Of a stretch of 64,000 nucleotides of DNA, positions 1 to 64,000 are shown piece after piece. The stretch's first letter is position 1. The number at the start of each line of letters is the position of its first letter. This DNA comes from Macrostomum hystrix (lineage: Eukaryota; Animalia; Platyhelminthes), in contig CATNEN010000035.1 of the NCBI GenBank assembly GCA_950097015.1, positions 1,538,099 to 1,602,098 of the forward strand. The letters are read 5' to 3'. The position numbers and the translations under genes are program-made. The notes beneath the pieces are model-generated. The model was not told the origin of the DNA and ran no database searches. It was given only the letters and a program-made list of their open reading frames with translations.

Positions 1-240
1 GCTCGGGTTATTCGGCGGGCAGTTCTGATCGCGCAGGATGCAGGGCTTCGCGTAGGTCTCCAGATAAGCCAGGATCTGCTCGCGATCGGTCTGAAAAAAG
101 TAAATTAAATGATTGCGTAAGTGTGCGGCATTTCCAGTAAACCAATCTAATTTGAGAATGAGGCCACGTCTCACCGGCACGGAGGCTTCGTTGCAGAGGG
201 CAACGATTGGCAGCATCGCGAGAAGCAGGAAGCGAAGCAT
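1..240 (-). CDS. 5' part of a secreted protein of unknown family (exons 240-175 and 90-<1; continues off the window)
   Basis: ATG at 240 gives the signal-peptide-like MLRFLLLAMLPIVALCNEASVP, then a GTGAGA donor at 174. An 84-nt intron ends in TTTTTTCAG. The in-frame exon 2 reads TDREQILAYLETYAKPCILRDQNCPPNNPS. Confidence 0.75.
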   Translation of the reverse strand, partial: MLRFLLLAMLPIVALCNEASVPVRRGLILKLDWFTGNAAHLRNHLIYFFQTDREQILAYLETYAKPCILRDQNCPPNNPS

Positions 241-1043
241 TGTGGTATTATATTTTTGGTCCGAATTAAGCTGCGAAAACAAGGTGCTTAGTAGTCAGCT
301 GATTTAGAGGTGAATAAGGCTTTTTTGGCGACACACCCTTGGTCCTTATATGCAGCTTTTCCAACCTGAGGTTGTTCCAGTTTAAACAGCTGATTAAACA
401 CAATTAGGCTGCTCAAAGCCTGCTGAAGCTTACTTAAGTGATTTTATGCATTTATTTACTCGTAGCTAAATCGTTATTGGATTGATATAAACAATAAAAT
501 TTACACTATAACAAGTTATAGCCATCGTGCAGTCTCTGAAAAATTACGTCTTTTAACCATTGTTCCGATAATTAAACAAAGTTCTTAAAGTCAAACAACT
601 AACTACTCGTAGTACGTAATCACCTAGTGCAATTTTACCATAGTACAAACGCTACTATTCTATTCCTGTATAACTGTGTAAAATCAATTAGCAAACTTAA
701 CTACCCGTTGTGCATACTGTTGTGTAAGCAGCTCTTTCTATAAATTCAAACCTAAGTTCATTTGTCAAAATCAATCCCAGGTAATTATTAAAGTTAGAAT
801 AAGTCGACTTTGTTTTAACGCATGCGCCAATCTTGCTTTTCTCATAAAAAAGCTTTTGCTTTAACATGAGAGAATGTTAAAAATAGACTTTCATTTTCTA
901 TATTTTTTTAGCTTGAATTATTAAAGAGACTCAAAACTCTCCTTTGTCTCATTCTCCAGATGGTTATGCGTCGAACGAATGCTGATGCTAAAGATTTGGT
1001 GATGCTGAATATTTGGCGATGAAGACTTGAAGACTTGAAGACC

Positions 1044-2375
1044 TAATCTCTCCCCTGTCTCATCTCTCCCCTGTCTCATCTCTCCCCTGTCTCATCTCTC
1101 CCCTGTCCCATCTCTCCCCTGTCTCATCTCTCCCCTGTCTCATCTCTCCCCTGTCCCATCTCTCCCCTGTCTCATCTCTCTCCTGTCTCATCTCTCCCCT
1201 GTCTCATCTCTCCCCTGTCTCATCTCTCCCCTGTCTCACCTCTCCCCTGTCTCATCTCTCCCCTGTCTCATCTCTCCCCTGTCTCATCTCTCCCCTGTCT
1301 CATCTCTCCCCTGTCTCATCTCTCCCCTGTCTCATCTCTCCCCTGTCTCATCTCTCCCCTGTCTCATCTCTCCCCTGTCCCATCTCTCCCCTGTCTCATC
1401 TCTCCCCTGTCTCATCTCTCCCCTGTCTCATCTCTCCCCTGTCCCATCTCTCCCCTGTCTTATCTCTCCCCTGTCTCATCTCTCCCCTGTCTCATCTCCC
1501 CCCTGTCTCATCTCTCCCCTGTCTCATCTCTCCCCTGTCTCATCTCTCCCCTGTCCCATCTCTCCCCTGTCTCATCTCTCCCCTGTCTCATCTCTCCCCT
1601 GTCTCATCTCCCCCCTGTCTCATCTCTCCCCTGTCTCATCTCTCCCCTGTCTCATCTCTCCCCTGTCCCATATCTCCCCTGTCTCATCTCTCCCCTGTCT
1701 CATCTCTCCCCTGTCCCATCTCTCCCCTGTCTCACCTCTCCCCTGTCTCATCTCTCCCCTGTCTCATCTCTCCCATGTCTCATCTCTCCCCTGTCCCATC
1801 TCTCCCCTGTCTCATCTCTCCCCTGTCTCACCTCTCCCCTGTCTCATCTCTCCCCTGTCTCATCTCTCCCCTGTCCCATCTCTCCCCTGTCTCATCTCTC
1901 CCCTGTCTCATCTCCCCCCTGTCTCATCTCTCCCCTGTCTCATCTCTCCCCTGTCTCATCTCTCCCCTGTCCCATCTCTCCCCTGTCTCATCTCTCCCCT
2001 GTCTCATCTCTCCCCTGTCTCATCTCTCCCCTGTCTCATCTCTCCCCTGTCTCATCACTCCCCTGTCTCATCACTCCCCTGTCTCATCTCTCCCCTGTCT
2101 CATCTCTCCCCTGTCTCATCTCTCCCCTGTCTCATCTCTCCCCTGTCTCACCTCTCCCCTGTCTCATCTCTCCCCTGTCTCATCTCTCCCCTGTCTCATC
2201 TCTCCCCTGTCTCATCTCTCCCCTGTCTCATCTCTCCCCTGTCTCATCTCTCCCCTGTCTCATCTCTCCCCTGTCTCATCTCTCCCCTGTCTCATCTCTC
2301 CCCTGTCTCATCTCTCCCCTGTCCTATCTCTCCCCTGTCTCATCTCTCCCCTATCTCATCTCACCCCTCTCTCAT
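1044..2375. repeat. 16-bp minisatellite (TCTCCCCTGTCTCATC)n
   Basis: About 80 near-identical units visible directly. It explains the spurious ORF 1775..2437. Confidence 0.97.
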
Positions 2376-2399
2376 CGTTCCAGTGTCATGTCTCCGAGT

Positions 2400-3330
2400 C
2401 TCAACTCTTCAGGCACGCACGCTTCAGTTGGACCTGATTTTCATCTTCATTGACTTAATGAAGGCTTTCGACTTGCTACCGAGGGCTGCGCTCCCGCATG
2501 TGCTCCGTTCGTATAATGTGCCAGAGCAGCTGATCCCTGCCATCATGGCATTGTAACACCGAGGTACAACATGTGCTCCGAGTCCTCCGGGTGCTCCAGA
2601 GGACACTCTAGCGCCGTCCTGGTGCTTGACTGGGCGCTTCAAAATGCTCTGCCTACCGACGACGTAGATGGCTTCCTACTGCGGCGACGCGTCGACGTCA
2701 AGGCGGCGAAGCATGCGTGGCTACGCCGACGACCTCGCCCTGCTGGCCGCGACTATAGAGGGCGCCCAGCGCCAGCTGGACAACCTGTTTGGCCTTGCAG
2801 CGAGCATCGGCCTGGTGGTCAACACGAGTAAGACCGTCTTGCTATGCGTGCCGGGCGATATCGAGGCTGCAATTTTCTGCCGAGGCGCAGAGCGACGGAG
2901 CTTCCGCGCTGTCAGCAGATTGCCTACCTCGGTTGTCTGGCACCTGACGGCTGCGAAGATCTGCGGCGTCGCGGCGCCTCACCTGGGCTGCTTTTCGTTC
3001 TGTGAGGGCGGTCCTGCAGTCCGAGTTCTGCGCTATCCTAGGCGGTGGTCGATACCGTCCTGCTGTGCAACGCGAGACCTGGACGCTGACGGACTCGCTC
3101 GAACAGCAACTTAACGCGGCGCACGCCAGGCTGCTGCCTGCCGCCTTCAAGATCAGCGACGAGCGAGTCACGTCTCGCGGCACACTTTATCACCGCGCCG
3201 GCCTGACCCATCTAAGTGAACTGCTGCACCGTCGGCGACTCCAACTGGCTGGCCACATCGTCCGTGCCGAGTCCAACTGCCCACAGCCGGTGTAGGGGGT
3301 GCTGCAGGTCACGCTGGTCTGCAGACAGGC
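2400..3330 (+). mobile_element. Decayed non-LTR retrotransposon (RTE-like) reverse transcriptase fragment
   Basis: FIFIDLMKAFD motif near 2440, a broken QGDTLAP..VLVLDWAL motif, YADDLALLA in ORF 2668..3114, and C-terminal LHRRRLQLAGHIVR in ORF 3002..3295. Contains stops and frameshifts. Confidence 0.85.
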
Positions 3331-4165
3331 AGCATTGGCGAAATAAGTTGTAGAAGAACGATTCAAAATAGACGTGTACCATGTCGGCATCCGGGAGATC
3401 AGCCATTAACTGTGAGATCTTTCCTCTACTTAAATGCACAATCCCTTGAAATAAAAATTCAAATCGATTGCAGGTTAAAGTTTTAGTAATTTTTCAGAAG
3501 AGACTTGCCGTTTTCAAACGGCAATAAACAGTAACTAAATCACGGTATTTTATAATCAGGTTGCGATTGCAGCTGTGTATTTTATAATTCGATGGCAAAT
3601 AGATTTTTTAGCACCGACGAAAACAACAACAAAAAGTAATCTTGTTAATACAATGCCACCTTGGCTTAGGCAAGCAAAGCTATTTAATTTTGAGTGTTTT
3701 TACTAATGTAATGAAATTTTTCATGTAAATATAAACATCATAAATAAACGCAAGGGCGGGGTCAGTATACCGGTCGTGTTTATGCGCCCTTGTGATTGTG
3801 ATAGCAATCTTTTGACCCAACCAAATGACTCATCGCTGGCATTTGTAGCTGCATGAGCATCTACTTGCACTCTTGACAATCAGGAGTGTATAAGCCCCAT
3901 GGCTACATGCATGGACATGGCTAAATACCCAAGCTAATTCGCTTATTAAGGCCAGCTAGCAGACTCAGTATGCGCACATTTTCCGCTTAAGTACTGTACA
4001 TTTTATAACCTATTTTTAGCTTCACTGGTCAGAAAACTAACTGTAGAGCCGAGAATACAGTTGTTATATAATGCCAGACGTACTGTGAATAAAATTACAT
4101 TCTGAATACATGTCTAAGCAATTTCACAGAGTCCTGCGTCATATTTTGATATGGTCGATGCTCGC

Positions 4166-4644
4166 TCACTGCAGCAGCCGCAGTGTTGCCGCTACGCACA
4201 GCCCGCTGACAGTGCCGAAGAAGAGGCCATTCGACGATGACGCAGGCGAGGCCGCGTTGAAGCCGCCCCACGGATTATTGAAGATGTTGTGAATTGACCT
4301 GCTCGAGGTTGTTGTTTGCATCGTCGCGCTAGTGGCGCCGCCACTAGCGCGAATTGTCGTGCCAACCGTCGTGCCACCAGCTGGCGTGGAAGTTGTTGGC
4401 GCCGGTGGCGTAGCGGTGGTGACCGGATGTTCAGTTGTTGACGGTGCCACCGTCCTGCAGTCAACATCTGCAAATAGTTGATTTGATTATGATTAAATGA
4501 AACGTGAAAGCTGTTGCTGCCTCTATATTAACTAGTTTCAAATTGAAATGATCGGTTCTGGAGATTGGATGCCATCAATGACTCACAATTGTAGGCAGTT
4601 AGCAGGCTCACGAGAAATCCCATCTGCAGTACTTTCCAGTCCAT
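4166..4644 (-). CDS. Small (119 aa) Thr/Ser-rich, probably GPI-anchored mucin-like surface protein; exons 4644-4587 and 4467-4166
   Basis: Exon 1 MDWKVLQMGFLVSLLTAYN with a phase-1 GTGAGT donor. The acceptor TTTGCAG joins in frame to YVDC-RTVAPSTTEHPVTTATPP. The protein ends in small residues (ASSSNG) followed by a hydrophobic tail LFFGTVSGLCVAATLRLLQ*. Confidence 0.75.
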
Positions 4645-5039
4645 GATTGTTGTAGCGGAGTATGCAAGACAGTCAAATTTGAAAAAAAGATACACTCAAG
4701 GAAAATGTTTCTATCGAAGTCTCGCCGGAGTCATACTTGGTACGGGCTGTCGATGATGGCAATATATAGGCCTGCCCGAACCGGGCTTTCCGGTGCTTGT
4801 TGTTACTCTCGCCTACTCCCAAAATTGCACCCTCAGCAACAAAATTCCATGCTGCAATGGTTGGGGTCGAGAAAACATGTTTCTCTAAACCAATTAGTCA
4901 CTACTGAGTCAGAATTGTGGAAAACATTTTAAATTACATGGAATTAGAATGAATCATTCACATGAGGCAGAGTGTTTGAAAAGCTAATGATAAATAAAAA
5001 TCTGGGTTAGGCAATCAAGTGAGTCTTGGAAAAAAATCA

Positions 5040-5195
5040 TTGCTGTTCAGTCCATGGACTGGAGTGGCACTCCACCCACCCTCAATTATTTTCCCGAGCT
5101 AGTTCTGGTACCCATTTAACAGTCCATTGCCCAAGATACAAATAGTTCCAGTGGGGTTGGGAATTGAATCCCCGACCTTCTAGTCGTGAGTCCTA
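5040..5195 (-). mobile_element. tRNA-derived SINE, copy 1
   Basis: On the minus strand: B-box-like GGTCGGGGATTCAATTCCC, a central AAATGGGTACC motif and the tail GTCCATGGACTGAACAGC. Colinear with the copy at 9960-10140. Confidence 0.75.
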
Positions 5196-5476
5196 GGACT
5201 AATTCTTTCCTTGTGATTCTTAAGGCCTTGTTGTTTTTAGACTGTCATTTTGCTTTAATTATACTAATAATTTTACGTGAAAATGCCTAAAATAAATTTG
5301 CCAGACAAGTGAATTGATTTTACTTATAATTCTCATATTTGCTTAGTTTTAATTGAACTTCAATTAATGTGTGTGCTCACCTGAGGTACTTAACATTGAA
5401 CATGAAAAACCTTAAAAATTAATAGACACTGAAATTTGGCAATCGAAAGATTAGCATCGGATTCATAAAAATAGTT

Positions 5477-6088
5477 ATGAGCATGAAGCTACTGGTTTTG
5501 CTGTTGGTCCTAGGTCTGTCGACCTTATCTGTTGGTGAGTTAAGATACGAATATGAGTAATTACTCAGCATCAGGTAAACAACCCAGCTCAGCGATCCTG
5601 TGTTTTTCACTTCAGGCGCTTGTCCAACGCTCTACCTGACTAACAATGGCAGCGGAGTCATGTCGTCAAGTCACGGCTTTCCACGCTTCTGCGGTGTTGA
5701 GTATTGCCACCGCTTGGAATGCAACTACGAACTGTTAGCTGGAGGCAACAACACGGGACACGGGCTCAACTTCCAGTTCGACTTCTTTGACACCGAGTCG
5801 AGCTTTGACTACCTGCAGCTGCAGTTCACGGACAAGCAGGGACGCATTGTGAATGGAACCTTCTGGGGTAGCATTGGCCCGTTGGTAGGACACCTGGACG
5901 CGGCCCGCGGCTCCCCAGTGAGGCTTCGATGGGTCACCGACGCCACAGTGAACAGCTTCGGCTTCGTCATGAGATTCCAAGCCACACCGCCACCACCAAC
6001 TCGATGGTACAGGCTGGGCGGCCTGCTGGCTGTTGGAGAGGCCGGCGTCCAGGGCTCAATCAGTGTTGTGCCGGCCAGGAGAAAGTGA
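5477..6088 (+). CDS. Secreted single-CUB-domain protein, paralog 1 (exons 5477-5534 and 5616-6088)
   Basis: Signal peptide MSMKLLVLLLVLGLSTLSV, 81-nt phase-1 GT-AG intron. CUB hallmarks: C-P-T, G-x-x-S-S..FP..Y..C-x-Y, F-D-T-E..D-Y-L, and LRWVTDATVNSFGF. Confidence 0.88.
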
Positions 6089-6235
6089 ACTGAGCCTTAA
6101 GACTTAACTAACAATAAATATGGACTTGACTGAACTCACAATGAGCCCACTATAATGCTTCGCAAATAGGATTCGATGAGTTTCAACATTTATTAATTTA
6201 CTAATGATAAGAGGGAGTTTTTAACTAAATCTGTT

Positions 6236-6385
6236 CTCTGACCGAGAAATCGGGATTTCGACTCTCAGTCGAAGGGAAACAGTTTGTCTTTGAGCAAAGC
6301 AATTCACAGCTGATTGCTTCAGCTCAGCCCACTAGAAATTTTGGCGGGTGTTACGGCCTCCCAAGTCCACGGACGGAACAGCTGT
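6236..6385 (+). mobile_element. tRNA-derived SINE, degenerate copy 2 (opposite orientation)
   Basis: The head TCTGACCGAGAAATCGGGATTTCGACTCTCAG resembles the 56-bp unit at 49689. The tail CCAAGTCCACGGACGGAACAGC matches the tail of the other SINE copies. Confidence 0.55.
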
Positions 6386-6402
6386 ACACAGCATTTAGAC
6401 AA

Positions 6403-6439
6403 TTTTCACTTCAGGCGCTCTACCTGACTAACAATGGCA
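6403..6439 (+). other. Relic duplicate of the CUB1 splice acceptor and exon start with an internal 11-nt deletion
   Basis: TTTTCACTTCAGGCGCT-CTACCTGACTAACAATGGCA is identical to 5604-5650 minus TGTCCAACGCT, with CGCT microhomology at the deletion. Confidence 0.85.
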
Positions 6440-6727
6440 AAACGGACAAGTTGCACAATTTCTGCGACTGGCTGTACATCCTGGCCCTAACTGGGGGCCT
6501 CATCGCTATAGCCGCGGGTCAATTGACGACAAAGTGAGGCATTAGCACACGTAAAATGTTTAAATGTGCACCAGTGAGTGCAGTGACTGTACGTACATGG
6601 ACATACATGTATTGCGTGCATCGATGCGTAATGTTTTGATGTATCAAAAATTGCTTTCCCAATGCAGTTTCGTAAATCGAAACCCAGAAATGCGTCAGAG
6701 CTTATTGTCATTGTGAAATGCGAGTTT

Positions 6728-7789
6728 ACACTCAGCAACAGTCAAAAGTTCCACCCTATCACGCCTAGTCAGAGATAACTTCTCGCTCACAATTCAACCC
6801 GTGAGTACGCAACTACGCCGCGAGGAGGGAAGGCTGATTGAATCAATCACAAGTTTATTTTTTATGCAATATGCAGTTAGAATCGCTATGCTTAATACCG
6901 CGTGTGGGCAGAAGAGCGGCGACTCTGCGGGGCATCCCCAAGATGAGGCGGCGCAGAAAGTCCTGGGGAAGTTGCTGCCAAGCGTTTGCAATGGCGTGAC
7001 GCAGCTCCGCAACATTCTGTAGGTGCATTCTCTTTTCGAATGCTGCGCTTTTGAAAGTCCCAGACATGCTCGATTGGATTCATGTCAGGGGACCGGGAAG
7101 GCCTGCGCAGAGTGCGGATCTGTAGCTGCTCTTTCACTTGACTAATCGGCTCGATGTGGCGGCGCGTTATCATCCTGGAGAATGCAGGTGCCAACTCCTC
7201 CGAAAGCAGCGTCGGCAAACGGTAGGAACCGAGTCTGCAGAAGGTCTGCGTAGCTATTCCGTGTGGACGCGCTGCATCGCCCACTACTCTCGGCTGGCGA
7301 TGTGGGCAGGACTGAGTCGTCGAGGCCGCTTGCGCATCTTGCGAGAGCGGAGGCCGGCCTCTCGAATTCGACGTCGAACTGTCTGGGCGCTCAGGATGTT
7401 TCCTGCTCTGCTTCTCTCACCCCACATCAGACGGAGCAGGGTGGCTGGCAGGGTGGGAGTTCGCCTTACTATTCGCAGCAGACGGCAATTTGCTCTGGCT
7501 GTTGAGCCACGGAGATCAAGGCGCTGACTGCCTTTCGCAGCGTGCTCCACTGCTGCCAGTCTCACGGGACTTTGTCAGCAGTTTTCGAATTGCCACTCGC
7601 GATCTTCCAAATCTGCGAGCAACTTCGCTGATGGACACAACGACTTCCAGCATTCCAACAGCACGCAATCGTTCAGCACTAGTCATTTGCCGGACCATTT
7701 TTGAAATCGTGTGTGTGTGTGTGGATTAGACTGAAAATGTGTCCTCTTAAAGTTACGCAGGCGAACCTCCAAGGCACAGTGAGAGTGTA
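6728..7789 (-). mobile_element. Decayed Tc1/mariner transposon (transposase with frameshifts)
   Basis: N-terminal HTH RAVGMLE..SISEVARRFG, second HTH LSAQTVRRRIREAGL, the DD34E signature SPDMNPIEHVW, and C-terminal LRHAIANAWQQL..LILGMPRRVAALL. Only TA-CACTC/GAGTG-TA match at the putative ends, so the boundaries are tentative. Confidence 0.88.
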
Positions 7790-8451
7790 CACTGCCTGAC
7801 GATGAGAAAGTCAGGGCAGATGTACACACCTGTGTGAGCGAGTGCCTGCGTGTGTTATCTGTGTGCGTGTGTGCTCAGGAGTCAGCGAGATGAGCAGAAT
7901 TGCCTCCTTGCTGGCTGCGGGTCCAGTGTCACCAAGTGATGTGCCATTGCCCGCAGCCCTCCTGCAATTATTACTATTATTATATGAATCATTCGCGTAT
8001 AGATCTGGGGTACTGACTGATTCTCCGGTAGAACGAAATCGTGAAATTAGTATTTTGAAGCAAACAGGTGTCCCAAATCCAGTTTGTGGAGCAATTTCTT
8101 TATTTGATATCCATTAGCAATGACATATTCATTACCCATAATCTGTCCGCCCGATTTCAGTTAGCTAGCTAGCCAATAAATCATTTTTTAAACAGTTGTT
8201 TAAACAACTGAACAATTATTTTTAAGGCTAATGGCTATGACCAATTACAAAAAAACGCGAAATTCGAGCAGATTAGTAAAACAGGTTTGGTGATCAATTT
8301 CATTTTAAGAAATAAATCCATGTGGACAAAGGTGCAGGTGACTTTCAACTTTTTTCGAAGAACCCGTCTATATAAGTGTGGGTCGGAGAAGATTAAAATC
8401 CATTAAGGCTAACTCTTTTTTTTTTACTCAACCCGTTCAGCATCAGCGAAG

Positions 8452-9697
8452 ATGAAGCTGCTGGACATTCTGATCCTGGCCTGCCTGGCGACAGCAGTTT
8501 GCGGTAATTAGTCTCAGTTTTGCGCATCCAACGGCATAGTGCCGGGCACAAACAGGACGCACTACCCCTCACAGGTGTCCTACTCCCCTCACAGGTGTCC
8601 TACTCCCCTCACAGGTGTCCTACTCCCCTCACAGGTGTCCTACTCCCCTCACAGGTGTCCTAATCCCCTCACAGTTGTCCCAATACCTTCACAGGTGTCC
8701 TACTCCCCTCACAGGTGTCCCAATCCCTTCACAGGTGTCCTACTACCCTCACAGGTGTCCTACTCCCCTCACAGGTGTCCTACTCCCCTCAAAGGTGTTC
8801 TAGTCCCCTCACAGGTGTCCCAATACCTTCACAGGTGTCCTACTCCCCTCACAGGTGTCCCAATACCTTCACAGGTGTCCTACTACCCTCACAGGTGTCC
8901 TTCTCCCCTCACAGGTGTCCTACTCCCCTCAAAGGTGTTCTAGTCCCCTCACAGGTGTCCTACTCCCCTCATAGGTTTTCTACTCCCCTCACAGGTGTCC
9001 TACTCCCCTCACAGGTGTTCTACTACCCTCACAGGTGTCCTACTCCCCTCACAGGTGTCCTACTCCCTTCACAGGTGTCCTAATCCCCTCACAGGTGTCC
9101 CAATCCCTTCACAGGTGTCCTACTCCCCTCACAGGTGTCCTACTCCCCTCACAGTAATTGAAAGTGAAGTAAGCAGTAATCGCGCAGGGTTTCTGGTGCA
9201 GTGCAACCCACCCACATTGCTTCCAGGCAATTGCCCCACTCTATACATCTCGCGCAGTTCGAGTTTCTCGGGCGCCCTTTCGTCGGAGCAAAGCTATCCG
9301 CACAGGTGCAACAACTCGTACAGTCACAACCTGAGGTGCAACTACGAACTGGTCCCGGCCCGAGACAACCTGGGAGCCGGAGTGAACTTCGTCCTTCATT
9401 ACTTCAATACAGAGATTGGCTACGACTTTGTCCTGCTAGATTTCACAGACGAGTCTGGCTACAGCGTTACAGCCAAATTCTCTGGCAGCGTGGGCCAATA
9501 CAGCGGCAAATTGCTAACCAAGCCATTCACTCCGATAAGGCTTTCCTGGATCACCGACCATTCGCGTTGATAACTATGGCTTCCTAGTCCGCTACTATGT
9601 TGTACCAGCCATCAGATACCGCCTGGGCGGAACCGTCGACGTTTCGCAAGACGGAGTTCGCGGCTCCTTCGATGTTCAGCGGATCTTGAAGAAGTGA
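8452..9697 (+). CDS. Secreted single-CUB-domain protein, paralog 2 (exons 8452-8503 and 9227-9697), with a +1 frameshift at about 9565
   Basis: Signal MKLLDILILACLATAVC, phase-1 intron, then GNCPTLY..FNTEIGYDF..LSWITDHS. Removing one base at 9565 restores VDNYGFLVRY..RYRLGGTVDVSQDGVRGSFDVQRILKK*, which is colinear with paralogs 1 and 3. Confidence 0.82.
8564..9153. repeat. 20-bp minisatellite (TACTCCCCTCACAGGTGTCC)n in the CUB2 intron
   Basis: About 29 units visible directly. Confidence 0.95.
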
Positions 9698-9959
9698 AAC
9701 CGGTTTGAACCAGTTGACACTTCCTATAGTGGCAATACTAAATATACATTCGCTTATCTGTGACAGCGTGGACCACACAAGCTTAATTAAAATAGCTTTT
9801 GTTATAACGGAATTACTGATTTTCAAAAATTTGCCGAAAATTTCATTGATGAGAATCATTAAACAGACGACATTTATATTCCTATGCACGTCGGCTGGGC
9901 CAGATGTGCCGCCGACAGCACAGAGGTAGGTATTGCGTGGCGCATCTGAAGGCTGCGTA

Positions 9960-10140
9960 CGGCTGTTCAGTCCATGGACTGGGGGGACGCCACACCCACC
10001 TCATTCACCCCAGCTAATGCTGGTACCCATTTTACCGCTTGGTGAACTGAATCAATGCTAAAGCACACAAATTGTTCCAGTGGAGTCGGGAATCGAACCC
10101 CGACCTTCAAGGTCGTGAAACCGACGCTCTAATCACTAAC
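9960..10140 (-). mobile_element. tRNA-derived SINE, copy 3
   Basis: On the minus strand: tRNA-like head AGAGCGTCGGTTTCACGACCTTGAAGGTCGGGGTTCGATTCCCGAC (B-box GGTTCGATTCC), then GGTAAAATGGGTACC, then the GTCCATGGACTGAACAGC tail. Confidence 0.8.
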
Positions 10141-10429
10141 TTCAAGGCCATTATGTAAAACCAGCGTACTTATTATTAAACTTAAATGAAACATTAGCAA
10201 AATTCTCTGCAAATCACTGACAATTATCCAAATCCAAACCCTATATGTGATGAAGAATTGCTTATCTAGCTTCTATTGTCTTCAAGTGTGTACTAAAAGT
10301 ACACATGATTTTTTACAAGGCAATGTATTTTTTCTGCTCCATACAAAATTACCAATATTCTTAATTCGTGTTTCAAAACTCATTTCATAACTGTCTGTGA
10401 AATCAGCATGTGTAAACACAGCCAGAATC

Positions 10430-11005
10430 TATCTAACAGCTAAGGCACTCATATTTATCATCTAGACACCCAAATCTTACAGCTACGAGTAGAAACAATT
10501 CTAAAAGCTAGAAATTCCAATCCAACAGCTAGACACTTATATCTAACATCTAGACACCCAAATCTAAACGCTAGAAATTCAAATCTAACAGCTAGACAAT
10601 CCTATCTAACAGCTAGACATTCCAATGTAACAGCTAGACACCCAAATCTAACCGCTAGAAATTCAAATCTAACAGCTAGACATTCCAATCTAACAGCTAG
10701 ACATTCCAGTCTAACAGCTAGACATTCCAGTCCAACAGCTAGACACCTAAATCTAACAGCTAGACATTCAAATCTAACAGCTAGACACTAATCTAATAGC
10801 TAGACATTCAAATCTAACAGCTAAATATTTAAATCTAACAGCTAGACACTAATCTAACAGCTAGACACTAATCTAACATCTAGACGTTCAAATCTAACAG
10901 CTAGAAATTCAAATCTAAAAGCTAGACATTCAAATCTAAAAGCTAGACATTTAAATCCAAAAGCTAGACATCAAAATCTGACAGCTAGACACCCAAATCT
11001 ACGAG
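10430..11005. repeat. Degenerate ~21-bp minisatellite (CTAACAGCTAGACATTCAAAT)n
   Basis: Directly visible tandem units. Confidence 0.9.
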
Positions 11006-11337
11006 CGCGCTATCCTAGTTAAAAATAAGTAAATAATTTGATTTTTAACTTTACTTTTACTTAACAATTTTGGTCTGGTTAAATCAACCAGTTTAGAAGT
11101 GGAAAAAGGAATTCGTTAATTGAAGATTGCCATTTGTTTAAACAAAAGTCATGCGATAAATCCTGAAACGAGTGTGTATCGTGATTTTATTTGCTTGCTT
11201 TGTTAGCCGACGCGACAGGTGAGTTTTTTAGCAGTTTTATTCCTGATAATTTGTCTATAAATAGGCTAATAGATTGACTTAAAGCACTTCAAAGCTGACC
11301 AATATTGCTGACTGTACTCAACCCAACTGTACGGAGG

Positions 11338-12276
11338 ATGAAACTCTTGAGTATTTGTTTGGCCATCTGCTTGGTCACAACTTTTACAGGTACGCACAGT
11401 TCCCTGTCTGTCAGATCCCAGTTCCCTGTCTGTCAGATCCCAGTTCCCTGTCTGTCAGATCCCAGTTCCCTGTCTGTCAGATCACAGTTCCCTGTCTGTC
11501 AGATCCCAGTTCCCTGTCTGTCAGATCCCAGTTCCCTGTCTGTCAGATCCCAGTTCCCTGTCTGTCAGATCCCAGTTCCCTGTCTGTCAGATCCCAGTTC
11601 CCTGTCTGTCAGATCCCAGTTCCCTGTCTGTCAGATCCCAACTGTCTGACAGATCCCAACTGTCTGACAGATCCTAAGTGCCTGACAGATCCCAACTGTC
11701 TGACAGATCCCAACTGTCTGACAGATCTCAACTGTCTGACAGATCCCTGATCCCTGTCTGACGCATTCCATGAAACATGTTAGCTACCGTCAAATGTGTA
11801 TTGCAGAGGGTTGCCCAACTCTGTACATGGCTGCTAACTACAGCAGTGGGATCTTGTCCTCGGACGCTAGATTCCCCAGCTACTGCAGCTTCACCTACAG
11901 CAACAACCTGAACTGCCACTACGAACTGGTTGCTGGGCGCAGCAACCAGGGCAGGGGTGTGGCCCTCCAGGTTGACTATTTCTCCACCGAGGTGAACTAC
12001 GATCGGGTCTACGTTGACTACACGAACAACCAGGGCCACAATGTGTCTGGCTATTTGACTGGCTTCATTGGCAGGTACAGTACTGTACTACCAGCTCTGG
12101 CTGGGACTCCAATCAGGCTTCGTTGGCTCACTGATGGCTCCGTTAGCAGCTACGGCTTCCAGCTGAGGTACCAGGTGGTCCCCAGACCACGCCGCTTCAG
12201 GCTGGGTGGCTCCGTCGAGGTTAACGACTCCGGCGTACACGGATCAATCAGTGTTGAGCCAGAGAAGAGGAAGTGA
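11338..12276 (+). CDS. Secreted single-CUB-domain protein, paralog 3 (exons 11338-11389 and 11807-12276)
   Basis: Signal MKLLSICLAICLVTTFT, phase-1 GT..TTGCAG intron, intact exon EGCPTLY..FSTEVNYDR..LRWLTDGSVSSYGF..RRFRLGGSVEVNDSGVHGSISVEPEKRK*. Confidence 0.9.
11397..11750. repeat. Compound minisatellite in the CUB3 intron: 22-bp (CAGTTCCCTGTCTGTCAGATCC)n then 18-bp (CAACTGTCTGACAGATCC)n
   Basis: Directly visible, and begins 7 nt after the donor. Confidence 0.93.
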
Positions 12277-12968
12277 TAGGTCACGAACAATGGCTTTGAA
12301 AGTTATAAATAAATCATAGACTTATATTAAACTTTGCAACAATGGCACACAACTTGTACAAAAATAGCCTAAGTTCTTCAGTGTCTTTTTCTAATTTATT
12401 GCTCGTTATCGTAAAAACTCGTAAATCGTTAAAAAGCTAGTCTATTTTAATCGTTACTTCAAATTCGCTACACGTTCAACTGGCTGCTTAAAGAACTTGC
12501 TACTTAGAGAACTCGTTCGCTAGATTTCGTTACTTGAAAAACTCGCTCAAGAAAGAACTTGTTACAAAAAGAAGCGCGTTGCATGACGAACTCGATAAAC
12601 AAAGAACCTCTTTACATAAATAAATTGTTTCTTAAACAAACAAATCGTTACTAGAAGGACAAGAATAAAGAAAACTGAAACTCACAAAGTTTGTGTGGCT
12701 AAAGAAAAGAAAACTGAAAATATGAGTTATAGGTCAACTGTTGGAACTAGACGTTTGAAAATAGCGGGACCTGTACCGCCATCTGTTTCCAGCTCTCTAG
12801 GGATTCGGTAATTACTGGAGAAATACCAGGCAGCTTGGAAATTGTGTGCCAGTTGACTAAAATTGAAACTCAGAAGTGAAAGTGTGGGAAAAATCTGTTG
12901 GGAAATAGACGAGTTACGAGTCCGACGAATATTATTCGTATTTTATTCGCTCTGGTTTACGCTCAAGC

Positions 12969-13403
12969 TGACGTGACGCTTCATTCGGTGTCGGGGCGCC
13001 TGCAACAGAGGAGCCCGCTGAATTTCCTCTGACCCTAATGGAAGTTTATTCCTCAACCTAAAGAAAGACCATTGGAGGGAGGAGGTGGGCGCCAGTCCGC
13101 TCTGCACCTGCTCCCCCTGCCCCTCCTCACCCTCCTGGTGCTGTCGCTTCACACACCGCTTCTGTGCGGCCAGAGTTGAGTAGTAAAACGATCTTGAGCT
13201 CAGTTACTTTCGCATCTCGATTTCCTCACTACTTGACTTCAAAGCCCCCCCTCCCAAAAATATTACCAACGTTTTTTGCTTTCGCAGTGGCAGGCAGAGG
13301 AGCTCAGTCAAGGACTGGTCGGGTGACTCGGAACTTGTTGGGGAGTTGCGGGGGTAGTTGCCAGCCGCTGTCGCTGACGTCTCCTATTGCTACGTGGACC
13401 AAT
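12969..13403. promoter_or_regulatory. Candidate ER-stress elements upstream of calumenin: TGACGTGA (12969-12976), TGACGT (13375-13380) and ERSE-II CGTGG-A-CCAAT (13393-13403)
   Basis: Exact match to the reverse complement of ERSE-II (ATTGG-N-CCACG) and to UPRE TGACGTG(G/A), about 240 and 670 bp upstream of an HDEL-protein ATG. Confidence 0.55.
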
Positions 13404-13639
13404 CGACCCAGAGTTCGACCAGAGCGCACTCAGCATTGCACAATGAGCTAGAGCTGTTGAGACTGACTGCATTGTTAGAATAGAGCCGAGGAGGAAGGGG
13501 TTGGGATCGGTGGTTGCTTTTAAAAAGGCAGCCGTGTTTCGAAGTTTCGGACACCTCACTACAAAAACATTCTTGGTCAGTATTCTCCTGCTTTTCTTAG
13601 TTCATTTTTGAAAGACAGCGCAACGCAGATCTGGTAGCA

Positions 13640-16226
13640 ATGTTCAGCAAGGCTCCTGTATTGTTCATCCTGGTGCTGCTGACTGTCACAGCTCTGTTGG
13701 CGGGCGCCGAGGGCGACAAGGGAGACAAGGGCGGCAAGGAGCACCACAAGGACCCCAGAGTCTACGACGCAAAGCCGTCGGACGCCGAGCATGAAGACGA
13801 TGACGACGATGATAGTGACAGCGGAAGAGACCATCACGACGATGACAAACATCACGAAGATGGTGAAGATGATGCCGACCATCATGACCCGAAATATGAT
13901 CACGAGTCTTTTCTAGGTGAGTCAATTTCTACTCTGCAGCTGTAAAAATTCTAAAGAGAGACTGCCTGTCCTGTGCTAATAGGTTGTGGTCTGTTCAGTA
14001 GGTTGTGGTCTGTTCAGTAGGTTGTGGTCTGTTCAGTAGGTTGTGGTCTGTTCAGTAGGTTGTGGTCTGTTCAGTAGGTTGTGGTCTGTTCAGTAGGTTG
14101 TGGTCTGTTCAGTAGGTTGTGGTCTGTTCAGTAGGTTGTGGTCTGTTCAGCAGGTTGGGTTCCTGTAGAGCTCGTTTTCGTAGACTTAGATTTTGGCTAG
14201 GTCAGCCGTCAAATTTGTATTGATGATAGAATGGTGATGCTCGCTGGTGACCTGTGACAGGACGCGAGGAGTCGCACAAGTTCGACGAGATGTCCCCGGA
14301 GGAGTCCAAGGAGAAGCTGGCCGCCCTCGTCGCCAAGATCGACACCAACAATGACACGAAGGTGACACCCGAGGAGCTGCAGTCCTGGCTGGCTCTAGTA
14401 GCTAAGGGCGAGAGGACCCGCGCCTCCGAGAGCCGCTTCCACAACCTGAAGGCCACAGTCAACGCCAAGGATCTGGACGCTCCACTGACGCTGTGAGTCA
14501 GCTTGTTGTCTTTCCTTGTGTAAATATGGTAGCATGTTGACTAGTGCGTTTGTCTGCTAAAAGCTTTCAAAGTGAAATTCAATTTGTACACAAGCTCACA
14601 GCTCACGCATTTACTGCGCTTAACAATCGAAAGAACACGGTGGTATTTCAAATACTCATTGCCTTCTTCACGCTCAAAAACCGAATGACCCATTTTCGTG
14701 AAAGTCCACCATATGGACCAAAATTTCCCGCCCTTTTCGATACCATATGAATCCATTTTGGGTTCAATAATCTGAGTCCATCTGTCGAAAGAACTTCGAG
14801 AAATGCTTCACTGAAGGCTGAGATGATTCAGATAGATGTGGTCTCAGGTGCAGCGCCTGATTGTCGTAAAGGGGTATACTGAATGCTCAAGAACATAAGT
14901 CAGAATCGTCCAAGATCTCAACGTGCAGGAGGGGCGGCGACTTGATTATTGTTTCAGAAGGTGCGCTAAAAGGTAAATTAGCAATCGAACCACCCTCCAA
15001 ACACCCGCGCAGTGAAGAGTACAAGCAGGCTATTCACCACGAGATCATCGGCGACGAGCCCACTGACAAGAGCGCCCAGGAGACCTACAACACACAGATG
15101 GTGCGCGACCAGGCCCGGTGGCTGAAGGCCGACGCCGACGGTGACAAGCAGCTCAACAAGACCGAGTTCGCCGACTTCCTTCACCCCGAGGAGGCGCCCA
15201 GCATGAAGGACATTGTCATCCAGGAGACCATGATGAACACAGACAAGAACAAGGACGGCAAGATCGACCTGAACGAGTTCATGAAGGACCTGCATCCGGA
15301 GTATGAAAACGACGTCAAGAACAAGAAAAAGCTGCCCGACTGGGTCGAGGCCGAGGAGAAGCAGTTCAAGGTGCGGCATTGAACTTTCTCCAACCTTTCT
15401 ATTGGAGGGAGAACTTTCTCCCCCACAGAACTCAATGCATTAAATGCGTTTCTATTGCTGCCATTGCTTTAGGAAAAGCTGGACATTAACAAGGATGGCT
15501 CGCTTGACCCCAACGAGGTTTACAAGTGGATCGTGCCGGAGGACTTTGACCACTCGCAACGGGTTAGTCAGTTGTTCTACCCAATTCCTGTTCTAACCCA
15601 ACACCTATCTACCCCAACACCTGTTCTACCCAATTCCTGTTCTACCCTATCACCTGTTCTACCCCAACACCTGATCTACCCCAACCTCTGCTCTACTCCA
15701 ACCTCTGCTCTACCCCAACTTCTGCTCTGCCCCAACTTCTGCTCTATCCCAACCTCTGTTCTACTCCAACCTCTGTTCTATCCCAACCTCTGTTCTACCC
15801 CAACCTCTGTTCTATCACAACCTCTGTTCTACTCCAACCTCTGTTCTATCCCAACCTCTGTCCTATCACAACCTCTGTTCTATCCCAACCTCTGTTCTAT
15901 CCCAACCTCTGTTCTATCACAACCTCTGTTCTATCCCAACTTCTGCTGTACCCTAACCCGTGTTCTACCCCAAGCATTTCTACCTCAACATATGTTCTAC
16001 CCCAACCGTTCTTCCCTAACGCCAAGTTTTTAAGCACGATTCAAATGAAAAACCGTGAGTAAATAATTCAAAAAAAAAATTCCAGGAAACCAAACACCTG
16101 TTCAAGTTGGCCGACGAAAACAAGGACAACGCGCTGACCAAGGACGAAATCCTGAAGAAATGGGAGACCTTTGTTGGTCATCAGGCCACTAACTATGGCA
16201 ACTTCGGCTCTCACGATGAACTCTAA
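13640..16226 (+). CDS. CALU: Calumenin/reticulocalbin (CREC family) ER-lumen EF-hand protein; exons 13640-13916, 14261-14492, 15013-15370, 15473-15562 and 16086-16226
   Basis: Signal peptide, YDHESFLG motif, EF-hands DTNNDTKVTPEE, DADGDKQLNKTE (followed by FLHPEE), DKNKDGKIDLNE, DINKDGSLDPNE and DENKDNALTKDE, then ATNYG..HDEL*. All intron phases are consistent. Confidence 0.93.
13979..14157. repeat. 19-bp minisatellite (AGGTTGTGGTCTGTTCAGT)n in calumenin intron 1
   Basis: About 9 near-perfect units. Confidence 0.95.
15570..16010 (+). repeat. Degenerate 17-bp minisatellite (CCAACCTCTGTTCTATC)n in calumenin intron 4
   Basis: Directly visible. It is the reverse complement of the array at 16689-17463. 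Confidence 0.9.
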
Positions 16227-16688
16227 TGAAACTTTTCAATTAGCTTAGCAACTTCTAACCAAAACGACAAGAACTTGAATGGGGGCACTACGTCTGCCTG
16301 CATTTTCACAACCCATATTACTACTGTTAGTAGAGCTATACAAATACGAACACTTTAATCATCTAGCGGAGGTGTTACCTCATTCCTTGTCAGTAGTATA
16401 ACTTATTTGCAACTTGCATGTTTTTTTAGTTAGTAGAACAATTGGTAGCCCGGATTTTAACAATTCCTTCAATCGGAACTATAGTTCCGGAAATAAAAAC
16501 TATATATTTATCAGTTAAAACAACAATTATTTGAAATATCATAATTTTTCGCACGCAACTATAACAAAATATCACAACGCGAAAATGTTTATTGCAGAAG
16601 TCTTTGATTGACAAAATACAGGAAAATGAACTCCAATTCCAATTAATACGAAAGTAAAACAAAACTAAATTGTTTCAGTTTCAGTTTC

Positions 16689-17463
16689 AGGTTGGGATAT
16701 AACAGAGGTTGGGATAGAACAGAGGTTGGGATAGAACAGAGGTTGGGATAGAACAGAGGTTGGGATAAAACAGAGGTTGGGATAGAACAGAGGTTGGGAT
16801 AGAACAGAGGTTGGGATAGAACAGAGGTTGGGATAGAACAGAGGTTCGGATAGAACAGAGGTTCGGATAGAACAGAGGTTGGGATACAACAGAGGTTGGG
16901 ATAAAACAGAGGTTGGGATAGAACAGAGGTTGGGATAGAACAGAGGTTGGGATAAAACAGATGTTGGGATAAAACAGAGGTTGGGATAGAACAGAGGTTG
17001 GGATAGAACAGAGGTTGGGATAGAACAGAGGTTGGGATAGAACAGAGGTTGTGATAGAACAGAGGTTCGGATAGAACAGAGGTTGTGATAGAACAGAGGT
17101 TGTGATAGAACAGAGGTTCGGATAGAACAGAGGTTCGGATAGAACAGAGGTTGTGATAGAACAGAGGTTGTGATAGAACAGAGGTTGGGATAGAACAGAG
17201 GTTGTGATAGAACAGAGGTTGGGATAGAACAGAGGTTGTGATAGAACAGAGGTTGTGATAGAACAGAGGTTGGGATAGAACAGAGGTTGTGATAGAACAG
17301 AGGTTGTGATAGAACAGAGGTTGGGATAGAACAGAGGTTGGGATTAAACAGAGGTTGGGATAGAACAGAGGTTGTGATAGAACAGAGGTTGTGATAGAAC
17401 AGAGGTTGGGATAGAACAGAGGTTGTGATAGAACAGAGGTTGGGATAGAACAGAGGTTGGGAT
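16689..17463 (-). repeat. 17-bp minisatellite (GATAGAACAGAGGTTGG)n downstream of calumenin
   Basis: About 45 units with GGG/GTG/CGG variants. Confidence 0.95.
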
Positions 17464-17782
17464 ATGGTAGCTTATTAGCTATCTTTATTATTTATGTTTT
17501 ATTCTGACGTAATTGCGGCTCCAAAAGCCTTACAACTTTGTACTTTCTGGAAACTCGGGATTTTCGCACTATATTTACATTTGGTATTGATCGCATTTGC
17601 TGCCCACCACCTGTACGATATTATTGGGATATTTAGGAGTCATGTCAATCAAGTAAAAGGAATGCTAAACTGACAGCTTGGGAGGTTTATCGATTTTGTT
17701 CTACTTTTAATTGCATTTTGAATAATTTATAGGGCTCAGTTGCAGATGTCTTGTTCACGAAAAATGCATAGATATTAGGTGA

Positions 17783-18494
17783 CCTCAAAGGAGACACCTC
17801 ATCTGTAGGGTAGATAATGGCGTTGGCAGTGACATCAAAGGAGACACCTCATCTGTAGGGTAGATAATGGCGTTGGAAGTGACATCAAAGGAGACACCTC
17901 ATCTGTAGGGTGGATAATGGCGTTGGCAGTGACAACAAAGGAGACACCTCATCTGTAGGGTGGATAATGGCGTTGGCGGTGACATCAAAGGAGACACCTC
18001 ATCTGTAGGGTAGATAATAGCGTTGGCGGTGACATCAAAGGAGACACCTCATCTGTAGGGTAGATAATGGCGTTGGCGGTGACATCAAAGGAGACACCTC
18101 ATCTGTAGGGTAGATAATAGCGTTGGCGGTGACATCAAAGGAGACACCTCATCTGTAGGGTAGATAATAGCGTTGGCGGTGACATCAAAGGAGACACCTC
18201 ATCTGTAGGGTAGATAATAGCGTTGGCGGTGACATCAAAGGAGACACCTCATCTGTAGGGTAGATAATAGCGTTGGCGGTGACATCAAAGGAGACACCTC
18301 ATCTGTAGGGTAGATAATAGCGTTGGCGGTGACATCAAAGGAGACACCTCATCTGTAGGGTAGATAATAGCGTTGGCGGTGACATCAAAGGAGACACCTC
18401 ATCTGTAGGGTAGATAATAGCGTTGGCGGTGACATCAAAGGAGACACCTCATCTGTAGGGTAGATATTTGCGTTGGCGGTGACATCAAACGAGA
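17783..18494. repeat. 50-bp tandem repeat, about 14 copies
   Basis: Unit GACATCAAAGGAGACACCTCATCTGTAGGGTAGATAATAGCGTTGGCGGT, head-to-tail with no spacers. Confidence 0.96.
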
Positions 18495-19143
18495 AATAAT
18501 ATTTACTGAGCAGATATTAAGCGACGAAGCATAGCGGTCAAAGAATGGACTAAATTACAGTATTTAATTGTAATAATAATGACGGATGACAGTATGGTAT
18601 CCAACCATTATTCTTAAACTGTCTTTTCCTTGGATTCAACCCATAGCAATTGAGCATATCTTTAGCTCGCATGTTCAGCATTTCGCAGTGCGGGTGGCGC
18701 CACTTCTGTACAATGTACCCGCCCTGCAATTGAGGAATTGATTTCGTAGAAATGCTAGGGTGGTTTGGGCCATGTACAGAGTCTGGAAATGCGACAGAGG
18801 AGGAATTGGCGGAATCTGTGGATGTATGAAGCGCGTGACCTTTTCCAAGGTAGGACAGGTAGGAGCCGTACAGGTAGGTTGTTGTTGGAGAGGCTGGGAG
18901 ACAAAAAAGTGGTTGCTGTCCCACTGCTTCGAACAAAATGTCTATGTGCTTAACTGCGCACAACCCCCCGCTGGCCTTACGCGTGCAACATTTTCTGTCT
19001 TGACTTTAGGGCAGCTGCCTCCATGTTTTGGGTTTTATGCTTGCTGCACAATCTAGCATTTCAATATAACGCTGGCAAGAGCCAGCGTTGTGCCGAGGTT
19101 ACGATTAGAACTTTTGCCTTTGAAATAAGAAAGACACTTTGAT

Positions 19144-21772
19144 ATGGACCAGCAACAGCAGCAGCAGCAGCTGGCAGACACTCTCACCGTGGTTTCACTG
19201 CGACGTTACACAAGCGACAAGAACTGGGGCTTCGCACTGCAGGGTGGCTCAGACCAGGGACTGCCTGCGTTTGTTCACAAGGTCTCAATCACCTTGAACC
19301 AACCCCCTCAGCAAACCACTCAGCCAACAAACCAACCAGGGTACCGATACCCACCAACCAACCAACCAACCAACCAACCAACCAACCAACTAACCAACCA
19401 GGGTACCGATACCCACCAACCAACCAACCAACCAACCAACCAACTAACCAACTAACCAACCAACAAACCAACAAACCAACCAACCAACCAACTAACCAAC
19501 CAGGGTACCGATACCCACCAACCAACAAACCAACAAACCAACCAACCAACCAACCAACCAGGGTACCGATACCAACAAACCAACAAACCAACAAACCAAC
19601 CAACCAACCAACCAACCAACTAACCAACCACCCAACTAACCAACTAACCAACGAACCATCACCCTCAGCCAACACACCAACACACCTGCCGTACTTCAGA
19701 TCACACGCAACAGCATAGCGCACAAGGCGGGCCTCGAGCCAGGCGATGTGATTGTGAAGATCTGCCAGACCCACTGCGCCGGTTTCGTTCACTCGCAAAT
19801 CAAAGCCGAAGTGCTCAGGGCCGGCAATGAGTTGGATTTTACAGTCAAGAAGTAAGTCCGTCACAGCGTTTCCACTTCGGGTATCGAGACGGGTGTCTTT
19901 TGTGTATCGAGTCAGGTGTCTTTTGTGTTTCGAGACGGGTGTCTATTGTGTATCGAGACGGGTGTCTTTTGTGTATCGAGACAGGTGTCTTCTGTGTATC
20001 GAGACAGGTGTCTTTTGAGTATCGAGACAGGTGTCTTTTGTGTATCGAGTGTGTTCACCTTAGATTTACTGTTAGAGTGTGTTCCTCAAAACCACCAAAG
20101 CCACTTCACATTGTTTCGTCACAGGCGGGCGTTCAATGTAGCCGCCTTCGCTGCCACAGCTCCGGGTAGGCAGGCCTCGGCTCTGTTGCCCGTAGCAACC
20201 GCCCAGCCAGTCTACCGTAACGGCGGCGCTAACGCCTACAGGAATGTCAAACCGAAGACTTACCAGATTCTCGAGAGTCAGCTGCCGCAGTCTGAGTCCG
20301 GCGGTAAGTTGGCGCCTAGCAGGTTTCTAGGAAATGTACCTAGTAACTACCTGCTTCAGATTATCCGACCTGCAAGCACACTGATCTAAGCTCCAAGCAC
20401 ACTGATCCAAGCTCCAAGCACACTGATCCAAGCTCCAAGCACACTGATCTAAGCTCCAAGCACCCTGATCTAAGCTACAAGCACACTGATCCAAGCTCCA
20501 AGTACACTGATCTAAGCTCCAAGCACACTGATCTAAGCTCCAAGCACACTGATCCAAGCTCCAAGCACACTGATCCAAGCTCCAAGCACACTGATCTAAG
20601 CTCCAAGCACACTGATCCAAGCTCCAAGCACACTGATCTAAGCTCCAAGCACACTGATCCAAGCTCCAAGCACACTGATCTAAGCTCCAAGCACACTGAT
20701 CCAAGCTCCAAGCACACTGATCCAAGCTCCAAGCACACTGATCCAAGCTCCAAGCACACTGATCTAAGCTCCAAGCACACTGATCCAAGCTCCAAGCACA
20801 CTGATCTAAGCTCCAAGCACACTGATCTAAGCTCCAAGCACACTGATCCAAGCTCCAAGCACACTGATCCAAGCTCCAAGCACACTGATCTAAGCTCCAA
20901 GCACACTGATCCAAGCTCCAAGCACACTGATCTAAGCTCCAAGCACACTGATCCAAGCTCCAAGCACACTGATCCAAGCTCCAAGCACACTGATCCAAGC
21001 TCCAAGCACACTGATCTAAGCTCCAAGCACACTGATCTAAGCTCCAAGCACACTGATCTAAGCTCCAAGCACACTGATCCAAGCTCCAAGCACACTGATC
21101 CAAGCTCCAAGCACACTGATCTAAGCTCCAAGCACACTTATCTAAGCTCCAAGCACACTGATCCAAGCTCCAAGCACACTGATCCAAGCTCCAAGCACAC
21201 TGATCTAAGCTCCAAGCACACTGATCTAAGCTCCAAGCACACTGATCCAAGCTCCAAGCACACTGATCTAAGCTCCAAGCACACTGATCTAAGCTCCAAG
21301 CACACTGATCCAAGCTCCAAGCACACTGATCTAAGCTCCAAGCACACTGATCTAAGCTCCAAGCACACTGATCTAAGCTCCAAGCACACTGATCCAAGCT
21401 CCAAGCACACTGATCTAAGCTCCAAGCACACTGATCTAAGCTCCAAGCACACTGATCTAAGCTCCAAGCACACTGATCCAAGCTCCAAGCACACTGATCT
21501 AAGCTCCAAGCACACTGATCTAAGCTCCAAGCACACTGATCTAAGCTCCAAGCACACTGATCCAAGCTCCAAGCACTCATTATTCTAAATTTAAATTAAT
21601 TGCACTTTTACTATTAAAAGAAAGACTAACTCAAAAGTACATTTTCAGGCGCTCTGCCAGCCTCATACAGAGACAGGCCGATGGAGGAGCATTCGTCTTA
21701 CATCAAGGCTCAGGGCCCCACCATACAGAAGGCTTTTGGGGAGTCCTGATGGATCCTGCTCATTATTGCTAA
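19144..21772 (+). CDS. Small N-terminal-PDZ protein (ALP/Enigma/Zasp-like PDZ, no LIM seen); exons 19144-19281, 19700-19851, 20125-20303 and 21649-21772 (or 21749 if a T at 21698-21700 is an artefact)
   Basis: [18 protein letters not shown]|[34 protein letters not shown] is a canonical PDZ split by GT-AG introns. [12 protein letters not shown] resembles the ALP-type motif. Intron phases are consistent. Confidence 0.82.
19295..19680. repeat. (CCAA)n-rich repeat with interspersed CAGGGTACCGATACC in PDZ intron 1
   Basis: Directly visible. Confidence 0.9.
19878..20052. repeat. 23-bp minisatellite (GTGTCTTTTGTGTATCGAGACAG)n in PDZ intron 2
   Basis: About 7 units. Confidence 0.9.
20373..21575. 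repeat. 21-bp minisatellite (AAGCTCCAAGCACACTGATCY)n in PDZ intron 3
   Basis: About 57 units. It explains the SLDQCAW ORF. Confidence 0.97.
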
Positions 21773-21819
21773 TTTAAAGGTTTGCTCAGTTTATCAGCGA
21801 ACATATAGTGTTTATAAGC

Positions 21820-22298
21820 GAGGGTGGAGTGTTTATTAGTGAGGGTGGAGTGTTTATTAGTGAGGGTGGAGTGTTCATTAGTGAGGGTGGAGTGTTTGTT
21901 AGTGAGGGTGGAGTGTTTATTAGTGAGGGTGGAGTGTTTGTTAGTGAGGGTGGAGTGTTTATTAGTGTGGGTGGAGTGTTTATTAGTGGGGGTGGAGTGT
22001 TTATTAGTGAGGGTGGAGTGTTTATTAGTGAGGGTGGAGTGTTTATTAGTGAGGGTGGAGTGTTTATTAGTGAGGGTGGAGTGTTTATTAGTGAGGGTGG
22101 AGTGTTTATTAGTGAGGGTGGAGTGTTTATTAGTGAGGGTGGAGTGTTTATTAGTGAGGGTGGAGTGTTTATTAGTGAGGGTGGAGTGTTTATTAGTGAG
22201 GGTGGAGTGTTTATTAGTGAGGGTGGAGTGTTTATTAGTGAGGGTGGAGTGTTTATTAGTGAGGGTGGAGTGTTTATTAGTGAGGGTGGAGTGTTTAC
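21820..22298. repeat. 21-bp minisatellite (GAGGGTGGAGTGTTTATTAGT)n
   Basis: About 23 units. Confidence 0.96.
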
Positions 22299-22724
22299 TT
22301 AATTTATTTACATTCTGCCTTTTAGAGCGAGGACTCGAAGAGACTGCTTTAAACCAACCGTTAGTCAACAGAAACAAATCAATTATTAGTAAACCAGTGC
22401 GGACCCTTGCCTGCCAATCCGTGAAGAATTTTTTATACCTTTCCAATTAAACGCACTTTTAGCTTTTGGAGATATTTTTACCTGAAAGACTAGCTTTGTA
22501 CGCCTTTTTGTCCGTTATCTGTCAATCAAAATTATTGTTCACTTCGTGTGACCTACAAAAAGGAAAGAACTTTAAAATGAAGTTGGTTTTCGCTCCTCAG
22601 ATAAATACTTCCATTGATCTTTTTTACATTTTTTTATTCGAAAAGTTCGATTTATTTATTAAAAAATTGCATCCTGCAGCTTTGAGTCTTACTAGATTTC
22701 ATAGATCTCATCCCGAGAATGTAG

Positions 22725-23313
22725 GGGTGAGACTGTAGGGGTGAGAATGTAGGGGTGAGACTGTAGGGGTGAGACTGCAGGGGTGAGACTGTAGGGGTGA
22801 GACTGCAGGGGTGAGACTGCAGGGGTGAGACTGCAGGGGTGAGACTGCAGGGGTGAGACTGCAGGGGTGAGACTGCAGGGGTGAGACTGCAGGGGTGAGA
22901 CTGCAGGGGTGAGACTGCAGGGGTGAGACTGCAGGGGTGAGACTGCAGGGGTGAGACTGCAGGGGTGAGACTGCAGGGGTGAGACTGCAGGGGTGAGACT
23001 GCAGGGGTGAGACTGCAGGGGTGAGACTGCAGGGGTGAGACTGCAGGGGTGAGACTGCAGGGGTGAGACTGCAGGGGTGAGACTGCAGGGGTGAGACTGC
23101 AGGGGTGAGACTGCAGGGGTGAGACTGCAGGGGTGAGACTGCAGGGGTGAGACTGCAGGGGTGAGACTGCAGGGGTGAGACTGCAGGGGTGAGACTGCAG
23201 GGGTGAGACTGCAGGGGTGAGACTGCAGGGGTGAGACTGCAGGGGTGAGACTGCAGGGGTGAGACTGCAGGGGTGAGACTGCAGGGGTGAGACTGCAGGG
23301 GTGAGACTGCAGG
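22725..23313. repeat. 14-bp minisatellite (GCAGGGGTGAGACT)n
   Basis: About 42 near-perfect units, each with a G4 run. Confidence 0.97.
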
Positions 23314-23699
23314 GCCCTAATCTACAAAGTTTGCTAGTCGCGTTACTGGGTATTTTACTTTCGATAATTACCTTTAAAACAATATTTTCGCAAGATAAAT
23401 TGCTTCTCTGAGCAGCTCACATGCATCAGAAAATTTAATTAAAATGCTTTCTAATTATATTTTTCTCTTAGTAGATATATTTTCAAATCTCGTAAACATT
23501 TGGCGAAAAATGATTTCAATTTATGGCACTTTACAAAGAAAACAGGTTCCTGAAAAAATCGGCTAAATTTTGAATAATTTATTGACATCACATTGGCATA
23601 ACTCACCTGTCACTTACCTTAGTCTTCAGGTCAATTAGTACAAAGGGATAAACAGGAAGAGTGATTAGAAATTTTACCTTGAAAATAGGACAGAAAAAC

Positions 23700-24058
<359 letters not shown>

Positions 24059-24070
24059 CAGTGAGCTCAC

Positions 24071-25905
24071 CAGAGACAAAATACTGTACGTAGGCAACGG
24101 CAGCATCCGCAAAGTTGCGCAGTCGCAGACAGCTGACTGTGAGCAGAGCAGCCGTGTCTGTGTAACGCTGCTCCAGCAGTGTCTGCATCCCGCCTGGCGA
24201 CATTCGGCGGAAAGCGAACTCGCCGCCGGCGCTCTGTCCGGAGGTCGCAAACTCCATCTCGTAAACTCGCCAGTCGCTAGCGGAGAGCAGCAAGTCGCTG
24301 TTCGTACTGGCCCAGATCTCAGTACTGGTGTCGCTGCGCCTCAGTGACAGCTTGCTGTTTGAGAAGGCGCCGAATGTGGCCTCAAAGCTGAGCAGTGTGG
24401 TGCTCCATTTGGTGTACGGATACGAGCTATCCGGGAACAGGCCAATACCGAAGGCTGAGCCAGCTCTGATGGTCAGGCGAAGGCGGATGCGGTCGGCATC
24501 CAGGCCGCGGTTGAGGTCGTAGCACTCCAGGGCGTATTGGGAGGCCGCGCTGGTGTCAGCGGAACCGCTGGATTCGAAACTGCGGTTCACACTCGACCCG
24601 CTGCTCCATGGGATGCAGGCTGCGGTGAAGGGTGGGTGAGAGTTGAGTTAGAGTTGGGGGAGAGTTGGGTGACAGTTGGTTGAGAGTTGGGTGACAGTTG
24701 TGTGACAGTTGGGTGACAGTTGGGTGACAGTTGGGTGACAGTTGGGTGACAGTTGGGTGACAGTTGGGTGACAGTTGGGTGACAGTTGGGTGACAGTTGT
24801 GTGACAGTTGGGTGACAGTTGGGTGACAGTTGGTGAGAGTGGTGACAGTTGGGTGACAGTTGGGTGACAGTTGGGTGACAGTTGGGTGACAGTTGGGTGA
24901 CAGTTGGTGAGAGTTGGGTGACAGTTGGGTGACAGTTGGGTGACAGTTGGGTGACAGTTGGGTGAGAGTTGGGTGACAGTTGGTTGAGAGTTGGGTGACA
25001 GTTGTGTGACAGTTGGGTGACAGTTGGGTGACAGTTGGGTGACAGTTGGGTGAGAGTTGGGTGACAGTTGGGTGACAGTTGGGTGACAGTTGGGTGACAG
25101 TTGGGTGAGAGTTGGGTGACAGTTGGGTGACAGTTGGGTGACAGTTGTGTGACAGTTGGGTGACAGTTGTGTGAGAGTTGGGTGACTGGAGTGAATTACT
25201 AAGTGGCTTTAATGTCTCAGTGTTTCAGACAAGAAGCTCTCTTTTTTACAAAACTTTACCACCCTTTTTGTCATTGTCATGCTCACAGGCCCACTCAAGG
25301 CTCACGGACTATCTACTAGTGGTCCTTGTCAAGGCTTTGCTACGGAATATTTTAACAGCTTAAAATTCTCAAAATTGCTGACTCCACTCATTCTGATTGC
25401 CAAGTAGCAGTATTTTTTGTAGAATTTTTGTAGGGTGTAGCGTGGAAAAAAAATAAGTAGTCGATAGTGAGCTGCCTGTTTCAGCTCGAAAGCGTTGTCA
25501 ATAACAGGGACAGAAAGTACTTGAGATGCTCTTGAGAGCATCAGACTGACTCAGAAAGTCTAATAGTCACTCTGAAGTGAATGTGAATGATGCTCATGAG
25601 ATTGTGTATGATGCTCATGAGATTGTGAATGATGCTCATAAGATTGTGAATGATGCTCATGGCATTGTGAATGATGCTCATGGCATTGTGAATGATGCTC
25701 ATGAGATTGTGAATGATGCTCATGAGATTTTGAATGATGCTCATGAGATTGTGAATGATGCTCATGAGATTATGAATGATGCTCATGCGATTGTGAAAGA
25801 TGCTCATGGGAGGGGGAATATAACATGTTATTGAGAGTGTTGCTCACCTGCACGAACCAGAACAACAGTCAGTTGGCAAAGGACGATAAAGTTGAGAATT
25901 TTCAT
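24071..25905 (-). CDS. Secreted protein with a farnesoic-acid-O-methyltransferase-like (Methyltransf_FA) domain; exons 25905-25848 and 24619-24071; 3' end unresolved
   Basis: Signal exon MKILNFIVLCQLTVVLVRA with a phase-1 GTGAGC donor, then a 549-nt open phase-1/1 exon. LRLTIRAGSAFGIGL..FEATFGAFSNSKLSLRR..LLSASDWRVYEMEF resembles the family pattern F.V.A..DA.I.L..YEI.IGG..N..S.IRR..LS..E.R.FWI.W (recognised from memory). Confidence 0.65.
24645..25187. repeat. 11-bp minisatellite (GTTGGGTGACA)n in FAMeT intron 1
   Basis: Directly visible. Confidence 0.95.
25575..25808. repeat. 21-bp minisatellite (GAGATTGTGAATGATGCTCAT)n in FAMeT intron 1
   Basis: About 11 units. Confidence 0.94.
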
Positions 25906-26234
25906 AGTAGATCTGGATTAACTCCAATGGTAAGGATTTAAGGTTGCTTTTCTGCCTGCTCTGCTTGCTTTTCAATTGAGTGCTTTAGTTTTCAGATTAA
26001 TGAATGCACAACTCTTAACTTAATTATTTACACGCTTGATTGCACCGGGATTAGCTTTGGATATTGTGATGCCTTTTCTGTTTCCTGTTTAAAGCTGTTT
26101 CCACCCAATAATAATGCTCCATACAATTTTTCTCTATCATCCGACTAGACAAAACTGGCTGGCTTTGGCTGATAACTATAGGCTGGGGCTCTTGAGAGCC
26201 GGCTGCTAGGGGGAAGGCCTTGTAGAACCTGGTG

Positions 26235-27210
26235 AAAGCATTGTGAGAATCATGTGAGAGCATTGTGAGAATCATGTAAGAATATCGTGAGAATCAGGCG
26301 AGAGTGTCCTGAGAATCAGGCGAGAGTGTCCTGAGAATCAGGAGAGAGCATCGTGAGAATCAGGAGAGAGCATCGTGAGAATCAGGAGAGAGCATCGTGA
26401 GAATCAGGAGAAGATCGTGAATCCGTGAGAATCAGGAGAGAGCATCGTGAGAATCAGGAGAGAGCATCGTGAGAATCAGGAGAGAGCATCGTGAGAATCA
26501 GGAGAGAGCATCGTGAGAATCAGGAGAGAGCATCGTGAGAATCAGGTAAGAGAATTGTGAGAATCATGTAAGAGTATCGTGAGAATCAGGCGAGCGTGTC
26601 CTGAGAATCAGGAGAGATTATCGTGAGAATCAGGTGAGATTATAATCCTGAGAATCAGATAAGAGCATCGTGAGAATCAGGATAGAGAGTCCTGAGAATC
26701 AGGAGAGAGCATCATGAGAATCAGGAGAGAGTATCGTGAGAATCAGGAGAGCATCATGAGAATCAGGAGAGAGTATCGTGAGAATCAGGAGAGATTATCG
26801 TGAGAATCAGGTGAGATTATAATCCTGAGAATCAGATGAGAGCATCGTGAGAATCAGGAGAGAGTATCGTGAGAATCAGGAGAGAGTGTCCTGAGAATCA
26901 GGAGAGAGTGTCCTGAGAATCAGGAGAGAGTGTCCTGAGAATCAGGAGAGAGTGTCCTGAGAATCAGGAGAGAGTGTCCTGAGAATCAGGAGAGAGTGTC
27001 CTGAGAATCAGGAGAGAGTATCGTGAGAATCAGGAGAGAGTATCGTGAGAATCAGGAGAGAGTATCGTGAGAATCAGGAGAGAGTGTCGTGAGAATCAGG
27101 AGAGAGTATCGTGAGAATCAGGAGAGAGTGTCGTGAGAATCAGGAGAGAGTATCGTGAGAATCAGGAGAGAGTATCGTGAGAATCAGGAGAGAGTATCGT
27201 GAGAATCAGG
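26235..27210. repeat. ~22-bp minisatellite (GAGAATCAGGAGAGAGTATCGT)n
   Basis: Directly visible, with variant blocks. Confidence 0.94.
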
Positions 27211-27624
27211 TAAAAGCACTGAGGCACCGCAGTCACAAGGCTGCACTGTTTTTCATGCATTTTCCGATTCTGTCCTCTGAAGGCTAAAAGTACTTTTGCA
27301 ATTCAATTATCAAAATGGGCTGACAATTTAGTGGGATGGGATTCAGTGAACTTACGTTAATTAATAGCCGTGGATTTGGCATTTATGAGGCATTGGCAAG
27401 AATGGTTTTTACTAGCATTAGTTTATTTTGCTGATGGTTTTTGATACCTCCTAATGCTCATTGACATTATCTACTTCAATCGATAATAATATTTCTTTTA
27501 TAAAACTCTAAATTCTACTCACTACTCACTACTTACTATCAGTAGGAAACGAAAGTAATTGTGTAAATTAATTAAGGCAGAATTACAGTTTCATAAAATA
27601 TTTTTGCAATTCAATCAGGTGTCT

Positions 27625-28048
27625 CGGATGGGGTATTTCGGATGGGGTATTTCGGATGGGGTATTTCGGATGGGGTATTTCGGATGGAGCATTTCGGATG
27701 GGGTATTTCGGATGGGGTATTTCGGGTGGGGTAATTCCAATGGGGCATTTCGGATGGGTTTATTCCAATGGGGTATTTCGGATGGAGTATTTCGGATGGG
27801 GTAATTCCAATGGGGCATTTCGGATGGGGTAATTCCAATGGGGTATTTCGGATGGAGTATTTCGGATGGGGTAATTCCAATGGGGCATTTCGGATGGGGT
27901 AATTCCAATGGGGCATTTCGGATGGGGTATTTCGGATGGGGTATTTCGGATGGGGTATTTCGGATGGGGTATTTCGGATGGGTTAGTTCGGATGGGGTAA
28001 TTCCAATGGGGTATTTAAGATGGGGTATTTCGGATGGGGTATTTCGGG
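27625..28048. repeat. 14-bp minisatellite (GGGGTATTTCGGAT)n with GGGGTAATTCCAAT variants
   Basis: Directly visible. Confidence 0.93.
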
Positions 28049-28842
28049 TTTTTCTTATTTCGAGCACTATATTTTCTCTTGTAATCGGACTTCTCTGCAA
28101 ATGTTAACAAAAATTAATAGTACTCACGAGAGGCCAAGACATTTATAGCAGATATTAAAGGAAGGATCCGGTAAAGAGAAATAGAAGGGCCAGCTGCAAT
28201 TCCTGAAGCACAATGCGCACCTGGCCTTGTCTGAGTTGCCGAGTTGCTTAGTTAAAGCCATCAGGAATTTTCCAGATGTCCGCATTGGCTACGGCCGGCA
28301 TCATTTTTAATAGGCGGGAACTAAATCTTATTAGGAAGTGAAGGGGATTGTGAACACACTGGGGAAGAGAATCCAGGTGCCCAGCCTAATCACCGCCGAA
28401 AAAAAACCCCGACTCAACACACCAGTGTCTCATTCGTCGCAATGTTATCAATAAATGGGATTTTCGTATTCGTTTGCGCTGTTCAAATATGTCCCTAAAG
28501 TCGTGGGATAATTTGAGGCTGGTCGCGTGTCTCGTTGCTTCTTTTTATTATTATTTGCTTTTTTCTGCTTTTAGATTGAAGAAAAGCAGCGGACTTGAAT
28601 TAAGTCCTATAGCTTGAGCTAGCTTTAGCCACCCACTCGGGCCTTTGTTAAGTTTGCCTGACTGATGGGCCAGAAAATTGAACTGACAAGCTGCTTGAGG
28701 TGGGTGCGACAAATCTGCAGCTTTGATGGCTTTCCGCGTATCAATTTTCAATATCTCAAAGCTAACATTATGAAATCTGGCGCACTACTTTCTTTGGTAA
28801 AATGGTGTGAAGAAAAAATGGCTCTCTCGAACTGAAATAATC

Positions 28843-29860
28843 CCAAACTGAAAAGATCCCAAACTCAAAGATCCCAAACAGGAAAGATCCCAAACTGGAA
28901 AGATCACAAATTATATAACGATAAAAAAATGGAGAGAACCCTAATTAGAAAGATCCCAAACAGGAAAGATCCCAAACTGGAAAGATCCCAAACTGGAAAG
29001 ATCCCAAACGCAAATATCCCAAACGCAAAGATCCCAAATTATAAAGATCCCAGATTATAAAGATCCCAAATTATAAAGATCCCAGATTATAAAGATCCCA
29101 AATTATAAAGGATTCCAAAATTAAAAATCCCAAACTCAAAGATCAAAAATTATAAAGAATTCCAAAATTAAAAAATCCCAAACTCAAAGATCCCAAATTA
29201 TAAAGATCCCAAACTCAAAGATCCCAAATTATAAAGATCCCAAACTCAAAGATCCCAAATTACAAGTATAAAGATCCCAAACTCAAAGATCCAAAATTAC
29301 AAAGATCCCAAATTATAAAGATCCCAAACTCAAAGATCCCAAATTATAAAGATCCCAAACTCAAAGATCCAAAATTACAAGTATAAAGATCCCAAACTCA
29401 AAGATCCCAAATTATAAAGATCCCAAACTCAAAGATCCCAAATTATAAAGGATTCCAAAATAAAAAATCCCAAACTCAAAGATCCCAAACTCAAAGATCC
29501 CAAATTATAAAGGATTCCAAAATAAAAAATCCCAAACTCAAAGATCCCAAACTCAAAGATCCAAAATTATAAAGGATTCCAAAATAAAAAATCCCAAACT
29601 CAAAGATCCCAAACTCAAAGATCCCAAACTCAAAGATCCCAAACTCAAAGATCCCAAATTATAAAGATCCCAAACTCAAAGATCCCAAACTCAAAGATCC
29701 CAAACTCAAAGATCCCAAACTCAAAGATCCCAAATTATAAAGATCCCAAACTCAAAGATCCCAAACTCAAAGATCCCAAACTCGAAGATCCCAAACTCGA
29801 AGATCCCAAATTCAAAGATCCCAAATTATAAAGATCCCAAACTCAAAGATCCCAAGCTCA
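28843..29860. repeat. 15-bp minisatellite (AAAGATCCCAAACTC/TTAT)n
   Basis: Directly visible. Confidence 0.93.
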
Positions 29861-30464
29861 GCGATCTCAGACTGAAGGATTCCTTAAGTGGTAATGTGAT
29901 TTCATATAGGCCTATTTGCCAAGAAAATCATTATAATCAGCCTGGTAGGTACTGCACTGCCTTGACTTACTTTGACTTAGCGGCAGGGAGCCTCCATACT
30001 GCACTGCCATTCTAATCGCAGTTTTTTTATTTTAAAGTGGACGTTGAGTCATCTAAACTACAGATTTAACTCGCTTAGCTACCCTAACAACATGGGCAGC
30101 GGCACAGAAAAATCGCTACATCATGCACCAGCCATCTGCGAAGAACAACTAAACTACCACATAGCAACCGAATCAACCGTACCCCAAACTGGATTCAGAA
30201 GCCATGCTGTAACCATGATGCTGCACAAGCATTTAATTCAATTCTTTGCGAATCGCAACATCTATCCCATACCATATTTGTAATCAACAATCCTAAATAT
30301 GTGCCATTGGAGTGATTTTTAACATGCAAGTTAACTGGCAATCATTACCTTTTTAGCTTGAAGCAAGGGCTTGTTTGTCTTTAAGGCCTCAAAGGCTATA
30401 ATAGATACAGAATCCAAGAGACAACAGTGGGTCGCATTGACTGGGGAGAAATGAGACAGGGGAA

Positions 30465-31066
30465 AGATGAGATCGGGAGAAAAGAGACAGGGAGAGAAGA
30501 GACAGGGGAGAGAAGAGACAGGGGAGAGAAGAGACAGGGGAGAGAAGAGACAGGGGAGAGAAGAGACAGGGGAGAGAAAGAGACAGGGGAGAGAAGAGAC
30601 AGGGGAGAGAAGAGACAGGGGAGAGAAGAGACAGGGGAGAGAAGAGACAGGGGAGAGAAGAGACAGGGGAGAGATAAGACTGCAGGGGAGAGAAGAGACA
30701 GGGGAGAGAAGAGACAGGGGAGAGAAGAGACAGGGGAGAGATAAGACTGCAGGGGAGAGAAGAGACAGGGGAGAGAAGAGACAGGGGAGAGAAGAGACAG
30801 GGGAGAGAAGAGACAGGGGAGAGAAGAGACAGGGGAGAGAAGAGACAGGGGAGAGAAGAGACAGGGGAGAGAAGAGACAGGGGAGAGAAGAGACAGGGGA
30901 GAGAAGAGACAGGGGAGAGAAGAGACAGGGGAGAGAAGAGACAGGGGAGAGAAGAGACAGGGGAGAGAAGAGACAGGGGAGAGAAGAGACAGGGGAGAGA
31001 AGAGACAGGGGAGAGAAGAGACAGGGGAGAGAAGAGACAGGGGAGAGAAGAGACAGGGGAGAGAAG
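30465..31066. repeat. 16-bp minisatellite (GAGAAGAGACAGGGGA)n
   Basis: Its reverse complement differs by one base from the unit of the 1044-2375 array. Confidence 0.95.
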
Positions 31067-31585
31067 GTATAGATGCCAAACCTAGGATTAGAAAAACACA
31101 GTGTCATTATTTCAACCGTTACGAAATTAAGCGACATTAAATCAAAGTGAAATCACATTTCTGTTTAAAAAATCAACCACTGCTATATAGCAATCGGAAG
31201 CATTTATTGTATGTACATCAATTTTTTAAGGCCGAAAAACTACTAGCGAACAAAAACTGAACATGAATTTGAATAATTCAGTACAATGCGCAAATGAGCG
31301 AACATTGAAATTACGCGATTTCGACTCGTTGGAAAAATAAATGTTACTATTATTGCAGGGAAATTTGAATTTATTTACACATTCGAATTTTGGCAGAACT
31401 GAAAACGCGAAAATGCTTCGTAAACTTGTGCGATGAAGAATGATGGTTGTCATTCACTTTCCAGATTCACACAGAGATGACTATTGATTGATTGACACAT
31501 TGACAGCATATAAAATTTGTGTACTTGGCAGCACTCCATTATGTACAGTTCAGTATCAGTCTCCGCATTGTAGCAATCAATCAAA

Positions 31586-34330
31586 TTAGGTGAAGGCACC
31601 AATGTCCGCGCCACCCCAAGGCCTGTACGGCTTCTGTGGAGTCAGCGGATGCTGCTGATAATGATGATGCTGAGGCTGCTGCTGATGATGCTGCTGATCG
31701 TGCTGCTGGAACTGATGATAGTGCTGCTGCTGCTGCTGCTGCTGCTGATCGTGCTGCGACGCCAGACTGTGATGCTGCTGCTGCTGTTGCTGATAGTAAG
31801 CGGCAGTCGGGTTTGGATGCTGGCAGCTCTGCAGCAGGCCGCTAAATGAGCTTGGATGGTAATAGCCCGCGTTGCCATGACTACCGGCTGCACCGGTCGG
31901 AACGAAGGCGCCCATGGAACCGCCACCGCCGACGACACCGCCGCGTGGCTCAGATTCAAAGGCGGCCGCTGCGGCTGCTGCTGCGGCTGCTGCAGCGTAG
32001 CCAGCCGATAGGCCCGTCGGCGGAGCGGCTGCCGCCGCTGTCTGCCACGCGCCAGCTGACGGTGGCGGCAGCGGCGGCAGCGATGGAGGCGACGGTGGCG
32101 ACACGGGCAGCAGGCCGGCTCCTGGCGGGCGCGTAACGGACGTTGACGCGGATCGTTGAGCGCTGCACCACTGCAGGTGAGTCAGAAGGCGGCTGCGCAT
32201 CGAGTCCCAGTGCTGCTCGCCAGCCAGCAGTGAGGAGCCGTTGTCGCCGCAGCCGAGCAGAAATCTGTGCACTTCGGCAGCGCACTCGCGGAATCCCATA
32301 TTTCTGGCGTCGATAGCAACCGCCGCGGCGTCCGTTGGCGAACCGACGCCGCCGCCCTTCTGCTGCTGATGCTGCAGTGAGCGCAGGTAATCCACCGTCA
32401 TCTGCAGAATCTCGGCCTTCTCAAGCTTGGCCGAGCCCTGTTTCTCGAATGCGCTCGGCACCAGGCGCTTCAGCTCGCTCAGGCTGCTGTTGATTCGATC
32501 TCGACGACGCTTCTCGATCATCTGCGTGCAGCGCGGAATTGGGATTTTCCAGTGAGGACAGACTCAGGAGCTTGGTGGGAATAGGGGAACAGATGAGACA
32601 CGAGAGAGGATGAGACACGAGAGAGATGAGACACGAGAGAGATGAGACACGAGAGGGATGAGACACGGGAGGGATGAGACACGAGAGAGATGAGACACGA
32701 GAGAGATGAGACACGAGAGAGATGAGACACGAGAGAGATGAGACACGAGAGGGATGAGACACGGGAGGGATGAGACACGAGAGAGATGAGACACGAGAGA
32801 GATGAGACACGAGAGAGATGAGACGAGAGAGAGATGAGACACAAGAGAGATGAGACACGAGAGAGATGAGACACGAGAGGGATGAGACACGGAAGAGATG
32901 AGACACGGAAGAGATGAAACACGAGAGAGATGAGAAACGAGAGAGATGAGACACGAGAGAGATGAGACACGAGAGAGATGAGACACGGGAGGGATGAGAC
33001 ACGAGAGAGATGAGACATGAGAGAGATGAGACACGAGAGAGATGAGACAAGAGAGAGATGAGACACGGGAGGGATGAGACACGAGAGAGATGAGACATGA
33101 GAGAGATGAGACACGGGAGAGATGAGACACGAGAGAGATGAGACACGAGAGAGATGAGACGAGAGAGAGATGAGACACGAGAGAGATGAGACACGAGAGA
33201 GATGAGACACGAGAGAGATGAGACACGAGAGAGATGAGACACGGAAGAGATGAGACACGGAAGAGATGAAACACGAGAGAGATGAGAAACGAGAGAGATG
33301 AGACACGAGAGAGATGAGACAAGAGAGAGATGAGACACGGGAGGGATGAGACACGAGAGAGATGAGACATGAGAGAGATGAGACACGAGAGAGATGAGAC
33401 ATGAGAGAGATGAGACACGAGAGAGATGAGACACGAGAGAGATGAGACAAGAGAGAGATGAGACACGGGAGGGATGAGACACGAGAGAGATGAGACATGA
33501 GAGAGATGAGACACGAGAGAGATGAGACACGAGAGAGATGAGACACGGGAGGGATGAGACACGGGAGGGATGAGACACGAGAGAGATGAGACACGAGAGA
33601 GATGAGACATGAGAGAGATGAGACACGAGAGAAATGGGACACGACAGAGATGAGAAACGAGAGAGATGAGACACGGAAGAGATGAGACACAGAAGAGATG
33701 AGACACGGAAGAGATGAGACACGGGAGAGATGAGACACGGGAGAGATGAGACACGGGAGAGATGAAACACGAGAGAGATGAGACACGGAAGAGATGAGAC
33801 ACGAGAGAGATAAGACACGGAAGAGATGAGACACGGAAGAAATGAGACACGGGAGAGATGAGACACGGGAGAGATGAGACACGGGAGAGATGAAACACGA
33901 GAGAGATGAGACACGGAAGAGATGAGACACGAGAGAAGACGAGACAGGGGAGAGATGAGACAGGGGAGAGATGAGACACGAGAGAGATGAGACACGAGAG
34001 AGATGAGACATGGGAAAAATAAGACACTAGCCGATCTATAGCAGAGTAACGACTATGCAAAAAGTGTGGCAAAGGCCTGAACTCACCCCTCGTCTTCTCT
34101 TCCTGTTTGCACTTTTAACATTCTGGCCCGGATATCTGCAATTGAAAAAGAAGGCGCAATCAATAATCAATGTACTGAGCTGTGATCTAGGCTGAAATAA
34201 AGTACAGAAGCACGGTACACAATGCAGTGCAGAGTTAACAACAGTACACTTACTGCATTGCCATTTCATCCGAGTCTGACTCACTGCTGTCGCAGCTTCC
34301 ACTCTGCTTCATCTGCATGTGCAGCTTCAT
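31586..34330 (-). CDS. HEY: Hey (hairy/E(spl)-related with YRPW motif) bHLH-Orange repressor, 353 aa; exons 34330-34254, 34135-34087 and 32521-31586
   Basis: N-terminal [11 protein letters not shown], basic region RKRRRG|[46 protein letters not shown], Orange domain [15 protein letters not shown]-terminal [15 protein letters not shown]. Splice sites and phases are consistent. Confidence 0.95.
32590..34015. repeat. 16-bp minisatellite (GAGAGATGAGACACGA)n in Hey intron 2
   Basis: About 88 units. It explains three long spurious minus-strand ORFs. Confidence 0.96.
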
Positions 34331-34363
34331 CGATTAGTCTTTGTCTGAGCAGCAGTATCGGCC

Positions 34364-34686
34364 TGGCACGTGCTGGATCGTATGGCTGGGCGTTGGTCGC
34401 GGGAGTTCTCGCTTTGGCACTTCCTGCGCGCCTGGGCTTGGATTTAATACGACTATCGGCAGCTGAGGATTCTGGACCAACTCCAACCAGCACGCGGCCC
34501 GCCGTCTGCCCAATCCTCATTGGTCGGGGGTTGAAAGGGCCCGACCCCCCAGCCCGACTGGGGTTGGTCGCGTGCCATGGCACGTGAAGCCCCGCCCACC
34601 CACCCCCCTCCGCCAGTGGTCCCAAGAATTCTCAAGTCAATTGTGGGAGTTCCAGAGCAAAATTCTATGGATATTTCTCGCACGCG
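34364..34686. promoter_or_regulatory. Hey proximal promoter/5'UTR with five Hes/Hey-type sites (CACGTG x2, CACGCG x3), a CCAAT and a GC box
   Basis: TGGCACGTGCT at 34364, CACGCG at 34491, CGCGTGCCATGGCACGTG at 34569-34586, CACGCG at 34681, ATTGG near 34520 and GCCCGCCC near 34589. Confidence 0.6.
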
Positions 34687-34907
34687 ACCGACACACGGTC
34701 GGGTTCTCGTATTTTGAGCAGTTTTTTATTTAGCTGATAGTGGACTCAGATTAATGTTGAATGCTGATAAGCCTGAATGCAGTCCCAGTTGAATGCTTAT
34801 GAAAATGTCATATGAAATCCATTCATCTATATGTTAATTGTAGCATTCTGGGATTTATTGTTAAATGACATACCAGGAGGCATGGGCTGGCAGATTCTGG
34901 AATCTTA

Positions 34908-35685
34908 TAAACCCGAATCTTCCCAAATCCGAATCTTCCCAAACTCGAATCCTCCCAAAATCCAAATTTTCTCAAACCCGAATCTTCCTAAACACGAATC
35001 TTCCCAAACCCGACTCTTCCCAAACACGAATCTTCCCAAACCCGAATCTTCCCAAACCCGAATCTTCCCAAACCCGAATCTTCCCAAACCCGAATCTTCC
35101 CAAACTCGACTCATCCTAAACTTGAATCTTCCCAAACCCGAATCTTCCCAAACCCGAATCTTCCCAAACCCGAATCTTCCCAAACCCGAATCTTCCCAAA
35201 CCCGAATCTTCCCAAACCCGACTCTTCCCAAACCCGAATCTTCCCAAACCCGAATCTTCCCAAACCCGAATCTTCCCAAAACCGAATCTTCCCAAACCCG
35301 AATCTTCCCAAACCCGAATCTTCCCAAACTCGACTCATCCTAAACTTGAATCTTCCCAAACCCGACTCTTCTCGAAATCCGAATCTTCCCAAACTCGACT
35401 CATCCCAAACTTGAATCTTCCCAAACCCGAATCTTCCCAAACCCGAATCTTCCCAAACCCGAATCTTCCCAAATCCGAATCTTCCCAAACCCGACTCTTC
35501 CCAAACCCGAATCTTCCCAAACTCGACTCATCCCAAACTTGAATCTTCCCAAACCCGAATCTTCCCAAACTCGAATCTTCCCAAGCTCGAATCTTCCCAA
35601 ACCCGAATCTTCCCAAACTCGACTCATCCTAAACTTGAATCTTCCCAAACCCGAATCTTCCCAAACTCAAATCTTCCCAAACCCA
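34908..35685. repeat. 15/16-bp minisatellite (CCCGAATCTTCCCAAA)n
   Basis: Directly visible. Confidence 0.93.
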
Positions 35686-37039
35686 TCACTTCACAATCTC
35701 CGAAATTTTCAAGCCAGAAAATTTGTGAACAAAAAAACTTTCAGGGCAGAGCGGGTTGCCTCACGTACTAAGGTCCGTGAGCTCGATTCCGCGGCGAGGC
35801 CACATTCATTTGCAGGGTGCTGCCGTGGAGAGAAGAAGTCTAGCTTCTAGATTAATCTTACAATTTATGCCCTTGTGGGCCAACCTCCAAGGTACAGTGC
35901 AGTACAGTGTACTGCCTGACGATGAGAAAGTCAGGGCAGACACCTGGTATGCGTGTCACCAAATGATGCGCCATTGCCTGCAAATATTATTCATAAATGT
36001 TAGCTTTTAAAACAGAAAATTCATGCAGATTGGAATAGAAAATGCGGACTGTATAGTACGAGTAAAAAGGAAGCAAAGCGTTAGGTACAGGAGAGCTCTC
36101 GTTATGTCTCGACATTATAAAGTTCAAGACATGCAGGATGAAAAATTTAGGCCACTTCGGATCGCCAAAATGCCACCTGCTCTGAGCACAGCTTCTCACT
36201 ATTGATATTGATTGTGCGAGGAGAAACGGTTGCGATGCCGCGGCAGCTGCTGGGACATGGGAGGACTTGGGGGAGTGGGGAGTGCAGCTGCCAGTTGCCT
36301 CATCCCTTCCCCGACCAATAAATGGTTGTCCAGGGTAAGCCCGGTGTCAAAGACGATATCTCATGCCCAAATGGGCCCCCACCCTAATAACACTGCACCT
36401 GGATCTGACTTGGAAACTATTGAATACAGACAGCTTGGAGATGAAATTGCTATCGGTATTGGATAACAGGGCATTGATGTAGGAACCTATATGCTGTCCT
36501 CGGTATTGTAAACAATAAAATGAATTGTTGACCATTTACCAAATGTTCGCTGCATAGCAGCACATGCATTATATATACAACTATTTCTTTCCCTATATTT
36601 ATGTTTCGGCTTTAGACTTCAGTGATCGTTTTTAGTTAAAATTTATATTGTTTTAATGTGCATATTGACCAATGTTTGCTAACAGTGAAACTATTTTTCT
36701 GTGTATGAAGTGGTATAGCAGAAGAGAAGTTATAATACTTCTCAAAACTGAAAAAAAGGTTTATTTTTACTTTGCTAGTCTTTAAAAACCAACAATACTG
36801 TCGCCTTACACACGCGACAGCCAACTCTGCTAGACTAAAACACTTGGGCCAAATTGTCTTATAATAAAGTTTTTATAACGGTGGGTTGCGAAAAAAAGTC
36901 AAACAAATTTCCTCTTCTACTTTCAAACATTTAGAAAGCCATTGTCATATAGTAAAAACTATGTTAAGAAAAATAGACTAGTAGAGAACAAAGGAGTGAA
37001 CTAAAGCAGGAAGAAGGCATAGATATTTTAATATAACAG

Positions 37040-40000
37040 GGCAGAGGTAGAGAGGTGAAGAGAAGGACGTAGAGGTAGAAAGGTATAATGAGAGGGAGAG
37101 AGGTAGAGTGAGTGTATAGAGAGTTAGAGTGAGAGGAAGAGAGTTAGAATGAGTGTATAGAGAGTTAGAGTGAGAAGAAGAGAGTTAGAATGAGAGGAAG
37201 AGAGTTAGAATGAGAGGAAGAGAGTTAGAGTGAGAGGAAGAGAGGTAGAGTGAGAGGAAGAGAGTTAGAGTGAGAGGAAGAGAGGTAGAGTGAGAGGGAG
37301 ATAGTTAGAGTGAGAGGAAGAGAGGTAGAGTGAGAGGACGAGAGGTAGAATGAGAGGAAGAGAGTTAGAGTGAGAGGAAGAGAGTTAGAGTCAGAGGAAG
37401 AGAGTTAGAGTGAGTGTATAGAGAGTTAGAGTGAGAAGAAGAGAGTTAGAATGAGAGGAAGAGAGTTAGAATGAGAGGAAGAGAGTTAGAGTGAGAGGAA
37501 GAGAGGTAGAGTGAGAGGAAGAGAGTTAGAATGAGAGGAAGAGAGTTAGAATGAGAGGAAGAGAGTTAGAGTGAGAGGAAGAGAGTTAGAATGAGAGGAA
37601 GAGAGTTAGAATGAGAGGAAGAGAGTTAGAGTGAGAGGAAGAGAGGTAGAGTGAGAGGGAGATAGTTAGAGTGAGAGGACGAGAGGTAGAATGAGAGGAA
37701 GAGAGTTAGAGTGAGAGGAAGAGAGTTAGAGTGAGAGGAAGACAGCTAGAATGAGAAGAAGAGAGTTAGAGTGAGAGGGAGAGAGTTAGAGTGAGAGGAA
37801 GAGAGGTAGAGTGAGAGGGAGATAGTTAGAGTGAGAGGAAGAGAGGTAGAGTGAGAGGAAGAGAGTTAGAGTGAGAGGAAGACAGCTAGAATGAGAGGAA
37901 GAGAGTTAGAGTGAGAGGGAGATAGTTAGAGTGAGAGGAAGAGAGGTAGAGTGAGAGGGAGATAGTTAGAGTGAGAGGAAGAGAGGTAGAGTGAGAGGAC
38001 GAGAGGTAGAATGAGAGGAAGAGAGTTAGAGTCCGAGGAAGAGAGTTAGAGTGAGAGGAAGAGAGTTAGAGTGAGAGGAAGAGAGCTAGAATGAGAGGAA
38101 GAGAGTTAGAGTGAGTGTATAGAGAGTTAGAGTGAGAGGAAGAGAGTTAGAGTGAGAGGAAGAGAGTTAGAGTGAGAGGAAGAGAGGTAGAGCGAGAGGA
38201 AGAGAGTTAGAGTGAGAGGAAGAGAGGTAGAGCGAGAGGAAGAGAGTTAGAGTGAGAGGAAGAGAGCTAGAATGAGAGGAAGAGAGTTAGAGTGAGTGTA
38301 TAGAGAGTTAGAGTGAGAGGAAGAGAGTTAGAGTGAGAGGAAGAGAGGTAGAGTGAGAGGACGAGAGGTAGAATGAGAGGAAGAGAGTTAGAGTCAGAGG
38401 AAGAGTTTTAGAGTGAGAGGAAGAGAGTTAGAGTAAGAGGAAGAGAGCTAGAATGAGAGGAAGAGAGTTAGAGTGAGAGGAAGAGAGTTAGAGTGAGAGG
38501 AAGAGAGTTAGAGTGAGAGGAAGAGAGTTAGAGTAAGAGGAAGAGAGCTAGAATGAGAGGACGAGAGGTAGAGTGAGAGGAAGAGAGTTAGAGTCAGAGG
38601 AAGAGAGTTAGAGTGAGAGGAAGAGAGTTAGAGTGAGAGGAAGAGAGTTAGAGTCAGAGGAAGAGAGTTAGAGTGAGTGTATAGAGAGTTAGAGTGAGAA
38701 GAAGAGAGTTAGAATGAGAGGAAGAGAGTTAGAATGAGAGGAAGAGAGTTAGAGTGAGAGGACGAGAGGTAGAATGAGAGGAAGAGAGTTAGAGTGAGAG
38801 GAAGAGAGTTAGAGTCAGAGGAAGAGAGTTAGAGTGAGTGTATAGAGAGTTAGAGTGAGAAGAAGAGAGTTAGAATGAGAGGAAGAGAGTTAGAATGAGA
38901 GGAAGAGAGTTAGAGTGAGAGGAAGAGAGGTAGAGTGAGAGGAAGAGAGTTAGAATGAGAGGAAGAGAGTTAGAATGAGAGGAAGAGAGTTAGAGTGAGA
39001 GGAAGAGAGTTAGAATGAGAGGAAGAGAGTTAGAATGAGAGGAAGAGAGTTAGAGTGAGAGGAAGAGAGGTAGAGTGAGAGGGAGATAGTTAGAGTGAGA
39101 GGACGAGAGGTAGAATGAGAGGAAGAGAGTTAGAGTGAGAGGAAGAGAGTTAGAGTGAGAGGAAGACAGCTAGAATGAGAAGAAGAGAGTTAGAGTGAGA
39201 GGGAGAGAGTTAGAGTGAGAGGAAGAGAGGTAGAGTGAGAGGGAGATAGTTAGAGTGAGAGGAAGAGAGGTAGAGTGAGAGGACGAGAGGTAGAATGAGA
39301 GGAAGAGAGTTAGAGTGAGAGGAAGAGAGTTAGAGTGAGAGGAAGACAGCTAGAATGAGAGGAAGAGAGTTAGAGTGAGAGGGAGATAGTTAGAGTGAGA
39401 GGAAGAGAGGTAGAGTGAGAGGGAGATAGTTAGAGTGAGAGGAAGAGAGGTAGAGTGAGAGGACGAGAGGTAGAATGAGAGGAAGAGAGTTAGAGTCCGA
39501 GGAAGAGAGTTAGAGTGAGAGGAAGAGAGTTAGAGTGAGAGGAAGAGAGCTAGAATGAGAGGAAGAGAGTTAGAGTGAGTGTATAGAGAGTTAGAGTGAG
39601 AGGAAGAGAGTTAGAGTGAGAGGAAGAGAGTTAGAGTGAGAGGAAGAGAGGTAGAGCGAGAGGAAGAGAGTTAGAGTGAGAGGAAGAGAGGTAGAGCGAG
39701 AGGAAGAGAGTTAGAGTGAGAGGAAGAGAGCTAGAATGAGAGGAAGAGAGTTAGAGTGAGTGTATAGAGAGTTAGAGTGAGAGGAAGAGAGTTAGAGTGA
39801 GAGGAAGAGAGGTAGAGTGAGAGGACGAGAGGTAGAATGAGAGGAAGAGAGTTAGAGTCAGAGGAAGAGTTTTAGAGTGAGAGGAAGAGAGTTAGAGTAA
39901 GAGGAAGAGAGCTAGAATGAGAGGAAGAGAGTTAGAGTGAGAGGAAGAGAGTTAGAGTGAGAGGAAGAGAGTTAGAGTGAGAGGAAGAGAGTTAGAGTAA

Positions 40001-41368
40001 GAGGAAGAGAGCTAGAATGAGAGGACGAGAGGTAGAATGAGAGGAAGAGAGTTAGAGTCAGAGGAAGAGAGTTAGAGTGAGAGGAAGAGAGTTAGAGTGA
40101 GAGGAAGAGAGTTAGAGTCAGAGGAAGAGAGTTAGAGTCAGAGGAAGAGAGTTAGAGTGAGAGGAAGAGAGTTAGAGTTAGAGGAAGAGAGTTAGAGTAA
40201 GAGAATGAGAGCTAGAATGAGAGGAAGAGAGTTAGAGTGAGAGGAAGAGAGTTAGAGTGAGAGGAAGAGAGTTAGAGTGAGAGGAAGAGAGTTAGAGTAA
40301 GAGGAAGAGAGCTAGAATGAGAGGAAGAGAGTTAGAGTGAGAGGAAGAGAGTTAGAGTGAGAGGAAGAGAGTTAGAGTGAGAGGAAGAGAGTTAGAGTGA
40401 GAGGAAGAGAGCTAGAATGAGAGGAAGAGAGTTAGAGTGAGAGGAAGAGAGTTAGAGTGAGAGGAAGAGAGTTAGAGTCAGTGTATAGAGAGTTAGAGTC
40501 AGAGGAAGAGAGTTAGAGTGAGTGTATAGAGAGTTAGAGTGAGAGGAAGAGAGTTAGAGTGAGAGGAAGAGAGTTAGAGTGAGAGGAAGAGAGTTAGAGT
40601 GAGAGGAAGAGAGTTAGAGTAAGAGGAAGAGAGCTAGAATGAGAGGAAGAGAGTTAGAGTGAGAGGAAGAGAGTTAGAGTGAGAGGAAGAGAGTTAGAGT
40701 GAGAGGAAGAGAGTTAGAGTGAGAGGAAGAGAGCTAGAATGAGAGGAAGAGAGTTAGAGTGAGAGGAAGAGAGTTAGAGTGAGAGGAAGAGAGTTAGAGT
40801 CAGTGTATAGAGAGTTAGAGTCAGAGGAAGAGAGTTAGAGTGAGTGTATAGAGAGTTAGAGTGAGAGGAAGAGAGTTAGAGTGAGAGGAAGAGAGTTAGA
40901 GTGAGAGGAAGAGAGTTAGAGTAAGAGGAAGAGAGCTAGAATGAGAGGAAGAGAGTTAGAGTGAGAGGAAGAGAGTTAGAGTGAGAGGAAGAGAGTTAGA
41001 GTGAGAGGAAGAGAGTTAGAGTGAGAGGAAGAGAGCTAGAATGAGAGGAAGAGAGTTAGAGTGAGAGGAAGAGAGTTAGAGTGAGAGGAAGAGAGTTAGA
41101 GTCAGTGTATAGAGAGTTAGAGTCAGAGGAAGAGAGTTAGAGTCAGTGTATAGAGAGTTAGAGTGAGAGGAAGAGAGTTAGAGTCAGAGGAAGAGAGTTA
41201 GAGTCAGTGTATAGAGAGTTAGAGTCAGAGGAAGAGAGTTAGAGTCAGTGTATAGAGAGTTAGAGTCAGTGTATAGAGAGTTAGAGTCAGAGGAAGAGAG
41301 TTAGAGTCAGTGTATAGAGAGTTAGAGTGAGAGGAAGAGAGTTAGAGTCAGTGTATAGAGAGTTAGAG
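37040..41368. repeat. 4.3-kb purine-rich 20-bp satellite (GAGAGTTAGAGTGAGAGGAA)n
   Basis: More than 200 units with variant blocks and an internal 1464-bp duplication. Confidence 0.97.
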
Positions 41369-42117
41369 TGGGACAGAGAATTAGTAGCAAACTGTACATG
41401 AGCATTGGAATGTTGGAATAAGAGGGAGCATGGCTAGCCACCAGGACCCTATACCCACAATGGGAAGGAAAGCTAGCTGTCTCCATGTGTTCCGCAGTCC
41501 TTTAGAGGGGTGTGACAAAATCGAGTCTTGCATCACTAGGCAGCTAGTTCACTTTCTCTCAGAAACTTGCAGCCACTTCAATGCGCCACTTTACATCAAC
41601 TGCTAAATTTGTATGGATGAATGTCTGTGTGTAGCCGTGTCTGTTCGACTCGACGCGTCACCATCAAATAGGAGCTCATTTGGGAGAGGCGATAAGGCCT
41701 GTCCCACTCACACGTGAGTCAACTAAGAGGCTAAGGAAATGTTCTCAAAAAGGTTGAGCTGTCGAAATCATCCACTTGCGCGAATATATATCTACTCCAC
41801 TAGAGACAGCCCATATATTGCAACTTTGAGCACAATGAAGCTCCATCAATCTTTAAGTTGAGCTGGTTAAACTCTTTATAATGATATGAGAGTTGCCAGA
41901 GGGAATTCCCACAGTTAGTGGTCCGACTTAAACTAGCTGTTAGTAACTTTTTAGACCTTCGTTTAGTCAATAGTAGCATACTACTTGTTTTAATGTTAGT
42001 AGCATTCATAGCGCATTGAACGCGATTTTTCGATGCGCAGCAGCTTTTATGCAATTTAGAGAAATTTGCGAGATTATGTTTTAAAGTGACAGTGCGGTGT
42101 TTGATGAACGTTTAAGA

Positions 42118-42283
42118 GAGGGGCGGAATTCCAAGGAGCGAAATTCCAAGGGGGCGGAATTCCAAGGGGCGGAATTTCCAAGGGGCGGAATTTCATACAG
42201 GGCAGAATGGCAAGGGGCGGAATTCCAAGGGGCGGAATTACAAGGGGCAGAATTACAAGGGGCGGAATTGCAAGGGGCGGAAC
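42118..42283. repeat. 15-bp minisatellite (GGGGCGGAATTCCAA)n
   Basis: About 10 units. Confidence 0.88.
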
Positions 42284-42717
42284 GGTGGCCGGTGGCAATT
42301 TCCTCAGTACTGTGTGGATGCTGTGTACTCATGGTGGCTTTACTGTGTGTGAAGTTAAACGAGGGCAATTTTTTGCGCGCGAGTAATTATGTCAAGATTC
42401 AAATTTCAAAGTAAAATTTTTCTGTTCTAAAATTCGAGGACTTGTATGATATTTAAGGACTTGTCGAAAACTAACACCTAATTCTTAGCTCACCATCACA
42501 ACGGCACCTGTTAAGTTATTTTTCAGAGAAATTTAACAAGTAATCTGCCAAATGGGAAAATGATCTAAAAATTAGATAAAAAACGGAGTTACTTTTGCAG
42601 CCCACATAAGACGTAGATATCATCCCGCTATCCCTCAGCATGCTTCCTCTGGTACTATGGCGACGCGATTATCTTTGTATCAACGGGTCGGCCGGCAGAT
42701 TGCGTGTGAATTGGTAG

Positions 42718-43049
42718 TGTTGTATTCTTGAAGTAACGAATACAGAGATTCCAATTGTAGTGTTGGTAAATGTAAGTATAGCGCCGAAAGGAGCACTCGG
42801 CAGTCGACTGGATAAGCGTGTATTTGTAACAGCAGTATTATTAAATACTGGAAAGGTCTTGAGTGTGTGCACCGCGCGGGGGTTTCTATTTATAGCCTGG
42901 GGAGCGAGTGGGAGAACTTTCTAGAAAGTTCTCATAGATAGCCCGCGGGGGAGGCGCAGAGAAGATTCTGGAAACAACAGAGTGTTATAACAAGTGGTAG
43001 AAAGTTCTAGAAAACTATTTACGGAATTATCGTAACGAAACCCACAACA
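42718..43049 (-). repeat. 3' LTR
   Basis: Differs from the 5' LTR at only 2 of 332 positions by my visual alignment. Confidence 0.96.
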
Positions 43050-43087
43050 CCTCCCCACCAAAACTGTGAGTACAGCTGATAGAAAGT

Positions 43088-46000
43088 CTATAAGTCCATT
43101 TGTAGCCGTGGCTTTCGCTGCCTAGCCGACCGTCGTGGATTATCTGGTCCGTAGGGCGGCGGGTGTTGGACTTGGTCCGGCGCTCGCCATCCTGGAGGCC
43201 TGGGTCGAGATCCTGGATGTGCCACCGCTAGTGTGGCCGGCAGCATCAGGTGGCCGGCCGTTTCGTTTTGTTGAGTCGGCAGTGATCCTGGCTCGCTGTC
43301 TTCCGCGGACACGTGTCGCGGTTGAAGCTGGTCGAAGTGCCGTCGCCACACCGGGCCGCTTGGGACAACCTTGACGTTGACGCTGCGGCTGCCGTGCCGC
43401 TTGGTGACCACTGCCGGAACCCAGCGGCCTTCCTTCTCGCGGCGTGGTCCGTAGTAGCGAGCGTAGACCGGATCTCCGACGTTGTAGCCTTCTCGGACGC
43501 GAGACACCTTTTTCCGAGCTCTGGACTCTTCGGCCTGCTTGACTGGGCGAGATGGGCTGGAGATGGCAGCAGAGTATCAATCTGCGTCCTGATCTGCCGG
43601 CCATTTAGGAGTTCGCTCGGAGAGTAGCCGTTGACCGCAGGAGTCCGTCGGTACTGCATCAGGAACTGCTGTAGCGCCCTGGCAGGTGGCAGGCTGGATT
43701 TCTTCAGGGCCTTCTTGAAGGTCTGAACCAGTCGTTCGGCCGCTCCGTTTGTTGCAGGATGATACGGAGCTCCTGTGAGGTGCGCGATGCCGTGTTCGCG
43801 ACACCAAGCTTGAAACTCCTCAGCCATGAATGCCGCTGCATTGTCTGTGACGATGGCGTGAGGGTAGCCGAAGTGGGCGAAGTCTTCTTCCAGAAGCTCG
43901 ATCGTTGCCCGCGTTGACATGGATTGCGTCGGGTGTATGCACGGGTACTTCGAGTAGGCGTCCGTGAGCACTAGCCAGTTGGTGCCGAGGAAGTTGACTG
44001 CGTGATCCAGATGTAGGCGACTCCAAGGCTTCTCAGGCATCATCCACGGATGGACGGCGGCCTTTGGCGGATGATTTTGGTGCTCAGCACAGCTGTGGCA
44101 GCCGTGGCACAGGTGCTCGACGTCGTCGTCGATGTTCGGCCAGTAGACTGCCGATCGAGCCAGCTGCTTCATCCTCTGTATTCCAAAGTGTCCGAGGTGG
44201 AGGATTTTCAGCACCTCATTCCGGAGGTTCCGAGGAATCACAAGACGACAGCCATGCAGAAGACATCCGTTGCAGCAGGACAGCGAATCTTTGACCTTCC
44301 GCAGGCGGGCCAGCTCAGCGTCCTCGTCTCGTCCGATTGGCGGCCCAACCTTCTCGACAGTAGCGCATGGCGGTGGAGATGACTGGGTCCCTCGATGATT
44401 CCTTGGCTACGGCTGAGGCGTCAGCCGGCCGGATCTGCAGGCTCAGGACCTTGATCGCACAGACCATGTCGAAGTCGGCTGTGCTCTCCTCCCCGTCGAA
44501 GTCTAGGTCGTCTCCGACTGGCAGGCGACTCAGGGCGTCCGCATTTCCGTGACTCTTCGTCTGGCGGTACTCGATTTCGTAGGTGAAATTGTGGAGCAGG
44601 TTCGCCCAACGAGCCAGTCGGTTTGCCGCCATCACTGGTGTCTCCTTCTCGGGCCCGAATAGAGAAATCAACGGCTTATGGTCCGTGACCAGGATGAACT
44701 TGCGGTTGAACAAGTATTGGAAAAACTTCTTTAGGCCGAAGATGATTGAAAGGGCTTCCTTCTGAATCTGAGGATAGCGGCGCTGAGCATCCGTCAGAGA
44801 CTTTGAAGCGTTGGCGATCGGCCGCTCGCTACCATCCGGGTAGCGGTGGAACAGGACGGCGCCGATCCCGACGTTGGATGCGTCGCAGGAGAGCCCGAGA
44901 GGGAGGTCGGCATTGTAGTGGACCAGCACGTTGTCCGACGAGAGCTCCTCCTTGATCTGTTCGAAGGCCCGCTGCTCCGCGTCGCCCCATGTCCATGGTG
45001 CGTCCTTCCTGGTGAGTCGGTACAGCGGCTCAGAGATCGTGGCCATGCTTGGCGGCAGAAACTTTGCGTAGAACTGGACCGAGCCGAGGAATGACCGGAG
45101 GCTGGACACGTCCTTTGGTGGAGGCATTTCGCGGACAGCGTCCACCTTGGTTCCCTTGGCGATGCCTTCTTTCGACAGTACATAGCCAAGGTACTCGATG
45201 CTGGGCATGGCGAATTTGCACTTCTCCCGTCGGCAGCGAAGTCCCTTGTCAGAAAGGCGTTGGAAAAGCCGGCGTAGGTTTGCGAGATGCTCATCAGCGG
45301 TCGCGCCGCCGACCAGGTAGTCGTCCAAGTAGAAAACGACTCCGGGCAGATCACCGGCTACCATTTCCATGATGAACTGGAACTCACCCACTGCAGACTT
45401 CGGGCCGAAAGCGAGCCGCTTCTGAAGAAGCACACCCCGGTGGGTGCTCAGTGCCAGGCGCCTCTGACTCATCGGTCCCAACTCGATCTGGTTGTAGGCG
45501 TCGGCCAGATCTACCTTTGAGAAGCAGTAGCTGCCTCCCAGCTTCTGTAGCAGTTCCTCTGGGAGGGGCAGCGGGTGACGGTTGTCTTCCAGCTGCGGGT
45601 TGATAGTGCACGAGTAGTCTCCGCAGACTCGCAGTTTCGGCTGCTCTGAGCCGGTCGAGGGCTTTCGCACGGGGACCACGGGCGTCCCGTAGTCATTGAA
45701 GTCAGTAGGCTCCCAGATGCCTCTCCTGATGCCCTCGTCGTAGGCGCGCTCGAGCTCCTCGCGGATGGCGAAGGGGACAGGCCTAGCCTTCCGGAACACC
45801 GGCTTTGCATCCGGGTTAAACTGCAACTCGAGCTTGAAGTCCTTGAGGCAACCCAGCTCGTCCTTCCACAGGTCCGGGAATTCGTCGCAAAGATTTCGGC
45901 AGGCCTTTTGAAGAGCCTCGTCCGGCAGCAGGTGGTCAAACACTGCGTTGACTTCTTGAATGGCGCTGGCAGCGCCGAGCAGTTTGTCGACGGAGATTCC

Positions 46001-47341
46001 CAACAGCTTCGTGGCGGTCCGGCCGAGTAGATTCAAGCCGGGCACCTGTGTGACGATGTACTGGATGTCGTGCTCAGGAGCTGAGCCAGGCAATGTCGTT
46101 TTCCCGACGAAGGTACCTAGTACAGGTAAGTCGTGTCGGCTGGCGGACTCGTAGCGTGACATCGCTACTTCGAGCGGCGGCGTCCCCAGCTTCTTCCAGA
46201 ATGACTCTGTGATGAAGCTGCCGTTTGTCGCAGTGTCGACCTCGATGGCGAGAGCCTTGCCTTGGATGTGGATCGACACTTCCAGCTTAGGCAGGTCGTC
46301 CTCGGTTCGGGCTACAGCATGTACAAGCACATGCTCCTCGACCTGTTTCACTGGCTTCTTGAAGTTCGCCGCAAGGGCAGATCCTTTGGCCTTGGAACGG
46401 CAGACAGATTCTAGGTGACCCACCTTTTTGCAGTGCCGGCAGGTCGCGTCTTTGAATCGGCAATCGTTTGCCCGATGGTTCTTCGCTCCGCAGCGGTAGC
46501 ACGAACCAGACGCAGAGTCAGTAGTAGACCTGGAAGCAGTAGAATCTGTCGTAAATTTCGCCGAAGTGGCTCCGGGTCGCCGAACCTTCTGCTTAACCTT
46601 GTTAACGGGGCTGGATTTGTCGCCGTAAACCGTCTCCTTGGCGACTCGGGCGGCTTCCTCTGTCTCGATGGCGATCTCGACAGCCCGGGCGAACGTGAGC
46701 TCTTCCACCTTTAATTTGAACAAAGCTTTGAGTACTGCTTCGTTCCTCACTGAGCAGATGAAACGCGTGCGCAGCGCCTCGTCCAGTGGATCTTTGATGG
46801 AAGAGAAATCGCAGGTGGTTGCGTCCTGGCGGATTCTCGCAGCCAGTTCCTGGATCGTCTCACCCGGTTTCCGCCGCATGTCGCTCCAGAACCGGAAACG
46901 CTCCCGCACGATGAAGCGCTTGGTGTCATACTGTTCTTCCATGAACTTCTCAATCTCGTCCATAGTGAGCGTGTTGATCTCCTTCCGCGGCGTCTGCTGC
47001 GCTGCCAAGTTTGAGAGAAGCTTGTAGACAGACGGAGACTGGTTCGTCAGGAACACCTGAGCCTTCTTGTCGTCGGGTATGGAGTTCGCGCCCGTGAAGG
47101 TGCAGAATCTGGCCAAGTAGTCGGGCCAGAGCTCGGACGTGGCGTCGAATGGCGAGAAACCCGGAGTCGACGTCGTCACATGTGTCGGCAAAGCTGCAGC
47201 CTGGGACTGGTCCGCTGCAGGCTTTAGAGACCGAATGAGGTCGAGCATCATCTGCCGGTCAGCGTTCCGCTGTTGTCGTTCTTCTTCCATCTGCTGCCGT
47301 AGGAGGCTGATTATATCCTCGTCTTGCATCGTTTCGGGCAT
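43088..47341 (-). CDS. Gag-Pol polyprotein with two single-base frameshifts (about 44345 and 43511)
   Basis: Two CCHC knuckles (CYRCGAKNHRANDC, CRHCKKVGHLESVC), protease VDTA, RT YLDD, RNase H CDAS..QKEAL..TDHKPL, integrase HHCC plus D-D-E (LDH, TDN, AER), and a C-terminal WVPAVV..RRHFDQL domain in ORF 43088..43507. Confidence 0.92.
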
Positions 47342-47413
47342 GATTGTAGTAGCTTGATCCTTCGGTCAATAGTGACAGTCGTTGTAGATTAGACGTCCTC
47401 GAAGTTGATCAAG

Positions 47414-47431
47414 ATCCTGCTTGCGACGCCA
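47414..47431 (-). promoter_or_regulatory. Primer-binding site, probably for tRNA-Ser
   Basis: TGGCGTCGCAAGCAGGAT is complementary to ATCCTGCTTGCGACG-CCA, which fits the ATCCTG-N9-CCA 3' end of eukaryotic tRNA-Ser. Confidence 0.7.
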
Positions 47432-47440
47432 GAAAATCCC

Positions 47441-47772
47441 TGTTGTATTCTTGAAGTAACGAAGACAGAGATTCCGATTGTAGTGTTGGTAAATGTAAGT
47501 ATAGCGCCGAAAGGAGCACTCGGCAGTCGACTGGATAAGCGTGTATTTGTAACAGCAGTATTATTAAATACTGGAAAGGTCTTGAGTGTGTGCACCGCGC
47601 GGGGGTTTCTATTTATAGCCTGGGGAGCGAGTGGGAGAACTTTCTAGAAAGTTCTCATAGATAGCCCGCGGGGGAGGCGCAGAGAAGATTCTGGAAACAA
47701 CAGAGTGTTATAACAAGTGGTAGAAAGTTCTAGAAAACTATTTACGGAATTATCGTAACGAAACCCACAACA
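47441..47772 (-). repeat. 5' LTR
   Basis: Matches 42718-43049. TATAAATAG lies on the minus strand near 47605. Confidence 0.96.
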
Positions 47773-48272
47773 GGTAGATTATCTAAACATCTGCAAAACT
47801 GAGGCTTCAGGGAGAGTGAAACTTCAGGGAGATTGAAACTTCATCGCAATGACTTCGCATCGAAATCGGTACAAACATCACGTGTTGCTGTATCTGCGTT
47901 CGGATGTGTTTGAGGCCGGAGCAGAGCAGAGTTGTTTTAACCCGGAAATTTATAACAATGTCATGTTACGACGCAAATCCACGCGAATTTAAATGCACAT
48001 CGTGTGGCCTTGTTCGAAGAAATCAGTGTCCTGTCCCCCAAAGTCAAAGTTGACGTATTTTGTTATCCGTTTTCTAAATTGAATTAAATTTAATTCAGTT
48101 TATTTCTCCAACTTCTTGTTATTAATTTTATTGGTAGAGTATATGACACTTATGCATGTCATACTGAGGCTCCCATTTGTACATTATTCAACTTTTTCAT
48201 CACAACTCAGAGTACAAGTTTGAACTACTTGCGGAGTAGACGTTTTCAGTATAAATTACCACTCTTTATCAG

Positions 48273-51200
48273 ATGTCACCTAATCCATTGAAAGATCAAC
48301 AATCTAACTCAGATATGAGACAATCCTTGCCAGTGCCAGCCATATTAAATGGTATTGATAATGGTGCACATGGTCATATAGAAAACTGTTCTAATCAGAA
48401 TGTAGAAGTCATTTCTAATTCAGCTTTGCCACATGTCAATGTAAGTACTTATTTATGTTTATGAGGTGAAATTTTTTAGTAGTATAGCTGGTTTGAAAAT
48501 TGGCAATGGCTAGGCCTAATTATATTATGCTAAGTCTACTAAGCTAGGAATAGTCAATAGACAGCTTGCTTTTTTGTTGCTGAACATTTCATCATGATTT
48601 TTTATCATATTCATAATAAATCATACTATTATATGCTTAAAAAACATACATTATTACAAGTAAATAATAGACCATGGCTATCTATAAATTGTCTAAATAT
48701 TTTCTTACTCCTCAAAGTGCAAAGAACTGTTGTTTTTGCATGAAAACTTAACTAAAGTTTTGCTTAACAGTGGTGCAACTAGGATTTTTTAGGGGGTGGA
48801 GAGGGGTGGACCAAGTGTGAATCATCCTAGATGAGTAGCAGATGGTTCAAAGGCCATTTTGGTTAAATATATATTTGGTCCCCTTTGCCTTGTTATCTTT
48901 TGGTTTCTTCTGCAGAAAGGGTTGGTTACCTCCCACCTAGTTGCACCAGTGTTGCTTAACTTCTGTTCTAATTATAGTTGACTATAATAAGTGATAAATG
49001 TAACTGCAAACTGAAAAAAAAGAGTTCAGTATACTTGAGAATGCTTTGTGCTTTGCAATCAATTAAACTGTAGAAAATGTTTCCTGCACTTCCATAAGTC
49101 CCCCAACTTGTATATGCCTGATATTATAAAAGGGGTGTCCCAAAATTTTCCTGAATTCCCTCAAAAGGTGCTTAAAGTTTCGCCAAAGTTCTCTGATACA
49201 AAATGCAAGATAAAAGCAAAACATTTATAGTAAAGATTTACATTTATAAAAATAGCTTGAATTGAAAAATATTGTATTTGCTTCCTAGTAACAAACATTT
49301 AAAGTTACTATTATTGCCCACATAACATTGTGGTAAGTAAAATATTCAGAAATTGTAGATGTGACTCCAACTTAAATATTTACCCACTATAAAATTTGAC
49401 TAAACTGCACGTTTTAAAAAAAAGTTTGTTACAATATTGTTGTTGTGCTCAGTATTTTTTTACTTTTATTTATCTTTTAAAGCACCATATTCAGCAATTT
49501 TCATTAATTTCAGCTTTTGTTTGGTTAGCCCTAAAAGATTATCTCATAAATTAACATTTTTAAGTTCTTTATATTTAAACCTTGACATATTTCTGCCACT
49601 AATTTGTTTTAGTTACTCATTAGTTTTAAGTATATTTGAACATTGGTTTCAAAATAAATACTTAAGTTCACATATGTTCTAATAAATAATTCGAACTCCA
49701 GAACTCTCAGTCAGAAGTCGATGCTCATAGTCTCCCTAGCTGAGATTCGAACTCCCGACCTCTCAGTCAGAAGCCGACGCTCATAGTCTCACTAGCTGAG
49801 ATTCGAACTCCCGACCTCTCAGTCAGAAGCCGACGCTCATAGTCTCACTAGCTGAGATTCGAACTCCAGACCTCTCAGTCAGAAGCCAATGCTCTAATCC
49901 TAGATAGGCATTAGGCTACAAGATACATTTTCTATCCTTCGTATATTTAAGAATAAAACTTTCTTTTCAATTTGTCGCTTACCAGACTCTAGACCCGCTA
50001 ATCAGTTCGGACCAGTCTGTGCTGTCGCCAGACGTTGTTGGCCCGGACGATCCTGCAAGCGGTGTCGGTGATGGCAGCTCGCTGACCATTGCCCGCCGAG
50101 TTCTCTACGGTTTAGCAGCGCCGCCGTCGGCCATGTGCGGCAATATTCTCGGCTTTCTCATGTCTGTCTATCTATTGGATGTGGCCAAGCTTACGCCAAG
50201 CCTAATTCTCACAATCTCCTTCACTGGACGATTCTGGGACGCAATATCTGATCCCATTGTTGGCTATCTGGTATCGCGGACTAATACTAGATTTGGCAAA
50301 TGCAGAATCTGGGTGCTAGCCTCCGCACCCTTCTGCGGCCTGTCATTCTTCTTGTTTTTTAATACACCCTATTGGAGCTCGCTCTATGGCCGTTTTGTCT
50401 ACTACTTTGCCATGTACCTCTGCTTCTGCACTTTTCTGACGGTAAGCGCCAGGAACATTTTCCTATTTAATACATTTCATAATTGAGTTCCTGTCTCCTT
50501 TTATGGTATATTAATCCTTATTTCCCTGGCCTCGCTTCAAATGACTAGCTGTTGACTAGCTGTTGACTAGCTGTTGACTAGCTGTTGACTAGCTGTTGAC
50601 TAGCTGTTGACTAGCTGTTGACTAGCTGTTGACTAGCTGTTGACTAGCTGTTGGCTAGCTGTTGACTAGCTGTTGACTAGCTGTTGACTAGCTGTTGACT
50701 AGTCACGCTTGTCATGCAAATCCTATTTATAGGATATTTGTATCATCGTCAGTGCTAAAGTACAAATTCGTCACCTGACCATTTTGTGTGCTTCCATAAA
50801 ATAGGCCCGTTAAAACTCCCCTTTCCATCTGCCCACACTTAATCCATTCTCCCTAATGTCACGTGACAAGTTCCCACTCGGGAAGTTTCTCTTTAGTAGG
50901 AATGCAAAAGTTTAGCAACTTTATTAGGCAAACTTATGTTTGCTTTTACAGTACATCTGCCAGACAAGAGTTAAGCTGCGATAAAAATTGATTCCTGAAA
51001 GACTGATACTCGTATATCCCATGAATGACCTACTTGTCATATAAATCACTGATTTATCCCATGAATAACTGATTGGTTCCATGAGTGACTGATTGGTTTC
51101 ACGAGTGACTGTTTGGTTTCACGAGTGACTGTTTGGTTTCACGAGTGACTGTTTGGTTTCACGAGTGACTGTTTGGTTTCACGAGTGACTGATTGGTTTC

Positions 51201-54200
51201 ACGAGTGACTGTTTGGTTTCACGAGTGACTGTTTGGTTTCACGAGTGACTGTTTGGTTTCACGAGTGACTGTTTGGTTTCACGAGTGACTGATTGGTTTC
51301 ACGAGTGACTGATTGGTTTCACGAGTGACTGATTGGTTTCACGAGTGACTGATTGGTTTCACGAGTGACTGTTTGGTTTCACGAGTGACTGTTTTGTTCC
51401 ATGAGTGACTGTTTGGTTTCACGAGTGACTGATTGGTTTCACGAGTGACTGATTGGTTTCACGAGTGACTGATTGGTTTCACGAGTGACTGATTGGTTTC
51501 ACGAGTGACTGATTGGTTTCACGAGTGACTGATTGGTTTCACGAGTGACTGATTGGTTTCACGAGTGACTGATTGGTTTCACGAGTGACTGTTTGGTTTC
51601 ACGAGTGACTGTTTGGTTTCACGAGTGACTGTTTGGTTTCACGAGTGACTGATTGGTTTCACGAGTGACTGATTGGTTTCACGAGTGACTGATTGGTTTC
51701 ACGAGTGACTGTTTGGTTTCACGAGTGACTGATTGGTTTCACGAGTGACTGATTGGTTTCACGAGTGACTGATTGGTTTCACGAGTGACTGATTGGTTTC
51801 ACGAGTGACTGTTTGGTTTCACGAGTGACTGATTGGTTTCACGAGTGACTGTTTGGTTTCACGAGTGACTGTTTGGTTCCATGAGTGACTGTTTTGTTCC
51901 ATGAGTGACTGTTTGGTTTCACGAGTGACTGATTGGTTTCACGAGTGACTGTTTGGTTTCACGAGTGACTGTTTGGTTTCACGAGTGACTGTTTGGTTCC
52001 ATGAGTGACTGATTGGTTCCATGAGTGACTGATTGGTTCCATCTTAAGACACGCCTTGCTAAACCTCATTTCTGACCTTACCAGATTCCTTACACATCCA
52101 TGACTATGCTCATTTCAGACCTACCACATTCCTTACACATCCATGACTATGTTCATATCGTCTCGATCTGCTGACCGTGACGCGGCGACAACATTTCGTA
52201 AGCAAATTAATGATTTTATATCTGTCCTGTACGCTGTAATTCTGCTTAGTGACAGATTTAGCTGTTGTCAAGACCTCGTAATTCCTTGTCAACGTATCCT
52301 AAAAAAGATTAGAATAATAGAATCCAATCAGCCATGTAGTAGTTAGTTCACATCTCGTGGTGCGATCAATGCTAACCCAGTCTGTCTGGGAGTGCTTGCG
52401 TTTGCTGGCCTGAATTCCTTCCCTCTGGGGATAAACTGTACACTACATCCTCTGTTAGCCCTCTCTCCCACGCGCGCACTCTGGTTCAGCCTTCACTCTC
52501 CCATCGGGAGATGCTTGAGTTCGCGCGAACCTTCCTAGTAGGACCTTTTTAGGGTCTAAGTGCGTAAGTGCGGCCACACCCTCTCATGGCGGCCCGCGCC
52601 ATTTTTGAAACTTGCACTAGGCCTATGAGATCTTGCTAGTTCTCCTATACTCACTATTGAGTTCATTCCTCCACTGTACTGTCATTATCTCACTATCTAT
52701 CGCCCTTCAAAGATTCCTATTGACTATTTGAGCCATTGTTGGGGACAGAGTTTTCTGTCTCTGTCCCAATTGTTTCTCACTAACTTTCACGCATTAGATG
52801 AGACTTTGTCGCCTACACACCTATGACCGAACTAATTTTTAGTGTAATTCTCAATACTACTTAAAGTAGAGACACACACATTTCTCATTCTTTACCTGGT
52901 AAAGTAATTTGGTTTTTTATAAGGTTACAACTCAAACCTGAGAACTTCTGAGTTCTCATCCTTGTCCGCAAAAATCTGACTAGCAAGCAATCCACTCATC
53001 ACAATGGCTAGACTAGCAATCCACTTATCTCAGTGGCTAGACTAGCAATCCACTCATCACAATGGCTAGACTAGCAATCCACTTATCTCAGTGGCTAGAC
53101 TAGCAATCCACTTATCTCAGTGGCTAGACTAGCAATCCACTTATCTCAGTGGCTAGACTAGCAATCCACTTATCTCAGTGGCTAGACTAGCAATACACTC
53201 ATCTCAGTGGCTAGACTAGCAATCCACTCTCATTTAAATGGCTAGACTAGCAATCCACTCATCTCAGTGGCTAGACTAGCAATCCACTCATCTCAGTGGC
53301 TAGACTAGCAATCCACTCTCATTTAAATGGATAGACTAGCAATCCACTCATCTCAGTGGCTAGACTAGCAATCCACTCTCATTTAAATGGCTAGACTAGC
53401 AATCCACTCATCTCAGTGGCTAGACTAGCAATCCACTTATCTCAGTGGCTAGACTAGCAATCCACTTATCTCAGTGGCTAGACTAGCAATCCACTTATCT
53501 CAGTGGCTAGACTAGCAATCCACTTATCTCAGTGGCTAGACTAGCAATACACTCATCTCAGTGGCTAGACTAGCAATCCACTTATCTCAGTGGCTAGACT
53601 AGCAATACACTCATCTCAGTGGCTAGACTAGCAATCCACTCTCATTTAAATGGCTAGACTAGCAATCCACTCATCTCAGTGGCTAGACTAGCAATCCACT
53701 TATCTCAGTGGCTAGACTAGCAATCCACTTATCTTAGTGGCTAGACTAGCAATCCACTTATCTCAGTGGCTAGACTAGCAATCCACTTATCTCAGTGGCT
53801 AGACTAGCAATCCACTTATCTCAGTGGCTAGACTAGCAATCCACTTATCTCAGTGGCTAGACTAGCAATACACTCATCTCAGTGGCTAGACTAGCAATCC
53901 ACTTATCTCAGTGGCTAGACTAGCAATACACTCATCTCAGTGGCTAGACTAGCAATCCACTCTCATTTAAATGGCTAGACTAGCAATCCACTCATCTCAG
54001 TGGCTAGACTAGCAATCCACTCATCTCAGTGGCTAGACTAGCAATCCACTCTCATTTAAATGGCTAGACTAGCAATCCACTCATCTCAGTGGCTAGACTA
54101 GCAATCCACTCTCATTTAAATGGCTAGACTAGCAATCCACTCATCTCAGTGGCTAGACTAGCAATCCACTTATCTCAGTGGCTAGACTAGCAATCCACTT

Positions 54201-57200
54201 ATCTCAGTGGCTAGACTAGCAATCCACTTATCTCAGTGGCTAGACTAGCAATCCACTTATCTCAGTGGCTAGACTAGCAATACACTCATCTCAGTGGCTA
54301 GACTAGCAATCCACTTATCTCAGTGGCTAGACTAGCAATACACTCATCTCAGTGGCTAGACTAGCAATCCACTCATCTCAGTGGCTAGACTAGCAATACA
54401 CTCATCTCAGTGGCTAGACTAGCAATCCACTCTCATTTAAATGGCTAGACTAGCAATCCACTCATCTCAGTGGCTAGACTAGCAATCCACTCATCTCAGT
54501 GGCTAGACTAGCAATCCACTCTCATTTAAATGGCTAGACTAGCAATCCACTCATCTCAGTGGCTAGACTAGCAATCCACTCTCATTTAAATGGCTAGACT
54601 AGCAATCCACTCATCTCAGTGGCTAGACTAGCAATCCACTCATCTCAGTGGCTAGACTAGCAATCCACTTATCTCAGTGGCTAGACTAGCAATCCACTTA
54701 TCTCAGTGGCTAGACTAGCAATCCACTTATCTCAGTGGCTAGACTAGCAATATACTCATCTCAGTGGCTAGACTAGCAATCCACTTATCTCAGTGGCTAG
54801 ACTAGCAATCCACTTATCTCAGTGGCTAGACTAGCAATCCACTTATCTCAGTGGCTAGACTAGCAATCCACTTATCTCAGTGGCTAGACTAGCAATACAC
54901 TCATCTCAGTGGCTAGACTAGCAATCCACTTATCTCAGTGGCTAGACTAGCAATACACTCATCTCAGTGGCTAGACTAGCAATCCACTTATCTCAGTGGC
55001 TAGACTAGCAATACACTAATCTCAGTGGCTAGACTAGCAATCCACTTATCTCAGTGGCTAGACTAGCAATCCACTCATCTCAGTGGCTAGACTAGCAATC
55101 CACTCATCTCAGTGGCTAGACTAGCAATCCACTCTCATTTAAATGGCTAGACTAGCAATCCACTCATCTCAGTGGCTAGACTAGCAATCCACTCTCATTT
55201 AAATGGCTAGACTAGCAATCCACTCTCATTTAAATGGCTAGACTAGCAATCCACTCATCTCAGTGGCTAGACTAGCAATCCACTTATCTCAGTGGCTAGA
55301 CTAGCAATCCACTTATCTCAGTGGCTAGACTAGCAATCCACTTATCTCAGTGGCTAGACTAGCAATATACTCATCTCAGTGGCTAGACTAGCAATCCACT
55401 TATCTCAGTGGCTAGACTAGCAATCCACTCTCATTTAAATGGCTAGACTAGCAATCCACTCATCTCAGTGGCTAGACTAGCAATCCACTCTCATTTAAAT
55501 GGCTAGACTAGCAATCCACTCTCATTTAAATGGCTAGACTAGCAATCCACTCATCTCAGTGGCTAGACTAGCAATCCACTCATCTCAGTGGCTAGACTAG
55601 CAATCCACTCTCATTTAAATGGCTAGACTAGCAATCCACTCTCATTTAAATGGCTAGACTAGCAATCCACTCATCTCAGTGGCTAGACTAGCAATCCACT
55701 CATCTCAGTGGCTAGACTAGCAATCCACTCTCATTTAAATGGCTAGACTAGCAATCCACTCTCATTTAAATGGCTAGACTAGCAATCCACTTATCTCAGT
55801 GGCTAGACTAGCAATCCACTCTCATTTAAATGGCTAGACTAGCAATCCACTCTCATTTAAATGGCTAGACTAGCAATCCACTCATCTCATTGGCTAGACT
55901 AGCAATCCACTCTCATTTAAATGGCTAGACTAGCAATCCACTCTCATTTAAATGGCTAGAGTAGCAATCCACTCATCTCAGTGGCTAGACTAGCAATCCA
56001 CTCTCATTTAAATGGCTAGAGTAGCAATCCACTCATCTCAGTGGCTAGACTAGCAATCCACTCTCATTTAAATGGCTAGACTAGCAATCCACTCATCTCA
56101 GTGGCTAGACTAGCAATCCACTCTCATTTAAATGGCTAGACTAGCAATCACTCTCATTTAAATGGCTAGACTAGCAATCCACTCTCATTTAAATGGCTAG
56201 ACTAGCAATCCACTCATCTCAGTGGCTAGACTAGCAATCCACTCATCTCAGTGGCTAGACTAGCAATCCACTCTCATTTAAATGGCTAGACTAGCAATCC
56301 ACTCTCATTTAAATGGCTAGACTAGCATCCACTCATCTCATTGGCTAGACTAGCAATCCACTCTCATTTAAATGGCTAGACTAGCAATCCACTCTCATTT
56401 AAATGCTAGACTAGCAATCCACTCTCATTTAAATGGCTAGACTAGCAATCCACTCATCTCAGTGGCTAGACTAGCAATCCACTCATCTCAGTGGCTAGAC
56501 TAGCAATCCACTCTCATTTAAATGGCTAGACTAGCAATCCACTCTCATTTAAATGGCTAGACTAGCAATCCACTCATCTCATTGCTAGACTAGCATCCAC
56601 TCTCATTTAAATGGCTAGACTAGCAATCCACTCTCATTTAAATGGCTAGAGTAGCAATCCACTCATCTCAGTGGCTAGACTAGCAATCCACTCTCATTTA
56701 AATGGCTAGAGTAGCAATCCACTCATCTCAGTGGCTAGACTAGCAATCCACTCTCATTTAAATGGCTAGACTAGCAATCCACTCATCTCAGTGGCTAGAC
56801 TAGCAATCCACTCATCTCAGTGGCTAGACTAGCAATCCACTCTCATTTAAATGGCTAGACTAGCAATCCACTCTCATTTAAATGGCTAGACTAGCAATCC
56901 ACTCATCTCAGTGGCTAGACTAGCAATCCATTCTCATTCAAATGGGTAGACTGGCAATCCTCACCTCACTCCACCAGGGATGGTCTTCGAGATGCTCGGC
57001 ACCCTTTGCGGCGTCATGACCTTCACCTTCATCACCCAGCACGGCCCAGACCGTTGCAACACCGCCGTCGCGGTCGTAGCCTCATTCAATGAAACCCTGC
57101 AGCCGGCTGTCCAAGCCGACGTCCGGCCCGAAGAGGAGGGCCGCTACCGACTTGGCGCCGCCATCATCGCCTGCGTGGTGGCCGTCTGCGGCTGCATCGG

Positions 57201-58160
57201 CTTCTTCGGCACCAGAGAAGTGACGAACCAGAAGCCGACCCACTAACCAGCAGCTCAGCAAACAGCTCAACCAGCGCCTGCTGCGGCATGATATCGGCAT
57301 TCAGCCGGTGCCTTCGGCATCGCTCCTACAGGCAGCTGATGCTGACATTCATGCTGAGCTCATTGGCTATCCAGACGGTGCAGAACAGCCTGGCCCTGTA
57401 CACCATCTACAGTCTGCGCATGAAGCGTCACCTGAAGTTTGCCATAGCCATAGTCATGTCAGTTGCCATCCTGGCCACTCCTCTAGTCTTCTTTGCCATC
57501 GGTCGGCTGGGCAAGAAACCCGTGTTCTATATTGGCCTATTTCTCATCCTGCCCGTGTGCATCTCGGCCACTTTCTGTCCGGCCGAGGATCGCTTCGTGC
57601 CGCTCTACTATGCCACCATGGTGGTGGCCGGCTGCTTTGTCAGCGTCAACATGCTCCTGCCCTGGATTATGCTGCCTGATGTCATTGACGACTACGCCGC
57701 CTCGACTGGCAGATCCAGCGAGAACGAAGCGGCCACATTCTACAGTCTGTACGTGTTCTTCAACAAATTCGCTGTTGGCATGAGCACCGCCTGCTTGCAG
57801 CTGGCCCTTCACCTCACCGGCTATCAGCAGCCGCCAGCCTGCACCCAGACTGATGCCGTTGCTATGGCGTTGCGATGCATGATCGGCCCGGTGCCTATGC
57901 TGCTGGTGTTGGGCGCGTTCCTCGCCCTGCGTCGCTACCCGATCACTAGAGCCTACAGGGCTATGCTGGACCAGAGGCTGGCAAAGTCCACTGCCGCAGC
58001 GGTTGAACCTCTGGACGCCACTGAGATGATGAGCAGCCAGCATGTGGTTGATCAAGCTAATGGGATTTATCTACTGTCAGAGCTTGATTTCTTCTTTGCG
58101 GCCACTTTCACTTTCTTTAGTTACAAGCGTAGCTCTTTGTCCCTTTTTTGTGCTGGCTAA
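48273..58160 (+). CDS. MFSD2: MFSD2-like Na+-dependent lysolipid symporter (GPH/MelB family MFS); exons 48273-48440, 49986-50441, 52119-52197 and 56978-58160, with a -1 frameshift at about 57225
   Basis: GRFWDAISDPIVG (cation-site Asp pair), TYHIPYTSMTMFISSRSADRDAATTF-RMVFEMLGT, LLPWIMLPDVIDD and FYSLYVFFNKFAVG are colinear with MFSD2A motifs. Intron phases 0/0/1 are consistent. Confidence 0.9.
49689..49899 (-). repeat. 56-bp tandem repeat (about 3.7 copies) of a tRNA/SINE head, in MFSD2 intron 1
   Basis: The minus-strand unit AGCTAGTGAGACTATGAGCGTCGGCTTCTGACTGAGAGGTCGGGAGTTCGAATCTC carries an anticodon-loop-like CTTCTGA and the B-box GTTCGAATC. Period 56 (49742, 49798, 49854). Confidence 0.85.
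50542..50702. repeat. 11-bp minisatellite (GACTAGCTGTT)n in MFSD2 intron 2
   Basis: About 14 units. Confidence 0.95.
51065..52041. repeat. 20-bp minisatellite (GTTTCACGAGTGACTGWTTG)n in MFSD2 intron 2
   Basis: About 48 units. Confidence 0.96.
52975..56950. repeat. 4-kb two-variant satellite (29-bp ..CCACTYATCTCAG and 31-bp ..CCACTCTCATTTAAA, shared core TGGCTAGACTAGCAAT) in MFSD2 intron 3
   Basis: About 130 units, directly visible. Confidence 0.97.
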
Positions 58161-58879
58161 TTAGGTAGGTCTTTTTCGCCCCTTTCCGTTGGTCTTTTTA
58201 GTAGGTCTTTGTCCCATTTCAAGCGGTCTATAGTGAGGTCTTGCACCATTTCCATTGTTTTATCTTTGAGATTTAGATTTTTCTTTTATTTAGGGGTTTC
58301 TCTAATTTAATTTGTTCTATTAGTGAAGTCTTTGTCCCATTTCTATTGGTCTATAAGTGAGGTCTTTGTCCTATTCTCGTTGGTCTATTAGTGTGGTCCC
58401 ATTTAGTTTGGTATATTAGTAAGTCTTTGTATGCAATTTCTATTGTTCTGTTAGTGCTGTCTTTGATTAGCTATTGTTAGTTTTTTGTGAGTTTTCTTCA
58501 CTTTTTGTTTTCCTTAAGTTAAATATATTTCTATTTTTTCCTTGCTTAACATTGCATTAATGATACATTTTATAGAATTCCTGCAAACTAACAGTTTTTG
58601 TTTAAATTGCATTTACATGTATAACACAAACAAATGCAAGTTGCAAAATATCTGCCATATGATCAGTTTAAATAATACAATCTAAAGAATGTCAGTCATC
58701 TCATTGTGCTTGTTACCTGTTCAGAAAACACGCAACAATTTTTTTTCAGGAGCTGATTAACTTTTTTGCTTAGTTATGCACGTTTCTGCTCAAATATGCA
58801 TTCACATTCAGCTGCCATTGTTCACCTTTATATATCTTTTGCCTAGTTACGATAAAAAACTATTTACATGCACTCTATA

Positions 58880-59570
58880 ACAACCCCTCCAGTTCAAATA
58901 CCAATATACACACACAACACCAGCCCCTCCAGTTCTCACCCCAATGTACACACACTCCTCACCAGCCCTTCAGTTCTAACCCCAATGTACACAACTCCCC
59001 ACCAACCCCTCCAGTTCTAACCCCAATGTACACAACTCCCCACCAACCCCTCCAGTTCTAACCTCAATGTACACACACTCCCACCAACCCCTCCAGTTCT
59101 AACCTCAATGTACACACACTCCCCACCAACCCCTCCAGTTCTAACCTCAATGTACACACACTCCCCACCAACCCCTCCAGTTCTAACCTTAATGTACACA
59201 CTCCCCATGAACCCCTCCAGTTCTACCCCCAATGTACACACTCCCACCAACCCCTCCAGTTCTAACCCTAATGTACACACTCCCCACCAACCCCTCCAGT
59301 TCTAACCCTAATGTACACACATCCTCACCAACCCCTCCAGTTCTAACCCCAATGTACACACATCCTCACCAACCCCTGCAGTTCTAACCCAAATGTACAC
59401 ACACTCCCCACCAACCCCTCCAGTTCCAATCTAAATGTACACACCATACCAGCCCCTCAAGTTCTAACCCCTATGTGCGCACTCCCCACCAACCCCTCCA
59501 GTTCTAACCCCAATGTACACACTCCCTACCAACCCCTCAAGTTCTAACCCCAATGTACACGCACTCCACA
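58880..59570. repeat. Degenerate ~38-41-bp minisatellite (CCCTCCAGTTCTAACCYCAATGTACACACACTCCCCACCAA)n
   Basis: Directly visible. Confidence 0.92.
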
Positions 59571-61091
59571 CTTTCCGCCAGTTGTTATCCATAATGCACC
59601 TAATCACATTGCTTGTACTTTTATTACACTTTTCAGGGTGTTTACATTAATCCTAAATGACTGAACTGTTACACAAAGTTCGCGCAATATTCAGTTGCCG
59701 GGTGATTCAGATGCCTAGGACTCAATCAGCAGTTTTTTTTCAAGTTTCTTAGTTTTTCTAGCTTGAAGCAATCGATGTGCATTATTGAAGTAATTGTATT
59801 TACTGTTGTTAAGATTTATTTCTTTGCTATTTAACTATTCCATGCATTGTAGCACGCTCACTAACTTTCTCGCATTAATATAGATAAGAAATTATTGTAC
59901 TAAATGAAAATAAAATAATTTTTAATGATCAAAGCCAGTGTTTCTGTTTTGTTCTCTTTAGCGCTGACAAAATTATTTTTACTTTTTCCTGCCCTACCTA
60001 AATTAGCTCACACAACTGTGGTGTTACCTGTATTTTTCTTTTCTCAGTGTTTTTGTCACACCTTTTTTCAATGAAACCACCACATGCTGTAAGCGCCCGT
60101 GCGCGAAGTCTTTGTTAACTTGCGGTTGTTTGTGCGCGAACGCAGTTGAAACTGTTCTATATGATTGAAATTACCAAATATATTATACCTGTACGCATAT
60201 ACATATGCCAAGTGGCCAGATCATAACCCTTTAAAGGTTTTTTTATTTCCTAAACTTTAACGTCTTTGATTTTTTTTACGGAACAAAGAGCCGGCTCACG
60301 GGTGTAACAGCCCTAACCAGGATAGGATGCTGTACACAATCAGAATGTGAATGTGTCTTAAATGACCGACATTATAACACACAATTTCACAACCGAACAA
60401 ACTAGAAGTTAATTAACTAGAAGTTAATTAAGTTAATTGTCTGAGAACAACACTCGAAAATTAAAGACATTTCTTCTGAATTAGCATGTGCAGAGCTTTT
60501 CGTTTTTATTAGGAATTGGAACATATTACGAGTACATAATATACAGGTCTCAACTGAACTACACTACTACTGAATAAGTAATAAGTAGTACATTATCATT
60601 GTATTCACTAAGCAAAATTATTAATTTGCTTAAAGTACTTTCGCATTGGAAAGTGGTTCGGCTGCGACTAGTCGAATTACAAAGCTCGAATGCGAAAGTA
60701 AAACATAAATATTAACGCATTTGTGAATAAATTTGTTAGTCAAATATTGTTTAAAAAATCACAAAATAAGAAAAAAGTATATATAATTACATCATACTAT
60801 CCAGCAATTTTTATCTAAATTTCGAAGAACAAAATTCAGACAGAATTGCGTCTGAAGCAGCTTACATGGGTTACTTTGATGGTCATTGACCACGGTTAAA
60901 CAGGGATTCCACGAACATCAGGGTAGGATTAAGTACGAGTATAAATTAACAATTATCCAGTATTCGAATATTTCTGTGCAGCCTGTAACTTAAATAAGCT
61001 AGTTGAGTTCTGCAAACAGCGAGCAAAAAAAGTAATATGCAACCGACCATGCCAAAAAAACACCTGACGAAGGCTGCGCGTTACATTGATT

Positions 61092-62367
61092 ACAGGTGAG
61101 GGGGTGATGACATACCGAACTGATAACAACAGGTCAGGGGGTGATGACATTCCTAACTGATAACAGCAGGTGAGGGGGTGATGACATACCTAACTGATAA
61201 CAGCAGGTGAGGGGGGTGATGACATTCCGAACTGATAACAGCAGGTGAGGGGGTGATGACATACCGAACTGATAACAACAGGTCAGGGGGTGATGACATT
61301 CCTAACTGATAACAGCAGGTGAGGGGGTGATGACATACCTAACTGATAACAGCAGGTGAGGGGGTGATGACATACCTAACTGATAACAGCAGGTGAGGGG
61401 GTGATGACATACCTAACTGATAACAGCAGGTGAGGGGGTGATGACATACCTAACTGATAACAGCAGGTGAGGGGGTGATGACATTCCGAACTGATAACAG
61501 CAGGTGAGGGGGTGATGACATACCTAACTGATAACAGCAGGTGAGGGGGTGATGACATTCCGAACTGATAACAGCAGGTGAGGGGGTGATGACATTCCGA
61601 ACTGATAACAGCAGGTGAGGGGGTGATGACATTCCGAACTGATAACAGCAGGTGAGGGGGTGATGACATTCCGAACTGATAACAGCAGGTGAGGGGGTGA
61701 TGACATACCTAACTGATAACAGCAGGTGAGGGGGTGATGACATACCTAACTGATAACAGCAGGTGAGGGGGTGATGACATTCCGAACTGATAACAGCAGG
61801 TGAGGGGATGATGACATACCTAACTGATAACAGCAGGTGAGGGGGTGATGACATTTCCGAACTGATAACAGCAGGTGAGGGGGTGATGACATTCCGAACT
61901 GATAACAGCAGGTGAGGGGGTGATGACATTCCGAACTGATAACAGCAGGTGAGGGGGTGATGACATTCCGAACTGATAACAGCAGGTGAGGGGGTGATGA
62001 CATTCCGAACTGATAACAGCAGGTGAGGGGGTGATGACATACCTAACTGATAACAGCAGGTGAGGGGGTGATGACATTCCGAACTGATAACAGCAGGTGA
62101 GGGGGTGATGACATACCGAACTGATAACAGCAGGTGAGGGGGTGATGACATACCTAACTGATAACAGCAGGTGAGGGGGTGATGACATTCCGAACTGATA
62201 ACAGCAGGTGAGGGGGTGATGACATTCCGAACTGATAACAGCAGGTGAGGGGGTGATGACATTCCGAACTGATAACAGCAGGTGAGGGGGTGATGACATT
62301 CCGAACTGATAACAGCAGGTGAGGGGATGATGACATTCCGAACTGATAACAGCAGGTGAGGGGGTAT
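61092..62367. repeat. 37-bp minisatellite (TGATAACAGCAGGTGAGGGGGTGATGACATTCCGAAC)n
   Basis: About 34 units with no spacers. Confidence 0.96.
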
Positions 62368-62422
62368 TCCATGTGGTCATAGGTAGCAATGAGTATTAGC
62401 TAATGACTGAATAACGTAAAAC

Positions 62423-63016
62423 TTAAGACACAAAAAAACTGCGACCACACTGAAAAAGCAGAGTTTGAGTTGAAGCTGCGGTCGACTGCCAAGGCAAACT
62501 ATCAACCGGAGAGTTGAAAGCAAAATTAGGCGGAAACAATGACTTGGCATGCGAGCGCATGATCTTGTAGGCACCGGCGATGGTCACCTCAGCAACACCA
62601 GCGATTGTCGCCAATCTCCTTCTTCTCCTTCTTGGTGTCGGAGGCTTGGCAGGCCATGTAGATGGCGGGCGGCGGGCCACCGAGATCGGACTCTTGCCAG
62701 CTACTTCGGATCCAGTTGCATGGCCTTCTCGGCGATGTGGGTGGCGGCCTTCTGGATGGGCGATGCTCAGTTCGAGATTGGAGCAGAATCTGGACATAAA
62801 ATCCGTTGTTGAAATGCCCTTCAAATTTGTGTCCAGTGCTTTCGTGATCTTCTTGAAGGCCTTGGCCGATGTCGCGCCGATTCGACCGACTAACAGAGCA
62901 GACCTCCTTGAGGGTGCGCGGGCGCACCCTCCTGACGACAGGCCATGTACAGGCAGGCGCTAGCGATGGTCTCATTAGCGCGGCCGGGGGGGCGGCACTG
63001 CTTAGAGTCCGTACAC
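62423..63016 (-). CDS. GTF2B: Last coding exon of general transcription factor TFIIB, broken by at least 7 single-base indels (sequence error or pseudogene); upstream exons lie beyond the window
   Basis: After the acceptor CTCTTCAG (63017), frame-corrected translation gives [97 protein letters not shown], the two cyclin repeats of TFIIB. Confidence 0.9.
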
Positions 63017-63074
63017 CTGAAGAGGCGGGGAGAGCTGGATGTTAATGATGGCGAAGAAGGAAAACTGTTTACTG

Positions 63075-63335
63075 ATAAACCAGATGTCTGATAAACCAGA
63101 TGTCTGATAACCAGATGTCTGATAAACCAGGTGTCTGATAAACCAGATGTCTGATAAACCAGGTGTCTGATAAACCAGATGTCTGATAAACCAGGTGTCT
63201 GATAAACCAGATGTCTGATAAACCAGGTGTCTGATAACCAGATGTCTGATAAACCAGATGGATAAACCAGATGTCCTGATAAACCAGATGTCTGATAAAC
63301 TAGATGTCTGATAAACCAGATGTCTGATAAACCAG
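63075..63335. repeat. 16-bp minisatellite (ATAAACCAGRTGTCTG)n in the TFIIB intron
   Basis: Directly visible, with scattered 1-nt indels. Confidence 0.93.
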
Positions 63336-63444
63336 GTACCTAATGATCAGTTACATGATAAACCAGTTACCTAATGATAAGTTACATGACAAATAGTTAC
63401 CTAATAACCGGCCGGGCTCCTGATACAGTCCGAAAAAAAACAGT

Positions 63445-64000
63445 TATTGTCTGGTTTCACAGCCACCAAATAAACCAGCTATTGTCTTGTTTCACAGCCA
63501 ACCAAATAAACAGCTATTGTCTGGTTTCACAGCCACCAAATAAACCAGCTATTGTCTGGTTTCACAGCTACCAAATAAACCAGCTATTGTCTTGTTTCAC
63601 AGCCACCAAATAAACCAGCTATTGTCCTGGTTTCACAGCCGCCAAATAAACCAGCTATTGTCTGGTTTCACAGCCACCAAATAAACCAGCTATTGTCTTG
63701 TTTCACGCCACCAAATAACCAGCTATTGTCTAATTTCACAGCCACCAAATAAACCAGCTATATTGTCTGGTGTTCACAGCCACCAAATAACCAGCTACTG
63801 TCTGGTTTCACAGCCACCAAATAAACCAGCTATTGTCTGGTTCACACCACCAATAAACCAGCTATTGTCTGGTTTCACAGCCACCAAATAAACCAGCTAT
63901 TGTCTGGTTTCACAGCCACCAATAAACCAGCTATTTGTCTGGTTTCACAGCCACCAAATAAACCAGCTATTGTCTGGTTTCACAGCCACCAAATAAACCA
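63445..64000. repeat. 35-bp minisatellite (CTATTGTCTGGTTTCACAGCCACCAAATAAACCAG)n, running off the window
   Basis: Directly visible, with scattered 1-nt indels. Confidence 0.94.

Follow-up and report, generated by a model that had tools for sequence, protein, structure and literature searches.

To our knowledge, stand-alone CUB proteins are rare outside the mammalian spermadhesins, and we know of no spermadhesin with the acidic Ca2+ triad found in other CUB domains. Spermadhesins form dimers. A different subset, the CUB domains of the PCPE-1 type, has three conserved acidic residues (PMC6372009). In PCPE-1 CUB1, Glu60 and Asp109 are Ca2+ ligands that salt-bridge the ligand lysine, and Tyr67 stabilises it (PMC6372009). 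Here, a window of 64,000 nucleotides (the whole stretch of DNA that was analysed) from the flatworm Macrostomum hystrix was found to hold three linked paralogs of common gene structure. They encode a CUB fold followed by a tail that is conserved in two species and restricted to the genus.

The three genes, designated G1, G2 and G3, are neighbours on the plus strand of the window (5477-6088, 8452-9697 and 11338-12276). Exons and splice sites were read there as expected from the original prediction of three same-strand genes with two exons each. In all of them, a signal-peptide exon with a hydrophobic, signal-like translation is followed by an intron and a single exon that carries the CUB domain and a tail of 26 residues. 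The intron is of phase 1 in all three genes and lies directly upstream of the conserved CPTLY, the start of the mature protein. Exon 1 of G1 (5477..5534) spans 19 codons and one further base, starting with the initiation codon and encoding the signal peptide, as read from its translation and the GT donor at 5535. The G1 intron, read from the sequence, is of the GT..AG type and 81 bases long (5535..5615). Exon 2 (5616..6088; Pfam CUB, E 1.9e-5; AlphaFold2) encodes the CUB domain, a Pro-rich linker, the tail (6008-6085) and the stop codon (6086-6088), and an AATAAA is present at 6113-6118. G2 has a TATA-like box (8369-8376), a signal-peptide exon (8452..8503), an intron (8504..9226) occupied by a 20-base minisatellite (8565-9154, 29.5 copies) and a second exon at 9227..9697. 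G3 also has a TATA-like box (11256-11263) and a signal-peptide exon (11338..11389), and its intron (11390..11806) is occupied by 22-base and 18-base minisatellites (11397-11747). The second exon of G3 (11807..12276; Pfam CUB, E 5e-6; AlphaFold2) encodes the CUB domain, a linker containing RPRR, the tail (12196-12273) and the stop codon (12274-12276), with an AATAAA at 12308-12313. No tRNA was found within the window using ARAGORN, and no part of it resembles human sequence.

The predicted succession of signal peptide, CUB domain and tail in each gene held for G1 and G3, but not for G2, where a frameshift splits the CUB domain from the tail. The CUB frame of G2 stops at a TGA (9568-9570), and the last CUB strand and the tail carry on in the +1 frame (9563-9694), the tail itself occupying 9617-9694 and ending at a TGA (9695-9697). 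One surplus base lies within about 9560-9568, between CUB and tail. Both pieces are free of other stops and retain the conserved residues of the family; G2 is either a (very) young pseudogene or the product of an assembly error or indel. For the alignment, the tree and the dN/dS estimates G2 was read through the frameshift with an X, and database searches and folding were carried out with the exon 2 sequences.

Comparison with the Pfam CUB family (PF00431) yielded 25.4 bits for G1 and 27.2 bits for G3, both over the curated cut-off of 21.4. The CUB fragment of G2 reached 14.8 bits and remained under this cut-off because the frameshift truncates the CUB piece. In searches with Foldseek and VIA-align, the AlphaFold2 model matched the PDB folds of C1r CUB2, MASP-1/2 CUB2, PCPE-1 and neuropilin (Z 8-9), and superposition on C1r CUB2, MASP CUB2 and PCPE-1 (Z 8.2-9.0) gave an rmsd of 2.4-3.2 over 100-109 residues. 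An alignment of six sequences revealed cysteine C1 within CPTLY and C2 within C-x-Y-E-L, together with one additional conserved cysteine; a fourth is found in G1 and Mlig005918 only, and in most members the number of conserved cysteines is odd (three). Of the two canonical CUB disulfides, the second (C3-C4) is absent, with no cysteine at either position in any of the six sequences. This does not bar membership of the CUB family, because many accepted CUB domains lack one of the two disulfides. When aligned to PCPE-1 CUB1 with HMMER, the family residues Glu, Tyr/Phe/His-Asp and Thr-Asp fall on Glu60, Tyr67, Asp68 and Asp109, of which Asp68 would be the third acidic ligand. All three acidic positions of the putative Ca2+ site are kept in 6 of the 6 sequences. 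Judged by this alignment, the family CUB retains the Glu/Asp/Asp/Tyr signature associated with Ca2+ and lysine binding in C1r, MASP and PCPE-1.

The tail follows the pattern [YF]-R-L-G-G, a strand, a G-containing turn, G-[ST], a strand and two or three Lys/Arg at the end. RLGG, both later glycines and the terminal lysine are invariant across the six paralogs of the two species, and the length is constant, with no indels in any of them. Among the six sequences, the tail averages 49% pairwise identity and the CUB body 50%, and dN/dS is 0.5-0.8 in the tail (26 codons) versus 0.28-0.37 in the body. Thus, of the proposal that the tail is at least as conserved as the CUB, equal conservation stands and higher conservation does not. 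Scanning the 220-Mb M. hystrix genome (42 contigs) with a tail profile gave matches at the three triad loci only. A profile search from the three tails had been suggested along with the prediction; built from the three 26-residue M. hystrix tails alone, it matched three Macrostomum lignano proteins precisely at their C-termini (41.4, 30.1 and 17.7 bits). The tail sequences had been read correctly and do not reflect chance. As originally supposed, the tail, taken as the last 26-43 residues, corresponds to no named domain: Pfam, at E up to 1, returned no family for the G2 tail piece or past residue about 121 of G1 and G3, and in the whole-model search matches to solved folds end by model residue about 126-127, isolated low-Z rows aside.

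AlphaFold2 predicted for G3 a CUB sandwich followed by a long beta-hairpin at residues 130-151 (model pLDDT 78), and for G1 a CUB and a hairpin at residues 131-152. The hairpin has a pLDDT of about 81 in both modelled paralogs, where the best of five models alone is confident and the input alignment has seven rows. This is in agreement with the idea that the tail forms extra beta-strands.

A search with HMMER and the family profile in 1.84 billion representative proteins gave 312 matches, of which the tail-bearing ones came from M. lignano only, in keeping with the predicted lineage-restricted secreted family. These are three paralogs annotated as "hypothetical" or "CUB domain-containing". They surfaced only with the full HMMER scan and the family profile; a word-based protein search with G3 alone gave no match. 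M. lignano counterparts of the triad were thus already deposited, though unnamed, and the proteins of both species constitute a genus-specific family of CUB plus hairpin. The M. lignano proteins (Mlig005918.g1, Mlig029164.g1/g2 [PAA58131.1, PAA82465.1] and Mlig018739.g2; 173-184 aa) have the same architecture as the triad, sharing the signal peptide, the CUB starting at CPTLY, the linker, the RLGG hairpin tail and the basic end, and their CUB bodies are 42-58% identical to those of G1, G2 and G3. As in M. hystrix, the paralogs appear to be linked, since pairs of them sit on contigs of identical size. Orthology of G1 and Mlig005918 is reasonably clear from sequence comparison (58% identity, a shared fourth cysteine and Pro-rich linker, weak tree support of 59/88). 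In the tree rooted on a tail-less cousin, which forms a long outgroup branch, all four inner branches are below support, and therefore G2 and G3 were not paired with individual orthologs of M. lignano. None of the four gene ids from that species is mentioned in the main texts searched or in the supplements of the Macrostomum papers examined, and the relevant matches for Macrostomum and CUB in the literature searched were adhesion papers, in which both are mentioned in passing.

The tail-less cousin, present as Mlig002479 in M. lignano and on contig C39 near 10,479,000 in M. hystrix (the two copies being 67% identical), is likewise a secreted single-CUB protein with the CPTLY start and the acidic triad. 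In contrast to the triad, it ends a few residues past the last CUB strand without a hairpin, carries an extra pair of cysteines, shares only about 31-35% identity with the triad and is located on a separate contig.

How the tail arose was addressed by profile comparisons. It may be what persists of a second, otherwise lost CUB, namely its two initial strands (CGG...G-x-I). Among 29 HMMER domain alignments reaching into the tail, alignments to PCPE-1 and several multi-CUB proteins run past the CUB end into the following CUB, at its initial CGG. Comparison with hhalign sets the tail on the CUB N-terminus (P 0.014, probability 3%), a score reached by 4 of 200 column shuffles and by 9 of 200 shuffles that kept the GG pair. 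The ungapped tail profile showed no enrichment at 267 CUB starts (AUC 0.49), so that the idea of a CUB origin draws on gapped comparisons alone. Language-model look-alikes of the tail were CUB clusters, at 0.77-0.78 only, and with 10+10 residues the predicted hairpin exceeds the usual length of CUB strands 1-2. The run-on into the next CUB and the hhalign placement would also fit a functionless tail, the decaying rest of a second CUB that survives merely for its shortness. We consider this unlikely, because each of the six paralogs from the two species has a full-length tail free of indels, even with CUB bodies that are only about 50% identical, and RLGG, both later glycines and the terminal lysine have not changed. 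Moreover, the tail-less cousin demonstrates that loss is possible, yet it has not happened in the triad. That the open reading frames are nonfunctional altogether, being chance frames or dead copies, could be argued from the frameshift in G2 and from the failure to find the M. hystrix proteins in the protein collections searched. However, the exon structure is conserved, signal peptides, splice sites and poly(A) signals are present, and M. lignano has full-length orthologous gene models. In addition, dN/dS within the family is 0.34-0.39, below 0.4 at dS > 1.2, indicating purifying selection, and this explanation is accordingly highly improbable.

The tail could instead be a cleavable C-terminal peptide, for which the CUB serves as carrier or pro-domain. 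A proprotein convertase would cut after Arg or Arg-Arg before the aromatic residue, and a carboxypeptidase would trim the terminal Lys/Arg to leave a peptide of 21-23 residues. Arg immediately precedes [YF]RLGG in five of six sequences (Arg-Arg in three), the RPRR of G3 is a furin-type motif, and two or three basic residues end every one of the six. G1, however, has Trp rather than Arg before the tail start, a Gly for amidation is lacking, and the core, which alternates in the manner of a strand, is acidic to neutral and predicted to form an ordered hairpin (pLDDT about 81). As no peptide precursor with a CUB scaffold is known to us either, processing of this kind seems unlikely. We slightly favour a Macrostomum-restricted secreted family that combines a Ca2+-type CUB with a hairpin acting as second interface, the hairpin probably being derived from a lost CUB and the frameshift in G2 being either a recent lesion or an assembly indel. 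A bolder version, to which we give little credence, makes the hairpin a genus-specific assembly module whose invariant basic tip enters the Ca2+/acidic pocket of the next CUB. Head-to-tail, Ca2+-dependent polymers of the three paralogs would result, candidates for a seminal, adhesive, rhabdite or egg-shell secretion. If true, such a polymer would be a self-contained lock-and-key material made from a single CUB.

For the favoured reading, a Ca2+-type CUB with the hairpin as second interface, we envisage a small secreted protein of about 155 residues in its mature form, made with a cleavable signal peptide and composed of the CUB, a short Pro/Arg linker and the 26-residue hairpin. By analogy to CUB domains of the C1r/MASP/PCPE-1 type, the Ca2+-held acidic triad and the neighbouring aromatic residue would clamp a Lys/Arg of an extracellular partner. 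The hairpin might act by strand addition on a partner, or it might present its basic tip to another copy at the Ca2+ site, so that the three paralogs could assemble into homo- or hetero-oligomers. Members of this compact family, which is conserved across Macrostomum, join a hairpin of fixed form and basic tip to a putatively lysine-clamping CUB of the Ca2+ type. If the tail is a trimmed second CUB, it would exemplify how a fragment of a domain can be retained in the role of a new interface; for now, the family is an uncharacterised secreted one, specific to its lineage and of use for annotation. As a model in the study of seminal fluid, adhesion and regeneration, Macrostomum is amenable to RNAi, in situ hybridisation and transgenesis, and the function of the family is therefore directly testable.

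Kinship with the spermadhesins, as implied by the original prediction, was not borne out. The mammalian proteins (aSFP, PSP-I/PSP-II) resemble the triad in being small and secreted, with a signal peptide and a single CUB, but they end at the CUB. Their match to the model is that of a generic CUB fold (Z 7.3-7.8, 7-14% identity), below that of complement-type CUBs, and none was among the sequence matches to solved structures. The CUBs of C1r/C1s, MASP-1/2, PCPE-1, cubilin, neuropilin and TSG-6 differ from the triad in that they lie within multidomain proteins, possess both disulfides and lack a C-terminal hairpin. They nevertheless share with it the same fold (Z 8-9) and the Glu/Asp/Asp plus aromatic signature, which in those proteins holds Ca2+ and clamps the lysine of a ligand.

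The original prediction had placed three two-exon genes on one and the same strand, and the exons and introns of all three were located on the forward strand. G1 consists of exon 1 (5477-5534), a GT..AG intron of 81 bases and exon 2 (5616-6088), G2 of exon 1 (8452-8503), an intron of 723 bases and exon 2 (9227-9697), and G3 of exon 1 (11338-11389), an intron of 417 bases and exon 2 (11807-12276). Each exon 1 encodes 17-19 hydrophobic residues typical of a signal peptide, and all three introns are in phase 1, one residue ahead of the conserved CPTLY that starts the mature chain. Full-length M. lignano gene models are laid out identically: a signal sequence of 17-21 residues precedes CPTLY or CPTLF. 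By direct reading, TATA-like boxes lie 82-83 bases upstream of the ATG in G2 and G3, and AATAAA follows the stop by 25-32 bases in G1 and G3. It is very unlikely that these ORFs are not genes. Nearly all of the G2 and G3 introns is filled by minisatellites (8565-9154, 20-base unit, and 11397-11747, 22- and 18-base units, respectively), which are unrelated to each other.

A signal peptide, a CUB domain and a C-terminal tail had been read in each gene. This holds for G1 and G3, whereas in G2 the CUB domain and the tail lie in different frames. The CUB frame of G2 ends at a TGA (9568-9570) following "...ITDHSR", and the +1 frame (about 9563-9694) encodes the final CUB strand together with the tail. 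One extra base within approximately 9560-9568 accounts for the break; with an X placed there, the alignment has no other defect and every conserved residue is kept. The break reflects either a very recent pseudogene or an assembly indel. Since no homopolymer lies at the break and PacBio long reads with Illumina data underlie the assembly (PMC10468722), neither is favoured.

Between G1 and G2 lies a broken Tc1/mariner-type transposase (6892-7698, minus strand; HTH_Tnp_Tc3_2, E 1e-8), with a DDE_3 fragment (E 2e-5) in another frame. Minisatellites are unusually abundant across the window (47 TRF rows), one comprising 214 copies of a 20-base unit (37071-41370). A bHLH-Orange transcription factor related to Hey/HES is represented by a minus-strand exon (31586-32521; HLH, E 2e-16; Hairy_orange, E 3e-9), whose product has a tail rich in Gln and His and, close to its end, a YRPW motif. 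A Ty3/gypsy-type LTR retrotransposon (43246-47341, minus strand) has long open gag-pol frames of 1008 and 331 residues, covering zinc knuckle, protease, RT, RNase H and integrase domains. An MFS_2 (MFSD2-like) transporter is represented on the plus strand by two exons (50019-50486 and 57288-58160), and in the intron between them a 29-base minisatellite forms an array of 4 kb (52986-56960). An exon with EF-hand pairs (14942-15382, plus strand) looks, by eye, like the reticulocalbin/calumenin type.

A profile of the tails of G1-G3 matched only three places in the whole M. hystrix genome, the three genes themselves; the remaining CUB matches there lack the tail. Exon 2 products were scanned in full with HMMER against 1.84 billion representative proteins, giving 312 matches at E 0.001 or better; among the 150 listed, two carry the tail, both from M. 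lignano. Together with two further tail-bearing clusters from a profile word search, these resolve into three M. lignano paralogs, Mlig005918, Mlig029164 and Mlig018739. When a profile made solely from the 26-residue M. hystrix tails was run against proteins, as had been proposed, it scored 41.4, 30.1 and 17.7 bits at the exact M. lignano C-termini, the best score outside the family being 4.8 bits. The tail is therefore conserved independently of the CUB body. Among the six sequences, pairwise identity averages 50% for the CUB body, 49% for the tail and 37% for the linker, so that the tail is as conserved as the CUB body, but not more so. dN/dS is 0.34-0.39 between the M. hystrix paralogs (dS 1.2-1.7) and a noisy 0.5-0.8 over the 26 tail codons. 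The proposed lineage restriction was borne out, tail-bearing relatives coming from M. lignano alone among the matches listed. The 247-residue M. lignano UniRef entry A0A1I8IZE1 (P0009) is a faulty model of Mlig018739; relative to P0155, its N-terminus is spurious, it has a gap of 15 residues, and the stretch right before the tail is out of frame.

The nearest other relative, Mlig002479 of M. lignano, is a secreted single-CUB protein that shares the CPTLY start of the triad but lacks the tail. Its M. hystrix ortholog (67% identity) lies on the minus strand of contig C39 at about 10,478,938-10,479,303 (locus L013) and stops just past the last CUB strand. Other matches, among those listed, are generic multi-CUB proteins of other phyla (cubilin-like, CSMD-like, DMBT1-like), with single-domain scores of at most 37 bits. 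Because the pairs Mlig029164.g1/Mlig005918.g1 and Mlig029164.g2/Mlig018739.g2 are each reported on contigs of equal size (148,232 and 420,723 bases, respectively), the M. lignano paralogs seem to be linked too. G1 and Mlig005918 look orthologous, based on highest identity, a common fourth cysteine and Pro-rich linker, and weak tree support (59/88). At least part of the triad would thus be older than the split of the two species.

The tail runs from RLGG through an alternating strand, a Gly-containing turn, G-[ST] and a second alternating strand to a basic end, the last residue always being Lys. AlphaFold2 monomer models of the exon 2 products predict a long two-stranded hairpin here (G3, residues 130-139 and 142-151; G1, 131-140 and 143-152; pLDDT about 81, above several CUB loops), in line with the extra beta-strands envisaged originally. 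The predicted hairpin fits the tail pattern, as the alternating strands flank the Gly-containing turn. The tail has no Pfam match, and solved-fold matches all end ahead of it, at model residue 123-127, bar a few isolated low-Z rows; as supposed, it matched no named domain in these comparisons.

One possible origin of the tail is a second CUB domain, since lost, of which the trimmed first hairpin would remain. The profile alignment to PCPE-1 crosses the linker and pairs RLGG-x-[LV]-E with CGGRLE, the opening of the second PCPE-1 CUB. Domain alignments to non-family matches extend into the tail in 29 of 871 cases, many finishing at the CGG with which the following CUB begins, and a Saccoglossus cubilin-like stretch (CGG-T-L-T-I-T-E-D-G-L-H-S-V-T-I-V) closely resembles the G3 tail. 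hhalign aligned the tail to the N-terminal end of a profile from 150 unrelated CUB domains, opening a gap of four residues at the turn (P 0.014, probability 3%); this score was reached by 4 of 200 column shuffles and by 9 of 200 with the GG pair kept. An ungapped profile gave no average enrichment at CUB starts, and language-model look-alikes of the tail were CUB clusters at just 0.77-0.78, under the useful level. We regard this origin as less likely than not, a lead rather than a result.

In the CUB body, family residues land on the Ca2+ site of PCPE-1 CUB1 in the profile alignment (numbering corrected for a four-residue chain offset). The conserved Glu of F-x-T-E aligns with Glu60, an aromatic-Asp pair with Tyr67-Asp68, and the Asp of T-D-x-S-V with Asp109. 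In PCPE-1, Glu60 and Asp109 coordinate Ca2+ and form a salt bridge to the ligand lysine, which Tyr67 stabilises; three acidic residues and a tyrosine define the Ca2+-binding CUB subset (PMC6372009). Asp68 would be the third acidic ligand, and the three acidic positions are kept in all six family members. The second canonical CUB disulfide is absent from the six-sequence alignment; there are four conserved cysteines in G1 and Mlig005918, and three in most members.

We are confident that the triad comprises linked paralogs of a secreted, Macrostomum-restricted protein whose single CUB domain retains the Ca2+/lysine-clamp signature intact and whose C-terminus is conserved and predicted to form a hairpin. 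What these proteins do can be proposed only tentatively: the CUB domain may bind an extracellular partner bearing Lys or Arg in a Ca2+-dependent manner, and the hairpin may provide a further interface through which copies self-associate or a partner docks. The invariant basic tip of the hairpin is an obvious candidate to act as ligand for the acidic pocket of a second copy. Alternatively, the tail could be a functionless stub, which we consider unlikely. Basic sites flank the tail, as a cleavable C-terminal peptide would have; this reading appears slightly less likely still.

The literature searched held no mention of the M. lignano proteins, whose sequences are already present in databases as unnamed entries. 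The tail lacks a family entry; it adds a C-terminal module specific to the genus to a stand-alone CUB protein. G1 and G3 pass the Pfam CUB cut-off and are modelled as beta-sandwiches (pLDDT 75 and 78, respectively; shallow input alignments of seven rows, the confident model being only the best of five). C1r CUB2, MASP-1/2 CUB2, PCPE-1, neuropilin, Kremen and cubilin CUBs superpose on the model with Z 8-9 (rmsd 2.4-3.2 over 100-109 residues), and spermadhesins rank lower (Z 7.3-7.8, 7-14% identity).
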